Source of the DNA: Lytechinus pictus
Lineage: Eukaryota
Direction: 5' to 3'
DNA length: 64,000 bases
NCBI RefSeq assembly: GCF_037042905.1
Contig: NC_087251.1
Coordinates: 5,954,001-6,018,000, forward strand
Part shown: piece by piece, positions 1 through 64,000 of the stretch
Position numbering within the stretch: the stretch's first letter is position 1
How the letters are laid out: the number at the start of each line of letters is the position of its first letter
The notes under the pieces: generated by a model
Seen by the model: only the letters and a program-made list of their open reading frames with translations
Databases searched by the model: none
Told to the model about the DNA's origin: nothing
Position numbers and translations under genes: made by a program

Positions 1-386
1 TTATGATATAAATGGTTTTAAAGAGATTTAAAGCCCAATGTGTGGTTTATATTCATTTTGACAAGCTCCTGTCATTACTATTACCACTACCGTAACCACC
101 ATCACAAACCACAAACATTTTCATGCCTACCCTTGTGGTCACACTGACAGTTTCTGATTTAAGTAGATAACATAATCAATTACATACTTTATCAGTCAAT
201 AGTTGATGAAATAATATGATAACCTACAAAATTTCCTGCTGGTATTGGTTTCTTAATACAGTTGAAAAAGAATTGTTATTTAAATGGCAATTGAAGATGT
301 ATGCCTCGTAAGGCATCTTCTCCTTTCCACATATTTAACCCGCCCCCTTTTTTTTCTTAGCTGTTGCACATTTCATTTTAAGTATA

Positions 387-1022
387 CAGTGTGTATCAAA
401 AAAAGTTTACACTTAGAAAAAATCCTGTAAAATTATACATTTGGAATATCCTGAAGATTTTTCCATATTTTAACATTGGTACAGATCCATTTAAGCAAAT
501 GATGATATAACTGTCTAAAAATATTTCCGCTTGAGTGAGCACCACTTACTTTTGAAAAGTTAGTGAAAAATGATTTGCGCAGAACTTTGAAATAGTTATG
601 TGAATAAAAGTAGACCTTAATCATTAAGAAAACATGGAATTTAGCTAGTAAAACTGATTTGAAGATATCTTTTACCTTTTTAGAACTTGTTTCCTTGCCC
701 AAAACACTTCGAAGAGTGCAAAGCGCCCTACCCCACTCCCCCACACACCGAAATATATGAGAAATGTTTCACAGGGTAAGTTTGATTTCGCCCTTTCCCA
801 TTGACACAGCGTGAAAACAAGCATTTCTGCGCAAACAGATTTCTGCGAGCTTGACGAAAATGGACAGTGCTCACTCAAGTGTAACATTCTGTCAAAACTT
901 TTACTTTCATTGGATAGATGAGACCCAAACCCAAGAATATATGTGAAAAATTACCCACATGTTGTATATTATTTAATTCCAAGGGCTTTTTCAAAGTATA
1001 AACTTTTTTTTTTAAAGCAATG
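387..1022 (+). mobile_element. Non-autonomous Tc1/mariner-like TIR element (MITE), copy 1
   Basis: Begins TA|CAGTGTGTATCAAAAAAAGTTTACACTT and ends with a degenerate inverse followed by TA. Near-identical in reverse orientation to 42181-43137 but lacks that copy's ~42410-42780 segment. Confidence 0.8.
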
Positions 1023-3267
1023 TATAGTAAAATTGCAGCTCTACACCTACTCCAGGATATTGCCATGTGTTATCAAGAAAGAACAAGTTCAGATTGTCGT
1101 ACCCTTTTTCAGATTTTTTTATCACTCTTTCTCATTTTGTGATTTAAGATTTCCGCATTTTAATCAAGGGTCAAATTATTCCAGAGGCCACTGTAGATGA
1201 TATTGGCAATAGAAGCACATTACCTTTTATATTACAGAATGAAATGTCTGACTGATTGCTAGTTTTCTTCTTATCTGATGAGAAATTTTTCATGTGAATG
1301 AAGAAAAAAAAAGTGCCTATGTGTTTTCCTGGAAAAAGGGAAATGAAAGGGAAACTACAATTCTTGCTTGTTTAAAAACCGTACACATCAAAGTATAGCA
1401 TTGTTAATGACCATTTTTCTTCATCAGAATTTCATAAGAACAAAAAAACTTTTTTTTTTTCATTCTTACCTCTAGGGTTTTAATCTCATTGATGCATATA
1501 AAGCTGGCACAAATTGGCACATACTCTACAAAGTAAATCAGCTGTTTGTCTCTCCAGAGAGAAACAGGTTCAATAAACTGTGGGATCCAAGTAGGAGATG
1601 TTTCATGAAGCAAATACCCAGTAATGCATGACTTTATGAAGGACAAATATGAAGTGCCAAAATATAAACTCAATATTCTTTTGATTTGTGAAGATGTATT
1701 TCAGATCTTCTAATGATTATATTACAATTCTGCAATTGATATTTTGATTATAATAGTTTTGTAAATGATAATTTTATCAGCATAATTCAACCTAAGCTAA
1801 TGTGATTCAAACTGATTGAAAAATCTTCCCTGGCTTATCATAGTCTCCAGTTATTCATATAGTCATGTGTAACTCTACAAACAGATTTATGAAAAAGCTC
1901 CCCTCCAAGAATAGAATATAAAAGTTAGAAAATGATTTTTTTTGTGAATAACACACCAACATTTCAAGTGGTTTAGCAAACATGTTCCAACATGTTCTCT
2001 GCAAAGCTTCTCATTTCTCAAATGGCTTCTTTGCAGAGCTAATGAATTTACTTGAATTTAAAGTAGTATTAATGATTTTTCCTAATGCAATAAGGGATCT
2101 GCCTGGTTTTGAGGGTGAAGTATGTATTTTTTTTTTGTTAGTTTGTCAGTTCAGTAAGTAAAAATGCTAATTTTAATTAATTTTGGGTGTACACTTTTTT
2201 TAAGGTGGGGTAAGAAAAGGGGTATTCAAGTGTTCTGATTCTGAATTCCCATTCACCTTTAATGAAGAAGAATGTTTTTTTTTCACTGTATAGGAAATAC
2301 AAAATTTTAAGTACAGCTTCTTGGATACTGATTATATTTTTCATGAAAGACACCGACCACATATCCTTTCACTTTTGATATTTGAGAAAACCCTATTTCA
2401 TGTCCTGATGAAAAGTTGTTCTTCAAATGGCAGAAATATTAAACGGGAGTAGATTTACGAGTGAATTCTATCAATCAAATTCTCAAGGGAATGTGAAATT
2501 TATCATGTCTGGTAGTAAATTACAATCTTTATGAGCTAGATTTACACATAAGTCAATGTAAATTATAAAATTGATCCAATTTGTTATTCTTGATCATACA
2601 AGCATGTCTTCTTTCACCCAATAGCTCAATTATTAACCCATAAATTACCTTGCATGCTTGAATGCCTTCACAAGCACATCCCCAGAAGATTAAGAGAGAA
2701 AAAAAGTGAGCATGGTGTAATATAATCCATAAGCTCTCCTCTTATTTTCCCATCCCATAAAACAATATATTTGCCGAACATTGTTGCTTCTGGAATCTTC
2801 ACAGGAGAAATATGAAACCATTAATGAAACACTCCTACTCAAACATCATGCATCATTGGTTGAAGCTGTACTGCAATTTGATATAAGAGCACCGATGTAT
2901 GATTTAAAATACATTGTTCATATGGATCAATTTCCATTCTCATGTTTCCATCTATCATTTATGTCTAATAATAAGACTTTGAGATTTATGAATTTCCCAT
3001 TAGCTGTAAAATTTACAAATGCAGGAAGATACTTTTTCACAAATGAATATTGAACACTTCTCTGGCTCGAGGCCAAGATTGTATTCAAAGGTGAAAATTG
3101 ACAGAATATTACATGTTACTATGAGCAAAGTACTTTACGATGATGTAACATTGAGGATAAAAATCTCATATTATATTTAATGTGTATTTTTTATCATTGT
3201 TCCTTCAATTTGTAAGAATATTATAGATGACAAAAATTTGTTCTTTTTTATTTTGTCTATCCTGCAG

Positions 3268-3354
3268 ATCGTTTCTCTAAGTTTGGAAGCAAGTTAGACT
3301 GCAATGATTTTAAGTTTGTTTCTTTTCTGCAAGGCATGTTGACCTTTGACCCAA
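3268..3354 (+). CDS. Internal exon of a Ser/Thr protein kinase (probably CMGC group), start of subdomain XI
   Basis: Polypyrimidine tract + CAG acceptor and GTGAGT donor, phase 1-1. Encodes xRFSKFGSKLDCNDFKFVSFLQGMLTFDP and splices in frame to the 5879 exon to give FLQGMLTFDPSERMSVSEAIQHPF. Upstream kinase exons were not identified in the window. Confidence 0.8.
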
Positions 3355-3380
3355 GTGAGTACAGTATTGCAAGACTATAT

Positions 3381-4513
3381 GGGCTGTTTCACAAAGCTGT
3401 TCACAGAGTTACCAAGAGCTTACAAACAATTGGAATATGGCCAACCACATGGGCCTCTTAGCCATTTTTAATTGCTTTCGCCAAAGTTTGAAACATGTTG
3501 ATGTCTATAATATTAACACTCATTGTGAGTATAAGACATATTAGTTGTGACTGTTAAGATGAGATCATAAGAAAAACTGACATTAAGTCATTTTTGTCTC
3601 GCCCACCAGAGATGAAGGCGAGACTTAGGGATCCAAATGTCGTCCATCCGTCCGTTACACGCATTTTGACACATAACTCCGCAACTGTAAGTCACTTTTT
3701 AACCAAACTTGGATGGTAGATGTACTTAGGGGACCTGCATGTTATGCTGCAGTCGGAGGTCACGTGGTAAGGTCAAAGGTCATTTTCAGGTCAACGTTAA
3801 AGTTTACATGCAAGACTCTCTTATGACCTACAACTCTGCAACCGTAAGTCACTTTTCAACCAAACTGAGATGGTAGATGTAATTCGGGACCTGCATGTTA
3901 TGCTGCAGTCGGAGGTCACATGGTAAGGTCAAAAAGGTCATTTTCAGGTCAACGTTAAAGTTTACATGCAAGACTCTTATGACACATAACTCTGCAAACC
4001 ATAAGTCACTTTTCAATAAAACTTGAATGGAAGATGTACTTAGGGGACCTGCATGTTATGCTGCAGTCGGAGGTCGCATGGTAAGGTCAAAGGTCATTTT
4101 TAGGTCAACATTAAAGTTTGCATGCAAGACTCTCTTATGACACAAAACTCCGCATCTTTAAGTCAATTTCAAATCAAACTTGGGTTGTAGCTGTACTTAA
4201 GAGACCTGCATTGTGTTTGGAGGTCACATGGTAAGGTCAAAGGTTATTTTGAGGTCAACATTAAAGTTTACACGCAAGACTCTTACGACAATTGTTATTC
4301 CATCCCAGTCATTTCACAATGAAGTTTTGATACAATTCTGTTGCGTGCCCTTGCAAATCGCGATATTTCTGGTCATTTTCACAAGTGGGCGAAACACAAC
4401 ATCGCTTATGCCTTGTTTAACTCAAGGGAAACTTTGGACTCAAATTTAGCACTCCATATTTTAGTTGTTCATAAAGTAACATTGAATTCTATGAACAGCT
4501 TATGAAATAGCCC
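3381..4513. mobile_element. Degenerate Harbinger-like MITE interrupted by a HINE element
   Basis: Imperfect inverted termini GGGCTGTTTCACAAAGCTGTTC / GAACAGCTTATGAAATAGCCC flank the 3591-4418 element. Confidence 0.45.
3591..4418 (+). mobile_element. Helentron-associated (HINE/DINE-1-like) element with ~157-bp tandem array (~4 units)
   Basis: T-tract, then a GTCTCGCC..GGCGAGAC 5' hairpin, a (CCGT)-type microsatellite and 4 units containing AGGTCAAAGGTCA. Ends with a 3' subterminal IR GTGGGCGAAAC, a short hairpin and a T-tract. Confidence 0.7.
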
Positions 4514-5878
4514 CAGAAACCCTTGCAATGCTAATCAAATTTTGCATTTTATCAGTTTGTTAGGTAAGAAATGACTGAAATGGCATTGTCAGAAGACTAA
4601 TGTAATCACTATATCCGATGCAAATATTCACAGCTGAATGATATGTGCCGTATAAGCTGAAACAACAACGATATCCTCTGCAAAATAAAATGCCATTTCA
4701 TACCCCCTAGCATTAAGTGTCTAATCCCAAAACAGTAAATATGTTCAAGTTAAATGCTTTTCTCTTTTGGGGGGGGGGGGGGTAATTTCCAACCAAAAAT
4801 AACTGTATAAAATTAATAAGTATTATATTTTCTATTGGAAATAAAATAAGATTTGAAATTTGAAAAACTTAAATGCATGCATTTTCATGTGAAGTGCATG
4901 TGACTTCCTGCACAGAAAGCTTAGATTTTAAAATTTTGGTGATTCCCAAGGAATTGAGTTATCTTTGGCATATTTTAGTCACCATAACCACTTTGAAACA
5001 TTTTCTTCTGCGATTCAGCCTCATGATCAGAACCTTATCCTTTAATCTCAACTTCAGACAAAATAATGGAGCTTTATGACTCCATTTCATTTGTATATGA
5101 AAGTTTGCATAACTTGTAATTACTTTTGTACCTTGGATTCAGAACTCATTATAAGTTTAGGGAAAAAAAGTTTACTTAATCTGTTGTGATAGGATGTGAT
5201 TAACTAAAAAGCCTCATAATATATTAGAAGAAGTCTTGTTTTTTGTCACATTTAATAAAAATATATAAGAAATGAAACATGCTTCCAGTTTTGTTTGCAT
5301 TATTCTAATACCTGAATATTTATTGGTTGACTCAAACCTGAAACTTTAGGAGAAGGTTATTATCGAAAGAAAATTCTCTTTAATTGTAGAGATTTAGAAA
5401 CCAGCATTTTTTATGGTTTATATCATAAAGATGTAGAAGGAAAAAAATTTAACTAATGCATTTTATATCCATTGAGCTAAATAGATGGATCACACTTAAA
5501 GGATTCCATACGCTTTTTTGCAGTATATTAGGATGGCAGGAAAAGCTGAGCAAAATCAAAGAAAAAAAAAACCCTTTCATTTCTTGATTTTATTTGATGT
5601 AACTTTCGTGTGCAGGAATAGCAATATACCACCTAAATTGTGTGTAAAAACTTTTTTTGTTGAAAATTAAACTTCTTGAGAAGTTACAGTTAACAACTTA
5701 AATTTTGAATGATTTCTGTTATTGAATCATATTCAAATAATATGCTTTGATCATTTTGTGTTTTTGTATATTTTCCCGGGTGTGAAAATTATAAGACCTT
5801 CAAATTTCATGTGAATATGTAATTTTCAATTTTTCTTTGCGCAAAGTCCAAAATATTTTCTTAATTTTGTAATCAAAG

Positions 5879-5968
5879 GTGAGCGTATGTCTGTATCGGA
5901 AGCTATTCAACATCCATTCATGGGACCTGAGTTAGCCATCAGATATGTACTTCCATTCAAAATAAATG
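5879..5968 (+). CDS. Internal exon of the protein kinase (end of catalytic domain)
   Basis: AG acceptor after a T-rich tract, GTAAG donor, phase 1-1. Encodes (S)ERMSVSEAIQHPFMGPELAIRYVLPFKIN(G), containing the subdomain-XI Arg and the HPF motif. Confidence 0.8.
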
Positions 5969-6181
5969 GTAAGATTATATGTCTGTATTGTTTGTTTTCT
6001 TCCAAGATCAATGTCTTAGAAGTCAATAAAACCCTTGAAACCATATTGTAAATAACAAATTAAAGGAACAGATCAATCAAAGTTTGAGAAAAATCCAGTA
6101 AGTAATATGAAAGTTATGATAATGTGAATGTTAAGCTATGGACATTCTCCTGATTCAGCCAATATTTAGGGAATATTGGAT

Positions 6182-7020
6182 CATGGACCTATTACAAATG
6201 GACATTCAACGAGAGCATTTTACGGCCACCACCTGTTTCCAGCTGTCAAAATTGCTGTCACACAGTTAACTTTCTCTTTGCGTTTTTTTAGACGAGCGCC
6301 CGGGGCGGTTGTTTACTCAATCCCTTCTCGGACCATGACAGTCACCGCTCGATCTCTGGCCCTCTTTTGACCAGATGCAGTCATGTAAGCTCGATTGCTG
6401 CGATCAGGGAAAGTCCCTGCATTACCTATAATGCAATGCGCAATTTATTTCTGGTTTTCAATACATTTTTTCATGCTGTCAATATTATGCAATTGTCGTC
6501 TGATCATCAGAAAAAAATCCTATTAAATTTCGCCAATCCTCTAGAATTTTACGCCTTAATGAAAATCAACTTCTGACCGAAGGTAAGCGCGACTATCGAC
6601 ATCAATACTGTCTGAAAAATATGCATTTTTATGTTTTTCCGCACATTTCTCCGTCGAATTTTAACTGCTTTTTTGCTGTAGATATACTGATCTGCACGGT
6701 GATGTCAATGCATTTTGTGAGCGGTTGTTAGCGATGTACGTAAAAAATATGTTTATGCATGCCTGTTTTCTTGTTTTTCTGCAATCATTTTCATAGCGCT
6801 AACGTTCGCTGCTGTGTGTTGCTTTTGATAAAGTGAACGAACAACATCGCAATGTGTAGGAGCAGCGCACAATTGATTTCCGCTGTCCATCATTGACCGT
6901 GTTTTACGAGCGGCTTGAAGGGCGTCAGCTGCCAGCACTCTGTTTATAAAAGGATTAGCGGTGACGGTCTTCGGCTGAAAGGAGGGGATTCATTGATTGT
7001 CCATTTGTAATAGGTCCATG
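6182..7020. mobile_element. Non-autonomous P-element-like DNA transposon
   Basis: Perfect 23-bp TIRs CATGGACCTATTACAAATGGACA (6182-6204 / 6998-7020) and a perfect 7-bp TSD ATTGGAT (6175-6181, 7021-7027). CA-starting TIRs with a 7-8 bp TSD fit the P superfamily. No transposase ORF. Confidence 0.8.
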
Positions 7021-7372
7021 ATTGGATGGCCTTGAAAGGGATGCGTACAAATATTGTATTATTGTACAATCCAATATTGTTCTTCAGCGAGTAACAATAT
7101 TTCTACGCATCCCACGAAAATTGGTCATCCAATATTATTAATATTATTTAGATGCCCCCACAAAGCTAAACATAGATTAAAAAAGCAAAAACATTGTTTT
7201 TGCTCACCATTTTATGTCAATCCTGTAAATCATGAGCATGGCAATGACTGAGTATTGTCATTTTTTAAAGAAATCTCTGTAAAGATGCGCTCGCGTATAG
7301 TGCAAGCGCATTTTTAATTAATAAATTGATGCAATCTCGCTCCTTTTCCACACCTGGCAGCTAATACGCAAT

Positions 7373-7567
7373 GCGCGATAGCTCAGTTGGTAGAGCGGGG
7401 GACTCGTATTCCGGTGACCCGGGTTCGATTCCCACTTGGTGCGCTAGTGCCCTTTGGTAAGGCATTAATCCTCAGTACCAGGTCCTTCGGAGGGGACCTT
7501 AAGCCGTCGGTCCTCTGGTTGCTTGCTTACAAGCATTCATGCTTTCTTAGCAATCAGGTAAAAAAAT
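7373..7567 (+). mobile_element. tRNA-derived SINE
   Basis: Pol III A box TAGCTCAGTTGG (7379) and B box GGTTCGATTCCC (7422), but the T-stem and acceptor stem are mismatched. Continues into a non-tRNA body (GTGCCCTTTGGTAAGGCATTAATCCTCA) and an A-rich tail. Confidence 0.75.
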
Positions 7568-9781
7568 CACCACCAATATTACTTTGCAATAGCTTCATGT
7601 GCACAATCATTCATTAACTAATGATAATCTTATGGGCGGGGCAAAATATTAATTTAATCCAATATGGAAAATATTGGATGGTTTTCATAGGCCTACACAT
7701 TAAAAATCAGTTTTAATATTTTGTCTTGAAACAACCTGGCAAGACATCAAAAAATATCTGCGCCTCTAAAACCCTACATCTAAATAACAATATGTGATGC
7801 CACACATGAACAAATTTCCATTCTCCTTGTGTACGTAATTCACTTTAAATCAACAGTTTTATAAAGTATCCATACATCAGGGACATTTCTGAGTTGTGAT
7901 GAATTTGAATCAAACTTGTATTGCTGTTGATTTATATTTTTGTATTTAAGAGACAGGTATAAGATCTATCGCAATGTAGTTGTTTCATAAAGTATGTAAT
8001 GGACAGTGGCAAGGGGAGAGAGTCTTTCGTGGGGAGATTTCCATAAAATTTCTTAATGCTTGTCAAATAGTTCTCAAACTTTGATTGCTCTTAATCTTGG
8101 ATTTTTCTATTTTCACACAAGTTAACTTGTTTCAAGGGTTCAATTTTCTTTTTAACCACTATTCATTCTTTCTTTCTCTTCTTTCTTTCATTCATTATCA
8201 TCTGTCTGTCTATCTATCCTCATCCTCTCCATCCCATCATTTCTTTTTATTTGTATCTTCTTGATACCTTTTCATTGTCTTTTCCCCATTCTTGTACTTT
8301 CCCACCTTTTGTCACTTTTTGAAGCTGTTATTAATTCTTTATAGTTGTTTACACTTTTGTGCATGTTATTCATGCCACTGCCCACTACTTGGCTACCCTT
8401 CAGAATACTCATTTTTGTTGAATGTGGTAATTTTAAGGCAAAAAAGTAAAACCCAGATATGAACTGCTTATTTTGTTGTTTACAATTCTCATTGTGACAG
8501 CAAGTCCTCTATTTTCTGTTTGCTTTGTTTTTTTTATTTCATATTTACTTGGAACTGTAGCTTGCTTGAAGAAAAGCATTTAGTTGCATTTTCATACATA
8601 TGATTGTTAGTATTTTCATTAAACAATGAAATGCTGTTTTTACTATTTTCTATTTTTTTGATCCAGTTTTTTTGTACATTACTGGTATAACCATTGTATC
8701 TTTTTAATTTTGTGTATATGAATTGTTTGTCAGTCTCATTCAGATATATTTATAAGACAGATCGTGTCACTTATGGTTAGAAAGAAAAAAGATTGGCACT
8801 ATATCCTTCAAGTAAAAGAAAAAAAAACTATTAAAAACTGCATGGCATCATAGTAATCTCATTATGATGCCATGAGACACATTACATGCTTCCTTGAGCT
8901 TGTTCACAGAAGTTATAGCTAAATATTTGTGCTTATTTTTTTAACAAATTTAAATGGATCACACTTAGTTGTAGTTAGGTAACAAAAGTCTTCTGACTGT
9001 GTAACAGTCTTTGTTTCCTCATATCTAATTCACTGTGCTTAAAAAATATTACTTAACATTGGTGCACCCTGTTGGTCAAGCCTTTGATGTTTATTTTAGA
9101 CTAGATTTTTATTTGTAGGTCTAGAAGTTCATTCAGGCAAAATTAAGATTCTGTGTTCATAATAGATAAATTATGTGTGAACAAAAGAAAAGAATAGGCA
9201 TCCTGCTTTTGTTTTTTTGTTTGTCGAAGCATTTCACGATCTTCTACAAAATTATCTAATGTATTCTGTCTAAGATTTAACTTCTTGTCATGATCTTAGA
9301 CTTTGGTTATTTTAGATTGGATAGTGGACAGGTTTTAAAGGGGAAAATGGGAAATGTTCATTATCATCTATATGGAGTGTTTTAGCAATACATAAAAAAA
9401 CATGTATTATGGTCTGCATCAATTGCCTGTTCAATACAAGAGCGTATCCCTAAAAGGACCGAAATCCGACGAATATCCTATAGGCTCCTGTACAAAACTT
9501 GCCGTTGAATATGAGACCGCATTCAACAGTCTAGTTTGCATGTGTGAATACTTTAAACATACAATGCATACAACAATGAAAGTAATGTGATGTGCAGCAT
9601 AGAACACAATGACTCTCAATGACGTCATAATGAACTACATGTAAGTCGCATGTCAACGACCAAATTTGATCTTCCGAAGCGATGATGCCATATGTGATAA
9701 TTGATGGCTTTATAAATCAAATTCCTTCCTTTTTAGGGGGGAGGATGGATGGTAATGATTGTATTATAAAACTTTTTTTAT

Positions 9782-9905
9782 TGGAATACCAGAAATGTTC
9801 CACTCGTTAGGGCCAATATTCCACTCATATGAGATTCGTGGAATATTTGCCCAAACTCTTGGAATATTTCTGGTATTCCATTCTGAGTCATCCAATGTAA
9901 TATAA
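9782..9905. repeat. Palindromic interspersed repeat (possibly a Crypton-type non-autonomous remnant)
   Basis: Imperfect ~43-bp inverted arms TGGAATACCAGAAAT...ATTCCAC / GTGGAATAT...ATTTCTGGTATTCCA. A partial second copy lies at ~57598-57680. The family assignment is tentative. Confidence 0.45.
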
Positions 9906-10200
9906 TTATCTTTCAATTACCAAAATGAATTAGTCTATTGAACAAAATAGAAAAAATGTTTAAGTAAACAATGTTTCATTATTGAGCTATTCCTCCCAAC
10001 AAATAGTGCTTAAGGAACACTTCATTATCCTTTTTAGCACAAATTTTTAGGAAATATAATTTCTAGCACATTTTTTTAATTTCTAGAGCTACACGTAAGG
10101 AAATCAGCCAAGATATAATTAACAAAACTTGGTTTTGACTTTTTGCTAAGTCCTTTGTCCTAGATGGTCTGTTACTTCTCTATATTCAGAACTTGGGCTA

Positions 10201-10231
<31 letters not shown>

Positions 10232-13200
10232 GCCTACTGTCATTCAGTAAGTTATGAGGCAATATGGCCAATCAATATCATTGAAAAACATATTTATTTT
10301 CTCAATTTTTCTGATTGTGCATTTGTTGGTTTTTTGCAATCAATAGTGTCATATATTGCCCGTTAACTTGCCGAACAACGATATGCTCTTCCTTTGTATC
10401 CTAAGGGAGAAGCCTGCCTTCGTACTGGCAAAGATAGATTGATGAAATTTAGGGAGATCATTTGGAGTGTTTGATTATCTGAGATGCTTTAATTGACACA
10501 TGATAGACATGACTAGAAGATGAAGCAAGGAGGAGATACCCACAAAACCATGACAGACCCTTACAAATCCACTTATCGTCAAAACCCCAAAGCGGGATCG
10601 ATATCCCACAATACTTGGTCTACCGGAAACAGGTGACTTATTTGTCTTCCATAATTGGCGATCTCTAAAAGTGCTAGCATGGGATCGGATTCTCCGCAGA
10701 GCTGGCTCGCGATGCAACCCGAGGCAAATTGACACTTGAATTGGATGGGGAAGAAGGAAAGTATTCTCCCGTTGATAATGGAACTCGATAGTACAGTGGG
10801 GCAGCTTGTTATGACTTCTATCAGTCATCTTCTATAGTCCCACTCTCATGATGCGTTCCAATGCGTTGTTTCCTTGTTTCCGTTGTGGTGATGATGTGTG
10901 GGGAATTAATTTTCCCTGACAGCTCCTCTCTGTAGGTGGATGGCGGAAAGTGCAAAATGTCGGGTATCGCCCCACTGTATGAAAACATGGTTAGGATAGC
11001 CCAAGGGGTTTCTCTTCTTTCCACTTCCTCCCTCTCTAGTTAAGGTTTAGGTGAACATAGTCGAGCAGGTGTTACATTAGATGTAACACGTTCTTCTCAA
11101 GACAGATGTCGATATTCGGTAACGTGACACTCCAAACGAGACTGTACAAATCATTGAAGGTAACCAAGCGTGTTAGTCCTTCAGGTCATTGCCCTGCAGC
11201 GCCGCTTCTTATGAGGCCCGACAACTAGCTCTGCACTTTTACCAGTGCTTTTCTATTGTATGGTGGATATAAATGATTGCTGTTCATGTAAGAATACTTA
11301 ATCTACATATATTTCTTTCAAAACAACAAAATTTATAATTCAGTCATTTTAAAAGCATTGAAAGTAAACCTGCAATGACACAAAGTTTCGAAAGTTTTGT
11401 GGCATTTTATTTTTTTTTCAAATTGAATTTATCTTATGATTTGAGATACCAAGAAAATATGCTTATTTAATCTATTCAGCAAGAAATGCTAGATTTATTA
11501 ATGAACGTTCATCTTTTTTCCTATTATTCACATCAGCCTATATTTTTCAGTAAGTTATATCTCACTTTCATTTATTGAGATATGATTGAATATTTTTTAA
11601 TTAAAAAGAAAAAAGGATGTGTTTTTAAAGATATTCATGATCACAAGGACTGGAATATAAGTTCAATATGAGGTTTAAAAAATAACTTTGGTCTCCACAA
11701 AACTCAATGATGTTTTTAATAATCCAAGTAGATTGTTGAAAATAAAACATTGTTGAGAATGTAAACGTGATCATATTTATACTCTAGACACATGAGGTTT
11801 GAAGGGGTATAGGATATAGCATACTGTTTGGCTGTTGGTACATTGCAAATCTTACAGATTAAACAACTTCCTCAGTTTTTGCCTAACGCTCACAAGGTGT
11901 GGTATATACATTCTTTGAGTAAAGTCAGGCAATACACTTTTTTAATGTAGCAATTACTGTGTTACCAGGGTAGCAGCATGTTATGGCATCAAACTTTGAT
12001 CAATCTTGCGGAGCGAGCTATTTTTTGCCTAATGCTGTATAATGAGACTAATACACACATTAATATTGCATAGGGAAACTGTGTTGTCATGGTAATCGCA
12101 TATTACCATTATTAATACGTGTATGTACCTCTCATCAGGCCATTGGGTTAGGATGGGGGTATTAATAAATATTTCTAGTCCAAATTACACTGTTTATTTT
12201 AAATGATTGTAGATTGCCTTCTTTGTAACCATATTCAAATCAATTTAAACACCTTTATGCTGCAAGCTTTTATATTTCCTTGAAATGGTGGTGGTTGATT
12301 GTAAAACCATTATAGCTTTATTAGCTTTATTAATGATTATTTCTATTTTGATAGAATGGGAACCTTGAAAATCTAAAGGAAATATAAGGTATGGAAAAAC
12401 TAGATTATGAAGAATGTGAAAACACAATCTGTCAACATTCTTCATACTTTTTATTTCTTACACATTATTTGTGTCAAATATTGATTGTTCAGCTATTTGA
12501 TCATGATGGTGTTACATTGGGCAAACAGGTGGTTTCTATATGTGGGATTTTATTTTTAAATTCATATTAAATAAGGTGGAACGCTAATGTATTTTTAACC
12601 GAGAAACACAGTTAGCGTTGGAGGTATATAATTTCATTAAAGGTATGTCATACCCCTCCCTATTTTTATGTTGCATTTTTTCTTTCCAAGTTATCTTTTG
12701 GCACTATTTTCTTTCTCATCAGTCTTAGCTAGTGGTAATAATTTACAATTGCAGAATAAATGTGACCATAATTTTGTGAGATATTATTTTTGTGGTAATC
12801 ATTTTACATCAGAACCATTCAATTGATTTAGATGAGCATGCCTCCTGCATCATATAGAATGTGATAGCTATTGATTTCTATGATGAGAAAAGTGTATGTG
12901 GTCATCCAAATTGAGATCAAGGTTATCACTTTTCTGGAAGCAGAGGAGGAAAAAGTCATGCTCAGAGGGAGTAATAGGTCTGTTCACACCTACACAAGAA
13001 AATACTCACAGGGTATGAAGACTTCAAACCTCATTTCTGGTAGGATGGGATAAAAATGATAGTATCTAATCATTGAAAAACTGTTTTGACATTATCTCCT
13101 TTTTGATACACGATTTCAATGGATCAATCAATAGATAGCTATAGATTTCATACGGTTAGACTTTATTTCCTCTATTAGTTTCACTAGTTTTGAAATGGCT

Positions 13201-13419
13201 GTTAAAAAAAAAAAATGAAGCATTTCTTATTGTCACAACTCTGTTGGAAGCCAAGTTTGTATTTTTTATATAATTCTTTGTAATACGTTTCATGCAACCT
13301 ATCAATAAGCACCATCATAAAGTGAATATGAGCCCATAATATCAGATTTGGAAAACAAAATCAGCAAAATGTCACGTTTTATAACAAATCAATACAAATT
13401 TTTGAACTTTCAAACTGGC

Positions 13420-14305
13420 CTCTTCATTTTTCCCGGCGAAAGTTGACGGGTGATTTCACTTCCCCGGCGAAGAAAAATTTCTACCCTTTCGCACTGACTT
13501 CTCTTCCCCGGCGAAAGTTGACGGGTGATTTGCTCGGGCGGAAGTAAGTGCAGACCCGGTGTCAATGAAAGCGCACGCTTTTTTAAATTTGAATTTTAAT
13601 CGTACTCTTCCCTTATCAATTGCAGATACCTAATTAATTTCATCAGTGAAGTTTTGGAGATGACGGCTGGGAAACACTTCTCAGCTGCTGCTGCTGCTGA
13701 TCAGCTCACTCGGCACATGCATGCAGAATTAGAACTAACAAAAAGAAAATTGTAAACATCGCTTCTTACCGATTACAAAAAATTGTAAAAAAAATTAATT
13801 GCAACATATTCTAGAAATATTAGAAGCAAAACAAAAAATCAAAGTATTTTGATATTTTAAGCGCATTTTTAGCATGTAAAATAATGCTTTTATAATAAAT
13901 ATCGTTAGTGAAAAAAACAAACTGTATGTTCGAGGGAATAATCGAATCGCTCATAAAGCATGGCCTTCTACATTTATCCACGGAAATAATAGCTAGCTAG
14001 TGCGCAGAATCTCAGTTCAGGGAATTTTGGGGAGAAAAAAAATGACCTCTGACGTCATTAAAGAGAAGTTCTCTGGTTTGCTTTTATACTGGCTGTTTCA
14101 CCGGCGAACTTCGCCGGCGAAATAGTTTCACCGGTGAAGTTCTCCACCTCTAGAGGTGGAGAAGTTCGCCAGGGAAGTTACCTTTCATACTGGACACTGT
14201 ACTTTTCATACTGGATACTGTACCTTTCATACTGGACACTTTCCCCTTCGCTGGCAAACTTCACCGGCGAAGTTCTCTGGGGAAAAGCGCAGTATGAAAG
14301 GGGTA
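13420..14305. mobile_element. Degenerate PIF/Harbinger-like non-autonomous element
   Basis: Right end TATGAAAGGGGTA|TAA resembles the TIR at 28345-28363. Repeated CCGGCGAA subterminal motifs occur at both ends, and a 21-bp unit is tandemly repeated x3 at ~14179-14241. The left boundary is uncertain. Confidence 0.5.
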
Positions 14306-16278
14306 TAAATGTAGTGAAGACACAGAAAGAGAGAACAATCATAGATAGTATAGATTGTTATAAATTATGTAGAGGCTGTGTAACAAGAGACAGTATTGAC
14401 TTAAGTCAATGAACTCAAACATTCAAATGGTATCTACAGTACCCTGGTTTACAAAATTCAGTATGGTGCTGTTGTGTGAATGGGGCTAGTGTCTCGGTGC
14501 TGTCTACAAAATCATCCTCTTTTTCAGGTTTCATTAAGCTGTGTCACAGATATATGCTTATTGATCTAGGTCGGGTCTCAGATTTACTCCAGAAAAATCT
14601 CTGATTTGCCCTTTTATACTGCTTTGAAAGTAAAGATAAGCATTAGCTGTGTGACATTACAAGATTTTATGAAGCGGTTTGCCTGAGTATGGTTGAAGAG
14701 ATAAATTCAATCAGATGGAAAAAAAGAATGAATAATGTGAAGGTCAGTGGAATATCAATGTTTGCTATCATGTTTGGAACTGAAAGGGTGCTAAACTATG
14801 GATTATCACATAGCTGCACTTAAAACCCTCTGCTTCAGACATGTATTGAATACAGTATTGATTAGTCAAAATTATTACAGACTACACCAAACAAGCATTT
14901 TCCAATAAGGACTTAATCATTATGATTTACACCAAAATTTGTACTGCACTTTTAATTTGTAAATCAAAAGTCATAGCTATCAAGACTAAAAGTTTATGAA
15001 AGGACCCCCACTTATGTGATGTTGTGACTATGTTAGAGGACAGGTCCCCTTTAAACCTTTCTACTGATGTCAGGCTGAGTAAGTCTGTTATGAGGATGAA
15101 TAAAATCAATTTTAAAGATCTAGTTCACTTTTTGTAGTGATGTAATGATTCTGACAGTAACGTTATATTCCTTTTCATTTGAAACAGTATTCACAAAGAC
15201 AATGCCTCATAAATTCTTCTTTTGTTCTATTAGATAAACTAGAACAACTAATATACAGTGGCCTAATTTTCATGATTCATTAGTTTTCATGTCCTGTTAT
15301 GCTGCGTAGAATGAATAGATATCCTGGCAGAATTATTGTTTCATGGAGCAATAATGTATAGATACCATGGCATCACAATTGGAAGAAAGGCTTTATTCTT
15401 GCTATCTCAGTTGACTGGTTTGTTCATATTAGCATGTAAACACAAGAATTTCAAATGTTTAGGAATTATACACACTTATTGAATTCAATGGTTTTTAATT
15501 TGATTTTTTTTTTCGTATGGGCTACAGGTTTCAGATTTATTTAGTTTACTGGATTGATTGATTTCAATAGAGATATTTTTTTGGAGGATTGTTTTTATAT
15601 TTCCAATAGGCACTAAAATTAAGTAAGAAGGGTAATTTCCAGTATTCTGATCTTGATTGATTACCTCAGTATAAATACATTCACAGATTGGACAATAATT
15701 TTTTTCTTATCCTTGCAATATACATATTCTTTCAATAATTAAAAACAAATCAAATATTTTTTTGTGATAGTTTAATCAGAAAAGTTCATCAGAGAATCTC
15801 CAGGATATAGGCCTAGTGATTCTCATGACTTGAGACAAATGATTAAAATACAGTACTGATATATATGTACTGTGTATTTGAATCTGATCTAGGGCAGGTC
15901 CAAGCTATTGTCCCCTCTGAAGCCAAAATTAAATCTTTGCCTAAATCTAACATATTGTATATCATTTTAAAGCTTATACTCTGAAGTTTTTTGCCCTATA
16001 TTTTTTTTCTTCTGAAAACGCAAAGTTAATGAATGCCAAGGTCACGATTCCAAGAAATCATTAATTAGCGTGACGTACGGGACATCACATTTTTTGATCT
16101 GCAGATAATGCAAATTATATATTTGAAAATATATCTGTGGGGAGTTGTAGTGCTAAGTTAATGCAAACATTTGAGAGAAAAAGTTATTTTAAAAATTAAT
16201 TAAGTTAATTATCTGGTGTCCAACAGGCAGTGCCCTGTACGTCACAATTTAGCATATGTTTTTTTAGATTCTAATTAA

Positions 16279-16863
16279 AGGAGAATGAAACCCTTGAAAC
16301 CAGCTTAATCCATATCAAAGAGAAAAATCAAAGAAACATATTGTTGAAAGTTTGAGGAAGATTGAATGAATAATAAGAAAGTTATGAGCATTTGAATATT
16401 GAGATCACTAATGCCATGTAGATCCTCCCATTGGCAATGCGACCAAGATCTGTGATGTCACACATGTACGACTCCCTCATTACTTTAGTACTTATTTCAC
16501 TTATATTCTCACTTTTATAGAGTCTATCACAAGGTGAGGTGTTCTCTTTATGAGAGGACAAGTACAGAGGTTTCACAATATTATATCTTTGATGAATCGT
16601 TTGTCATATGATTAGAATGAGCAAAAAGAGATGTTTTGGGGTATATTTTCAGTGTCCAAAAGGGGAGAGTTGTTCATCTGTGACATCATAGATCTTGGTC
16701 GCATTGCCAATGGGAGGATCTCCATAGCAATTAGTGATCTCGACATTCAAATGCTCATAACTCTTCTATTGCTAGTCCTATTTTACTCAAACTTTTGTTG
16801 ATCTTATTCTTTGATTTTTCTGCTTTCACAAAAGCTAACTTGCTCCAAGAGTTTCATTCTCCT
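16279..16863. mobile_element. Kolobok-type palindromic MITE
   Basis: TTAA|AGGAGAATGAAAC ... GTTTCATTCTCCT|TTAA, with long imperfect inverted arms (~180 bp). TTAA TSD with purine-purine TIR start. Confidence 0.75.
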
Positions 16864-17025
16864 TTAAGGAAAAGTTGATAAGTTTTCTTCACACTTTGGA
16901 TAGTTCTAATTTATATTACTATACATCAAAAAATTAAAGTGAATTTACTGAATCAATTACATGTTTAATTATATCAGCTAATTAAGCTTTGTGACGTACG
17001 GGACACACCATACTTTATACATAGG

Positions 17026-17639
17026 ATTATCTCAACCCAGACAAAATACACGAGAGGCGAGTAAATGCATTTTCCGTGGAGTTTAATAAAAATTGTTTCT
17101 GAAAAGCATCTTCCAAATGATGTATACCAAAATGTAAAATGATGTGTTGTCAAATAAAGCCAACATAATATAATGCAACAATCAAAACATAATAATATAA
17201 ACGTAAAGCCTCCTGAGATGTGTCATATGCGAAAAATTAAAGTTATTAAACCAATCTCCTCAATTGACAATTAAAACAGTCCATCCACATTCATGACAAA
17301 GACACCAGTTTGTCATGTTGGCCAAATGTGGGCAACGTAAAATTCCATCTGCAAAGCTACGAAGCAAAGATTCCCGTTTGCAACACGAGCTTATGCAGGA
17401 AAACTTTTAAAACAGAAACTAGTGCTCAGAAGCCCCACCAACGGCCCTGAACTAGAATGTGAACGAGGCAACGTTAATGTTCGGTCCGAAATGGAATTCG
17501 CTGGTGGCCTCATCCAAATCGGGTGACGAACCAAGCCCCGTTCACATTATAACATGAGGAGTGGAATATACGAAATTGGTCTAAATAAATGAAAAATATT
17601 ATCTCAGGAAGCCCAAAATAAGTGAAGAATCATAATGTG
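17026..17639 (-). repeat. Split direct repeat B2 (614 bp)
   Basis: Matches 18307-18920 (offset 1281). One substitution seen (17442 C vs 18723 T). Confidence 0.95.
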
Positions 17640-17902
17640 ATAGGAAAAGGCCGAGCTCCAGCAAGGGCGAAAACACCCCCCTGAACACCTGATGATAAAT
17701 TAACTAAACTGGTAAACCAAAGTAAAATACAAAAAGGTATCCAAAATTAGGTGAACAGGTTGGATGGAATTACCTTGCGGCCCACTTTGGGTGTGCGACC
17801 AGGCTTAAGGCCCGAAGCTCACATTCAGGTTAGAATGAATAACATGAAACAAAACATCTTGACGTTGAAAATTAGTGGGGGTGACAAGGGGATGGAGGAG
17901 GG

Positions 17903-18309
17903 AAAAATACAGGAAGTATGTTGCACAAGACAGGTGAATTGAGATGGAAGATGCTTTCAAATCGACTCCACGAAGAAGAATGCTAACTTGTTAGAAATTG
18001 GCTTTTGCCCCCTCCCGAAATTACCACGTCAGCTAACGCGACGTAGCATTTTTAGCCACGCCTCCTTGTAATGTCCGAAAAATACCAAAATTCGCAACGC
18101 AACATTTTTTGGCCACGCCTCCTCGTGAAGTCCGACAAAATACCATATTTGGCATCGCAACATATCTCCGCCAGGGCAAAGGAATTCGCCTGACCAGGCC
18201 CTTTCCTTGTAAAACACCTGTTACGTACCGCTGGCGGGCTATGTTGTTGTCCAGCTAGTCTGACCTGAGATAACCTCTCATTAACTCGCTGCGCGCGTTA
18301 AGAGGTATT
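17903..18309 (-). repeat. Split direct repeat A2 (407 bp)
   Basis: Matches 23688-24094 (offset 5785). Two substitutions seen (18195, 18291). Confidence 0.95.
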
Positions 18310-18920
18310 ATCTCAACCCAGACAAAATACACGAGAGGCGAGTAAATGCATTTTCCGTGGAGTTTAATAAAAATTGTTTCTGAAAAGCATCTTCCAAATG
18401 ATGTATACCAAAATGTAAAATGATGTGTTGTCAAATAAAGCCAACATAATATAATGCAACAATCAAAACATAATAATATAAACGTAAAGCCTCCTGAGAT
18501 GTGTCATATGCGAAAAATTAAAGTTATTAAACCAATCTCCTCAATTGACAATTAAAACAGTCCATCCACATTCATGACAAAGACACCAGTTTGTCATGTT
18601 GGCCAAATGTGGGCAACGTAAAATTCCATCTGCAAAGCTACGAAGCAAAGATTCCCGTTTGCAACACGAGCTTATGCAGGAAAACTTTTAAAACAGAAAC
18701 TAGTGCTCAGAAGCCCCACCAATGGCCCTGAACTAGAATGTGAACGAGGCAACGTTAATGTTCGGTCCGAAATGGAATTCGCTGGTGGCCTCATCCAAAT
18801 CGGGTGACGAACCAAGCCCCGTTCACATTATAACATGAGGAGTGGAATATACGAAATTGGTCTAAATAAATGAAAAATATTATCTCAGGAAGCCCAAAAT
18901 AAGTGAAGAATCATAATGTG
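18307..18920 (-). repeat. Split direct repeat B1 (614 bp)
   Basis: Direct copy of B2. Abuts A2 with a 3-nt ATT overlap, reconstituting the predicted circle junction. Confidence 0.95.
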
Positions 18921-19894
18921 TTGTGGCAAAAAATGGAATGCCGCCAAACGGGATGACTCATCGTCAGCCTGCCGCTACAACACAATATGATGCCAATAGT
19001 TCAAACCATGCTGTATTTACAAGGTCCACGCTAAGAAGCTGGGAAAAGGGGGGGTGCATTAAACGAACAGGGTTGCACAATTAAACCATCTAGGAGGATT
19101 CATGCTCATTCAGTCCACTTGCGAAGAGTCTAGTGCCCTAAGATAAAGGAGAGGCGGGGGGGGGGGGGGCGGGGCCTAGTAACTAAATAGTGAAGTTTGT
19201 AGTAAGGACATGAGATCTGATGATACCACGTGTGAGTTCTGGATAAGGTATTCAGGTCATAACATCTGCTCATAAAAAAGTTCCAACTGTTCGCGACGTC
19301 CGAGCCAGCGAGTCCTCGACGGAGGTAAAACAGCTGTTACTCTAGTGATTTCGCTCCGCGACAAAGAAATCAAGTGTTCTCCTGTTCGCGGATGTATTGA
19401 GTTTTAGGACCCGGCCACGTGCCGAGTAGTGAGGGCCCGCCCCCAACTAGAGCGGGACTGCCCGCGTCAGCGAAACGTGAATTGACCCCTTCCTCTTTTA
19501 CGATTCCGTGGAATGCTGACACAACCCACGTTGAGACTCCAAATAACTGCACATGGAAGAGAGAAAAGGAAAGAAACTGCGGCACCAATTGTACATTCTA
19601 AAAAGGGGGGGGGTACATAGTTACCATAAACACGATAAGTGTAGCAAAGACCACAATCTACTAACAGTGGGCGAGCAATTCTGCCTGCGCCCATGGAACT
19701 ATTAACGGGTAAGATAACCATTGCGTCACCATGGCAACAATCGAGAGAGAGAGAGAGAGAGTAAGGTTAATATTTACTGCTCGTTAGGGGTTGTCAAAAA
19801 ACAAAAACAAATAAACATTAGGTCGATATTAAATTGTGCACAAACTGGTATTAAACATAGAAGGGTGATAAACATACTGGCAAAATTGCTTAAA

Positions 19895-20815
19895 TTAAGG
19901 GGGGAGAGGTTGTCGAATATACAATCTGTGTGTGTTGGAAGCCCAGCGCCCCATATTTTGAATGCAAACATCGGGAACACCTGCCATGGCTGCAGAAGTT
20001 GCCGCCCCAATACGGAAAGAATGGGAAGAGAAATGAGCAACGGGTAGCCCGCAAAAACTAATGGCACGCTTTAAAACTTGGCCAAATTGGTGCCTCGTTA
20101 GGGGTGACGAGTCAAAGTGACGGAAAAAGGCAGAGCCGACCGAGCTCCGCAGAGCGAGGTAATCATTTACAGCGCGAAGTGGGCATAAATACGAAACAAC
20201 ATTCTGTGGAATTAAAATCGAGCATCCACGTCCAGTTTGATCTGTTTTAGACCTCGCAATCACAATGCGCAATTTTGCTTGATTACCCATCCCTTGAATA
20301 ATAACATCTTTTTCTGATAAAGGAACGGGTTCATGTCTAGATCGAGACGTGAACTCCCCTACTCGAAGAAAACCAAAGAAAGCGATTAGAAAGGCAGCCC
20401 GAAACAATGCCAGATCATACGTATTAACGCATACGTGAGTCAATGAATTTAGGATGGATTTGAGAATAGGCAGGGTTATGGGACACCGGGTATCACGGCG
20501 AGCATTTTTCCGCCTGCACCCGTCTACCAGCCGCCGGATTACAAACGCGTCAGTCACATCAGGCCAACCCAATGTTTGCATCGTAAAAGCCAGGCCTGAT
20601 ATATATGTACTTATTGTTGCCCCCGCATACCCATTCCAGGAGAGATAAGCAATAAATTGAGCGACCTGCTCAACGTCAGGACGTATACTTATATCATAAT
20701 GATATTGCAGCCGAAACTGCTTAAACACAGACCAAGCGTTCCTATAAGTATGATGAGTGCCGGGCGCCCGCGAAGAAAACAACAGATGCTCTCTCTCTAT
20801 ATGAAGCTGCTCCAA
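19895..20815 (-). CDS. Tyrosine recombinase of the retrotransposon (306 aa, intact)
   Basis: All catalytic residues are present: FLRVGE (R), RSKTDQ (K), SHSFRIGAAT (HxxR), MGRW (W), LYIR (Y). Confidence 0.95.
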   Translation of the reverse strand: MEQLHIEREHLLFSSRAPGTHHTYRNAWSVFKQFRLQYHYDISIRPDVEQVAQFIAYLSWNGYAGATISTYISGLAFTMQTLGWPDVTDAFVIRRLVDGCRRKNARRDTRCPITLPILKSILNSLTHVCVNTYDLALFRAAFLIAFFGFLRVGEFTSRSRHEPVPLSEKDVIIQGMGNQAKLRIVIARSKTDQTGRGCSILIPQNVVSYLCPLRAVNDYLALRSSVGSAFFRHFDSSPLTRHQFGQVLKRAISFCGLPVAHFSSHSFRIGAATSAAMAGVPDVCIQNMGRWASNTHRLYIRQPLPP

Positions 20816-22463
20816 AGATGGGCGGGAAGCTTGCTGCCAGCCAGATCTGCGCCTGGTGCTAACCTGCGAAACCTGTCCATCTGAAAACGAGAGAGGGCAT
20901 CAGCCTTTTCATTGCGAGAGCCTGGCACGTAACGTGCTTTGAACATAATATTATGTTTCAAACAAAGAACTACAAGCAAACGAACCAGTTTCATTACACT
21001 AGGACATTTCGAAGTTAAGGAATTAACAACATGAACAACTGATTGATTATCTGACCAAAATAAGACCTTAGAATTAGCTAGAAGAGCCCCCCACATACGT
21101 ATACCGACTACTATTGGGAAAAGCTCTAGAAAAGCGATGGAATAATTCTTCTCCAGTATTTCAGCTGGCCATTTCCCTTGAGCCCACTTATCCTGGAAGG
21201 ATATACCAAAGCCAATGCTACCCGCAGCGTCAGTAAAGAACTGAAAATGAGCATTAGTTACCCATGTTGAGTGTGAAAACATAACTGTGCCATTGAAATC
21301 AGACAGAAACGTAAGCCAGGCCTGCATGTCCTCTTTTGCGCCGCGTGAAAGCCTTATCCGGTGGTTTGGGTGCGGACCCCTTTAGTAAGATCGATAAGTC
21401 TCCTTAGGAAGGCTCTTCCGGGAGCCACGGCTTTACACACGAAATTAAGGCTGCCAATTAGCGACTGCAACTGCCGCAACGAGAGCTTATCTTTCTTAAC
21501 AAAATCAATGAGCATTGCCTGTAACACGTTTACTTTCTCCTTGGGTACCCGAACTCTCTGCTCAGCCGCGTCGATTTCAAGCCCTAAAAATATGATAGTG
21601 GGAACGGGCCCCTCAGTCTTCTCCTCCGCTATCGGGACGCCAAAAACCTCGCACATCGCCTTAAAATGATACATCAAGGAACGACATTCCTGCCGTGTTG
21701 CGCCAACGAAAAAGAAATCATCCAAATAATGCAAAATTTGCTCTGAATTCGCAATTTCACGGCAACATGACTCAAGAAAAGTGCTAAAACGCTCAAAATG
21801 GGCACATGAAATTGAGCAGCCCATTGGCAAGCATTTATCAAAGTAATACGCGCCATCAATGCAAAACCCCAGAAGGTCAAAATCGGAGGGATTCACTGGT
21901 AGTAAGCGAAAAGCGGATTTTATATCGGTTTTTCCCATGAGAGCACTAGCTCCCAAGCGAGCAACGAGATCAACCGCCTTGTCAAATGAAGTGTAATTCA
22001 CGGAACATAAATCGGAATCAATGTGGTCATTAACCGAAGCCCCCCGAGGAGAAGATAGATGCTGAATTAGACGGAATTCTCCCGGATTTCGCTTGGGGAC
22101 GAGCCCTACCGGGGAGCAGCGAAAGTTATCGAAAGGCGGGTCTTGGAAAGGACCTGACATTCTCCCTAAACTAACTTCCTTACCAACTTTCTCCAACAGC
22201 ATGTCCCTATGCTCCCTAGCTGATTTCAAATTACGCGAGAACACAGAGCGACGCTCGCCTGTGAAACCCAATGAAAAACCCAACCTAAAACCAGAAATCA
22301 GCAAAGCTGCATTATGTTGATTATGGTGCCGTCTAAGAAATGGGAGCATGCTGCCAAGTTTAATTGGAGTTGGAGCTAGGCTTCTGTTTGGTGATTGCAG
22401 CGGCAGAGTTGCAGGCGTGTGAGCCATGCGCTGCTGAGGAGCATTTTCCGCACCGGTGAGCAT
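20797..22463 (-). CDS. Reverse transcriptase / RNase H polyprotein, split by one frameshift near 21369
   Basis: ORF 22463-21354 has DIRS-type RT motifs (KTDIKSAFR, LPMGCSIS, HYLDDFF, FLGLEID). ORF 21327-20797 has RNase H motifs (FTDAAG, LELFPIV, SDNQSVV, ADALSR). Adding one base in the G3 run at 21368-21370 fuses them (..GVRTPNHRIRLSRGAKEDMQAW..). Confidence 0.92.
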
Positions 22464-23464
22464 AACGACAGGCGGTGCGTTGGCATGACCCAGCGTTAAA
22501 GGCGAAACAGACTGGTGAGGAGCGGAAGGGGGCAGGCGCCAGGGGCCCGAATTGCCCCTTGTCTGTTGGCATATCCTGAGGATGGGAAACTACCCCGCCG
22601 AAACGACCGGTCGTATGGCCGAAAGGGCTGGTTACCCCCAAAAGACGAAAACGCTGCTCGACCGGGCGTCGAAGCTACTGTCAGCCATAGCTCGGTGTCT
22701 ATGACAGCCCAGGAACGATGTGGATGACGGGCCTGACGTAACCGAAATTGAATGTCATAGGCCCGCCAATTGAAACCCCCAAAACGCACAATAGAGCGAA
22801 CGATATCCATATACTTGAGGAGCTCGCGCGCACGCATACAGTGTCGCTCCAAGTATATAGAGGCGTAAATAATGAACGCAGATGTCCACTGTTCTATGCT
22901 GGCGATCACCGGAGCCTTGCTTTGGGGGCGAAGCATTAAAGCGGACCCGGTGGCACAAAGGCTGAAGGCCTGCAACTGGGAACTTTCCTCACTTAAGCTT
23001 TCCCTTTTTAGTAATCCACCTAACTCTACAAATTCACCTTTCCAAATCTTCTCCTTAACACTGGAAGGCACCTCCCCGCCCAAATCATCACACACACAGC
23101 TAAGCATATCTGGCTGCGCAGACAGCGTAGGAAAAGGAGGGCTGGGGGCTGGTGTAAAATTATCATGACTATTAATCCCCTCAACTACAGGGGCAGGAGG
23201 GATAGAAGGAGAAGCTTGGGATTGAATTTGAGGAATGACCGGCTCTTGTGGAGAAGTCACAAGAGGCCAGGAGCCCCCCATTGTCCCGAACTCACCGTTG
23301 GTTGTCGACGCCGAACTTCCAGCAGCTGGGCTCTGCGTAGAAGTAAAAACTTGGCCGACGTCTGTCTCGAGGTCGACAGGAGAAGGCTGGCTGGCGGCAT
23401 CTCGGACCGAACGACGAGTAGACTTCCTCTGACTTAACTTTTTGCCTGGCTTAACCTTGGGCAT
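22360..23464 (-). CDS. Gag-like ORF1 with C-terminal Cys/His zinc finger, split by one frameshift near 22530
   Basis: ORF 23464-22496 has Ngaro-like ORF1 blocks (KEKIWKGEFVEL, IEQWTSAF, WRAYDIQFR). The zinc finger CFAFNAGSCQRTACRYAHRCGKCSSAAHGSHAC lies in another frame (to 22360). Removing one base from the G5 run at 22528-22532 fuses them. Confidence 0.85.
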
Positions 23465-23687
23465 GATTGAATAATGCAGGGGTGGCGAAATTGAAAGGTC
23501 CTTAGACTAGAGCAAACTGTGACTCCTAACAGCTCAAAAGTCCAACAAACGGATATAACACAAATATACAGGTATGTTCCCAGATAAAAGAATAAATTCT
23601 CAACTGCGAAGCGTTCTTTAAGATATATGAATGGGTAAGAAAGACAATTAGAAGGATCACAACTAAAGAGTTCAACGAACGAATAAC

Positions 23688-24094
23688 AAAAATACAGGAA
23701 GTATGTTGCACAAGACAGGTGAATTGAGATGGAAGATGCTTTCAAATCGACTCCACGAAGAAGAATGCTAACTTGTTAGAAATTGGCTTTTGCCCCCTCC
23801 CGAAATTACCACGTCAGCTAACGCGACGTAGCATTTTTAGCCACGCCTCCTTGTAATGTCCGAAAAATACCAAAATTCGCAACGCAACATTTTTTGGCCA
23901 CGCCTCCTCGTGAAGTCCGACAAAATACCATATTTGGCATCGCAACATATCTCCGCCAGGGCAAAGGAATTCGCCTGACTAGGCCCTTTCCTTGTAAAAC
24001 ACCTGTTACGTACCGCTGGCGGGCTATGTTGTTGTCCAGCTAGTCTGACCTGAGATAACCTCTCATTAACTCGCTTCGCGCGTTAAGAGGTATT
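23688..24094 (-). repeat. Split direct repeat A1 (5' end; probable internal promoter)
   Basis: Copy of A2. On - it contains a ~58-bp tandem duplication, each unit with GGAGGCGTGGC (Sp/KLF-like), followed by TGACGT and CCAAT upstream of gag. The promoter role is inferred. Confidence 0.9.
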
Positions 24095-25793
24095 TCTATG
24101 TAATTCTAATTAGGGTTATTTTTCAATTAGGAGCAAAGATAAAGTAAATTGAGATAAATGATATTAGTTCAGTGGTTGAATATTGTTAAAAGGCTGATAA
24201 TAAAGTTATGAGCTTTTGTCTGGTCCCATACGTCACAGCGCATACTAATTAAAATATTACATCATAAATGGAATTGTAGATCATTAATTTTTTTACTGAA
24301 TAAAGAGGGCACAACTGGCCTTCCAAAATCCATAAAAGATTCTCTGTTGTGCATTTATTTTACACAACTTTAAAGTCTCTAAATGTCCCATACGTCACAA
24401 GTCAAATAGCTTGGACCTGCCCTCTCTAGTAAATATCAAAGTTTAGAGTCCTTTTCAGATGAAATGAAAAATTAAATCTTTCACCCTTATGTTACAGAGT
24501 AGACTGATACTGATATAAAATAAGTAAACTTAATAATCTTAGTATCTTGAATTATATCAGGGACAGATGATTTGCATTTTACCCAGTTTTGTAAAAAACC
24601 ACTTTTCAATATAAACTGTGCATTTAAACTTAAAAAGTCATAACATAATTTTCCATAATTTTCTATATTAAGAAGAATAGTGACATTACAAGAGAATGTG
24701 ATAAATTTGATCTAAAATTCAAACTCAAGTTTCCAGATATTGTTACAGAAAATGACATGACATCCTTTAAGCAGTGTTAAGATTTAAGTTTTTATAAAGA
24801 GCCAGTATGATTCATATATATTGATTGATCTTTATAAAGCACTAACATACCAGTATTACAAGTAATATTAAAAAAAAACAGTACACAATTTTCAATTTTT
24901 TTATTTCATCAATATAGATATAAAGTGATTTCTGCTCATGCTTTTAGAGTCATTTTTGTTCTCTCTTCATCATACTATTGAAAAAAATCTTGAATAAAGA
25001 TATAACAAGCCGGTCAAATATGTAGATTGTTCAAAAATTAGACCAAATATGCATCTACGATGCAATGTAGAATGGATAGATAGAAAGATATGTAAATGAT
25101 ATATATAAAAAAATGAAGAGATATGTGTAATGTTTTTAACCTTGTTTATGCAAACATTCTTTGTCCATTCTCATCCTGCAGTACCAGTATGTGTGATAAG
25201 TGAAAAATGCCTAATTTGATGTTATCTTGTTGCTTTATACTTATATTGATAAAAGCGTGTGATGTACTAAAGCTGACATTTCTAGGATGATATTTAGGTA
25301 TATGTACATGTGTTGAAAGAAAACATGTTATATGTATAAATATAAATGTTGGGATATTCACTATTGATTGAATAGATGATAAACTATAAAAAAACAATCA
25401 GATTAGCAATTATTCATAGACAGATAAACACATAACCCAGATAACAAGTTGTTATCAGAATGTGTCATTAGAGCTGTTCAAACCCACCTGACAAGGAAAA
25501 ATTGATATGTGATTAGCCAACCCAAAACCAACAATAAGTCGCCCAGAGATTTCATTGAGCTTGAAAAAACACATATAAAGATATTAAATGATTTGAAACT
25601 CAAATTTGAAGAAATTCAACAAGAGCTTCAAACAATAAGGAGACAACAATGTTTCAAGTTCAGGGTTCACTGAAGCATGAGTGTGCATATAGTCCACAAA
25701 AATTGGTGTTAAAAACTATTCTATCTTGTCTTTTTTTAATAATCAACTTTACGATTTCATTTTTTTGACTGCAAGAAGAAGAATTACTCTTTC

Positions 25794-25939
25794 TGGGCCC
25801 TATTGCATAAAAGTTAGTATTATGGTAACTACCATGGTAACAAAAGTGACCCAACAGCCAATCAAAATCAAGAATTTCATGAAAGATACAATTGGATGGC
25901 AAAGATACCATAATAGTAACTTTTATGCAATGGGGCCCA
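25794..25939. mobile_element. Short Harbinger-like MITE
   Basis: ~34-bp TIRs TGGGCCC(T/C)ATTGCATAAAAGTTA(G/C)TATTATGGTA. Confidence 0.65.
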
Positions 25940-26143
25940 AATAAGCAAATTTTTTAGCTTTTGCTTTTGAAGGCCACAGATTACTATTTTCACTACAGAG
26001 AACCTTATTGATGGTTTTAGTGTGGCTGGTCACAAATGTAAGATAAAATAAATCATTCAGACCTCAAAATAACAAATTTAATTATTGTAATTGTGCATTC
26101 AGACCTGTCTGAACCCAGAAAACGATCTTGTTTATGAATTCTG

Positions 26144-26738
26144 TTTTTGTCTCACCTGCGAAGCAGAGTGAGACTATAGGCGCCGCTTTTCCGACGGCAG
26201 CGGCGTCAACACCAAATCTTAACCGAAAGTTAAGTTTTTGAAATGACAGCATAACTTAGAAAGTATATAGACCTAGTTCATGAAACTTGGCCATAAGGTT
26301 AATCAAGTATTACTGAACATCCTGTGCAAGTTTCAGGTCACATGATCAAGGTCAAAGGTCATTTAGGGTCAATGAACTTTGGCCAAATTAGGGTATTTGT
26401 TGAATTACAGCCATGAATTTGAAAGTGTGTTGGTCTAGTTCATAAAACTTGGACATAATAGTAATCAAGTATCACTGAACATCCTGTGCGAGTTTCAGGT
26501 CACATGATCAAGGTCAAAGGTCATGTAAGGTCAAAGAATTTTGGCCACGTTGGGGGTATTTGTTGAATTGCCATCATATCTCTATAAGTGTATTGGTCTA
26601 GTTAATAAAACGTGGAAATAAGAGTAACCAAGTATCACTGAACATCTTGTGCGAGTTATAGTAGTTTTCAAAATCAGCACTGCTGCTATATTGAATCGCG
26701 TGATGCAGGTGAGACGGCCAGAGGCATTCCACTTGTTT
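26144..26738 (+). mobile_element. HINE/DINE-1-like element with short tandem array
   Basis: TTTTT-GTCTCACCTGCGAAGCAGAGTGAGAC 5' hairpin, GACGGC microsatellite and ~165-bp units with AGGTCAAAGGTCA. Ends with the 3' subterminal IR GCAGGTGAGAC, a hairpin and TTGTTT. Confidence 0.75.
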
Positions 26739-27985
26739 GTCCTACCAATTCTAGGTCCAATGCTCTCAATCATGCAAGGGGGGGTGCATCAATGTGTTGG
26801 ATAAATACTATTTAAGCCTTGTCTTAGGATATCATCTTTGACTTTTTTTCCATTATTATATAATTGTATTGCTCTACCAATCATTTTATAAATAAATCAT
26901 TTCATAATTCTTTCTTTTTTGGGAATTTATCATCTCATAGTCAAAAGTTTTGTAACTTCATTATTTTTTTTTTACAAAGGACACTGCCCGAAGTCTTTTC
27001 ATTTCTGATACAAAAGTACAGGTCTTGAAGATAAACAGGACATGTATACTTGTCAGTTAACTTTTGAAGTTGTAATGTAGATGATGTTTGAGGGATGATG
27101 ATAATATATAGTTGTCTCCTTCAATGATTCATGCTCCAGATAACCTAAACAGAATTCATCTTGGATGTAGGCCTATTCCCTTTTCTCTTTTATCTTAATG
27201 CATAATCCATGCTCTAAAGCTTTCTAGTCTGACTATCCATAGCGACGATCTCTTTGTTCTTCCCTCCATGCGTGACAATAGGCTGGAAGCCCTCTCGTAA
27301 CTTATTCTTCACATCAACAACAACAAAAACAAATCCATGGCCAAAACAATCGTACCAGCTCAAGCAGAGATATAAGAGAAGGAAGGGGGAAAGAAAGGCG
27401 AGGAAATAGGTCAGAGACAGTTGAAATTGGGTCAGACTGTCGCTTGGCCTACATCTCTCCACGCATCATCTCATCATCGTCCCTTCCCTCTGCTACTCTT
27501 GAGATCTTAATGCATCCGCAATAACGCACCAATTTGCAAATGAGTTGAATTTTTCCCTGTCACGCTTGAGAGAAAGACAATCAGAATTTGGGAAGAGAGG
27601 GATGCCTCTGGAGAGTTTTTTCCGAGTGGGACGGCTATTTGTTAAAGTCTTTTTCCACAATTCTGTCTCTCTCAACATGGACAATATTGGCTTGGTTATT
27701 GGCGATCTTGCTTCAGGCGGTCGATGATGGGCAAAGGAGCTGTTAAGAGATGACAAAATGTGTGAAAATAGATATTATGATTGGCTGGTATCATGTGGGG
27801 TATATCTTGTTGACTTGATTGGTTTAGTGAACTAAGATCCACCTTGGGGATGGGGTATTACCTCATGAGTTTAATTGTTACTTTGTTATTTGGTATAAGG
27901 TTAGGGAAGCTAATCATCTGGAGATGATATCAAGCTGAGGGGACAGAAATAGAGGAAACACTATTTTAAAGAGGACAAACTCTTA

Positions 27986-28363
27986 TACCCCTTTCATAAA
28001 CCCATCCTCCAATTATCCGCCTAAGAGTAATGCGGATAATTCAATAAAAATTGCATTCAAAAACTCCGAAAATAATCCGCACTATTTTTTACGAGCGCCC
28101 GACCTGAAAAAGGCGGATAATTGTCATGGCAACTGCACACACCCCCTCCGATGGGGTTGTGTTGGAAAAGGGTGACCTTGTGACCGCACCATGGCAATTA
28201 TCTGCATTACTTTGGAAATGCGTTCATAAAGTCAAAATCTGGTCCTGATGCCGCTATTATGCGGATAATTGCAGCATCGAAATAATGCGGATAACTCTGG
28301 TCCCGCTCCGATTTTACGACCAAATTATAATATAAAACCATAATTGGGTTTATGAAAGGGGTA
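27986..28363. mobile_element. PIF/Harbinger-like MITE
   Basis: Perfect 19-bp TIRs TACCCCTTTCATAAACCCA, TTA TSD on both sides, repeated GCGGATAA subterminal motif. Confidence 0.85.
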
Positions 28364-29559
28364 TTAGAGCCCTCATAAAATATAGAGTCTTTGAAATAAA
28401 GCAAATAGATTGCTAACATTTGAGATTCTTAACGTTTAAAAAAAGAAATTTTGATTGAAAAACGGGTGTTCATGATATAAGTTATTTTTCTAAAACGGTT
28501 GAATAATCCCGAAAGAACAGGAACAAAAAATAAGATGTATTCAACTATTCATGTACTTATTTACATCTCATGAATATTGCCTTTTGTTGAATAATGTTGG
28601 ACCTTGTACACTTTAATTATATCATATGAAATAATAGTATGAATTGTCTCCCCTAACGGCCCTAAGTTTTGAAATTTTCAAGTATTCTTAACTTTTTATG
28701 TTAAAATTAATCGAGAATCTTCATATTTTCGTCATAGAGAATTGTTTTATTAAAAGTAAATATCCTGACCAGAAATATGATTGATACAGTTTAGTAGATT
28801 ACAGTAGTGGAAGAATGTGAGTCATCCATGCACGTTATTTAAAGCGAATTTTATCATTTATTGCCTATCAGATTTATAAATTATTTTTTTCTTCTTGAGA
28901 TTAATTATTTTCAATGTATTAATTTATTGTCACACAATGTTAAGAGTTATTGATAAAACATTTGTTTTGCGAAAGATGCAGTCTAGAATAAAAAAAAAAA
29001 AAAAAAATTTTTCATGGTCTGGTAAACGATAATTTTCTTGATTTTGGTATAAAACCACTTTTCATACATGGAATGGGATAAATATTTCAAGATACAATGT
29101 CTGTGTATAGCATTTCAAAACAATGGCTATATCTTTAAGATAAGTGTTCAGGAGAGCCTTTATTAAGAAAATCATAAAATATATAATAAAATTTTCAAAA
29201 TTACACAACGCTTCAATGAATGGGCAAAGATGTGGTCACTAAATAATTACATATTTGCTTCAACACCTTTCACCTACCTTTTGCTGCACTCAACCCAAGT
29301 GAAGAAAAAAAAGATGGCTTAATCAATAGGGTACATTCCCTGAAAGCACTGAATGTTGAAAGGTGGCTGAAACCTTGGTTGTGATATTTCATAGTAATAT
29401 CCAATAGTATTTGAAAATGCATTAAAAAACATAACAGTATAATTTTATGAAAATGATGATCACGAAAATGAAATTGTTTTTAGTAGTTAAAAATTAAATT
29501 TATTATAAAACTAGATGGATTCTCAGAAGTCAAATTTACTCCTCTGTTATTGCACTGTG

Positions 29560-29850
29560 GGGGGCATCATGGTCTAGTGGTTATACTCATCTTTCAATCT
29601 GAGGGATGTGGGTTCAATTCCCAGCCATGGTGTGTTTTCTTTCAGCAAGAAATTTACCCACATTGTGCTGCACTCGACCCAGGTGATGTCAATGGGTATC
29701 TGGTAGGACAAAATTCCTTGAGTGCCAGAGCGCCTTTAGGCAGCACGGCTATAGCCGGGGTAATAATAATGGAAACATTATTGTAATGCACAGTTGAGTG
29801 TATATACATATAGAAATTGCGCAGTATAAATGAACAATTACTATTATTAT
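29560..29850 (+). mobile_element. tRNA-derived SINE (second family)
   Basis: A box TGGTCTAGTGG, B box GGTTCAATTCC, body TTCAGCAAGAAATTTACCCACATTGTGCTGCACTCGACCCAGGTG and a (TAT)n tail. Related copies lie at ~29210-29330 and 49832-50100. Confidence 0.7.
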
Positions 29851-32800
29851 CGCACCAAATTGCGCACTTCTAAAAAAAAGCTGTCATTATCTCATGAGAT
29901 ATGACTCCCATACAGGGGCTGTGGAATGGTTTTGAAAGCAGGGTTGGGAGAGGGACTTTTATGGGGGGGGGGGGCTGACCATGCATAAAATCACAACCAG
30001 ATGAAATAATTACGTTTTTGTACTTTTATCAAAAAGGGGGGATCTTCGGCCAAGTCATTCCAAAATTCCAAAGACTTTAGAAATTTAACCTTCTGCCTTC
30101 TAGCTTGGCACTTGGTATTTAGAATGGAAAAGGGTTATGCAGGGCTAGCTAGTAGAGCAATTTTATAGCTGAAGTGGCTACCTTGGGTAAATATAACATT
30201 GTTATTATCATTTAAGGACGTTCCCCAGTTATGTTTGTGCGCATCCCCATCTGCGCATATTTTTTTCCAGTCATCTGTACTCTTAACAGCAAATCTTGAT
30301 GTGTTATTTTTACAAAGCTATTAGCTGAAAATATTCTTATGGGCCAACCTTTTAAACGTCCTACCTCTTCAGAATACTTTACTCTGCAATGCTGCGAAGT
30401 ATGAGGAATATGACTTTGAATTTGATTAAATGGGATAGAGGTGTAGATTTTTTCTTTATGTAGATTCAAGCCTTTTGACACTTTTTTGTGTTCTTAAAAA
30501 CACACATGAACCCCCAATTTTTATGGTCATACCTCTTTAGTATACCTTCTTCTACATGTATGCAAAATTTGGTAAAAATGACTTGGGTTTTGAATGAATG
30601 GCAGCATTTATTGTACTTCTTAAATTTGTGATATAAATTTCATATTTTTTAGATACGTTTTTGTAGTCTTTCACACCTTATTTTCAAAATTGAAGATGCT
30701 GCTACTCTTTAACAAGCAAATGAATAGCAATATGTATCAGCGGGTTCTTTTTCTTAAGTATACAAGTATAATGTTCATTTTGATGAAATTTAGAAGGATT
30801 TTGACTGATTTCTCGAAACCGTTCAAATGGGGGAACCTCAAAGCTCGTTAGAAAAATATCAAGCACATGAACCTTTTAATTTGTGCATATTTGGAATATT
30901 TAAGTGCTGAAGTATCTGTGCAAAATTTGGTGAACATGACATGGATTTCATTTTAACTGTGGAACATACTTAAAAGGGATCATTTTGAAGCTAAATGTCA
31001 GGGATTAGTGAGAAGTTTTAATGATTGGATTCAAAATTATGAATAGTAAAATATGAAGTTTGTTTCAACAAGAAAGTATTTTGAATTGTTAAAAATCTGA
31101 GACTATTAAACCCTGTGTATCTGGCTTGTAGTGACCTCTTACTTGGTATCTTACCTTTTTCCATTTGTTTATTCTTTGTTGTATTTATGCATTTCAAAAG
31201 CTTCAAGAGAAATGGGGACAGGAAATTATAGATGATTGCCTCTTGCCGCTTAAACCAAACCCATTACAAATCAATCAAAGCCTTTTTCTTGGTTGAATTC
31301 AGGTTAATGTGAAAATCTTCAGAGTGCAGCTCTGCTTTATTTGAAGAAAATCTTGATATATCGCCACAATTTCCACCAAATATCTCTGGTTACCACCAAT
31401 GTTATACCACCCTCTGTACCCTAACTGTTCTCAAAAGATTTGTTTATAGAAATCCATACCAGGCAATGCACGCTCTACTTCTCTCACAAGATGAAGACTA
31501 TTATTTTTTGTACTCTTGACAATCCCCAGGGGGGAAATAAACCCCATTTCTTGACAAATCTTGCTTGAAAAATTTGTAACTCCTACCCAAGGTATGAAAA
31601 TTCATAAGATCCCAGATCTGAGCAAGTAGAATCTATCAGTGATCATTCATACCCGGTTCCTCCTCTCTCTGTCGCACTCTTAATTTTGATTGCTCTGAGG
31701 GCTTTTTACATTTTGTTCTCTTTCTGCTTTCACTAATTTGCGTTAGATGGGGCACCAACAAGTGCAGTGACTTGTGACTTGCCGATATGCCCTGGGGCGC
31801 ATCCGCTTTTCCGTGATGTAAGAAATGGAGAAGGGAAAAAGCGCTTTCTTTCAGGTCTGTGCTAAGCTGACCCAATTTTGGTTGTCTAACGATCCTTGTA
31901 TTGCTCCCTGGCCTGTGGTTGTTATCAGTCTTATTTACTCATCTAAACCTCATGGGCATGCTTAGTTAATTTAGCTGGGCGTATACAGATGATACCAGCT
32001 ATCTTGATACAGGGCTGAAGAGACATGGAGGTGCAAGTCATCACCCCATGAAACATTGGCCCCTAGGCAGAAGAAAGTTACAGAAATATTACGTCTTACA
32101 TCTGCATCTATTGACTTAAGAATGGTGGTCGTGGAGGGGGGGTGTAAACATCACTTTTTAAGTGTTTTGCAAAATGGGTCAAGTGATGTGTCTAATTATC
32201 ACCATTGCTAATAAATCTGTCAAGATGTTATCTCTGAAGGCACAGGAGGGTTTTCTTTGGGAGAATGTGTTAAGTATTCAACTATAAAAAAAAAATGTGC
32301 CACACCTGAATATTTCATGTAATATTAGTCATTGTCCCTGTTCTTTTAATTTATTCATAATTAAAGAAATAGTTAACGGATTGCCTTTTGTATAGTACAG
32401 CATTCTTATGACATGGACCTGCATAATTCAGTTTTATTCATTATTCTTTTTGGTGCATTTTCTGATACCAATTTCTTCATGCTGATGCAAGAACACCATA
32501 TTTTTGCACATCGCTTGCTCGCAAAAACGCCCTTAGCAGCATGCACATCATTGCGTAAGGGCATAACTGCACCGATGTGGGTATAAAAATGTATTTCTAA
32601 GGGCGTTCTTGCACCAACACAATTTCACAATGATTTGCTGCATTGTGCTATAGTATACCTTGTTTGTATCATCTCATCAAATTGCTATTCTTCTCCCTAA
32701 AACATTGCCCCCATATAACTATTTGTGTTTGTTTTATGAAAGAATAAGAAACCCATTTGTGATATCAGTTACCGATATTGACAACATTATATGATTTGTT

Positions 32801-35355
32801 TTCAGTGATATGCTCACTACTCAGCATTCTTCAGTCATTTCTACAAATTCAATTAATATATAGCTTGAGTTATTTGAAAAATACAACCAACCTCTTTATC
32901 TTATGATTGTTTGGTAACCTGTAACAAATTAAAATGATGAAATGAGTGAAACCAGTGATTTTTTTAAATTACTGGTTAATAAGTTAATTGATTTATATCT
33001 GAAATATGAGCACACATGCTATATTTTTAATATAGATATGTGCAAAAAATCAATAAACTTCTTAATCTCACTTCTCTAGTCATCTGCATATAATATTCAG
33101 TAAGTCAATATTGATGCCTGACATTAAATTTCTTTGATGACATACATTGGAATGATAAATGTTATAGTACATATTCATTTTTTATGATACTCGTATTGAC
33201 ATAGGTTATTATTAGTAGTAGAAATATTAGTAGTAGCAGTAGCAGCTTTTAAGGTAATGGAATGTAAAATAAGCATTCAGTCAAAGACACTTAAGTATAA
33301 ATTTATTATAAGATGACAATCTTCTTTTAATGAGATGGAGTGTAATTATAACTTATATTAAACTTGAATTAGAATTATCAATCAAGGAGTGCAATATGAT
33401 TAAATGAATACTTATTGTGAATTGTGACTTTGATATTAAGAAACATAGTTGATGCATGTATTATGTTTGTTCTTTAAATAAATATTTAATGAACATAAAA
33501 GTGGTATTTTTGATTGGCAAGCTTCTTGAAAAAAAATCACTACTGACTCTGTAAAAAAAAAATCATTTTCGTCCCTAGTGCAATTAAAACTATCTGACTT
33601 GTGAAACCCTGTTTGATAAACCAGTTTACATGGCACTTTTATTTCTTTAAAAAGCTTTTGTTCTTCTCCATTTCCGTTTTCAAATTGAGAAATAGGACAA
33701 GTTATCAGTGTTGTGGTTTTGGAAACGATTTAACAAATAGTGGCAAAGTTTACAAGTTCTACAAAAGCTCGTATTTCACCCTCCATTAACGATTGCTCCA
33801 GTAAAGAGTAGTTTACCTTCTTCTTGAAGTAACCACAAACATACTGTGTATTTGGTTTGATGAGATGTAAGGAACCTGTGGTCATTTTCCCTTTGCCCAC
33901 CAAATTGAAATAAATCTATTTAAAACAAAGTTAAAATTTGTTTTTATTTAAGTTAGTTTGGTGTTCTGAGATTGAATTTTAACAATATTTTGATTGATTT
34001 CTTTTTGTATTCTATATCAATTCACACATTCATTACTCTATCAAAATGTTAGAAATTACTTGTAATCATTTTATGTGATGTGGAGACAGAGAGGGATTTA
34101 TAGACCCCACCTCATTTACATTATTTTAGAGAGTTGGGCAGTATTTATTTGTTTTCGTTTGCCCTCTTTGTTTTCTTCTTCAAGTATTTCATCTGTATAT
34201 GACAAATTATGTTAGCTTGTTTTAAGAATTAGATCACTCCTGATGGAAATTTGTAGTTGATGTATAAAATTGTGTCATCCTGAGTTTATTTTCTTTGTAT
34301 TACCTGTTGTTTCAGGCCTATTTGCTATTAACGCAGATTAGAACAGATAATTTAACACAATGTTGATCTACATTTATTTTTTTATGTATGGCTTAGTGTG
34401 AAAGAACAATTACATGTGTCAAATGACCTAGTTTACATTCGTTTCATGACTCATCTTAGGTGGGATAAATTCATCATTAGATGATCAGTAATCGATGTCC
34501 ACCATCCCTGAACCATCCAATCACTCATGAATAAGTCATTAAAAGATAGATACGGCTTGATGGCATACTAACAGTACACATTTATGTAGGCTTCATCCTC
34601 AAAGAAAAATAAGTGTGTTAGTGTTCTAATTAAAATGATGGCCGTTGCCTACCATTAATATGCATTGTAGTGTTCTCAGTCTCTTTAATGCCACCATGCT
34701 CATGAATTGTGAAGCCGCCACTTACATTTGTAGACGGTCGCTGTCGTGTGCCCTCAAGCACATCGGAGGTATCTGAAATGGCGATTAATTTGTCAAGCCA
34801 GCTCACGCGATTCCCTCGGGGTTGTCACAAGGAATTTTGTTTGATGTTCTTTTGTTGGACAACACCTCTCTGGCCTCATTTACTTGCTGTCTTTTTTGTC
34901 TCCTATATTCATCATCTCACAATTAGCTTTGTTTCTCCTTCCAATTTGACATGTTTTTTTTCAAGTGTGTATTCCTTTGTTTTTTGTCATAGTTTTAAAA
35001 TTGAAGGCTGAACATCCAAAGTGTTACATTCATTTTGACAAGAATAAACACAAACACAAAAGCTAATATTTTTTATTTATAAGTCAAAATTTATTTCTAA
35101 GTCTGGTGGCTCTCTTGTAAGCTGTATGAGCAAATTTTTTAAGATTTAATTTCAAACAATAATTGTTTGTAAATTCAGACTTGGATAAGAGTCCTTGGAT
35201 CCTTTGAATCATCAGATATGAACCAATATATGTGCAGATAAATTAATGTAACAATCATGTATTGATGAATGTGATGAAAGTTATGTACCAATGAACAGTC
35301 TTTATTGTTAAGTTACTTACAGTTTTCCTTCTTTACTTCTTCTCATAAATTGCAG

Positions 35356-37436
35356 GTTCTGAAGCAAGTAGCACATACCCTGCTGTAGACATGACACCTT
35401 CCATGTACACCCATGCTCCTGCAGGTACCCTTGATTCAAAGAACAAACACCTGACAAGCCTTGAACTCCTGCACCATGGAACTAGAGACACCAACACCAC
35501 CAAACAGAAGGTCATTCATGTGGTAGCACCATTTGAACCAAGCAAGTCTGAGGATATGAAGAATGCTGGTATTAAAGCAGAGCCAAAATCAGAACCTGGT
35601 GAAGATGTTGAGCATGGTGAGCAGATGAGTGATATTCAGTTACCTGAAGCTTTTCGGGAAACAATCAAGAATCCAATTGCAAGATCAGTTCCTGAATTGA
35701 TGGAACAAGGGGTTGCTGTGGATTCAAAGGCCTCAGATTGCCATCTTCCTCACAAACCTTTACCCTCAAAACACACTTTAAAACAATCCATGCAGTCCTT
35801 GAAAGTCAAGCAAAATTCTGTAGTCAGCCAACAGGTTGTTGAGGTTGAATCTGACTCAAAGCCATGTCATGCAAATGGAAAAGGAGAATATAAGTCTGAA
35901 CCAAGGAAGCATATAGTAACTCCTCCAAAGGATTATTTTTCACATCAGCAGACATTGAAAGAATCCAAAGACTCAGCTGGGAGATCAGAGTTGAAAATCT
36001 CAGGGAAAACAGCATCTGCTCCAGATGTTAAGACAACTTGCGCATCAGGGAGTACAGGAAAAGCAGATCACCAATTCAGGTACCTAAACCAACAAAAGAA
36101 GGAAGCAGTGACACACAAGAGTAAATCACTCGGAATCAACATGAAAAGACTTCGCAAATCACCTGTCAAGAAGCTTGTTGAGGAAATTCCAGTCAGTTAC
36201 TCCAAAAGGAAATATGGAAAGAGGAGAAAAAAATCTGATGCATCCAGTAATGAGAAGAAAAGTGATATTTCTTTGGCCAGCAAGGGTATGTTGATATGTG
36301 ATGACAAGAAATCAGTTCATCCAAGAAAGGATGTCACTCTGATGGTTGACAAAGATCAACAGAAAAGGATACCAATGGAATCAAATAATCTGAAAGGGAA
36401 TCATTCAACATCATCAACATCAAGTACAGGTCATAAACACTCAAAGCATGAGGATGGAACAAGCATTTATGAGATTATAATCACACCTGAAAAGAAAAAG
36501 AAACATAGAAGTAGGAAGAGGAGTCTTCAAATTATAGATGATAGTGTCATCAAAAGAACTAGGACAAAACGTACAACATCAGAAATGATTGAAATGAAAG
36601 TAGTGGATGATTCTCAAGGAAGTACAGAGAAATGTAGTTTAGAATCCTTGAACTCTCCTAGCTCCAGTATGAAACAATCAGAGGCTGGGTTATCATCATC
36701 TGAATCCTCAACAGAGCAAACATCTTTGCAATCTAAGATGCACTTTCTTTCAAGGTTACAGGTAGCAGGAGATAACAAATCAGTCAAGCTTTCTCTGTCA
36801 TCTTTGTCAGGGACACCAACCTCTTCATCATCAACAAAGTCTTCATTACAGAGTTTTATGAGACGGTCTTTAGAAAGTAGCCCATTACCAGAACAGCTTA
36901 CTAAAACTGCATTAACATCATCAGAGAGAAAGACTGATGCTAAAATTGTTCATGAACATTCGATTGGAAGAAACAAACTAATGCAAAGGGATATTCCTTT
37001 GCTTTCATCATCATCACCATCACCATCATCAGCAACATCGTCATCACCAGATTTGATACCTTCATCATTATACCCATTATCATCATCAAATAGTCATCCT
37101 TCTCAGCTTGTAACCAAGCAAACTTCTCCAGCTTTACAAATCAAGAAATTATTTGGAGGATCATCATCCAGAGACTCGTCCACACCTCAAGAATCAGTAA
37201 CAGTAGCTCCAAGGCAACAAAGAAAACATTCTTCTCAGCAACGAGTAAAAGCATCTTCCATCCAACATAGGAAACCATCTCCCAAAGAACAAAGGACAGC
37301 TTCCCACATGCAACAGAGAAAATCAACCACCATGAAATGGAGGAGAGTATCACCCAAGCAAGAGAGGAAAGCATCTCCCAAGGTACCAAAGAAATTATCT
37401 CCCATGAAACAGAGGAAAGTGTCTTCCAATGTGCAG
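35356..37436 (+). CDS. Large exon encoding a Ser/Lys-rich low-complexity C-terminal region, probably of the kinase gene
   Basis: 2081-bp open frame (ORF 35391-37484) bounded by polypyrimidine-TGCAG| and CAG|GTAATT. Its phase-1 start is compatible with the 5968 donor. Linkage to the kinase exons is inferred. Confidence 0.8.
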
Positions 37437-38921
37437 GTAATTAATATATTACATCCATGCTGTAATTCTAATAGGGATGTATAACATCCTTAGTAGGACC
37501 AAAGAACAAAGACTTGATAAGGTCTAACCTGCAATGTTAACCATAGACTACTCAATTATCTATAAACTAGATTATCAGATATACTATTAACTAGAATCCC
37601 TCTATTCTTATTAACATTTCCTTCACTTGAACATGCTCTGCTAAATGAGAAAGACATTATGAAAATCTTTAGCAAGTCCATTCGTACAGTCCTTCATTGG
37701 GAACTTTACTTTGTTCTTCTCACAAAAGGTTCAGCAACTCAAGTTTGGAAATAATTTCTTAATGCTCCTTTATCATATGTAAATATGGTGTCATTGGAAA
37801 GCATGGTTGTAACCCATTAAAATAAAGATAAAGATGCAACCATGTTATAAATAGAATATTGCACAATTGATTGTTTTCTGTAATGAATTCAAGGACAGAC
37901 CGAGTTTGAATGATATTGATGTATTGATGTGTGATGTCCACATGTGTATTTTCATTTACAAAGTTAAGTTTGGTTGGAATAATGTTGAACCCTGTCATTT
38001 TAGAAAAATGTTAGGATGTAAACATGAAATTGGTATGACTAGAAAACTTTATTATTTCCCTTTACAATGAGGTATCATTTGTTTTGATTACAGAAGTATA
38101 GAACATCATAGTAAACACAAGTATAATTTTTAATTTAAATAATGGATTTATTGTTTTCTTTAGTCAGCCCACCTGTGTGCTTTGAAACACCTGTATTAAG
38201 TGCCCTATAAATGTTATTATTATTATTAAGAGGAGTAATTACCTTTTCCAGAGGGCCAACCCTAATTTTGTTAAATACAGGTATGGGAATGTGCAATTAG
38301 TGTGACTTGGGCCCCATAACATTCAGCTTGGCCACCGACCATTACAATCAATCATAGATATCAGCCCCACAAGCAATCCCTAAGCTTTATGTTACAGGCC
38401 AAGGGTGGTGTTTCACAAATCATACTCCATTGGTGTGACATATGATTGCATCACTACATTGGTCAGATCACACTGATGGGGCACACACTACTGTGTTATA
38501 TCAATGAGCATACATGGTTAATATTATGTTTGCGGTGACACTTAATCACATCTTTTATTCTGATTTAAATGTTTGTGAAACTGCCCCTCGTTTTGTACAC
38601 ACAGTAATGACAGAGAGTCTAATGAGTCTCTGAATCATCTCTAACTGCTATTAACTGCTATTTAGAAGTTGCAAATCCCTAATACTAAAAATGAATTTTC
38701 AATGTAAATATTAGTACTATTGTCACCAGGAAAATAAAATCACTTGAAAGTTCAGGAAAAACTTCTTGGGCTATTAGAGAACCTCATTAGATGGATTTAA
38801 CTTAACAAACAGCTTTATAAAACAAGGCCTTCCTGATCTAATTACCAATTTGTCTTCTTTATTTTATTCTATTTTTATTTTTTTATTTGCAATGTTCATC
38901 AATTTCAATCCTAATCTCCAG

Positions 38922-38987
38922 GGCCAGATAATAGATATCAAAGCAACAGAGGCTGAAAGACAGGATTCTCCATCTGATGATGATGAT
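38922..38987 (+). CDS. Small exon of the same + strand gene (GQIIDIKATEAERQDSPSDDDD)
   Basis: CTCCAG| acceptor and |GTAAGT donor, 66 bp, phase 0-0, in frame with the previous exon. Confidence 0.75.
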
Positions 38988-39795
38988 GTAAGTTTAGACT
39001 GCATTCCTGTATCTCTATCATCTTATGCAATGTTTTTAATCCAGCTCATTCTACTCATTTTTAAGGCATTTTTGTTTCCATTCTTTTCTTTGATATTTTT
39101 TTATTTGTACATTTCTTCCAAATATTTATAACTTGTTTACTTTGACTGGAAATTGATTTGATTTACAAACAAATGAAGGCAGTATAATAGCTGTAACCCT
39201 CCCCCCTTAAAAAAAGCTTCAATATAAAATTATTAATTGATTCTCCCTCGGTACCATCACACCCCACCCCCACTCTCTCTCTCTCTCTCTCCCTCTGTCT
39301 CTCTTTGTAAAAATGTTCTCTCTATCCCTTTATCTATAGACCTTAAATTCACACTTCACTTTCCAAGATAATACTTCAATTTATTTGAATATATTCCAGT
39401 TTTCACCGATTTCACTCTGAAAATACAATCTAAATCTAGGCCAAGCAAAATGAGGATTGATCTGTGAGGTTATTACTGTACTTTAAAACTGACCATGATA
39501 TCCCTTCTTTCCTTTCTTCTTGCCGTTTTTTTTCTCTGGAAATTGAGCCAAAATGTAGGCCACTGCCCCAGTTTTTTTTCTCATTCAAGACAGTATCATA
39601 AAAAAATGCAACAATTGTGATGGATTATACAACCGCGAGCCATTTGGAAGAATAGCGATTTCAGTGAATGTTATGAGAAGGTTATATTTCTGCAGTCTCT
39701 TAGGTGAAATGTGGGAGTGTTTCCCCTCACCGTGTAATCCAGACTGAAAGACAATATTGATCCAAAATGTACTATGAGCTTTGCTACCTAAGCAG

Positions 39796-40039
39796 GGGGG
39801 TGTTTCACAAAGATTGAAGTATGATATTTAAGTCGCACTTAAATGTCTCATTGCGCGCGGTATAAAAGGCATGACCGCATTGGTCAGATCATGCCAAGAG
39901 GATGCGCACTACAGTAGTATCAAAGGTTGGCAGGTATGTCTACTGCGTATTGATTAATAAGATTGCATGTTTCATATCGTGTAGGGGTCGGCATTTAAGT
40001 GTGACTTAAGTCATACTTAAATCTTTGTGAAACTCCCCC
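39796..40039. mobile_element. Harbinger-like MITE
   Basis: Inverted termini GGGGGTGTTTCACAAAGATT..TTAAGTCGCACTTAAATG / CATTTAAGTGTGACTTAA..ATCTTTGTGAAACTCCCC with CAG/CTG flanks. A decayed relative lies at ~38402-38588. Confidence 0.65.
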
Positions 40040-40860
40040 CTGATCATACTTTTATCTTGTCCAATCCAGGATACACAATTCATGACTCTTTATGTCCTCC
40101 TGCAACTTCTTACATTGTGTTAAAAAGTCAATAATCACATTTCTGAAAATAAGATATCTCTCTTTGAATACCTAAATGTATGGTGGGTTTGATTCTCTGT
40201 GGGGGCAGGGGGGCATAAAGCTATTTGTAAGGTTAAGTAGCACTTTACAAATGAATATAAAATGCCAGAATATGGCCCTAAAGTTTTCCTGTCTTGATAA
40301 ATCATAACTCTCTTCTAAATATTTCGCCTTTTTTTAGGGGTAAGGCTAGTTTTTAGATTAAGCAAGTTACTATTTTGTACAGATGAATTTCAATTGCCAA
40401 ATAAATATACACTGCCAAAAGCTTTCTAGACTTGATAAAATATGGCTATGTTTCAATTGATTTTGTCTTGAATTATGGTACACAATTTGCATACCAAAAT
40501 GAATGTTGACAGGAAGAATGCTAATCATACTTTTTATTTGGGAAAAAAATGCATATTTCACTTTTTAACTTAACTCCTGTAGCTGATGTAAGGTAATTCT
40601 TTAAGATTTGTGACCTATGTTGCCATGTTATAGGAACCCCTATACTGAAAAATTATTATGTGAACAGATGCTTTCATAATTAGTGTTTTTATTTTACATG
40701 AACCACTGATTTAATGTAAAGGGAGGGAAATCTGAGTTTAGTTTTTATTAAGAAGAAATGTGTGTGCCTTTTTGAAATTTAAACAAAGCATTCATTAATT
40801 GTTGTAATTCTCAATATTCTATTTTCCTTTTTTCCTTTCTTTTGTCTAATTTCACTGTAG

Positions 40861-40878
40861 GAGATATTACTTCTGTGA
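40861..40878 (+). CDS. Probable terminal coding exon (EILLL-stop) of the + strand gene
   Basis: Strong polypyrimidine tract + TGTAG| at 40860. Phase 0 gives GAG ATA TTA CTT CTG TGA, with AATAAA at ~41133. Confidence 0.55.
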   Translation, partial: EILLL

Positions 40879-42180
40879 TACTACAAGGAGCTCTTCTCAA
40901 GAGGCAAGACTGTTTGGACTAAGATAAATCATCTTTACATGTACATGTATATCTTTATGACCTTATCCATTGCTTTCCCCAAAATAGAAAATCCTTTGAT
41001 ACAATCAAGAGAATTTTGTGCATACTGTATCTACCTTCATTTATTTGATCAGACCAAATACTAATAGTCATGACACAACTTTTATAAAGAAATTGATTTA
41101 TAGATTAGACTTTAGGAGATGAGTTAATCATGAATAAAAGCTCAGGGGCTGTATCCTGAAAATTGTCTAAGCAAGAATATATTCTTGGATCTTCAGAGTT
41201 ACAATGAAATAGGTATTCTGAAAATTCATCTTTACTCTTCTATCGTTTCTTCTAGCTTTCACTGAGCATGCATGTTGTCAGAAATGAAAATATGCATAAA
41301 GCTATAAACGGCGCATATGAAGCCAATTTACCATGTATTTTTACTCTGCTAAATATTCTTTTTTTTTTGTGAGATACTAGGTATGTCAGTCTTACATCAT
41401 GGGTTAGGAATCATGCTGGTTGTTTCAAGATGTTAGAAAATGGCATCATTTTCAATTGTCTCCCCAAAATAAACCAGTCAATATTAGTATTACCTATTAG
41501 TTGTACTCATTTAAAACTCATGTCTAATGTAATTATTTTTTGGTAGCAATAACAAGTATCTGTTATTCAGGCTTCATAATTTTCTGAGAAACCAATTTTG
41601 ACTTGAAATTGTTTCAATGCTCCTATACTTTTAACATGTAAACTCAACCTCTCATTACATACAGTGGTTCATGGGTAAATCTGGAAGCTTGGCCAATATT
41701 GCAAATTCTGCCATTTGAGGTGATGTGTACAATGCATCTTTTATTTTGTAGCTAAAATGCATTTTTATTGGTAAATAATAATGATAATTTAATTTTAATC
41801 AGACTTTAACCATATTGTTTTTTTGCCCATTGTTTTGAAATATTTACTACAAAGCTATAGATGGGTGGCAGTACTTTCTTACACAACCTCTATGAATTTT
41901 GACATGATTTAACATGTCCCTTTTTGAAAATTGTACATGGAATTGAATTATTGTAACTATGCAATTTTTAATTTTATTTTCCTATTTTGTAGCCTAATGT
42001 AAAAAGATTGTGCATTAAAATTAAAGGCATTTCCCAAATTCAATGAGTGATATTGTCCTTTAACCATGTAGGCCTAATGTGTGTCTGTGTAGTTTGAATG
42101 TTATAGATGGGGGTCATTTTATGGAGTTGGTATGAATTGTGACATTTCAGCACAACTCAATATCAATTACTAGTATACTA

Positions 42181-43137
42181 CAGTGCGTATCAAAAAAAAG
42201 TTTACACTTTGAAAAAGCCCTGTGGGTAATTTTTTCACATACATTCTTGGGTTTAGGTCTCATCTATCCAATGAGAGTAAAAGTTTTGACAGAATGTTAC
42301 ACTTGAGTGAGCACTGTCCATTTTTGTAAAGCTCGCAGAAATCTGTTTGCGCAGAAATGCTCATTTTCACGCTGTGTCAAGGGGAAAATCAATCTTACCC
42401 TGCGAAACATTTCTCATACATTTCCCTTGCACTTTTAGTCAATTGAAATAAAACGGATATATTCAAGCAATTCGTAACAATTTTGCCACCCAAATTTAGA
42501 TTTCAACACTTTGTAAGCACAACCTTCACCCTTTTTGAGCCAGCTGGATCTGAGGACATAACTGAATCTGAACAAAAGTCTATATCAAACATCTCCAGCA
42601 TTTTTTCACTAAGTTGTTATCATTTAAAGTGGTTTTACATTTCATTTTTCATTTAATACTTGTTTCTCCTCACTTTTCCCAAGCTTGACAATGATTAACA
42701 CATTAAAAATCCACCCTAAGCCATTTCATGTAATCACAGCTCAGTGTAAAGCAAATCTCGTCACAATGGCCTCGGTGTTTGGGGGAGTGGGGTGGGGCAC
42801 AGTGCACTCTTTCAAAGTGTTTTAGGCAAGGAAACAAGTTAAAAAAGGTAAAAGATATCTTCAAATCAATTTTACTAGCTAAATTACACGTATTCTTCAT
42901 GATTAAGGTCTACTTTTATTCGCATAACTATTTCAAAGTTCTGCGCAAATAATTTTTCACTAACTTTTCAAAAGTAAGTGGTGCTCACTCAAGTAGAAAT
43001 ATTTTTTGACAGTTATATCCTCATTTGCTTAAATGGATCTGTACCAATGTTAAAATGTGGAAAAATCTTCAGGATCTTACAAATGTATAATTTTACAGGA
43101 ATTTTTCTAAGTGTAAACTTTTTTTTGATACGCACTG
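42181..43137 (-). mobile_element. Non-autonomous Tc1/mariner-like element, copy 2
   Basis: Perfect ~29-bp TIRs CAGTGCGTATCAAAAAAAAGTTTACACTT with TA on both sides. Homologous to 387-1022. Confidence 0.85.
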
Positions 43138-44018
43138 TATACATACATGTATGGTTTGAGGCTTTATGTTTGCATGAAGACCATACATTTTACTGGATAT
43201 TTGGGGTCATTTAGACTAATCGTTTATGAAGTTATTGAGCAGAGTATCATGCTGTCAGAGGGACATAGTGTCTGTGTAGCATTGGGATGTTCACATTTTT
43301 TCTTAAAAGTCAAATTATTGCAATTAGACTGACCAAAACCTGAAACAATATGCACATTTACTTGTTGAGTCTGGTAGCTAAATACCTCAGATTTCCTTTG
43401 CATAGTTTTTTTTTTTTTAAAGAAAATTAGAAAATTGTCACTATGCTACTTGTTGTCCACCAAATGTGACAGTTCCCAATGGTACATGAACACTGACAAT
43501 TTTTTAATTTTGTTTTAAAACTATGCATAGTAAATCTTTTAGGACTAAGTATTCCGATGCTACATGGACAGGACACCATGTACATTAAACAGCATTATGC
43601 ACTGTTTTGCAATGAAAAATTAAGCTAAATGACCCCAAATTTCCAGTAAAATATATGGTCTTAATCCATATGTATAGCCTACAAACAATAATTGTAATTA
43701 GTATTGAGTTAAGATGAAATGCCACACTTTGTGCCCCAACTTTATCGAAAGGCTCAAGTGCATTTGATGTATTTAACAATTTGATGTGAATTTGATAGAG
43801 AAAACCAACCAGACATGGTCATTTTAAATTTCATAAAAATCTGAAATAATTAGAGTCATAGCATTTTTAAGTTTTCCTTAGTTTCACAAAAAAGGGTTAT
43901 ATGTACAACATGGCAGTATTTAAATGAGAAGTGATGTCATCATACACTAAACATTTCTATACTTCAATACATGAAATGTGACATTGTTTCCTCCAATAAT
44001 GTCAAATAGTAAAGATCT

Positions 44019-44720
44019 GGGCAAAGTATTCTGAAAATTGTCTTAAGAGAAATATTCTTGTATCTTTAGAGTTACAATAAAAATCCGTATTCTGAAAACT
44101 CTTGTATCTTTTCTTGTAACTTTCACTAAGCGCTTATGACGTCAGAGTTACAATGATGCGTAAAGTTAAAAACGGCGCATAATTATCCTTTTGCACAAGA
44201 TAACATATCGAGATAAAAGGTATTCTGAAAATTATCTTATCTTTGCGTTCTGTTAACTTCCTTGCAAAATACAAGAAAATTTACAAGAGGTAGGGGGCTC
44301 TTGTAACTTAATGTTGAATGCGACATTTCTCGGTCAACAATAATAATTTCTTGCTGCATCCCGCAAGAACATTATGTTTTACAAAAGGAGAAATTCCAAA
44401 TTTTTTCAGAGAAAATATGACTGAGAAAACCACGTGTATTTTAGCACAGTAGCGTACAACCATCAGCGTCGGTGGCGCAAAGGAAATTACGCTGCATGTC
44501 AACAATGCGCTTAGTTATTTTTTTAGAAAGGACGCTTCTATTGGTATAAAAAGTTAAATGATTGGTTGATGATAAAATATTAGGCATGTCAGAGATAAAA
44601 TAGGGGACGTCCTTACAGAGAGAAGACAATTTTCAGAATACCGATTTAAGAAAATTTTAGCGAGCTGTTATCTTGCTGAGTTACAAGAAAAGTTAAGACA
44701 ATTTTATGAATACCACCCCC
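44019..44720. mobile_element. Harbinger-like non-autonomous element
   Basis: Imperfect inverted termini GTATTCTGAAAATTGTCTTAA / TTAAGACAATTTTATGAATAC and repeated GTATTCTGAAAA motifs. A partial relative lies at ~41145-41340. Confidence 0.55.
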
Positions 44721-45080
44721 GTTTTCCGTGAATATGTAAAGTGGATATATCATTGTAATTAAATAAAACTATTTTATATATTTTCAAATCTCTAAAAATT
44801 GAGATTGTTGAAACCTTCATGTAATAAAAACAAAAAGGTTAGTGAGTGTGACCATATTAGCCCTTAAATGTATACAGCCTATTATATTGTGCATATTATT
44901 ATGTTGTGTAACATTAACTGTAATTTAGAAATGAAAAATGTCGTAGTTTACCTCCTATTCTTGTGACACTTGTCCGTGTTTTACTCATTTGATTCATCTC
45001 AAAAGTTTCAAATCAACAACATGCAACTCCAAATGTTTTCCTCTGTCAGCAGTGTCTCTTTTAACTTAACTATATATATA

Positions 45081-47172
45081 CACAACAAAAAAAGTAAGTC
45101 CCCCCTAAATCAAATTGCTGTAACTTTTGAACGGAATTATTTTGAGATATGATATTTCATAGGTGGTTTTCTACACTCATTAAGCAACTCCTAGGGAAAA
45201 ATGAGATTGATCGGTTGAGTCATGCATGAGTAATTAAAGATTGAATTAAAAATGACCATTTTTGAAAGTCGTTTTTCAGATTTTGCAAATACAAAGTTGG
45301 GCAAAAGTTACTGTTAGGTGAATTTTATGGTGTTAATGCCATTTTACTATCCATCATTTAGCCACTCCACACACAATTTTGATATCGTATGTTCATGGTT
45401 GAGTGAGCACAATATTACAGGGGCTGCAGAAGCGGGGTAAGGGGGGGGGGGCTGGGGACCCCCCACTTTTTTCCAAACGCATGTAAAAAAAAAATGTAAA
45501 AATGGCCATACGATTGTGTTTTTTGCATGGCCAGCCCCCCCCCCCCCCCACTTTTGGCTACGTCCCTCCCCCATACTTTGAAAACCGTTCCGCGGCCCCT
45601 GTATTGTGACGTATCATCATATGGGGTTTGGTAGTATCCTCTACAACTTGTTAGGTCATATTAACATTTGAAAATGTTGGTGGCTCCCCCGATTATAGGC
45701 CCCTCCCCCATTTTTAAATTCTGGATCCACCCCTGATTTGTCCATAAATTAAACTCATCATGGGAAATTGTTAGGAAAAGAATACATTTATGCAGTATAA
45801 AGAGTATTCATTCCTAAGTTTTCGAATGTGCTCGCTCAACCATGAAAATGTTAGAAGTTCGGAAAGTGTGTGGTGATAGAAATGATGGATGATAAAAACA
45901 ACAGCAATTAAAGTCACATTTGAAACCAAATTTGCCCCCAATATTCACCTTATTACCCTTTAAAATGAGTCTGTGACATTGAAAATACCCATTTTCCCAC
46001 TTTGATGCGTGCTCACTCATCCATAAATGAACAAATCGATTTCATTTTTGCACAGAATTCTGCCCATAGGTTGATAAACATTGCTGCCAAATGACATTGC
46101 TAAAGACAGCCTTGAAAAAAAGTTCCACCATATTGAATAAGGGGTTACTTATTCTTAAACATATGCATCCATAATGTACACAAGTCTATGAGAGATGAAG
46201 TCAAAATTTTAACAAATATGAAATAAGGGTTTGTTTCATGGACGGCTTTTGTTACTTCTGCCGACAGTTATTTCATGAAACTTCGCACATGGCTTCAGAG
46301 TAACACTATCCCAAAGGTGCGCACACCAAAATAACAATTCGATACGGCACAGAGTGGGGCCAAGGCCTTGAACTTTCTTCTCATTTGCATAATTTTCGAA
46401 TATCGTGTGCTCACTGATGCATTAAACATCGGGATTTTCATAAAAATCAAATCAAATGAACCATGCAAGGAGGTTTGTGACAGATATCCATAGTTACAAA
46501 TTGCATTTTTTCCAATAACGTAAAAAAGAGCTAATCACATTCCACATGTTCATTCAAGCGTGAATGTTTAATTAAGCGCCTTTGAATCATTGAAGCATGT
46601 TAATTGGTCATGAACATAACGAACAAGTTGATAAAAGATCAGTTTCAATTCCCAAAATGAAACAATACTTGCCTATGATATTTGAAAATCGTATTTTGTT
46701 TTCAATAAATGTTCATTGAATCGTGAAATAATGAATATTGATGAAGATACTCTTCCAAAAAATTATTGTCATCATATTCTATCATTTTTATTGATAAAAA
46801 TGTGTAAAAACTCAAATTACAGCAAATTTGGACTTGTGTTTATTCAACCGTGAAATTTAGCCAAAAAAGTTGTATCGTCTTTTAGAAAGTACCTTTTACA
46901 AGCCTTCTGACTATTTTTTATGATGAGAATGCAGAATCAGTTCCATTAAAATGGAATCAAAGTCATGATATTTGGCTTGTGACTTTCGAAAAGTGACATT
47001 TTTGCCTTCTGACGGTGCTCACTGAAGCATGACGTAAAATATGTCCACAACATTTACTCAGATGGTAGCTTATAAAATTTCCTACACGCTCATGTAAAAA
47101 TATATCAAAAACTCACATTGGTTCGGAAATTATTGATGATTGTTCAAGGGGGGACTTACTTTTTTTGTTGTG
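45081..47172. mobile_element. Non-autonomous CACTA/EnSpm (CMC)-like element
   Basis: Perfect 25-bp TIRs CACAACAAAAAAAGTAAGTCCCCCC, inserted in a (TA)n context with TA on both sides. No transposase ORF. Contains a small CAGGGGC..GCCCCTG insertion at 45418-45601. Confidence 0.75.
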
Positions 47173-49585
47173 TATATATTTTTTAAAATTGTATTAGAAT
47201 TCATTTTCTAGGGGGTGAGGATGGGGGTTCTCTTTGATATATCATGGGATGATAAATATGATTTTTCAAAATGCACATATTATACACCTTTGTATATCAA
47301 ATATCCCCTTTTGCATTCTCTTTTTAACCTTCTCATTTACTCTTCATTATTAAAGCACACTTGTAATTCACATAAGAATATGATGACCTTAATGCTCAGT
47401 GCAATGTTCACAGAATATACACAAGATTTAATATATAGAAGCTTATGTCAGCTTATTATAGAATGTCTAATTACAAGAAATTTACAAGATAGTCATATGT
47501 ACAGAATATGAACAATTCTTTACAATGAATATGTTACTGATCATTTTTTTTAAAGGCTTGTTTTTCAGATATAGGTAAAAGCTAGGTAAAGATGGTTTTC
47601 AAATAAGATCTAATTCCATCAGATATTTACTCACTGTAGGGTTACATAAATTATACCCAAATACAAAATGCCCCTTTTAATGGAAATAGTAGAAGATGCC
47701 ATGATTAAATTAACAGGTGTAAAAATCAATTATATTTCATTTCAAAAGAAAACTTTATTTCTTTTCACTTGTTCTACAACTTGTCCTGCACAAAGGCAGC
47801 TACATCTGATTGCAAAGGTTAGGTTTGTTCCTTGACTTTGGAAGAAAAATCCCTTTACATTTATACTTGTTGGCAAATTATCTGAATACAACGAAACCCT
47901 CCATCCAAAGTTTCAGTAAGTAACCAGTTTATTTGTATGATAGCATTATCAATAGGGGGTACAACCAACCACTATGGTTGTCCTATAAATGAAATTCAAT
48001 TTCAATCAAGCTTTCCATTGTATCATAAATAACTAATATTTCTTGCTGCATGTGGACAGACACTCGTAGACATGTATGAGCTGTGTACGTCTTACCAAGA
48101 GATGTGATTGACTCTAAATTGAGATTGATATCAATTGTAAGATCAATTATAATTTGAGATCATCTTGAATTAATAGATGAGAGGAGTATTTTTAAAAAGC
48201 ATGGTACAATTCTATGAATGCCTGAAGAGCTTTAGTTGCTAAGGTCAAAGCCTTCTGGACACTCTTCCGTTCATAGGCTCATAAAAAATAAGTGCACAAT
48301 ACAACAAGAGTACATGTATATTATTTCTATCTTGTTAAGCCTAAAATATTTTCCAAAATCGGTCTGCGATCAAGTTTTGGAAAAATAAATGATTCAATAT
48401 TATGAGCATTCAACCAAAATTATACTGCCTGAAGTTCTCAAAGGTTATACAAATCTCTGGCCTATTGCAAACAAAAAGTCAGTTGTGAATCATATTGACA
48501 TTATAGCAGACTTGGAATCTGCTTAAAATTAGGCCAATTTGGACTAATACTATAAACCTTACTTACTGAAGATTAACAAAACTTTTATTTCAGTATTTCT
48601 GCTTGATTTGAAAGTAATTCCAATTTGTTCGAAAATTTAATTGCAGACTGGTCATGTAGAGTGCAGTGGCATACAGGTATCTGAAAATCCAAAATTATTA
48701 TGAAACTTGACTTTTGCACAGAAAATTTAATTAGATTAATACTCATCTCATTAATGAAAAAAAATCACTTTGAATAGATACTAATAGATATTTTCATGAA
48801 CAATATTATTAGCTTGAGGAAAATCACAATATCATTTACCACATTTCACTATTGCATATTCAGAATAAAGAACAAGTTGACTGTTTTATTTTTGATACAT
48901 CAATCTATTTTTCCTGCTTCTTTTAAATATTTCTAGCTAATGATAAAAAAGCTGTTTGTTCATAGAGATTGCAAACATACATGAAAATGATATAAATATA
49001 GGCCTACTCAATCATACTCAATTTTGAATAGTTACTGAACACATTTATACATATTAGGATTATGTATATAATTCAGAATGACAGAGGACTGTAGTAAACA
49101 TCACATTGCATTTTCAAATTTATTCAATAGACACAAAAGGTAAGGAAGAATCTGTATTTGCCAGTTAGATATTCTCATAGACAGAACAGTTATTTGAATG
49201 AAAACTGAAAGTTCTGGAATGTCTTTCTCTTTCAGTTATGAAAATGGAAAGCACTGATACTCGGATAATTGCGTACTAGATGTTCTATCACAGATAGAAC
49301 ATCAAAGGCACTATTCACAAAATGAAGTGAAGATCATCTACAAAGCTGTATGAACACATGCGATATTACCATCATACCCATTCATTTACCCTTTACAACA
49401 TAAATAGGATGGAATCATATTTTCATTTTGAAGTACAAGGTTTGCAAAATCATTAAGAGGCAACGTTCATATCACTGACTGACTTGAAGGGATATCAAAA
49501 AGCCTTGTTCTCCACCATGTATGACTATGTAAGGTTAAATTCAAAGAGGGCAAATTCTGCTCAAGGTGAATGACAGAGGCACTCT

Positions 49586-49709
49586 TCACATAGCTACAAT
49601 GGATGTAGACTGATGAACAGCTGGTAGCTGTGTGGACGGGTCTACCTCAGCTTGAGTGAGGAACGTCTGGTCTTTATCATCACTCTCAGGAGGGGCCTCA
49701 ATGGCAAGA
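49586..49709 (-). CDS. BBOF1: BBOF1 exon 10 (last; LAIEAPPESDDKDQTFLTQ...IVAM-stop)
   Basis: TTTCAG acceptor, phase 2 matches exon 9, TGA at 49588-49586. Confidence 0.7.
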
Positions 49710-52700
49710 CTGAAAGATAACAAGAAATACAACATGATTTAGCAAGATGGATGGTGGAGAAATAAAATGGACATGGGAGGTGGGATACAACTGAAATTTA
49801 TTTAAAAATGATTAAAATTATCAAAATCATTGTGGCGTCATGGTGTATTGGTCCCATCTTGTTTTTTAATCAGATGGTTGCAGGTTTCATCCCACTCCAG
49901 CCACCCCTTCAGCAAGAAATTTATCCACATTGTGCTGCACTCAGCTCAGGTGTGGTGAATTGGTATCCACTAAGATTTATTCCTATTTAAGAAATAAATC
50001 TTAGTGGATACCAATTCAATAAAAAACATTTAGTTTTAGCACCTCTGGTGGCTCAGCTATAGTCACGTAATGCTACAATACCATGTATCAAAGCACAAGT
50101 TTTATTTAAGATGCAGATTCCCCCAAAAAAGAACTTGAATGTCTGGTGGAACAAGTCGGTATTGAGAGAAGATTTGAAATGCTCTGAATTGTTATTGGTC
50201 TATAGACCACTTTCTAAGTGATAGAATTGTCTACGTACGCGGTCATGTTCTTGTTTGGAACAGATACTTGTGGTCTCTTTTGTGATGGTGATGGTTTCAG
50301 GTCTAGGACTGGCTTCTGACCAGTCTTGGCTCCATTCATCTTAGCAAAGAGTAACCTTAGAATCCGTTCTCTCTGCTCCCATGTAAGCTCACTGATGTCT
50401 AACTTGGTTCCTAATCCAGACCTATTATGAAGAAGAACATGCTTAGGTGCTTCAGACCATACATAAAGAGTATAGAATATATAAGTGTAGATTGTGAATC
50501 ATATGGTGTGCTCATTGCCCAAATACACTCACAACTGCATTATGGTATACGGTTACCATTCAGTACCAATGTATGTATGGGAAAGGGATGTGTAAAGGGC
50601 TAACTGCCAACATATATCTTGTGTTTCTTTATGTGTATAGGTTTGAAGACAGCATTGATTATCTTACCATGTCTCTGCAGCTTTGAGATCTGAAAAGACA
50701 CTGTTGGTGCTATTATCTGTTTGATTGAAAGTCCTGATACGTGGATAGTCTTTCTTTCCAGAGTGAGCTTCTATCATCCTCTTCTGATATGCTGCTGCTG
50801 CATCACGTAGATACTTGGCTTGGTTTGCTACAATCTCTTTCTTCACCATCTCAAGGGAGTCCAGGAAAAACTGCTCCATTTCAGTTCTCTGCAAAATAGG
50901 AAAAAAATATATTAAAAACAAGAAAAACATTGAAAAAACATGTATAAAGACTGCTTAAGTGATACCCCAATAGATGCCTACAGAAGCAGTGATCTTTAAA
51001 TATTTCTTTTAAAATAACATGGTCCATTTAAGAAGTCATGTTCAAGTGACGAGGGAGGTTTATTGTCTTTACATATAAGTGGTCACTAGTTGACAAAGGA
51101 GGGGCTGTTTCAAAAAACTACTTGTAAGTTACAACTTTATGAAAGACTTGAACATGGAAAACCAAAATGAGTTTCTCCCTCAATTTGTTGAAAATACCTT
51201 AAGTTGACATACACATATGCAGATGTTGATTAATTTTTGTGTATTTAGACATATTAGTGCAAAGTATATCATTTACCACAATTCAATTAATTCATTTGAA
51301 ATACATTCAAACTTAATTATGTAACATCAGGAAAACCTTTGTGTTGACATTTCATACCTCAGATGTTCATGAAGTAACGTGTAAAGATTCTTGTACAATC
51401 AGCTTTATAAAACACATCCTAGTCTCACTGTGAATTACATTAAATTATTTGATTTTATAATATTACACAATGACAGAAAGAACTTAACTACCAAAAGCAA
51501 ATGCAGCTTGATTTTCAAATAATCGGGGGGGGGGGGGGGGGGCGGTTGTTGATTTTTTTAATTATAAAGTATAAGACATAGCCAACCTGATCAAGAATTG
51601 TCTTGGCTAACTTCTTGACTTTATTCATCTCCTTTGTCTGCATATCAACGGTCCTCATGAGTTTAGCTATTTCAACCTTACTAGATTCTGCCTCTATGCC
51701 AGCCAATTGCTGACTAGATTTCTGCTCTCTCTCAAACTCTTTTACAACATGGCTCAATGACGTCTCTAAACTCTGAACTTTCTCCTGAAGCTGTGAAAAT
51801 TAATCAGGTTTTTGAAAAATGTTAAAATATATGTTATGTACTCTTACAATAAACATATTCATTTGTGAAATTCTATTAAAGTGAAGAGCACCAGAAAAAT
51901 TATAACAAATAACAAGAAAAGGGTTATAAGGGAAACTCCCCATGCACTTGTAGATCACCATCTAAACAAATCAAATTTTACACATATAATAGACAGATAC
52001 AGGTGTCTATTGCTGTCCCATGACAAAAGTCAGTAACTTTGTAAAATGAGTTTCTAAGTAAATGAAGAAAATGTGTCACTGTTTTAAATGAAATAATAAT
52101 AGATTTACTTACTTTTGAGATGTCTATATTTCAGATTGAGGACTTTGCGACTGTAGATTCTTGAGCATCATGTATAGCATACAGAAAATATCCCAAATCA
52201 GGAAGGTCAATTTTGAAAAACAAATATAGTTGCTCCCTTTTGTCAAGGGACAGGAGAACATATATCTTGATTATACAAACCCCAAATATTAATTTGACAT
52301 CCCAGAAAAAAATGACGCTTTAATTTTAGAAATATCTAATCAAGTATTTTTACAGGAAATCATTATTAGCTCATCATTACCAATGCTTACATGATAGTTA
52401 TAATCATGAATCTGCCCTAGGTAATGAAATAAAGGCAATATAAATAACTAATATAAATGCTTACCTCATTGATTTGTTTCTTCTGTTTCTTGCTACTAAT
52501 AACTTTCTCTTGTATGAGTTGATCTTGAAGCTCTCTATCTCCCTTGATCTGACTATTCTCCTTTAATAACTTTTCTTTCTCTGCTCTCAATTCATCAGCT
52601 TCCTTCACATGATAGTTCAGTGCTTCAGTCAAACGAACGTTTTCCTTGTAAACTGAACGTGTGGTTTCATCAAGGTTGCTATACAAGATAAAGATATTCA

Positions 52701-55700
52701 ACATTAGTTCAAATGTATAAGAATTAATGTTTGATCATGCTTGCACCATGATTCTTTCAAATTTGATAAACTTAGAATTAATATTTGATTACCCTTATGT
52801 CTGTGTTTCATGAACTACATGTGTAGATCCATAAACGTTTTAAGTTATGATGCAAATTCAATAAATGCCCCCAACACGGCCAAAGTTCATTGACCCTACA
52901 TGTAAATGACCTTTGATTTTGGTCATGTGACCTGAAACACGCACAAGATATCCAGGGATACAAGGTTACTCTTATGTCTCAAGTTTCATGAACTAGATCT
53001 ATAAACTTTTAAAGTTATGATGACAATTCCACAAATAACCCCAACATGGTCGGTTTGTTGACCCTAAGTGACCTTTGACCTTGATCATGTGACCTAAAAC
53101 TCAGGCAGGATGTTCAGTAATACTTGATTACCCTAATTTCCAAGTTTCATGAATAAGGTCCATATACTTTTGAAGTTCTGCTATGCAGGCGAGACAAAAA
53201 TGAAGCATTAGAAAATGTAGATAAGAAAATGGTAAAAAGAAAAAAACAAGGCAAACGCCAAGCCTTGTCTCGCCTGCATATTGCAGTCATGAAGAGACTG
53301 CATGTCAAATCTGAAGGGTAACATTTAAGAAACTTTGACAGCTTTTCTATTGTACCATTGGCAAATTTGTGTGAATATAAATGGTGCCAAGAACTATAGC
53401 TCATTAAATAAATAACAACAGTTTTTAAAGAATAAACAAGTAAAATACAAAATCTGGTTCAGGTATAGAGTACTGAGTTCTGAAGTAAAATGTTAGTGTT
53501 AAAAAGTATAAAATTATAAAGTTCATGTCACTAGAGGAACAAAGTAGTGTGAAAGTTCATTGACCTTTGACCGTAATCAAATTCAACTCACATTCGAACC
53601 TGACCTGCACCTTGAAGAGATGGACCTCTGTTACGAGTTTGGCGATCCCACCTCGAAGCTATAGAAAGTTATTGTGTGTACAAAATAGCACAGTGCCAGT
53701 CATGGAAAGTTCATTGACCTTTGACCTTAATCAAATTCAACTCACATTTGAACTTGACCAGCACCTTCAAGAGATGGACCTCTTGTATGAATTTGGCAAT
53801 CCTACCTCGAAGATATAAAAAGTTATTATGTGTACAACACAGCACAGTGCCAGTCATGGAAAGTTCATTGACCTTCGACCTTATTCAAATTCGGGTCACA
53901 TTTGAACTTGACCTGCACCTTCAAGAGATGGACCTCTGTTATGAATATGGCGATCTCACCTCGAAGCTATAGAAAGTTATTGTGTGTACAACACAGCACA
54001 GTGCCAGTCATGGAAAGTTCATTGACCTTTGACCTTATTCACATTCGACTAATATTCGAACTTGACCTGTGCCTTCAGGAGATGGACCTCTGGTATGAAT
54101 TTGGTGATCCCACCTCAAAGCTATAGAAAGTTATTGTGTGTACAACACAGCACAGTGCCAGTCATGGAAAGTTCATTGACATTTGACCTTATTCACATTC
54201 GACTAATATTCGAACTTGACCTGTGCATTCAGGAGATGGACCTCTGGTATGAATTTGGCGATCCCAACTCGAAGCTATAGAAAGTTATTGTGTGTACAAC
54301 ACAGCACAGTGCCAGTCATGGAAAGTTCATTGACCTTTGACCTTTGACCTTATTCAAATTCGACTCATATTCGAACTTGACCTGTGCCTTCAAGAGATGG
54401 ACCTCTGGTATGAATTTGGTGATCCCACCTCGAAGCTATAGAAAGTTATTGGGTGTACAACACAATTGTTGACGACGACGACACCGACGCCGGAAATAGT
54501 GATACCTATGTCTCGCTCCACTACGCAGGCGAGACCAAAACCTAAACTTCTCTAAGATACTAGTCTCTAGAACTGCTGCTAAAAAAATACATTCTTCTTG
54601 ATACAAATAAAATACCTGCATTTCAAGGGAAGTACATGTATGTTCAAAATAAAACCTACCTTATAGCCTCGGTGTGAGCTCTCTCAGCAAGCTCAGCAAT
54701 CTTCTGACTAGCCTCCTGCTGAAGACGAATCTTCTCTTCAAAGAATTTATGTTCCATCCTCTGTAACTGTTGTTGATGCTCCTTGTTTGTTAGGAACATC
54801 TCTTCTTTGATCTACAACGCATAACATTAACAATGGCAGAAAATTCACATAAGTTAGACTGTTTTAGTAGAAGAGTATATTAGTGAAAGACAGACTGTCT
54901 CAAGAATTGTCTTTAGAAAGAAAAAGACAATGAGACATTGCTTACAATCACAAAAGAATTGAAAATCACAAGGGAAGAAGTGTTGTGAAAGTTGGATGTT
55001 ATAACATGTACCATGAATTGTAGGTCTTGCCTTCTAAACAAACGTGACAGATCATGCATTCTTGTTCTTTTGGTGTAACGGTAATAATTAAGTAGTCCAA
55101 TACATGAGAGGTACCATGCTTCTTGAAAAAAATTATCTTCCTACAAGTGGAATTTAAATTAAGTACAACCCTACAAGATATCTTTTGAAATGCAATTAAA
55201 CATACAAAAATAATATTCAGTTACATAACTAAAAGAGGCTGCCATATTTACCTCATCTAGTTCTTTCTGCATTTGTCCCCTCTTTCTTCTGAATTCTTTA
55301 ACAAGCTTGAGCTCACTCTGCATCATCTTTACTTCTTCAGTTTTATCTGTAAGAGCCTGCTCTAACTGATGAAATCTTTCAGTGAAGTCCTCGATCTGAA
55401 AAAGAAATGTTTTCCTCTAATTTGGGTTTCAATACCATTGAATATTGTATGAACTACAATGTCCCATGCATATATTCAATATATTCCTAAAGTTTGAAGA
55501 TCAAAGCCCCCCCCCCCCCCCCCCCAAAAAAAAAAAAAAAAAAAAAAATCAATAATTTTCATTGAAAAAAAATTTCATATTTCAAACACTGCAGTGCTCT
55601 GATGGACCAACTGATCATTAAAATATAATCTGTTACAAACTATCATTGCCCAAATTCTTACAAATAGTGAAAGATGGACAAATCTCTAATTTGCTTCTGG

Positions 55701-58700
55701 ATAAATTTTGATTATTCTGCCAACTCCACTGAATCATCTCAGATACTCACAATTTGTTGTTTCTCTTTCCTTGATTCTCTTCGTGTGTCTTTCAACTGCT
55801 TCTGTAACTTTGAAATCTAGGTTAAATCAGAAATAAAGAAAAATATGATACATCCTAAACAAAATGTGTTGTGTAATATTGCAAGATAAGATAAGTCTGT
55901 ATGACCAATTTCTATCATTACCAGTATATATTCACTCTAACAATCTTAGAGGATTCTTATGATGTTAGAATTATGATAATTATAATAATATTTATATAGC
56001 GCAATAACTATCTATTGCACTGCAAGAGCTCCCTAGATGCTGCACCAGAATCAATAGGTTTTAAATTTCAGATTGAAATCGTTTAGAGTTGTTGAATTCC
56101 TAAATGTCAAGGCGAAGTTTGTTCTGTAATTGTGGGGCTGTTATAAGAAATCACTCATCTCCTTTTGTTGCTATCGTCTTGTGTGGGGGTAATTGCATTG
56201 TGAGTGTGTCTTGTGTGCTATGAAGGTGATGGTTATGAGATCAGAAGTTTAATTTTAAGAGTTCTGAGTCTGAGATATGTATTGGGACCTGGCTGTTAAG
56301 ACAAGTAAAGACAATAATTAGGATCTTTAAATGTGATTCTTTGCCGAACAAGTAACCATTATATCTATTGACGAATCATTTTGAAAAAAATTCTTAAGTT
56401 CTTGAGTATCAAGTATTTCTATGTTTCTTAAGCACAATAAGTTTGAAAAAGAAAAATGGATTATGATTTATAAAAGCAGCAAACAAATCAAACTGTTCCA
56501 TGGAGAACTACATTACAAGCCTTCTTCTGCAATGCCTTCACAACTTACCAAATCCTCCTTTGTTTGATCTTCTTTCTTCAGATAGGTTATGACTTCAATG
56601 GTATCCCTTTCAGAGATCTGCATGTTTTTCTGTAGGGACTCATTCTGCAGCGCCAGCCTCTTGGCCTCTTCACGGAACTCTTGCCTTGCATTTTCTGTAG
56701 CTACCAGCCTAGACTCCCAGAGTTTAGTATTGGCTTTTTCTAAGGCTCCATCAGAGAACTTCTTTGCATCCTTCGCTGCCTTCTTTCTGTAAAACATAAT
56801 TAACGATGACTCTCTTGATATATGGCAAGGGGTGCTTAAAGCTACACACCACTAATTGCGTATCAATTTCAATGGCAGAATGCGCACTCTCTATACTGTA
56901 TGTATGCAGATCTTAGGAACTGTGACAGCAGTGTGACGAAAAAAATCCTATCTAGATTTTCTACAGAGGCTGCAGGCCATGCATTTTGAACTTGAGTTGA
57001 GCTATTTGCGTTACGTCACCCACATTGAATTATAGCACACCTATTGGTATAATAAGTAGAAAGCCTCTGGCAGTCTTGCCTGCATTACACAATTTAAATA
57101 TAGCAACAGTGCTGACTTTTAAAACAGCTATTGAATAATCATTCACAAAAGAAAACACTCATATGATAATGAAATACCATGTCCATTGACCCAGCATGAC
57201 CTTTGACAATAATCATGTGACCTAAGACGTGTGCAAAACATACTTGATAAACCTATGTCTATGATTCACGAACTAATTGTGTAGATCAATAAACTTTCAA
57301 AGTTATGATGCCAATTCGATGAATACCCCCAACACGGCCAAAGTTCATTGACCTTATTTTTACATATGGTACATGGTTACCCTTATGTCCAAATTTCATG
57401 AAATAGATCCATATACTTTTAAAGTTATGATGACAATTCCACAAAAAATCTCAACAAACACACAAATAAGGGTTTGCAATTTATCTCTAAATCCTTATTT
57501 AAAATGACATAAGCTTGTCCTTAACTTAAGTCTAACTCTACCTCGGACGAAGTTCGTGCAGGCTCCACTCCACTTCACTACCGCTACACTACGCTCCTTA
57601 TTCCACTGATTCTTGGAATAGTTTCCCAAACTCTTAGAATATTTCTGGTATTTTCTGAGCCATCCAATATGATATAAATATTTATGCTGTTTGGCCTGCG
57701 ACCGCTCGCATGCGATGTTTTGAAATCGGCCGTTAATAATACGTGTGAGGAATTAGATACTGGCCCAAAATCACCAATTTTGAGGATAACCGGAGGATGG
57801 ACACGGAGTGAAATAAAAAATTAAATAAGGGTGTAGAGCTAGAGTAAGAAATTAAGCTATTTTTCTATCTGGTTATATTTTTTTTCTATAATTTTTACAA
57901 TAAACCACTTTTTGATCCCACCTTTGTCACTCGGAATATCCGATCGAGTTCACTGTCCCGAATTTCGGGTAGGTGTAGCGGTAGTGAAGTGGAGCCTGCA
58001 CGAACTTCGCCCGAGCTAGTTACTGTCAACAGAAGACCCTTTAGGCTTTATTCTCTTTCCATAGGCCTACATCCCAAACATTGTCATTAGGCCTAGTTAA
58101 AAATCAATTCAGATCACATTTTTTCAGCAGCCTGAATTTCCCGAAAAAATGCCTAAATCAGCCTGTTTTATGATAATGCTGACACTTTTCAGTGTGGCTT
58201 CAGACACACTACTTCCTAACCCAGAGAGCTCCCGCCCGCGCAGCAGCGGGCGGGAGCCCAGAAGCTTACCGTGTATTTGACCATATTCACCGGACTAGGG
58301 TGATTTATGGTCTAAATATTTCTCCAAATGAATTGTGAAAACAGAAAGTATACAATTACCACGATTATATGGATGAAGGTCTAACGAGTGGCAGTTTCCT
58401 GACATCTGAGAATAGACTGGAACCTCAAAAAAACGAAAAGTTCTCTCCTCTACCCCAGTCTCGATCGGCCATTTTGTTACGATTTTTAACAAAAATGGCC
58501 GATCGAAACGGGGGTAGAAGGAGAGAACTTTTCGTTTTTTTGAGGTTCCAGTCTGTTCCCAGATGTCAGGAAACTGCCACTCGTTAGACCTTCATCCATA
58601 TAATCGTGGTAATTGTATACTTTCGGTTTTAACAATTCATTTGGAGAAATATTTAGACCATAAATCACCCTAGTCCGGTGAATATGGTAAAATACACGGT

Positions 58701-58930
58701 AAGCTTCTGGGCTCCCGCCCGCGCAGCGGGCGGGAGCTCTCTGGGTTAACTACTTCCGAAATGCCGCGGCCGGGGGGAAAAAAGCACATTATTGAATAGA
58801 TGGGACTGTGGGTTAAAATAAGCACAGAAAGTCCTCGATGTTTGCCGTGTATTAGATTGCAGCTTACTCACCCTTTCTTTCCTTTTCCCTTTCCTTTCCC
58901 CTTTCCTCCTTTCTTTGTCTTTTTCGGCAT
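49586..58930 (-). CDS. BBOF1: Basal body orientation factor 1 (CCDC176) orthologue, 10 coding exons, 534 aa
   Basis: Exons 58930-58872, 56786-56549, 55816-55751, 55395-55252, 54811-54660, 52678-52465, 51790-51587, 50888-50668, 50421-50239 and 49709-49586 are all GT-AG and phase-consistent (1605 nt). The protein has recognisable BBOF1 blocks: K/G-rich N-terminus, ANTKLWESRL, FFEEKIRL, LAERAH, EMNKVKKLAK, YPRIRTF, STNSV, LTWEQRERILRLLFAKMNG. Confidence 0.92.
49832..50100 (+). mobile_element. Decayed tRNA-derived SINE containing a perfect foldback
   Basis: Shares TTCAGCAAGAAATTTATCCACATTGTGCTGCACTC with 29560-29850. Confidence 0.6.
50239..50421 (-). CDS. BBOF1: BBOF1 exon 9
   Basis: Encodes SGLGTKLDISELTWEQRERILRLLFAKMNG...; TAG acceptor, GTACGT donor. 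Confidence 0.85.
50668..50888 (-). CDS. BBOF1: BBOF1 exon 8
   Basis: RTEMEQFFLDSL...YPRIRTF...STNSVFSDLKAAET; CAG / GTAAG. Confidence 0.9.
51587..51790 (-). CDS. BBOF1: BBOF1 exon 7
   Basis: LQEKVQSLETSLSHVVKEFE...EMNKVKKLAKTILDQ; CAG / GTTGG. Confidence 0.9.
52465..52678 (-). CDS. BBOF1: BBOF1 exon 6
   Basis: NLDETTRSVYKENVRLTEALNYH...QINE; TAG / GTAAG. Confidence 0.9.
52780..53200 (-). mobile_element. Truncated HINE-like element (family of 26144-26738)
   Basis: TGACCTTTGACC-type units. Ends GCAGGCGAGACAAAAA, the reverse complement of the 5' terminus. Confidence 0.6.
53241..54540 (-). mobile_element. HINE/DINE-1-like element carrying a 154-bp x ~6 tandem array
   Basis: On -: T-tract, GTCTCGCCTGCGTAGTGGAGCGAGAC hairpin, (GTC)n microsatellite, the array, then subterminal IR GCAGGCGAGAC, a 3' hairpin and a T-tract. 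Confidence 0.8.
53551..54463. repeat. Tandem array, 154-bp unit, ~5.9 copies
   Basis: GAAAGTTCATTGAC recurs at 53551, 53705, 53859, 54013, 54167 and 54321. Confidence 0.95.
54660..54811 (-). CDS. BBOF1: BBOF1 exon 5
   Basis: IKEEMFLTNKEH...FFEEKIRLQQEASQKIAELAERAHTEAI; TAG / GTAGG. Confidence 0.9.
55252..55395 (-). CDS. BBOF1: BBOF1 exon 4
   Basis: IEDFTERFHQLEQ...ELKLVKEFRRKRGQMQKELDE; CAG / GTAAA. Confidence 0.9.
55751..55816 (-). CDS. BBOF1: BBOF1 exon 3
   Basis: ISKLQKQLKDTRRESRKEKQQI; TAG / GTGAGT. Confidence 0.85.
56549..56786 (-). CDS. BBOF1: BBOF1 exon 2
   Basis: KKAAKDAKK...ANTKLWESRL...VITYLKKEDQTKEDL; CAG / GTAAGT. Confidence 0.9.
57052..57460 (-). mobile_element. Decayed HINE-like element (family of 26144-26738)
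   Basis: Reverse complement of the 3' end of the 26144 element, followed by TGACCTTTGAC units. Confidence 0.55.
57539..58018. mobile_element. Non-autonomous TIR element (~50-bp TIRs; Academ-like start, tentative)
   Basis: CTCGGACGAAGTTCGTGCAGGCTCCAC..TTCACTACCGCTACAC / GTGTAGCGGTAGTGAAGTGGAGCCTGCACGAACTTCGCCCGAG. No clean TSD. Confidence 0.65.
58217..58748. mobile_element. Foldback / Mutator-like element: near-perfect 532-bp palindrome
   Basis: ~260-bp inverted arms beginning TAACCCAGAGAGCTCCCG, with only a few-nt centre. Perfect 9-bp TSD ACTACTTCC (58208-58216, 58749-58757). Confidence 0.9.
58872..58930 (-). CDS. BBOF1: BBOF1 exon 1 (MPKKTKKGGKGKGKGKGKK)
   Basis: ATG at 58930 and GTGAGT donor; phase 2 matches exon 2. 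Confidence 0.85.
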
Positions 58931-59119
58931 AATGTTTGTTACTTCAAAAGAAAAATGACAAAATTCCTGGATAATTGACTATTCCATCGTCGCTTCGCTA
59001 ACAATTATTTCGCTTCCATTATACACCTCTTCAATAATATCGTTCGCAACATATTAGCTCCGTACGTCGTCATTGCTTTAAAGGAGCAGCGAAATGTCCG
59101 TGTATAAGCAACCCGCGCC

Positions 59120-59132
59120 GTCGCTTGGCAAC
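59120..59132. promoter_or_regulatory. RFX X-box in the BBOF1 promoter
   Basis: GTCGCTTGGCAAC ~190 bp upstream of the ATG in a CpG-containing stretch, with an extra AGCAAC half-site at 59107. Ciliary genes are commonly RFX targets. Confidence 0.65.
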
Positions 59133-59193
59133 TTGTAAGAAGTGAGGATATACCTCATTCGCAGGCAATCCACAGCTTCAGGCCGACTACGTG

Positions 59194-60943
59194 CATAGGC
59201 GGATCGGGGGGGGCGGGGGGGGGCAGGGGGCCCGGGCCCCCTATTGACGAGCCAAAATAAGGGGGAGGGGGTAAGAAAGAAAAGAAGGGAAAAGAATGGA
59301 GAAAAAAAGAAGGGGGAAACATAAGAGGAGGAAGACGAGTGAATAAAATTAAATGAGGGGAATACTTGGAAAATTTTGAAAAGTCTTTCATGTCACTATA
59401 CAGTGCGTCCCAGAAAAAACGAAACCGAGATTAAGCGATGATTTATCATAATTTAATCACAAATACAATAGACAAATGACCTACCAATGTAAAGCTTAGA
59501 ATCTCCTCTTTCATCTGATATTACTTAGATTATTCCTCATTAACGCATGAGTGAGCAAAAACAATTTGAATAAAGGATACCAAAAACTCATTTGGAGGGG
59601 GTATCTGAATTTCAAAAAGAAAATCACATGCCTAAAAAGTTCAATATCTGCTCTTTTATTTGATACCTATAATCACAAAAAATGGTCAAGAAGTAAAAAA
59701 GTTATGTTCCCTCGAAACAACGCTTGTATTTCCATAATTTCATTAAATAAACGTGTTTCACCGGTTTCCCCACAGAAGCTATCACATGGTTAACGAAAGA
59801 CTTAATGCATGGCTGATCTTCAACAAAATGGAGTGTCGAGTGAGTTTGAACGCAAGCCTGTAAAACCTCTTCATTATATGATAATATCCCTATTCAGGTC
59901 AGATTGTCAAAACGTATCAGCTAGCGCTGCGCGCTCGCATTTTGATTGGTGAGTTATGTTTATCTCAATATTAATTCTATAACAAACTATTTTAAATCCC
60001 CATTTCATGACAATTTATCAAACTATCTAATGTCCTTAGAATGTCCCGGTCCAAAACTCAACTTGCATATCACTGCGATCCATATCCATCTCACAATTTT
60101 CCTAAAAAGTGCTTGAAATACAAAGCTTAACTTTACCCTTTCTCAGATCGGAATATCAAATAGTTTAAGCTTGCGCTTCGCCCTCGCTTTATTGATTTTT
60201 ATAATGAAAAAGGTTTTGAGAATGCCCAGATTCCGGGTCGATTTCTAAAACATATCAAAAATTTTCTGCTCGCGCTTTGCGCTTGCATTATTAATGTAGG
60301 AAGATTTCCAATTACTCATTCTTTTCATGATCTACAAAAAGTGCTTAGAACTTCCATTCTTCAGGTAGAAATGTAAAAATGAATAGAGTGTCCCGTTTTT
60401 AGGTCTAAATCTCAAATTTTTCAGCTTCGCGCTCGCATCGATTGTTTAGTTATAACTTGTCCTTTTCACGATTACAAAAAGTGCTTAGAATTTCTTTCTT
60501 CAAGTAGAAATGTCTAAATTTTCAGCTCGCGCGTTATTTGATTGTTGGAATATGCAACGTCTTCATGCAACGTCTTGCTAAATGCAAGCAGTCCCTTTTT
60601 TATCAGATCAAAACGTATACTGCTCGCGCTTCACGCTCGCACTAATTATTTAGTTTAATACACACCTTGTTCAGAATCACAAACATTGCCCAGAATGTTC
60701 AAATTTGAGGACAAAATACATGAAATTTTTTTAAATAGCTTGCGCTTCGCGCTCATACTATTCAAATAAGGCTTATAGATTATTATATATTTATGTTGAT
60801 TTGTAAGGATAAAGCTAAGAAGTGACTATCATGACTACCCCTTCAAAGAAACAAAAAAAAGTCAACTTCGAACGGCCTATCGGGGAAAATGTGGCTGAAA
60901 AAAATCCTGGGCCCCCTATTGGCGAATGCTGGATTTGCCCCTG
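59194..60943 (+). mobile_element. hAT-like non-autonomous element with internal GCTCGCGCTTCGCGCTCGC subrepeats, copy 1
   Basis: Termini CATAGGCGGATC / GATTTGCCCCTG with CCCCTATTG(A/G)CGA near both ends. Colinear with 61499-62901 and interrupted at 59401. No TSD recovered. Confidence 0.65.
59401..59880 (+). mobile_element. Truncated Tc1/mariner-like element nested in the 59194 element
   Basis: TA|CAGTGCGTCCCAGAAAAAACG left end. The host resumes at ~59881 at a point equivalent to ~61978 of copy 2, implying a later deletion of the right end. Confidence 0.55.
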
Positions 60944-60991
60944 TACAAGTCCAAACTCATGGAAAGGGCTTTTCAATTCATTGCTGGTATT

Positions 60992-61248
60992 CATGGGCGT
61001 ACAGATGGGGGAGGGGGCTCTTCCCCCCCAAAAAAAAAAAAAAAAAAAATAAAAAAAATCACGACCAAGAAAAAATAGGAAAGGGATACAGATGAAATAT
61101 TACATCATTTTCCGAATATTATATGTCAAAATCTATCACAAATTGGATTTTTGTAATAAAAATGTCAACATTTTTGCTCGCTCGCTTGCAACTTACTAAT
61201 TTTATCAATATCAAGCCCCCTCAAATTGTTGGGCTCATTACGCCACTG
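60992..61248. mobile_element. hAT-like MITE
   Basis: Termini CATGGGCGTA / TACGCCACTG with an 8-bp TSD CTGGTATT / CTGGTATG (7/8). Confidence 0.65.
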
Positions 61249-61498
61249 CTGGTATGAAACGGTTTCTCTTGACCCCCCCCCCCCCCGAAAATGTTCATGT
61301 AGTCTTTTATCTCAGACCCACTTACCAAAATCACAAATAATGTTAGAGTGAAGCGCCAACGTGTAGCTCCTCAGATTTGTGCTCTTGTAATTGTGATGTT
61401 TATGATATGTTCCTGGTGATTATGAACGATATAGATTTATACTGATCTTTCATATCACCTTTGGATGTTTTTCATGTATATATATATATATATATATA

Positions 61499-62901
61499 CA
61501 TAGGCGGATCCAGGGGGCCCGAGGGGCCCGCCCCCCCCCCCCCCCTATTGGCGAAGCAAAACAAAAGAAAAAAGGAAAGAAAGAAAAAAAAAGGAAAAGA
61601 GTGGAGAAAAAAAGAAGACGAGGAAGACGAGTGAATAAAAAATATTGAAATAAGGGGAAAACTTGGAAAATAAAAAGAATCTTTCATGTCACTGTATAAA
61701 ATTTTCGCTCGCGCTTCGCGCTCACATTGCCTGTTAGGTGATTTACATAACTTGTTCAATATTGAGATTAAATACCAAGTTTGGAAGTCAATATACAAAA
61801 CATATTTTATCTCGGAAATCGAACTTTCATTATTTTGTGTGATTTACAAATTGATTTTTATAAAGTGCTATGTAAAAAAATCAGTATTATGGCTGAATAT
61901 TAACTTTTTCTACTCGCGCTCGCAAATTTTGATTTATCAGGTACTTATTATTTTCGTGTATTCCATAAAGTTTTCAAAATATCCCTTTTCAGGTCTGATT
62001 GTCAAAACGTATCAGCTAGCGCTGCATGCTCGCATTTTGATTGGCGAGTTATGTTTGTGTCAGTATTGATTACACAACAAACTACTTAAAATCACCTTTT
62101 CATGACAGTTTATCAAAAAATTTGGCTTGCGATTTGCACTCGCATTAATTCCGCTCCCTCATTATGCATTAATAAATTAGATATCAAATAAATTGTCCCT
62201 TTTGTTTCATCTCGCGCTTAGCAAGAGGAATAGAAAAATAGTCATCATTTTCATATGATGACATGTCCTGAGGATGTCCCGGTCCTATGTCAAAACTAAA
62301 AAAAAATAATAATGATGAAAAATATCAGCCCTTTATTATATGCAATCCATATCCACCTCACAATTTTCCTACAAAGTGCTTGAAATATAGAGCTGAAATT
62401 GACCCTTTTATAGATCGGAATATCAAATATTTAATGTTCGCGCTTCGCGCTCGCTTTGATTTTCATGATAAAAGATGTATTTAGAATGCCTAGATTCTTG
62501 GATTAAATCTGAAACACACGCGTGCATCTGCTTGCGCTTTGTGCTCGCATTATTAATGTAGGAAGATCCCCTATTACTCACCTTTTCATGATTTACAAAT
62601 CATATATAGAGTGTCCCGTTTTTTAGGTCTAAATCTCGAAGTTTTCAGCTAGCGCTTCGCGCTTGCATTATTTGATTGTTGAAATATTTAACTTCTTCAT
62701 GGCTAAGTGCAAACAGTCCTTATATCAGGTAGGGCCTACCTTTTCGATTAGTTTAAAACGTATATAAAAATTTTCTGCTCGCGCTCGCATTATTAATGTA
62801 AGGAAGATCCCATATTACTCATCCTTTTCATTATTTACAAAACATGAATAGAGTGTCTCGTTTTTAGGTCTAAATCTCGAAATTTTCGGCTCGCGCTTCG
62901 C
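61499..62901 (+). mobile_element. hAT-like non-autonomous element, copy 2 (3'-truncated)
   Basis: Starts CATAGGCGGATCCAGGGGG after a (TA)n run, with the same internal blocks and subrepeats as 59194-60943. Confidence 0.65.
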
Positions 62902-63302
62902 ATGACAGCAATAGAAACATTACAAGAGAAATGTAAAATTGAGCACCAGCCAAATAGATAAATAGATATATACTTACGCCGCTTGTTAGTATATATCTCT
63001 ATAGTTTAACCCTAGTCTAATCTAGAATTTTAAACCAATCTATGAGATCTGGCTTCATAATACTTCTTTATTTTAGGAATGATAAATTATCACTTAATTC
63101 ATTAAAATGCATTATATTTTTGTATATATTCTTCCCATTTCACGACCCGATTGATTTTTTTAAACTTAATACAGTAGGAAAGGAACAATTTTCCGACTCC
63201 AAGTTGAGCATGGAAACAGCTGTAAAAGGGATTTTTAAAAAAGGTTTCAGGGTGGCTTTTTGAAGGATCATTCATATACAGAACAAATGAGCCTCCTTCT
63301 TT

Positions 63303-64000
63303 AACACAAGTGGAATGCCTCTGGCTGTCTCACCTGCATCACGCGATTCAATATAGCAGCAGTGCTGACTTTGAAAACTACTATAAAATAATTATTCACA
63401 AAAAACACCATTCATATGATGATACAATACTATACGTTCATTGACATTTGACCTTGATCATGTGACCTAAAACTTGTCAGTGATACTTGATTACCCCTAT
63501 ATCCACATTCTATACACTATATCTACATTGTATAAACTTTGAAAGTTATGACAGCAATCTAATAATTACCTCTAAAATGGCCAAAGTTCAATGACCTTAA
63601 ATGACCTTTGACTTTGGTCGTGTGACCTGAAACTCGCATGAGATGTTCAGTCATACGTGATGACTCTCATGTCCAAGTTTTATGAACTAGACCAATATAC
63701 TTACAAGACTTATGATGGTTATTCAACTACTACCCCCAACATGGCCAAAGTCCATTGACCATTGACCTTGGTCAAGTGACCTGAAACTCGCACAAGATGT
63801 TCAGTGATACTTGATTACTCTTATGGCCAAGTTTCATGAATCAGATCCATAAACATTCAAAGTTATGACGGTAATTCCACAGATACCCCATTATGGCCAA
63901 AGTTCATTGACCTTTAACGTTGGTCACGTGACCTGAAATTCGCACAGGATGTTCAGTGATACTTGATTACTCTTCTGTCCAAGTTTTATGAACTAGACCA
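63303..64000 (-). mobile_element. HINE-like element (family of 26144-26738), runs off window
   Basis: 63303-63385 is the reverse complement of 26655-26738, followed by ~160-bp TGACCTTTGAC units. Confidence 0.75.

Follow-up and report, generated by a model that had tools for sequence, protein, structure and literature searches.

The locus described here raises the question of how a sea-urchin retroelement bearing a tyrosine recombinase (YR) makes that enzyme and how it enters host DNA. Within the window, i.e., the whole 64,000-nucleotide stretch of DNA that was analyzed, an entire Ngaro-like element of 7,069 bp lies on the minus strand (17026..24094; features in Table 1). Read along the coding strand, its order is A1-ORFs-B1-A2-unique spacer-B2, with gag, reverse transcriptase/RNase H (RT/RH), and YR co-oriented and pol split by a frame break; Pfam matches were obtained for RVT_1 (1e-13), Phage_integrase (6e-7), and, below the cut-off, RT_RNaseH (3e-4). 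The two A copies differ by 2 substitutions (18195/23980 and 18291/24076) and the two B copies by 1 (17442/18723), giving 3 differences in 1,021 bp, or 0.3% divergence, by pairwise repeat comparison. An earlier note on this DNA had described an A1...B1-A2-B2 layout, 3 substitutions over about 1,020 bp of repeat, and ATT at both termini and the B1/A2 junction; the layout proved exact, with the A2/B2 spacer additional to it, the count holds, and the trinucleotide sits on the plus strand at 17026-28, 18307-09, and 24092-94 (AAT on the coding strand). In the X1 and X10 contigs, an A/B joint derived from a circle and one derived from the internal junction are indistinguishable.

Table 1. Features of the Ngaro-like element, in window coordinates
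Feature	Position	Strand	Remarks
ORF1 (gag-like)	22360..23464	-	C-terminal CCHC finger; frame break ~22535-22540
pol (RT, RNase H)	20797..22589	-	no methyltransferase room; frame break ~21367-21372
gag leader	23296..23464	-	ATG + 56 codons; predicted exon 1 of recombinase mRNA; donor GT from 23295
predicted GT-AG intron	20881..23295	-	2415 nt; contains both frame breaks; acceptor within RNase H motif ADALSRFQ
tyrosine recombinase exon	19895..20880	-	open; first Met at residue 107 of stop-to-stop frame
repeat A1	23688..24094	-	407 bp; at its start, the spacer of the element itself and junction-hairpin boxes 2-4
repeat B1	18307..18920	-	614 bp; AATAAA/ATTAAA-type hexamer at 18368
repeat A2	17903..18309	-	407 bp; 57-bp tandem duplication at 18049-18163
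unique A2/B2 spacer	17640..17902	-	263 bp; link present in X1, X9, X10 contigs
repeat B2	17026..17639	-	614 bp; ends directly after box 1
unique region behind YR	18921..19894	-	no coding-strand ORF of 100 aa
four-box junction hairpin	18267..18314	-	48 nt, at B1/A2 joint
hairpin boxes	box1 18311-18308, box2 18301-18298, box3 18284-18281, box4 18273-18270	-	
hairpin gaps		-	6-nt spacer (box1/box2), 13-nt loop (box2/box3), 7-nt spacer (box3/box4)

Listed contig pieces differ from the element by approximately 0.5% (X1) and 0.9% (X9), database sister proteins are 99% (YR) and 97% (gag) identical, and the copy carries private substitutions relative to the X1, X9, and X10 contigs (e.g., 18723, 20958, 21042, and 21301). 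The earlier claim of a recent insertion was borne out, as was the lack of a target-site duplication, and the family has close sisters. Neither an empty allele nor a circle or transcript was observed, and the family, which the earlier note called probably active, may or may not be so at present. The element is almost certainly a Ngaro-like retrotransposon with a tyrosine recombinase that entered the genome of a Lytechinus-type sea urchin recently.

Its assignment to Ngaro, also proposed earlier, is upheld by split direct repeats whose internal members lie downstream of YR, the feature that defines the group in the parts of PMC9210276 and PMC4157794 used here, and by the absence of a methyltransferase (MT) domain behind RNase H: pol ends approximately 35 aa after ADALSR, the median tail is 34 aa, and one of the 75 motif-bearing homologues exceeds 100 aa. 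PAT-like elements have the A1-B1-A2-B2 split direct repeats in common with the element, whereas PAT carries an MT domain at that place (PMC4157794, in part). DIRS1-like elements resemble it in having RT/RH together with YR, in restoring their ends from an internal template, and in not duplicating the target; they have inverted terminal repeats, an internal complementary region (ICR), MT, and an NTT trinucleotide at start and end (PMC3266345, in part), whereas within this element only direct repeats and no inverted terminal repeats or ICR were found, and its relatives lack a fixed trinucleotide. With Ngaro elements (LvNgaro1/2, DrNgaro1, and the Cafeteria Ngaros of PMC8547959), it shares the A1-[gag-like ORF1, RT/RH, YR]-B1A2B2 plan, YR on the same strand behind pol, the lack of MT and of target-site duplication, and a sea-urchin host; it differs in its unique A2/B2 spacer and in the hydrolase ORF, none being found behind YR, where the unique region matched nothing in Pfam and Rfam. 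The Lytechinus variegatus elements LvNgaro1 and LvNgaro2, listed in PMC6681497, are compared with it here by description and may belong to the same family. The element type is one already known from sea urchins, and this copy is ordinary and broken. In a tree built with no outgroup and no named Ngaro, PAT, or DIRS1 references, its RT fell among homologues from echinoderms and other animals; the 11 relatives for which host flanks are available, several of them from one assembly, form a sister clade with 35-41% RT identity, and none of 61 pattern matches in viral contigs encodes a relative.

The earlier note had called the element complete, with gag, RT/RNase H, and an intact YR, and a clean substrate for mechanism studies. 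The YR frame is indeed open; coding completeness fails, and with it the clean substrate, on two frame breaks, one in ORF1 upstream of its finger and one in pol between RT and RNase H. RT and RNase H lie within one protein in 116 of 120 pol homologues, and in the sister gag P0241 (97% identical) the reading frame continues into the finger. Because gag and RT/RNase H each carry a break that the sisters lack, the copy is very probably not autonomous, the remainder being the chance of an assembly error. That both breaks are such errors in a fully intact copy would fit the short G run at the pol break and a repeat divergence of merely 0.3%, but it is improbable: the gag break is a multi-base difference, across which the X1 contig has 5 gap letters, the sister protein is longer at this site, and the copy has its private substitutions as well. 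At 21367, a one-base indel relative to the window appeared in 3/3 covering runs (4 runs in all). A homopolymer slip as the origin of the gag break was dropped after comparison with the sister protein. The main part of ORF1 gave no Pfam match and a weak CCCH finger hit, and its model (pLDDT 66) best matched unrelated helical proteins (Z 5.0).

The open YR frame (20899-19895) retains the conserved R and Y as well as an HSFRIG motif, and its profile matched Cre best among solved structures (E 2e-10), with no IntI hit; it contains no usable ATG. Joining the predicted exons of the window yields a 384-aa protein that differs at 1 position from L. pictus P0001, a YR that has residues 1-56 in common with the gag P0241, and residues 1-50 of the Diadema antillarum YR P0008 are 100% identical to the gag P0251; such gag-leader/YR isoforms are annotated, as automated database models, in at least two sea-urchin genera. 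Among 64 dereplicated sequences, Gln at the acceptor is encoded by CAG and CAA in a ratio of 54:7, compared to 294:257 in the upstream part of pol and 82:41 in the later part of the overlap; 76/90 AG dinucleotides have the required phase, and fourfold sites are 70% pyrimidine versus 52%. The YR frame is open from the acceptor AG in 50/51, 35 of 63 YR frames have no Met before codon 55, and the donor Gly is retained in 39/42 gag leaders, across which column conservation has a median of 0.275. A donor-phase test, run with a weight matrix, did not beat its control (14/19 vs 10/19), and no read crossed 23296/20880 in RNA run X23, whose 122 aligned reads were too few to give transcript start, end, or strand; the joint is also absent from the X1 contigs. 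For pol spliced from the same donor, the best acceptor is phase compatible in 20/28 relatives, compared to 141/302 of all YAG, with no strong phase-compatible acceptor in the window. Judged from sequence, the recombinase is probably translated from a spliced RNA in which the 56-codon gag leader (donor 23295) would be joined to the acceptor at 20881, giving the 384-aa product.

Translation of YR without splicing, either by -1 ribosomal frameshifting from pol to give a Pol-YR fusion or by internal initiation, would agree with a YR frame that is -1 relative to RNase H in 64/71 dereplicated sequences, a median RNase H/YR overlap of 109 nt, the presence of a Met before codon 55 in 28/63, and the lack of a junction read. 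Slippery heptamers, however, occur in 3/63 overlaps, where approximately 7 are expected by chance, and the CAG bias, the pyrimidine tract, and Arg codons that avoid AG (58/64 CGN) are marks of an acceptor; together with the annotated isoforms, they make unspliced expression unlikely. In retroviral env and foamy-virus pol mRNAs, a downstream gene is likewise reached by splicing from the 5' genomic RNA, with the acceptor inside pol; the predicted spliced product differs here in being the integration enzyme and in keeping the gag leader.

Four TTAA-type boxes at the B1/A2 junction make up a predicted hairpin that shows compensatory changes. Box 1 pairs with box 4 in the predicted fold of 11/12 elements, and the outer flanks are complementary at 42/60 positions, a value matched by none of 20,000 permutations. 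For the window hairpin, the fold z is -5.3 and 0/200 shuffles were as stable; the full hairpin occurs solely where B meets A (-15.0 kcal/mol, compared to -9.0 and -3.2 at the two ends). A one-nucleotide spacer asymmetry is constant across elements, the window site being the least typical, with spacers of 6/7 instead of 7/6 and ATAA as box 1. A strict hairpin scan was positive at 21/87 loci with at least 600 nt behind YR, many of which end before the junction, and also in 5/44 AT-rich host tiles of the window. As modeled, pairing of the four boxes would give a duplex that leaves a spacer unpaired, and YR likely binds this putative nested palindrome at the joined B/A site. The full hairpin is present in the element RNA too. 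Neither a spliced YR nor a four-box hairpin was found described for Ngaro in the part of the literature covered.

Host DNA joins the element at the box 1 edge in 12/12 independent full elements. In all 12, an arm pair with at least 7/8 matches to TTAA has its left edge inside the crossover interval, compared to 116 of 77,123 background positions; L103 and L075 gave no fit on the A1 side, and an extra box leaves the side ambiguous in L110. Target and element spacers agree at 25/84 positions, i.e., chance-level homology; target arms match TTAA at 44/96 positions versus approximately 30% expected from composition. Element and target overlap by 1, 2, 0, 1, 0, 4, 3, 1, 1, 1, 0, and 3 nt in the 12 elements; a role of ATT as the recombination core is not supported, and the conserved signal is instead the four-box hairpin. 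No empty host site was found within the window via a second copy of the flanking repeat.

We propose the following chain. Unspliced RNA from A1 into B2 would encode Gag and serve as the RT template, as in the DIRS model, and the spliced RNA, using the acceptor that sits within the RNase H reading frame, would supply the recombinase; since the intron removes both frame breaks, this copy could still provide YR in trans. RT would use the internal B1/A2 junction as template to restore the two ends and close a circle. The joined B/A site, as a folded single sense strand or an extruded cruciform, would then present YR with a duplex site whose 6/7-nt spacer is unpaired; YR may exchange one strand at the box 1/spacer edge with a host site only weakly like the boxes, and replication or host repair would resolve the junction. 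This chain, with strand exchange in either folded form, we hold to be somewhat better than an even bet, and integron-like exchange of a single strand on folded sense-strand DNA, argued by analogy, to be about evenly balanced. The one-sided crossover (12/12) is the sole observation here that bears on single-strand exchange. Single-stranded cDNA has been reported for DIRS-1, antisense and mostly linear (PMC7192593, in the part covered), in contrast to the sense strand to which the crossover side points here.

In the textbook DIRS model, as given in the portions consulted of PMC7192593 and PMC3266345, a double-stranded circle recombines through a trinucleotide (ATT/AAT) identical in the host, which would leave the hairpin incidental or a signal for reverse transcription. 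The window element does share 3 nt with its target, and the TTAA matches of target arms exceed expectation; the overlaps of 0-4 nt, with three elements having none, and a conserved, covarying signal that is the four-box palindrome argue against this model, which we regard as improbable for these elements. Less improbable, yet still rather unlikely, is that boxes 1 and 2 form an ordinary double-stranded YR site on the circle, with both strands exchanged without spacer homology and repair biased, or a non-migrating junction cut by a host resolvase, and with boxes 3 and 4 acting as accessory sites for binding or as a signal in the RNA or for RT. A YR site usually consists of two inverted arms that flank 6-8 bp (PMC3212892, in part), the Starship YR acts on TTAC(N7)A targets by way of a circle (PMC10104507 and bioRxiv 10.64898/2026.09.21.753150, both in part), and RNA carries the full hairpin as well. 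Such a site alone, however, leaves unexplained the compensatory changes between boxes 1 and 4 and between boxes 2 and 3, as well as the constant spacer asymmetry, and an unbiased double exchange would yield both edges, whereas all 12 joints lie on one.

The proposed folded-strand exchange resembles integron attC x attI recombination in its four-box nested palindrome, unpaired central spacer, variable loop, and one fixed crossover side (PMC3458562, in part). The likeness is one of working and not of membership, the element being a eukaryotic retroelement with a YR profile closest to Cre and a nearly unspecific host target. That animal Ngaro elements integrate as integron cassettes do, through an attC-like sense-strand hairpin, a spliced Cre-related YR, a near-unspecific target, and completion by replication, is a tentative reading that falls slightly short of even chances. 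Starships share a eukaryotic YR, a short TTA-type box with N7 register, and a circular intermediate (PMC10104507, in part), but they are DNA transposons that share a genuine 4 nt with a conserved target, whereas spacer and arm homology to the target is weak here. If true, the proposal would amount to structure-specific recombination of single strands in a eukaryote and would supplant the trinucleotide-homology model in this Ngaro clade. The recombinase would then be a eukaryotic one able to act on a folded single strand and on an almost unrestricted target, a point of relevance to transposon biology and perhaps to integration tools. The locus and its relatives offer exact and cheap tests at two places, the splice junction 23296/20880 and the 48-nt hairpin, for which both the strand (sense) and the cut (3' of box 1) are predicted.

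A palindromic target was considered as a rule and rejected: at the 12 other targets, the arms measure 0-6 bp, the background has 70/3179 at 7 bp or more, and the axis differs from that of the box pair. At this locus, inverted arms of 7 bp border the insertion in host DNA (17018-17024 and 24096-24102), and comparable arms occur at 2/3988 ATT sites, or at 25/3986 under a looser rule.

The split-repeat layout described in the earlier note was recovered exactly, with A and B repeat pairs that together differ at 3 of 1021 bp. All genes of the element lie on the minus strand, in the order A1, ORF1 (a putative capsid protein), pol, tyrosine recombinase (YR), a unique region of roughly 1 kb, B1, A2, a spacer (263 bp, also unique) and B2. 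RT and phage integrase domains were recognized by Pfam, and RNase H weakly; a profile built from 30 YR sequences had Cre as its best match among solved structures, and the nearest named proteins were from Lytechinus pictus (YR, 99%; gag, 97%), which suggests this species or one closely related to it as host. According to the available text of PMC9210276, PMC4157794 and PMC3266345, Ngaro is set apart from PAT and DIRS1 by split repeats behind the YR and by lack of a methyltransferase. Both features were found here, the RT tree holding no named reference and the class being set by repeat layout and domain content. L. variegatus Ngaro elements are already named in supplement rows of PMC6681497. 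The window element is a young, broken Ngaro-type copy of a known kind. What makes it valuable is not completeness but two features that can be tested across the family, a predicted spliced YR and a junction hairpin.

Features of the element and its surroundings (window positions)
Feature	Position	Detail
B repeats	17026-17639; 18307-18920	614 bp, 1 substitution
A repeats	17903-18309; 23688-24094	407 bp, 2 substitutions
RT stop	21354	RNase H in different frame
Frame change of homologues, pol	~21367-21372	
Frame change of homologues, gag	~22535-22540	
Predicted splice donor	23295	GTGAGT
Predicted splice acceptor	20881	pyrimidine tract + CAG, within RNase H motif ADALSRFQ
Acceptor-like site	22512	strong; in phase with gag finger frame, not with pol
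pol ATGs	22463; 22349	
Diverged relative in run X1	22138-22858	internal deletions, joints 22138/22692 and 22858/22926
Host flanks	17018-17024; 24096-24102	perfect 7-bp inverted arms around insertion point
15-nt motif	16070; 16991; 24223; 24385	twice left of element, twice inverted right
Further inverted pair	15891-15909; 24405-24423	flanks element
Run X10 depth >5000	24235-24481	
MITE-like long foldback	16275-16867	~590 bp, 80% self-complementary
MITE-like long foldback	58217-58748	~530 bp, 94% self-complementary
Open frame, + strand	35349-37484	711 codons, low complexity, no Pfam match
Tandem arrays	3664-4290; 26235-26657; 52768-54464; 63306-64000	units ~155-160 bp

The element had been called very young and structurally complete. 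Its youth stood, with 3/1021 bp different between repeats, but completeness did not, as gag and pol are each frame-broken where homologues read through. Besides the break in pol, the CCHC finger is out of frame with the remaining ORF1. RT and RNase H were on a single chain in 116 of 120 pol homologues, and the finger motif was present in 38/54 gag homologues. Four of 24 listed sequencing runs were compared with the window, at 18307-25700 only, a stretch running from B1 through A1 into the right flank. A one-base indel relative to the window occurred at 21367 in all three runs covering that position, and across the gag break the X1 contig aligns with 5 gap letters. The window copy is non-autonomous, unless assembly errors explain both breaks.

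The element family is young, with read-through sisters. Since each jump would recopy only parts of the split repeats, their identity dates an insertion only roughly. Among the pieces listed, X1 differed from the window at 21/4059 positions (one diverged piece, 20/166, excluded), X9 at 26/2968, and X10 at 115/2654 in five coding pieces versus 56/785 in unique flank. X10 depth was 320-1309 across the element interior versus 34-39 across unique flank; depth gives no copy number, and these values suggest many element copies in organism C. The diverged X1 relative had a depth about 6-fold that of the near-identical copy.

In the window, the first Met of the YR frame does not come before residue 107, and the database protein P0001 consists of gag residues 1 to 56 fused to YR. 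In Diadema antillarum, residues 1 to 50 of the YR P0008 are 100% identical to the gag P0251, and a leader is joined at or near the same point in protein models of L. variegatus, Pecten and Mytilus. Since these leader-YR proteins are automated models, splice signals were examined in the DNA. The predicted exons of the window, when joined, encode a 384-aa protein that differs from P0001 at 1 residue, and both frame breaks fall within the predicted intron.

Acceptors were examined in 121 sequences (120 loci plus the window). Both motifs were correctly spaced in 83 of them; dereplication reduced these to 71, and in 64 of the 71 the YR frame was -1. In this set of 64, glutamine at motif codons 7 and 9 was CAG or CAA at 54:7. 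The ratio was 294:257 in the part of pol upstream (P = 4e-8) and 82:41 in the overlap beyond the motif (P = 0.001), both P values ignoring relatedness. The needed phase was held by 76 of 90 AG, pyrimidines occupied 144/205 fourfold sites versus 3796/7346, CGN coded Arg in 58/64, and the YR frame was open from the AG onward in 50/51. Thirteen sequences with no AG in codons 6 to 10 had an in-phase AG at codons 12 to 17, mostly after a pyrimidine run. Slippery heptamers occurred in 3/63 overlaps versus about 7 expected. At the donor, Gly was conserved in 39/42 and Glu in 28/42 aligned gag leaders; the donor-phase test (14/19) did not beat its control (10/19). No read or contig crossed the predicted splice joint in the runs examined (122 reads in X23, a raw RNA run). 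Splicing from 23295 to the acceptor-like site at 22512 would yield leader plus finger, placing the pol ATGs close to the 5' end.

The full split-repeat layout was flagged in 15 of 60 sequences of at least 5.5 kb; with L096 (unrelated repeats), L103 (an old copy whose anchor failed) and L070 (5' flank same as L069) excluded, the junction set comprised 12 independent elements, the window being placed by coordinates. Although the relatives' loci were taken from metagenomes and from bins of bacterial genomes, they presumably represent DNA of animal hosts. Every junction had two TTAA-like boxes 6 to 8 nt apart with at least 7/8 matches (background, 116/77123 positions), and the joints were one-sided: the inner edge of box 1 always lay within the host joint, B2 ending with box 1 and A1 beginning with the element's spacer. 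The A1 side of L103 and L075 does not fit this rule, and L110 is ambiguous, having an additional box. Target spacers matched element spacers at 25/84 positions, near chance, and target arms agreed with TTAA at 44/96.

Boxes 3 and 4 follow boxes 1 and 2, usually as TTAA-N7-TTAA-loop-TTAA-N6-TTAA; the window has ATAA-N6-TTAA-N13-TTAA-N7-TTAT, a compensatory change of box 1 versus box 4. In predicted DNA folds, box 1 paired with box 4 in 11/12 elements (z, -0.9 to -4.8), and the window junction (z, -5.3) beat 176/176 sampled windows of the element. The 5-nt outer flanks of boxes 1 and 4 covary, being variable between elements yet complementary at 42/60 positions, which 0/20000 permutations reached. 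A strict scan found the four-box form in 21/87 loci, 1/261 shuffles and 5/44 host tiles; L039 and L057, which it missed, have a same-shaped hairpin with altered boxes. The full hairpin was found solely where B and A meet. L110 (4.5 kb, 950-bp spacer) has full split repeats and YR with no RT match, and is a deleted, non-autonomous form retaining the hairpin. Forty loci from bacterial or archaeal genome bins (L081 to L120) encode YR elements of eukaryote type, a few of them on contigs of megabase size and with the split repeats complete; these loci are probably host DNA binned together with microbes.

YRs cleave immediately 3' of the bound arm; with the joint at box 1, the sense strand would therefore be the one exchanged. 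A folded single strand of the junction would give a duplex site whose spacer is unpaired; one strand exchange could act there as in integrons, with replication resolving the product. In the available text of PMC3458562, folded integron sites undergo a single exchange because a second would leave linear ends that are closed; the junction is then resolved by replication. DIRS-1 cDNA is single-stranded, but antisense and mostly linear, in the portions available of PMC7192593. By the integron analogy, we give about an even chance to integron-like exchange on a folded sense strand.

A double-stranded site with biased resolution would be a less probable route. A trinucleotide model of insertion seems improbable: plus-strand ATT is indeed present at both termini and the B1/A2 junction, as the earlier note had it, but element/target overlaps in the 12 elements were 1, 2, 0, 1, 0, 4, 3, 1, 1, 1, 0 and 3 nt, and a trinucleotide core is therefore not general. 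No description of a spliced YR mRNA or folded junction in Ngaro was found in the accessible portions of PMC7192593, PMC9210276, PMC3783388, PMC8547959, PMC6681497, PMC13465315, PMC3212892, PMC9341512, PMC4157794, PMC10104507, PMC3266345, PMC2727003, PMC3458562 and bioRxiv 10.64898/2026.09.21.753150, a set not covering Goodwin and Poulter 2004 or Poulter and Butler 2015.

The inverted target arms of the window insertion were absent from the 12 other targets. The element seems to have inserted within a host repeat with inverted ends. The plus-strand open frame is probably a large host exon, and the foldback elements and tandem arrays are listed in the table.

Follow-up and report, generated by a model that had tools for sequence, protein, structure and literature searches.

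The locus considered here raises the question of whether the non-coding tail of a retrotransposon carries a signal that acts at the RNA level and, if so, what that signal marks. The retrotransposon, 7.1 kb long, lies on the minus strand of a 64,000-nucleotide stretch of Lytechinus pictus DNA (the window), and five segments in its 3' part, here called modules i to v, had been read in a preliminary description as copies of one RNA motif, in which an outer stem encloses two small hairpins and UUCCAU follows. We analyzed these modules within the window and compared the tail of the element with the tails of its relatives.

The element and the modules in its tail

The element is a young Ngaro-type retrotransposon with the layout A1-ORFs-B1A2-B2. 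Like other Ngaro retrotransposons, it has split direct repeats (A1..B1A2..B2), and its genes run from gag through RT/RNase H to the tyrosine recombinase; the same layout, A1-[ORFs]-B1A2B2, is given for Ngaro (order DIRS) in PMC9210276, PMC8547959 and PMC3783388. Along the element, the order is A1, gag, RT/RNase H, tyrosine recombinase, U1, B1, A2, U2 and B2:

23688..24097, minus strand: repeat A1, the 5' end of the element, 99.3% identical to 17903-18313
22423..23464, minus strand: gag-like ORF (similarity to the first ORF of a relative; translated frames)
20797..22589, minus strand: RT and RNase H, here split over two frames (Pfam RVT_1 and a weak RT_RNaseH match; tblastn frames)
19895..20899, minus strand: tyrosine recombinase ORF (PF00589)
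18303..18920, minus strand: repeat B1, 99.7% identical to 17023-17639
17903..18313, minus strand: repeat A2, overlapping the end of B1 at the recombination junction (repeat comparison)
17023..17639, minus strand: repeat B2, the 3' end of the element (repeat comparison)

The recombinase was 100% identical to a Lytechinus pictus protein. Many Ngaro relatives differ from the window element in having an SGNH hydrolase ORF after the recombinase, which is absent from its tail, and no methyltransferase domain was matched by Pfam in its four ORFs. Two frame breaks were present despite repeats that are more than 99% identical in the same copy: the Cys/His zinc-finger part of gag lies in another frame than the gag-like ORF (break near 22530), and tblastn placed a second break between RT and RNase H near 21375.

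Several other observations were made in the window. A strong hairpin spans the B1/A2 recombination junction (18334-18255, minus strand; z -5.3 sense, -6.0 antisense), where the crossover core is approximately AAT, and it may form in single-stranded DNA. Repeat A contains a tandem pair of 56 nt (18163-18037, minus strand) with GGAGGCGTGGC in each unit. Two raw RNA runs gave 27 and 44 reads, mostly on repeat A and probably antisense, with no pile-up of ends or joints; the reads over 17866-18317 covered repeat A only, and their loose end continued into a different flank, as would be expected of a host transcript that runs through another copy. Strong tracts resembling 3' splice sites were seen on the minus strand in U1 (19598, 19547 and 19138), together with an AAG/GTAA donor-like site in module v (17774). 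Elsewhere, the plus strand carries a 711-aa Ser/Lys-rich open frame with no Pfam match (35349-37484), which is probably a host exon, and one tRNA-Thr-like gene (7373-7444).

The modules, the repeat copy of module iv and the hexamer on which the later argument turns are as follows:

19681..19740, minus strand: module i, doubtful, weakly like iii, with an RFX X-box-like palindrome and other look-alikes of factor sites (z -0.8; scan for consensus sites)
19505..19545, minus strand: module ii, a lone hairpin with a bulge, GTGG..CCAC, whose status as a module is doubtful (folding)
18916..18985, minus strand: module iii, with an outer stem over the U1/B1 edge, an inner hairpin and a bulge containing TGGCGG and TTCCAT (folding, boundary descriptor)
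18941..18946, minus strand: TGGCGG, candidate start of minus-strand synthesis (B1-edge motif in relatives)
18737..18829, minus strand: module iv in B1, a long stable hairpin (z -5.1)
17456..17548, minus strand: copy of module iv in B2 (repeat comparison)
17751..17822, minus strand: module v, in the unique spacer U2, a diverged paralogue of iv with a weak fold (likeness of iv and v z 5.5, fold z -0.4)

All five segments were found where they had been described, and TTCCAT indeed occurred seven times on the minus strand within 19740-17456 (at 19698, 19558, 18938, 18777, 17949, 17769 and 17496), versus twice on the plus strand. The occurrence at 17496 is the B2 duplicate, and the one at 17949 is not in a module but is part of a 14-bp pairing between A and B. 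The folds proposed by eye held only in part. The outer stem of iii (pair probability 0.98), its hairpin 1 (0.84) and the 14-bp stem of iv (0.98) were recovered, whereas the outer stem of v had a probability of 0.00 in context and hairpin 2 one of 0.00-0.07 in ii, iii and v. Only iv folded better than its shuffles (z -5.1), while i, ii, iii and v did not (-0.8, -1.7, -1.8 and -0.4, respectively). The idea that G-U pairs restrict the stems to this strand was only partly right: an A-C mismatch of the iii outer stem corresponds to a G-U pair on the other strand, and iii and v folded better antisense. No single layout was common to all five modules, for which RNAalifold gave 0 pairs. TCCA took part in pairing in ii and iv but was unpaired in iii and, for the most part, in v.

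Six TTCCAT were counted in 2255 unique bases of the tail, compared with 1.4 expected; this excess did not survive a look-elsewhere test, some hexamer being equally extreme in 98% of 300 shuffles. When 30 hexamer contexts were ranked by how alike their members are, those of TTCCAT came 1st and 3rd, near the 95th percentile of the best value obtained from shuffles, and this likeness of flanks came mostly from two pairs of modules, iv with v (z 5.5) and iii with iv (z 3.3). The other eight of the ten pairs were unremarkable (i with iii, p 0.10). The alignment of U2 with the beginning of B (p 0.007) points to an old duplication. Modules i and ii are probably unrelated or decayed, and nhmmer searches with each module singly found no other module.

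The suggestion of a ribozyme fared no better: at E<=10, the sole Rfam match in 7.6 kb was mir-29 in the RT ORF (E 0.85), with no ribozyme family and no HDV-like match. By eye, CTGACGA in iii and GATGAG..GAA in iv look like parts of a hammerhead whose remaining core is missing, and a pseudoknot between the hairpin-1 loop and CCAY cannot be drawn alike in all five modules. A pattern built on i and iii gave 22 scattered matches in viral contigs, below the roughly 50 expected by chance (hand estimate), and in the window it matched iii only. Among the variants listed from four sequencing runs, none of 19 substitutions and none of 12 indels in the tail fell inside a module; these counts cover the listed entries, beside 129 more substitutions and 19 more indels, with modules making up about 15% of the tail and module i poorly covered.

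A TGG at the B1 edge in related elements

We assembled 120 loci with related recombinases, which are distant from the window element (best full-length identity 44%); no such relatives were found in viral contigs. Comparison of the tail of the window element with the relatives' loci (80, then their successors) by blastn gave no match (best E 0.41). TTCCAY was not enriched in the tails of 80 loci (64 sense vs 59 antisense), and the UUCCAU descriptor matched 6 times sense and 12 times antisense in 193 kb of relatives' tails. With neither a consensus fold nor enrichment in these tails, the repeated three-way junction with UUCCAU could not be upheld. On the other hand, TTTGGCGG was enriched, occurring in 10 of 87 tails versus 2.1 expected.

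A near-identical tail repeat was present in 28 loci, of which four were dropped (a tandem, an inverted duplication, a microsatellite and a duplicated contig); several loci had no visible A repeat, and the repeat was there assumed to be B. In 23 of the remaining 24 loci, a TGG started at -6..+2 nt of the 5' edge of B1, compared with 4.25 expected, this range having been set after seeing the data. After removal of two near-duplicates, the count was 21 of 22 distinct elements (4.0 expected), which placed TGG at the top of all 64 trinucleotides; the median recombinase identity of these elements was 34%. The single exception was the window element itself, whose TGG begins at -26. In a held-out set of 11 extra loci, 10 had no B pair, and the one usable locus agreed, but it resembles L085.

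Identity between B1 and B2 mostly started at the GG just past the T, and B2 often had an extra G before it. Downstream of the edge, only TGG and a G-rich run were conserved, with no long primer-binding site. Positions -4..-1 before the TGG were mostly C or T, which argues against a polypurine tract upstream of the repeat. No HDV-like layout (P1 from the G, P3-L3-P1' downstream) was found after the GG in 22 loci. Folding at the B1 edge was no better on the sense strand (z -1.5) than on the antisense strand (-1.8). In a subgroup, an outer stem with its 5' arm in U1 encloses an inner hairpin, and TGGCG sits in the bulge that separates this hairpin from the stem's 3' arm. Across 11 relatives the outer stem covaried, with two-sided change in 15 cells (0/500 shuffles, better than slid controls), a result that relatedness can inflate. 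The covariance model R2, built on these 11 relatives, gave 21 matches in 100 loci, all of them sense and downstream of the recombinase; 10 lay outside the training set, one being a near-duplicate and most being weak. An earlier model, R1, rested on a poor automatic structure. Other loci showed a stem in which hairpins flank the TGG to the left and right, which echoes the layout first proposed for the five segments, but the constant feature is the TGG and not TTCCAT.

Some features of the relatives were recorded separately. An RFX X-box-like palindrome, GTTGCCATGG(T)NAC, at 19738-19725 in the window recurred 200-600 nt after the recombinase in the tails of L044, L046, L050, L054, L064, L067, L069, L074 and L076. 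The recombinase-SGNH interval of L002, L003 and L005 contained repeated TTTCAG/GTAA-type joints resembling microexons or recursive splice sites. L085-L117 included large contigs with eukaryote-type Ngaro elements in several bacterial or archaeal MAGs, probably contamination by host DNA.

In the window element, the edge lies within module iii, which is likely to be homologous to the B-edge element of the relatives. Its TGGCGG at 18946 is the only one in U1, 26 nt before B1 (the other copy in the tail is at 18173), and the chance of finding this hexamer within 30 nt of the B1 edge is about 0.006. A boundary descriptor, which passed 10 of 21 boundary sites and 28 of 247 control TGGs, passed 6 of 48 TGGs in the tail of the window element, among which module iii had the lowest folding cost, while i, ii, iv and v failed. 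Contigs of a related species showed two joints between U2 and B, one at 18920 and another at 18935 (a distance of 11 nt from the TGG), so that the B edge has drifted within module iii. The covariance models were less favorable. Module iii was not found in the window by R1 or R2 at E<=10, and R3 placed it at E 5.2 (rank 12 of 21), which is not significant; the models probably miss it because most of their weight lies in a G-run stem, which is absent from iii. The claim of an RNA-level signal in cis, tied to the B1 boundary at module iii, is supported by the relatives; a repeated UUCCAU motif is not.

Predicted long-range pairing and a candidate start of reverse transcription

A helix scan pointed to two upstream segments with complements in the tail:

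23391..23412, minus strand: early-gag segment predicted to bridge the tail
23730..23743, minus strand: segment of A ending in TTCCA, 14 bp complementary to B 17115-17102 (= 18396-18383)

Gag 23412-23398 is complementary to the inner 3' arm of module iv (15 bp, -24.9 kcal/mol), while the overlapping stretch 23401-23391 can pair over 11 bp (-18.3 kcal/mol) with the TGG site of module iii, the two helices being nested in order. Their duplex energies of -27.1 and -19.5 exceed the costs of local opening, which are 9.8 and 4.3, with a further 6.2 to open the gag stretch as a whole. Six helices of <=-21 kcal/mol joined the ORFs to the tail, compared with 1.2 expected (0/600 tail block shuffles) and 0 antisense; significance fell to p 0.025 when the ORF side was shuffled, and the excess was not general (86 vs 79 in 46 relatives). 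The best upstream partner of the TGG site lay 4300-3100 nt before the recombinase end (5'UTR/gag) in 11 of 17 elements, a range chosen after seeing the data; the expectation was 3.5 when based on other TGGs and 4.6 when the flanks were shuffled (p 0.001). At 8-16 bp, these partner helices are short, and they are spread over 1.2 kb; the partners vary in sequence as the sites do. The A2 counterpart of the TTCCA-ending segment is at 17958-17945. The A-B pairing 23743-23730/17115-17102, which a second helix of 10 bp adjoins, is a candidate for 5'-3' cyclization. Apart from these pairings, modules iv and v are each followed by a GTTCAG..CTG(G)AGC hairpin, and the two hairpins are alike (18736-18700 and 17690-17650, minus strand).

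Our preferred explanation, which we hold tentatively, is that module iii is this family's copy of the B1-edge stem with its TGG and marks the start of reverse transcription. The invariant TGG suggests a primer ending in CCA, which would pair at the TGG of module iii and could be either a host tRNA with a short pairing or the gag segment of the element itself. Minus-strand DNA synthesis from the TGG would then proceed upstream through U1 and the genes to A1, and the nascent DNA would jump from A1 to A2 and copy B1 back to the priming site. If the upstream template were already degraded at that point, synthesis would run off and jump to B2, and run-off there would place the start of B1/B2 identity at the TGG or slightly downstream of it, which is what is seen. 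The gag segment may cyclize the RNA through the gag-iii, gag-iv and A-B pairings, either gating the TGG site or supplying the primer. Modules iv and v would have arisen long ago by duplication of a single unit, an origin that would account for most TTCCAT copies, and UUCCA may have a role specific to the family. A broader version appears speculative and somewhat unlikely: split-repeat retrotransposons with a tyrosine recombinase would prime at a structured B1-edge TGG from their own gag CCA stretch (or a minimally paired tRNA end) after the RNA circularizes, and in this sea-urchin family the signal would have multiplied into UUCCA modules that clamp gag.

The main rival accepts the B-edge element as a real RNA signal but replaces priming by another event at T/GG (cleavage of the RNA, arrest of the polymerase or initiation of the transcript), which would force the jump to B2. 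It fits the start of B1/B2 identity at the GG after the T and the extra G often found in B2, and an edge of this kind would result wherever the RNA had a fixed 5' end. However, the 22 loci lack an HDV-like layout after the GG, Rfam matched no ribozyme, and the invariant T before the GG suits pairing with CCA better than a mere end; we regard this explanation as rather unlikely, if a serious competitor. A clearly lower probability falls to the view that the five segments are copies of one UUCCAU motif that is peculiar to this echinoderm family and serves in Gag binding or packaging. In its favor, the TTCCAT contexts are the most alike of the 30 (borderline after correction), a descriptor fitted afterwards occurs 5 times in the tail versus 0.14 expected, and TTCCAY is retained in otherwise diverged paralogues; against it stand the missing consensus fold, TCCA being paired in two modules and free in two, the non-significant hexamer and the absence of enrichment in distant relatives.

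Two further explanations dispense with a five-copy RNA signal and appear improbable to the same degree. One takes the segments as DNA-level clusters of enhancer or promoter sites, whose palindromes would mimic hairpins. The consensus sites noted here are an RFX X-box at 19738 (p 0.002), an AP-1 site at 18960 that forms hairpin 1 of iii, a CEBP-ATF site at 19728, Sp/KLF sites and TEAD-like sites at 19516 and 18941, and the X-box is also found in the tails of several relatives. Most of these presumed sites are not individually significant, and they leave the 14-bp stem of iv, the B-edge TGG, the covariation and the strand-specific gag helices unexplained, although such sites may account for modules i and ii alongside the priming explanation. 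The other holds that, apart from the iv hairpin, the modules are neutral remains of old tandem duplications plus chance and that iii is not homologous to the relatives' element. The weak folding z values, the failure of the covariance models to find iii and the alignment of U2 to the start of B all agree with it, but it has to contend with the low chance (~0.006) of a TGGCGG within 30 nt of the B1 edge, with the probability of 0.98 for the outer stem that spans this edge, and with the gag helices.

Relation to known priming systems

In LTR retrotransposons and retroviruses, the primer-binding site starts with TGG, which pairs with the CCA of a tRNA. The B-edge element resembles such a site in its invariant TGG at a repeat edge and in its structured setting. 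The positions differ, the LTR/retroviral site being behind the 5' LTR and the Ngaro TGG in the 3' part, at the first bases of B1. Moreover, unlike a tRNA primer-binding site, the Ngaro sequence varies within a few bases after the TGG, with no long match to one tRNA.

Self-priming in Tf1/sushi (PMC7175516) is similar in that the candidate priming site finds its complement within the RNA of the element itself. Priming from the first bases, as in Tf1, does not appear to fit here, since the best partner (23401-23391) lies some 700 nt inside the element, counted from its 5' end. The predicted pairing in the window element also resembles that of Ty1, in which a 5' segment, CYC5, pairs with CYC3 in the 3' region near the priming site (PMC7969010). 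It would differ from Ty1 in that one 22-nt gag segment is predicted to have two neighboring partners and the candidate priming site is on the 3' side. Tf1 self-priming and Ty1 cyclization are thus the nearest models, each of which differs in geometry. CYC5 itself lies inside GAG.

For DIRS-1 and DIRS elements, the primer for reverse transcription is stated to be unknown (PMC7192593). The available portions of PMC9210276, PMC8547959 and PMC3783388 contained no mention of a primer site, a PBS or a B-edge hairpin. A B-edge TGG was not described in the portions seen of the literature on YR elements, including PMC7192593, PMC9210276, PMC8547959, PMC4157794, PMC3783388 and PMC6681497, and an earlier mention is possible in the original Ngaro papers, Repbase notes or supplements; nor was the window element itself described in the available parts of the literature searched.

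The five-copy UUCCAU motif as first described would matter less, because it was not found outside the family in the loci examined. A TGG fixed at the B1 edge across recombinases that are only about 34% identical names one nucleotide position and predicts the 5' ends of the cDNA. It also offers a reason for where the B repeats begin and a simple landmark for the annotation of such elements. If true, a start primed by gag would be an undescribed priming route, which would also explain how split repeats are rebuilt.

What the first reader, a model, noticed from the sequence alone, without database searches (positions are those of the whole stretch)
17067..23768. Hidden complementarity between A and B repeats: candidate RNA circularisation / self-priming signal
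Seen: in the sense (-) strand, the inner end of A reads GCATTCTTCTTCGTGGAGTCGATTTGAAAGCATCTTCCA (23768-23730; 17983-17945). Sequence ~40-90 nt from the 3' end of B reads TGGAAGATGCTTTTCAGAAAC...AAACTCCACGGAAAATGC (17115-17067; 18396-18348). These pair in three colinear blocks: a perfect 13-bp AAAGCATCTTCCA/TGGAAGATGCTTT, TTCGTGGAGT/ACTCCACGGA with one G-U, and GCATT/AATGC. The A block lies just downstream of the promoter-like motifs, near the likely RNA 5' end. Established: ITR-type DIRS1 elements have an internal complementary region, whereas split-repeat elements are described by direct repeats. Inference: 5'-3' pairing could close the RNA into a panhandle for tRNA-independent priming or template jumping. 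I do not know of a description of this for Ngaro elements, but could not search.
Basis: partly seen in the sequence, partly recalled or inferred. Interest (0 to 1): 0.8.

Follow-up and report, generated by a model that had tools for sequence, protein, structure and literature searches.

The report
Conserved A-B pairing in Ngaro retrotransposons
A sea-urchin jumping gene of the Ngaro type carries, in its two kinds of terminal repeat, short stretches that can base-pair with each other around its poly(A) signal, and three related families keep such pairing with different sequences, so it is probably a working RNA signal that has not been described.

Summary
The three blocks lie exactly where stated, in both copies of A and of B. 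A 13-bp perfect match between A and B is rare by chance: 3 of 1000 shuffles over whole A x B, 0 of 1000 over the last 100 x 120 nt.

The element is a young Ngaro-type tyrosine-recombinase retrotransposon: A1-gag-RT/RH-YR-B1A2-X-B2.

Three other Ngaro families in the same genome (RT 47-49% identical where measured; YR 39-47%) also pair the last ~80 nt of A with B. Their pairing sequences are unrelated. The B side always lies within about 15 nt of the AATAAA/ATTAAA hexamer. Three more distant split-repeat families show nothing.

Two lineage-level double changes keep pairing: A-U to G-C with a G-U intermediate, and A-U to U-A. The GCATT/AATGC block is not conserved. One young subfamily carries a U-U mismatch in the 13-bp helix.

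So the pairing is very probably selected, at RNA level. Its role is untested, because public RNA reads were too few to place transcript ends. I rank masking of the internal B1 poly(A) site by A2 slightly above 5'-3' cyclisation for reverse transcription. Self-priming has no support.

The parts
23688..24094 (-). A1 repeat (407 nt): promoter-like part, CCAAT box, Inr-like GCATTC, and the A block
   Evidence: identical to 17903-18309 except 2 mismatches. Motifs.
23730..23768 (-). A block in A1: GCATT, TTCGTGGAGT, AAAGCATCTTCCA
   Evidence: Lies 42-80 nt from the 3' end of A.
19895..23464 (-). Coding part: gag-like ORF (23464-22496), RT (22589-21354), RNase H (21381-20797), tyrosine recombinase (20899-19895)
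   Evidence: ORFs. RVT_1 1.2e-13; RT_RNaseH 2.6e-4 (below cut-off); Phage_integrase 6.3e-7; gag-like ORF no Pfam hit.
18307..18920 (-). B1 repeat (614 nt), internal copy, with a complete poly(A)-type signal (ATTAAA at 18368-18363, GU-rich tail)
18348..18396 (-). B block in B1 (flanks ATTAAA)
17903..18309 (-). A2 repeat, joined to B1 with 3 shared bases (AAT)
17945..17983 (-). A block in A2. Predicted to pair with the B1 block about 415 nt upstream.
17640..17902 (-). X: unique 263 nt between A2 and B2. Begins with the C-rich tract CCCTCCTCCATCCCC.
   Evidence: The tract is conserved in 4 families.
17026..17639 (-). B2 repeat, terminal copy
17067..17115 (-). B block in B2: TGGAAGATGCTTT, then 15 nt, then ATTAAA (17087-17082), then ACTCCACGGA, then AATGC

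Best explanation
The A and B blocks are the two strands of a selected RNA duplex. The duplex is family-specific in sequence. It joins the last ~80 nt of repeat A (the R-like part around the core promoter and leader) to the part of repeat B that surrounds the poly(A) hexamer.

Most likely mechanism (inferred, not shown):
1. B holds a complete poly(A) site, so the internal copy B1 should be as strong as the terminal copy B2.
2. Yet the replicative RNA must read through B1 to include A2-X-B2.
3. In the nascent RNA, A2 emerges 200-420 nt after B1 and pairs back onto it.
4. This puts the hexamer in a short internal loop between two helices and makes the cleavage region double-stranded. B1 is handicapped.
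5. B2 has no A downstream of it and is used.
6. In the finished RNA the leader copy of the block (A1), if it is transcribed, could pair with the B2 copy and bring the RNA ends together.

Odds: that the pairing is under selection, about 0.85. That poly(A)-site masking is its main role, about 0.35.
For: SHOWN
- Complementarity between the A 3' part and the B 3' part in 4 of 4 Ngaro-clade families of this genome, with unrelated sequences.
  - This family: 13 + 10 bp.
  - L032: GCCATTGC/GCAATGGC, ATTCC/GGAAT, CGAGGCA/TGCCTCG.
  - L033: 11 bp CACTGGGGGAT/ATCCCCCAGTG plus 10 bp TTCTCAACTT/AAGTTGAGAA.
  - L057: 11 bp GTTGTGGTTTT/AAAACCACAAC.
  
- Exact-run test, shuffles reaching the observed value: 0, 5 and 10 of 1000 for this family, L033 and L057. 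L032 reached 188 of 1000 on that test, but 0 of 300 on the multi-block score.
- Cross-family and other-window controls never exceed 9 nt.
- The hexamer lies 55-62 nt from the B end in all 4 families, and the B blocks lie within about 15 nt of it.
- Covariation:
  - Pair 55-929 in this family is A-U in 9, G-U in 1 and G-C in 2 of 12 sequences.
  - Pair 135-531 in the L033 group is A-U in 6 and U-A in 1 of 7 sequences. All 77 of 77 cells are paired, at 72% overall identity.
- Three G-U pairs are kept in a 9-locus subfamily.
- In L032 relatives the two block regions are 84-93% conserved while the rest of A is about 70%.
- Folding of the contiguous B1 tail-A2 stretch puts every helix in the minimum-energy structure in 4 of 4 families, with pair probabilities 0.67-0.97.

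INFERRED: everything about poly(A)-site choice.
Against: - Transcript ends and B1 read-through were not observed. RNA reads were too few.
- The predicted accessibility of the hexamer is lower in the B1 context in only 3 of 4 families and is reversed in L033 (0.85 against 0.35). The hexamer itself mostly stays unpaired.
- In longer folds A2 pairs with B2, not B1, in L033 and L057.
- Masking gives no reason why the A-side block sits at the far 3' end of A and not close to B1 or in X.
- If the block is also in the leader, there are two A blocks for two B blocks, and B2 could be masked too.
- A young subfamily (9 of 30 loci) carries a U-U mismatch in the middle of the 13-bp helix.
- The 32b subfamily has a C-A mismatch.
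- By duplex energy, L032 (57 of 500) and L057 (314 of 500) are not significant.
- Each covariation is one event. The shuffle controls are weak: 65 of 500 and 19 of 500.
- Three distant split-repeat families lack the feature.
Confidence: 0.35

Rival explanations
1. 5'-3' cyclisation. The leader copy of the A block pairs with the B2 copy near the RNA 3' end. This brings the ends, and the A2 acceptor, together so that reverse transcriptase can start or switch template. It would be a split-repeat counterpart of the inverted repeats of DIRS1 and of the long-range 5'-3' pairings of Ty1, HIV-1 and hepadnaviruses (all recalled from memory).
For: - The A side is always in the last ~80 nt of A, the only part of A1 that can be transcribed.
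- An Inr-like (G/T)CATTC motif lies 9-43 nt upstream of the blocks in 3 families.
- The B side is always just upstream of or around the predicted cleavage site.
- The covariation and G-U evidence is the same as for the best explanation.
- The primer of DIRS-order reverse transcription is unknown (PMC7192593, passages read).
Against: - The transcript start is unknown.
- TATA-like motifs in L032 and L057 would put most of the block upstream of the start (my reading of the motifs).
- Cyclisation does not explain why the helices flank the hexamer so closely.
- The terminal CATT/AATG pairing is lost in two lineages.
- A jump from the RNA 5' end to its 3' end would not recreate the B|A joint.
Confidence: 0.28
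2. Tf1-type self-priming. The B block is a primer-binding site. The cleaved RNA 5' end (or the RNA 3' end folded onto A2) supplies the 3'-OH for minus-strand synthesis.
For: - No tRNA-type primer site is known for this order.
- The geometry allows a leader fragment annealed at B to prime copying of nearly the whole RNA.
Against: - A primer-copied site should be restored to perfect Watson-Crick pairing at each cycle. Instead, asymmetric loops (7 against 20 nt), three G-U pairs in 9 loci and a U-U mismatch in 9 loci persist, in both copies of B.
- In L032 only 5 nt of A would remain for strand transfer after cleavage.
- Fold-back of the 3' end onto A2 would never copy X, yet X is inherited.
Confidence: 0.07
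3. No pairing function. Both regions are conserved for other reasons (core promoter in A, poly(A) signal in B). The complementarity is chance, or the decaying remnant of an old inverted duplication.
For: - Most helix positions never vary within families, which says nothing about pairing.
- Only two double changes were found.
- Some tests are not significant: L032 on the exact run (188 of 1000) and L057 on energy (314 of 500).
- The helix-breaking subfamily 1b is young and has many copies.
Against: - Four families have four unrelated pairing sequences in the same two places.
- Combined chance is very low (0, 5 and 10 of 1000; 0 of 300).
- The double changes fall exactly on paired columns, while the flanks vary freely.
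Confidence: 0.12
4. DNA-level role. The complementary ends of the single-stranded minus cDNA anneal, or the blocks are binding sites for the recombinase.
For: The same complementarity exists in the cDNA. DIRS-1 cDNA is single-stranded and mostly linear (PMC7192593, abstract and passages).
Against: - The G-U pairs of the sense strand become C-A mismatches in the minus strand.
- The blocks lie 40-90 nt and more than 320 nt from the B|A crossover site, so they are not arms around a core.
Confidence: 0.05

Closest known systems
Ngaro retrotransposons (DIRS order) with split direct repeats A1-[ORFs]-B1A2-B2. Described in PMC9210276, PMC8547959 and PMC4157794 (passages read).
   Same: RT, RNase H and tyrosine recombinase; no methyltransferase; the A1...B1A2...B2 layout; a shared trinucleotide at the joints.
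   Different: Those papers describe only direct repeats. None of the passages I read mentions A-B complementarity. This element also has a 263-nt unique stretch X between A2 and B2.
DIRS1 inverted terminal repeats and internal complementary region (PMC7192593)
   Same: Complementary sequence near the two ends of the element. An internal copy of the joint restores the ends.
   Different: DIRS1 has long inverted repeats, and its ICR is complementary to the termini. Here the repeats are direct and the complementarity is 20-55 nt, hidden inside A and B.
Ty1 CYC5/CYC3, HIV-1 5'-3' genome circularisation, hepadnavirus epsilon-phi pairing (all recalled from memory, not looked up)
   Same: Short long-range pairings between the leader and the 3' region of a retroelement RNA that help reverse transcription.
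   Different: In those systems function was shown by mutation. Here nothing is tested, and the B side hugs the poly(A) hexamer.
HIV-1 poly(A) hairpin and other structural occlusion of a repeated poly(A) signal (recalled from memory)
   Same: A retroelement must ignore one copy of a duplicated poly(A) signal, and RNA structure around the hexamer does this.
   Different: There it is a local hairpin within R at the promoter-proximal copy. Here it would be a 200-420 nt long-range helix formed with the downstream repeat.
Tf1-type self-priming (mentioned in PMC5006619)
   Same: The RNA 5' region is complementary to another part of the same RNA.
   Different: In Tf1 the site lies just after the 5' LTR and the pairing is perfect. 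Here the site is at the 3' end and tolerates mismatches.

Membership tests
Ngaro (DIRS order) | Reverse transcriptase plus RNase H | tested here: met
   RVT_1 1.2e-13 (above cut-off); RT_RNaseH 2.6e-4 (21.6 bits, below the 24.8 cut-off).
Ngaro (DIRS order) | Tyrosine recombinase instead of a DDE integrase | tested here: met
   Phage_integrase 6.3e-7, 29.8 bits (cut-off 27.1).
Ngaro (DIRS order) | Split direct repeats A1-ORFs-B1A2-B2, with the internal repeats downstream of YR | tested here: met
   The same layout is found in L032, L033 and L057.
Ngaro (DIRS order) | No methyltransferase domain (this separates Ngaro from PAT/DIRS1) | tested here: met
   the RH and YR frames overlap, and there is no further ORF or Pfam hit between them.
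DIRS1-like (ITR + ICR) | [quoted passage not shown] | tested here: not met
   the repeats are direct. Only 13 + 10 bp of inverted complementarity exist.
5'-3' cyclisation elements (Ty1 CYC5/CYC3 type) | Both partners lie inside the genomic RNA, one in the leader and one near the 3' end | tested here: inconclusive
   18, 36 and 9 reads laid in three RNA runs. No starts or ends were reported, and B was almost uncovered.
5'-3' cyclisation elements (Ty1 CYC5/CYC3 type) | Pairing kept by compensatory change | tested here: met
   one double change in each of two families. Each is a single event.
5'-3' cyclisation elements (Ty1 CYC5/CYC3 type) | Disruption lowers reverse transcription and compensatory change restores it | not testable with these tools
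   Needs experiments.
Self-priming retroelements (Tf1 type) | The first bases of the RNA are perfectly complementary to a site next to the 5' repeat | tested here: not met
   The site is in B at the 3' end. G-U pairs, a U-U mismatch and loops persist.
Structure-occluded poly(A) signal (HIV-1 type) | The hexamer or cleavage site is sequestered by structure at the copy to be ignored, and free at the copy used | tested here: inconclusive
   The helices flank the hexamer in 4 of 4 families. Predicted unpaired probability of the hexamer is lower at B1 in 3 of 4 families and reversed in L033.

The most novel reading that the evidence does not exclude
Ngaro elements, always described by direct repeats alone, may carry a hidden functional equivalent of the DIRS1 inverted repeats. 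This would be a leader-to-3'-end RNA duplex that holds the ends of the genomic RNA together and is needed to start or complete tRNA-independent reverse transcription. It would be the first cis-acting replication signal defined for split-repeat tyrosine-recombinase retrotransposons, and a possible intermediate between the split-repeat and inverted-repeat architectures.
Probability: 0.25. Interest if true: 0.8.

Novelty: new variant of a known kind. Interest (0 to 1): 0.6.

Why it matters
How tyrosine-recombinase retrotransposons start reverse transcription is not known (PMC7192593). Nor is it known how they rebuild their ends or skip their internal poly(A) site.

A short pairing with covariation support gives a concrete target. 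It can be mutated and compensated in RNA-processing reporters, and looked for in RNA-duplex maps. It also offers a sequence-independent mark (A 3' end pairs with the B poly(A) region) for annotating this clade.

Tried and rejected
1. Unrestricted RNAduplex of whole A against whole B chains helices over the full length (-177 kcal/mol) and is useless as a statistic. Two earlier scripts timed out.

2. RNA evidence. The look-up of sequencing runs listed no RNA holder among indexed runs. Three raw-read RNA runs of the same species label were laid.
- Only 18, 36 and 9 reads were laid.
- They covered A, mostly from one variant copy, and ran over its 5' end.
- B was almost uncovered, and no starts or ends were reported.
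- So there is no information on the transcript start, the poly(A) site or read-through.

3. A relative with 66% identical YR (L031) and two degenerate relatives (L036, L037) have no split repeats in the fetched DNA. L059 (24% YR) has none either.

4. Metagenome scan with an RT alignment gave 80 loci with RT 40-52% identical.
- None of the 45 contigs of 4.5 kb or more shows A1/A2 and B1/B2 pairs. Short-read assemblies probably collapse them.
- I then made a blind comparison of 800 nt upstream of ORF1 with 2.5 kb downstream of YR, in 10 family representatives.
- It gave 2 outstanding duplexes. L066 has 16 of 17 bp, containing the same CGAGGCA/TGCCTCG core as L032. L100 scores 51.
- The other 8 were at noise level, and the search space is too large to count either way.

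5. Hexamer accessibility and competition folds did not separate the B1:A2 model from the A:B2 model.

6. Rfam: no family at E up to 0.1.

7. The idea that the extreme RNA ends (CATT/AATG) pair flush was dropped. That mini-helix is lost in subfamily 2 of this family and in the 33b group.

8. Literature. Searches for Ngaro with 'split direct repeats', 'polyadenylation' and 'secondary structure', and for tyrosine recombinase with 'self-priming', and for DIRS with priming and circular found no description of A-B complementarity. Goodwin and Poulter 2004 is not held. Poulter and Goodwin 2005 and Poulter and Butler 2015 were not read, so a mention there cannot be excluded.


Full report
WHAT IS THERE

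Window 17026-24094, - strand, is one copy of a tyrosine-recombinase retrotransposon.
- Its layout is A1 (24094-23688), a gag-like ORF, RT, RNase H, YR, B1 (18920-18307), A2 (18309-17903), a unique stretch X (17902-17640) and B2 (17639-17026).
- A1 and A2 differ at 2 of 407 positions. B1 and B2 differ at 1 of 614. The insertion is therefore young.
- Pfam finds RVT_1, RT_RNaseH (below its cut-off) and Phage_integrase. No methyltransferase is present.
- B1 and A2 share the three bases AAT. The same AAT stands at both outer ends, as expected for recombinase-mediated insertion.
- This is the Ngaro architecture as described in PMC9210276, PMC8547959 and PMC4157794 (passages read).
- Earlier notes of this scan call the genome a sea urchin. 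I did not test that.

THE OBSERVATION

All quoted strings and coordinates are exact. The pairing is a 13-bp perfect helix, a 10-bp helix with one G-U, and 5 bp, all colinear.

On the B side the 13-bp block lies 15 nt upstream of an ATTAAA hexamer (17087-17082). The 10-bp block starts at the hexamer's last base.

Chance tests:
- 3 of 1000 dinucleotide shuffles reach 13 nt over whole A x whole B.
- 0 of 1000 reach it over the last 100 x 120 nt.
- 1 of 300 reach the local score.
- 0 of 500 reach the duplex energy.

RELATIVES IN THE SAME GENOME

A DNA search found 46 matches of this family at 88-100% identity. A YR protein search found other families.

Three further families have RT and/or YR clearly related to this one, and complete split repeats:
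- L032: RT 47%, YR 40% identical.
- L033: RT 49%, YR 39% identical.
- L057: an internally deleted copy, YR fragment 47% identical.

In each, the best A-B complementarity lies between the last ~80 nt of A and the part of B around an AATAAA/ATTAAA hexamer. The hexamer sits 55-62 nt from the B end.

The pairing sequences are unrelated between families:
- L032: GCCATTGC/GCAATGGC, ATTCC/GGAAT and CGAGGCA/TGCCTCG, on both sides of ATTAAA.
- L033: CACTGGGGGAT/ATCCCCCAGTG, 2 nt before AATAAA, and TTCTCAACTT/AAGTTGAGAA just after it. The hexamer sits in a 7-nt internal loop.
- L057: GTTGTGGTTTT/AAAACCACAAC, overlapping ATTAAA.

Statistics are mixed but favourable overall.

| Test | This family | L032 | L033 | L057 |
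|---|---|---|---|---|
| Longest exact run, shuffles reaching it of 1000 | 13 nt, 0 | 8 nt, 188 | 11 nt, 5 | 11 nt, 10 |
| Local score, shuffles reaching it of 300 | 34, 1 | 49, 0 | 29, 23 | not run |
| Duplex energy, shuffles reaching it of 500 | 0 | 57 | 10 | 314 |

- For L057, a wider search of the 875-nt stretch between the B copies was not significant (23 of 60).
- Natural controls never exceed 9 nt: A of one family against B of another, other windows of the same repeats, and the sense orientation.
- Three more distant split-repeat families show nothing. These are L038, L039 and L040 (YR 23-33% identical over the matched parts; RT 24% or not detectable). Their values are 81 of 100, 10 of 100 and 22 of 100, and 516, 296 and 920 of 1000.

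COVARIATION

Within this family (12 sequences):
- 95.7% of 346 cells are paired. Controls with the partner slid by 1-3 columns give 41.6-52.3%.
- Pair 55-929 is A-U in 9, G-U in 1 and G-C in 2 sequences. That is a double change with its wobble intermediate. It occurs in a subfamily that also lost 9 nt of the A block.
- Subfamily 2 (9 loci) has CC changed to TT on the A side. This turns two G-C pairs into G-U and keeps a 15-bp helix.

In the L033 group:
- A set of copies only 72% identical overall keeps all 11 pairs: 77 of 77 cells.
- One pair has gone from A-U to U-A, while the flanking bases differ freely.

In L032 relatives the two block regions are 84-93% identical, while the rest of A is about 70% or unalignable.

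Against:
- Each double change is one event. The shuffle controls are weak: 19 of 500 and 65 of 500.
- The 5-bp block is broken in 8 of 12 sequences.
- Subfamily 1b (9 of 30 loci, very young) has a U-U mismatch in the middle of the 13-bp helix, in both B copies.
- The 32b group has a C-A mismatch.
- The 57b group loses one terminal pair.

G-U tolerance fits pairing of the sense RNA. It does not fit the minus-strand DNA, where those pairs would be C-A.

HOW IT MAY WORK

Shown: a recurrent, family-specific complementarity between two fixed places, kept through change. Everything below is inference.

(a) Poly(A) masking.
- B holds the hexamer and a GU-rich tail. B1 is therefore a complete poly(A) site.
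- The replicative RNA must read through that site to carry the B1|A2 joint, X and B2.
- The only difference between B1 and B2 is what follows them.
- A2 follows B1, and its block can pair back 200-420 nt.
- Folding of the contiguous B1 tail-A2 stretch contains all helices in 4 of 4 families, with pair probabilities 0.67-0.97.
- Problems: the hexamer itself stays mostly unpaired, and its predicted accessibility is lower at B1 in only 3 of 4 families. In longer folds A2 pairs with B2 in two families. And masking does not explain why the A side sits at the far end of A.

- The A side always lies in the only part of A1 that can be transcribed.
- It lies downstream of an Inr-like (G/T)CATTC motif in three families.
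- Leader-to-3'-end pairings help reverse transcription in Ty1, HIV-1 and hepadnaviruses (recalled from memory).
- The primer for the DIRS order is unknown (PMC7192593).
- Problems: the start is unmapped. TATA-like motifs in L032 and L057 would put much of the block upstream of it. And cyclisation does not explain the tight flanking of the hexamer.
- The two roles are compatible: B1:A2 could form locally during transcription, and A1:B2 in the finished RNA.

(c) Tf1-like self-priming is unlikely. Loops, G-U pairs and a mismatch persist through many copies, whereas a primer-copied site would be reset at each cycle.

(d) Chance or pure motif conservation is unlikely, given four unrelated pairing sequences in the same places.

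RNA DATA

Three raw-read RNA runs gave 18, 36 and 9 reads.
- They lie on A and carry three variants not in this copy.
- They run over the 5' end of A. B is almost uncovered.
- No starts or ends are called.

BEYOND THIS GENOME

Eighty metagenome loci with related RT were fetched. Their contigs show no split repeats, so A and B cannot be delimited.

A blind upstream-against-downstream comparison found two strong duplexes in 10 families. One contains the same CGAGGCA/TGCCTCG core as L032. The other eight were at noise level. I do not count this either way.

NOVELTY

None of the searched papers, nor the passages I read, mentions A-B complementarity or poly(A) control in Ngaro or PAT elements. The founding descriptions (Goodwin and Poulter 2004; Poulter and Goodwin 2005; Poulter and Butler 2015) were not available to me.

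Long-range retroelement RNA pairings and structure-masked poly(A) signals are known kinds. This would be a new variant, in a group where no cis-acting replication signal beyond the repeats is known.

VERDICT

- Observation: confirmed.
- Pairing real and probably selected: about 0.85.
- Function open: masking 0.35, cyclisation 0.28, self-priming 0.07, no function 0.12, DNA-level 0.05.
- Interest: 0.6.

Noticed in passing
window 17888-17902 (-); L032 7983 onward; L033 8022 onward; L057 about 3348 onward: X begins with a C-rich tract (CCCTCCTCCATCCCC and variants) directly after the TTTTT end of A2 in all four families. It does not follow A1. It sits where a primer-binding site follows an LTR. 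PMC5006619 describes polypyrimidine tracts at that position in Skipper elements.
   Followed up: partly
L022-L030; L017-L019; L008/L009: Nine of 30 loci hold copies that end at the full end of a single B (no A2-X-B2). Three loci are solo A-X-B units. One place has a tandem B-A-X-B-A-X-B array. They look like products of recombination between the repeats.
   Followed up: partly
B repeats of the four families: The poly(A) hexamer is 62, 57, 55 and 62 nt from the 3' end of B. A GU-rich tail follows it, and a shared AATG(G)CA motif lies 10-17 nt after it. B therefore ends a fixed distance beyond the likely cleavage site.
   Followed up: partly
window 17887-18309: RNA reads in two runs cover all of A and run out of its 5' end, all with the first mate on the - strand. 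They carry three variants (18066, 18202, 18291). They probably come from one other copy, transcribed either by read-through or in antisense.
   Followed up: no
L038 and L039: The distant short families share TAGCTTGT(G) near the 3' end of A, complementary to (C)ACAAGCTA at the 5' start of B. The match is 8-9 bp, with one G-U in L038. This is a different geometry from the one studied here.
   Followed up: no
window 23845-23960 (-), and the same in A2: Two to three tandem units of about 60 nt ending in GGAGGCGTGGC lie in the upstream part of A, before the CCAAT box.
   Followed up: no
window 16321-16821: Nested inverted repeats (arms of 92 nt at 77% and 70 nt at 87% complementarity) lie just outside the B2 end of the element. 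They could be a small foldback element.
   Followed up: no
L066, L091, L097 and other metagenome loci: Related Ngaro-like elements in metagenome contigs carry an extra ORF of about 207 aa upstream of the ORF of about 370 aa that precedes RT.
   Followed up: no
L032 7747-7760; L057 about 2955-2971: Sequences like 5' splice sites lie at or next to the B1|A2 joint (AGGTAATG in L032, GTGAGT in the B tail of L057). U1 binding there could be another way to suppress the B1 poly(A) site.
   Followed up: no
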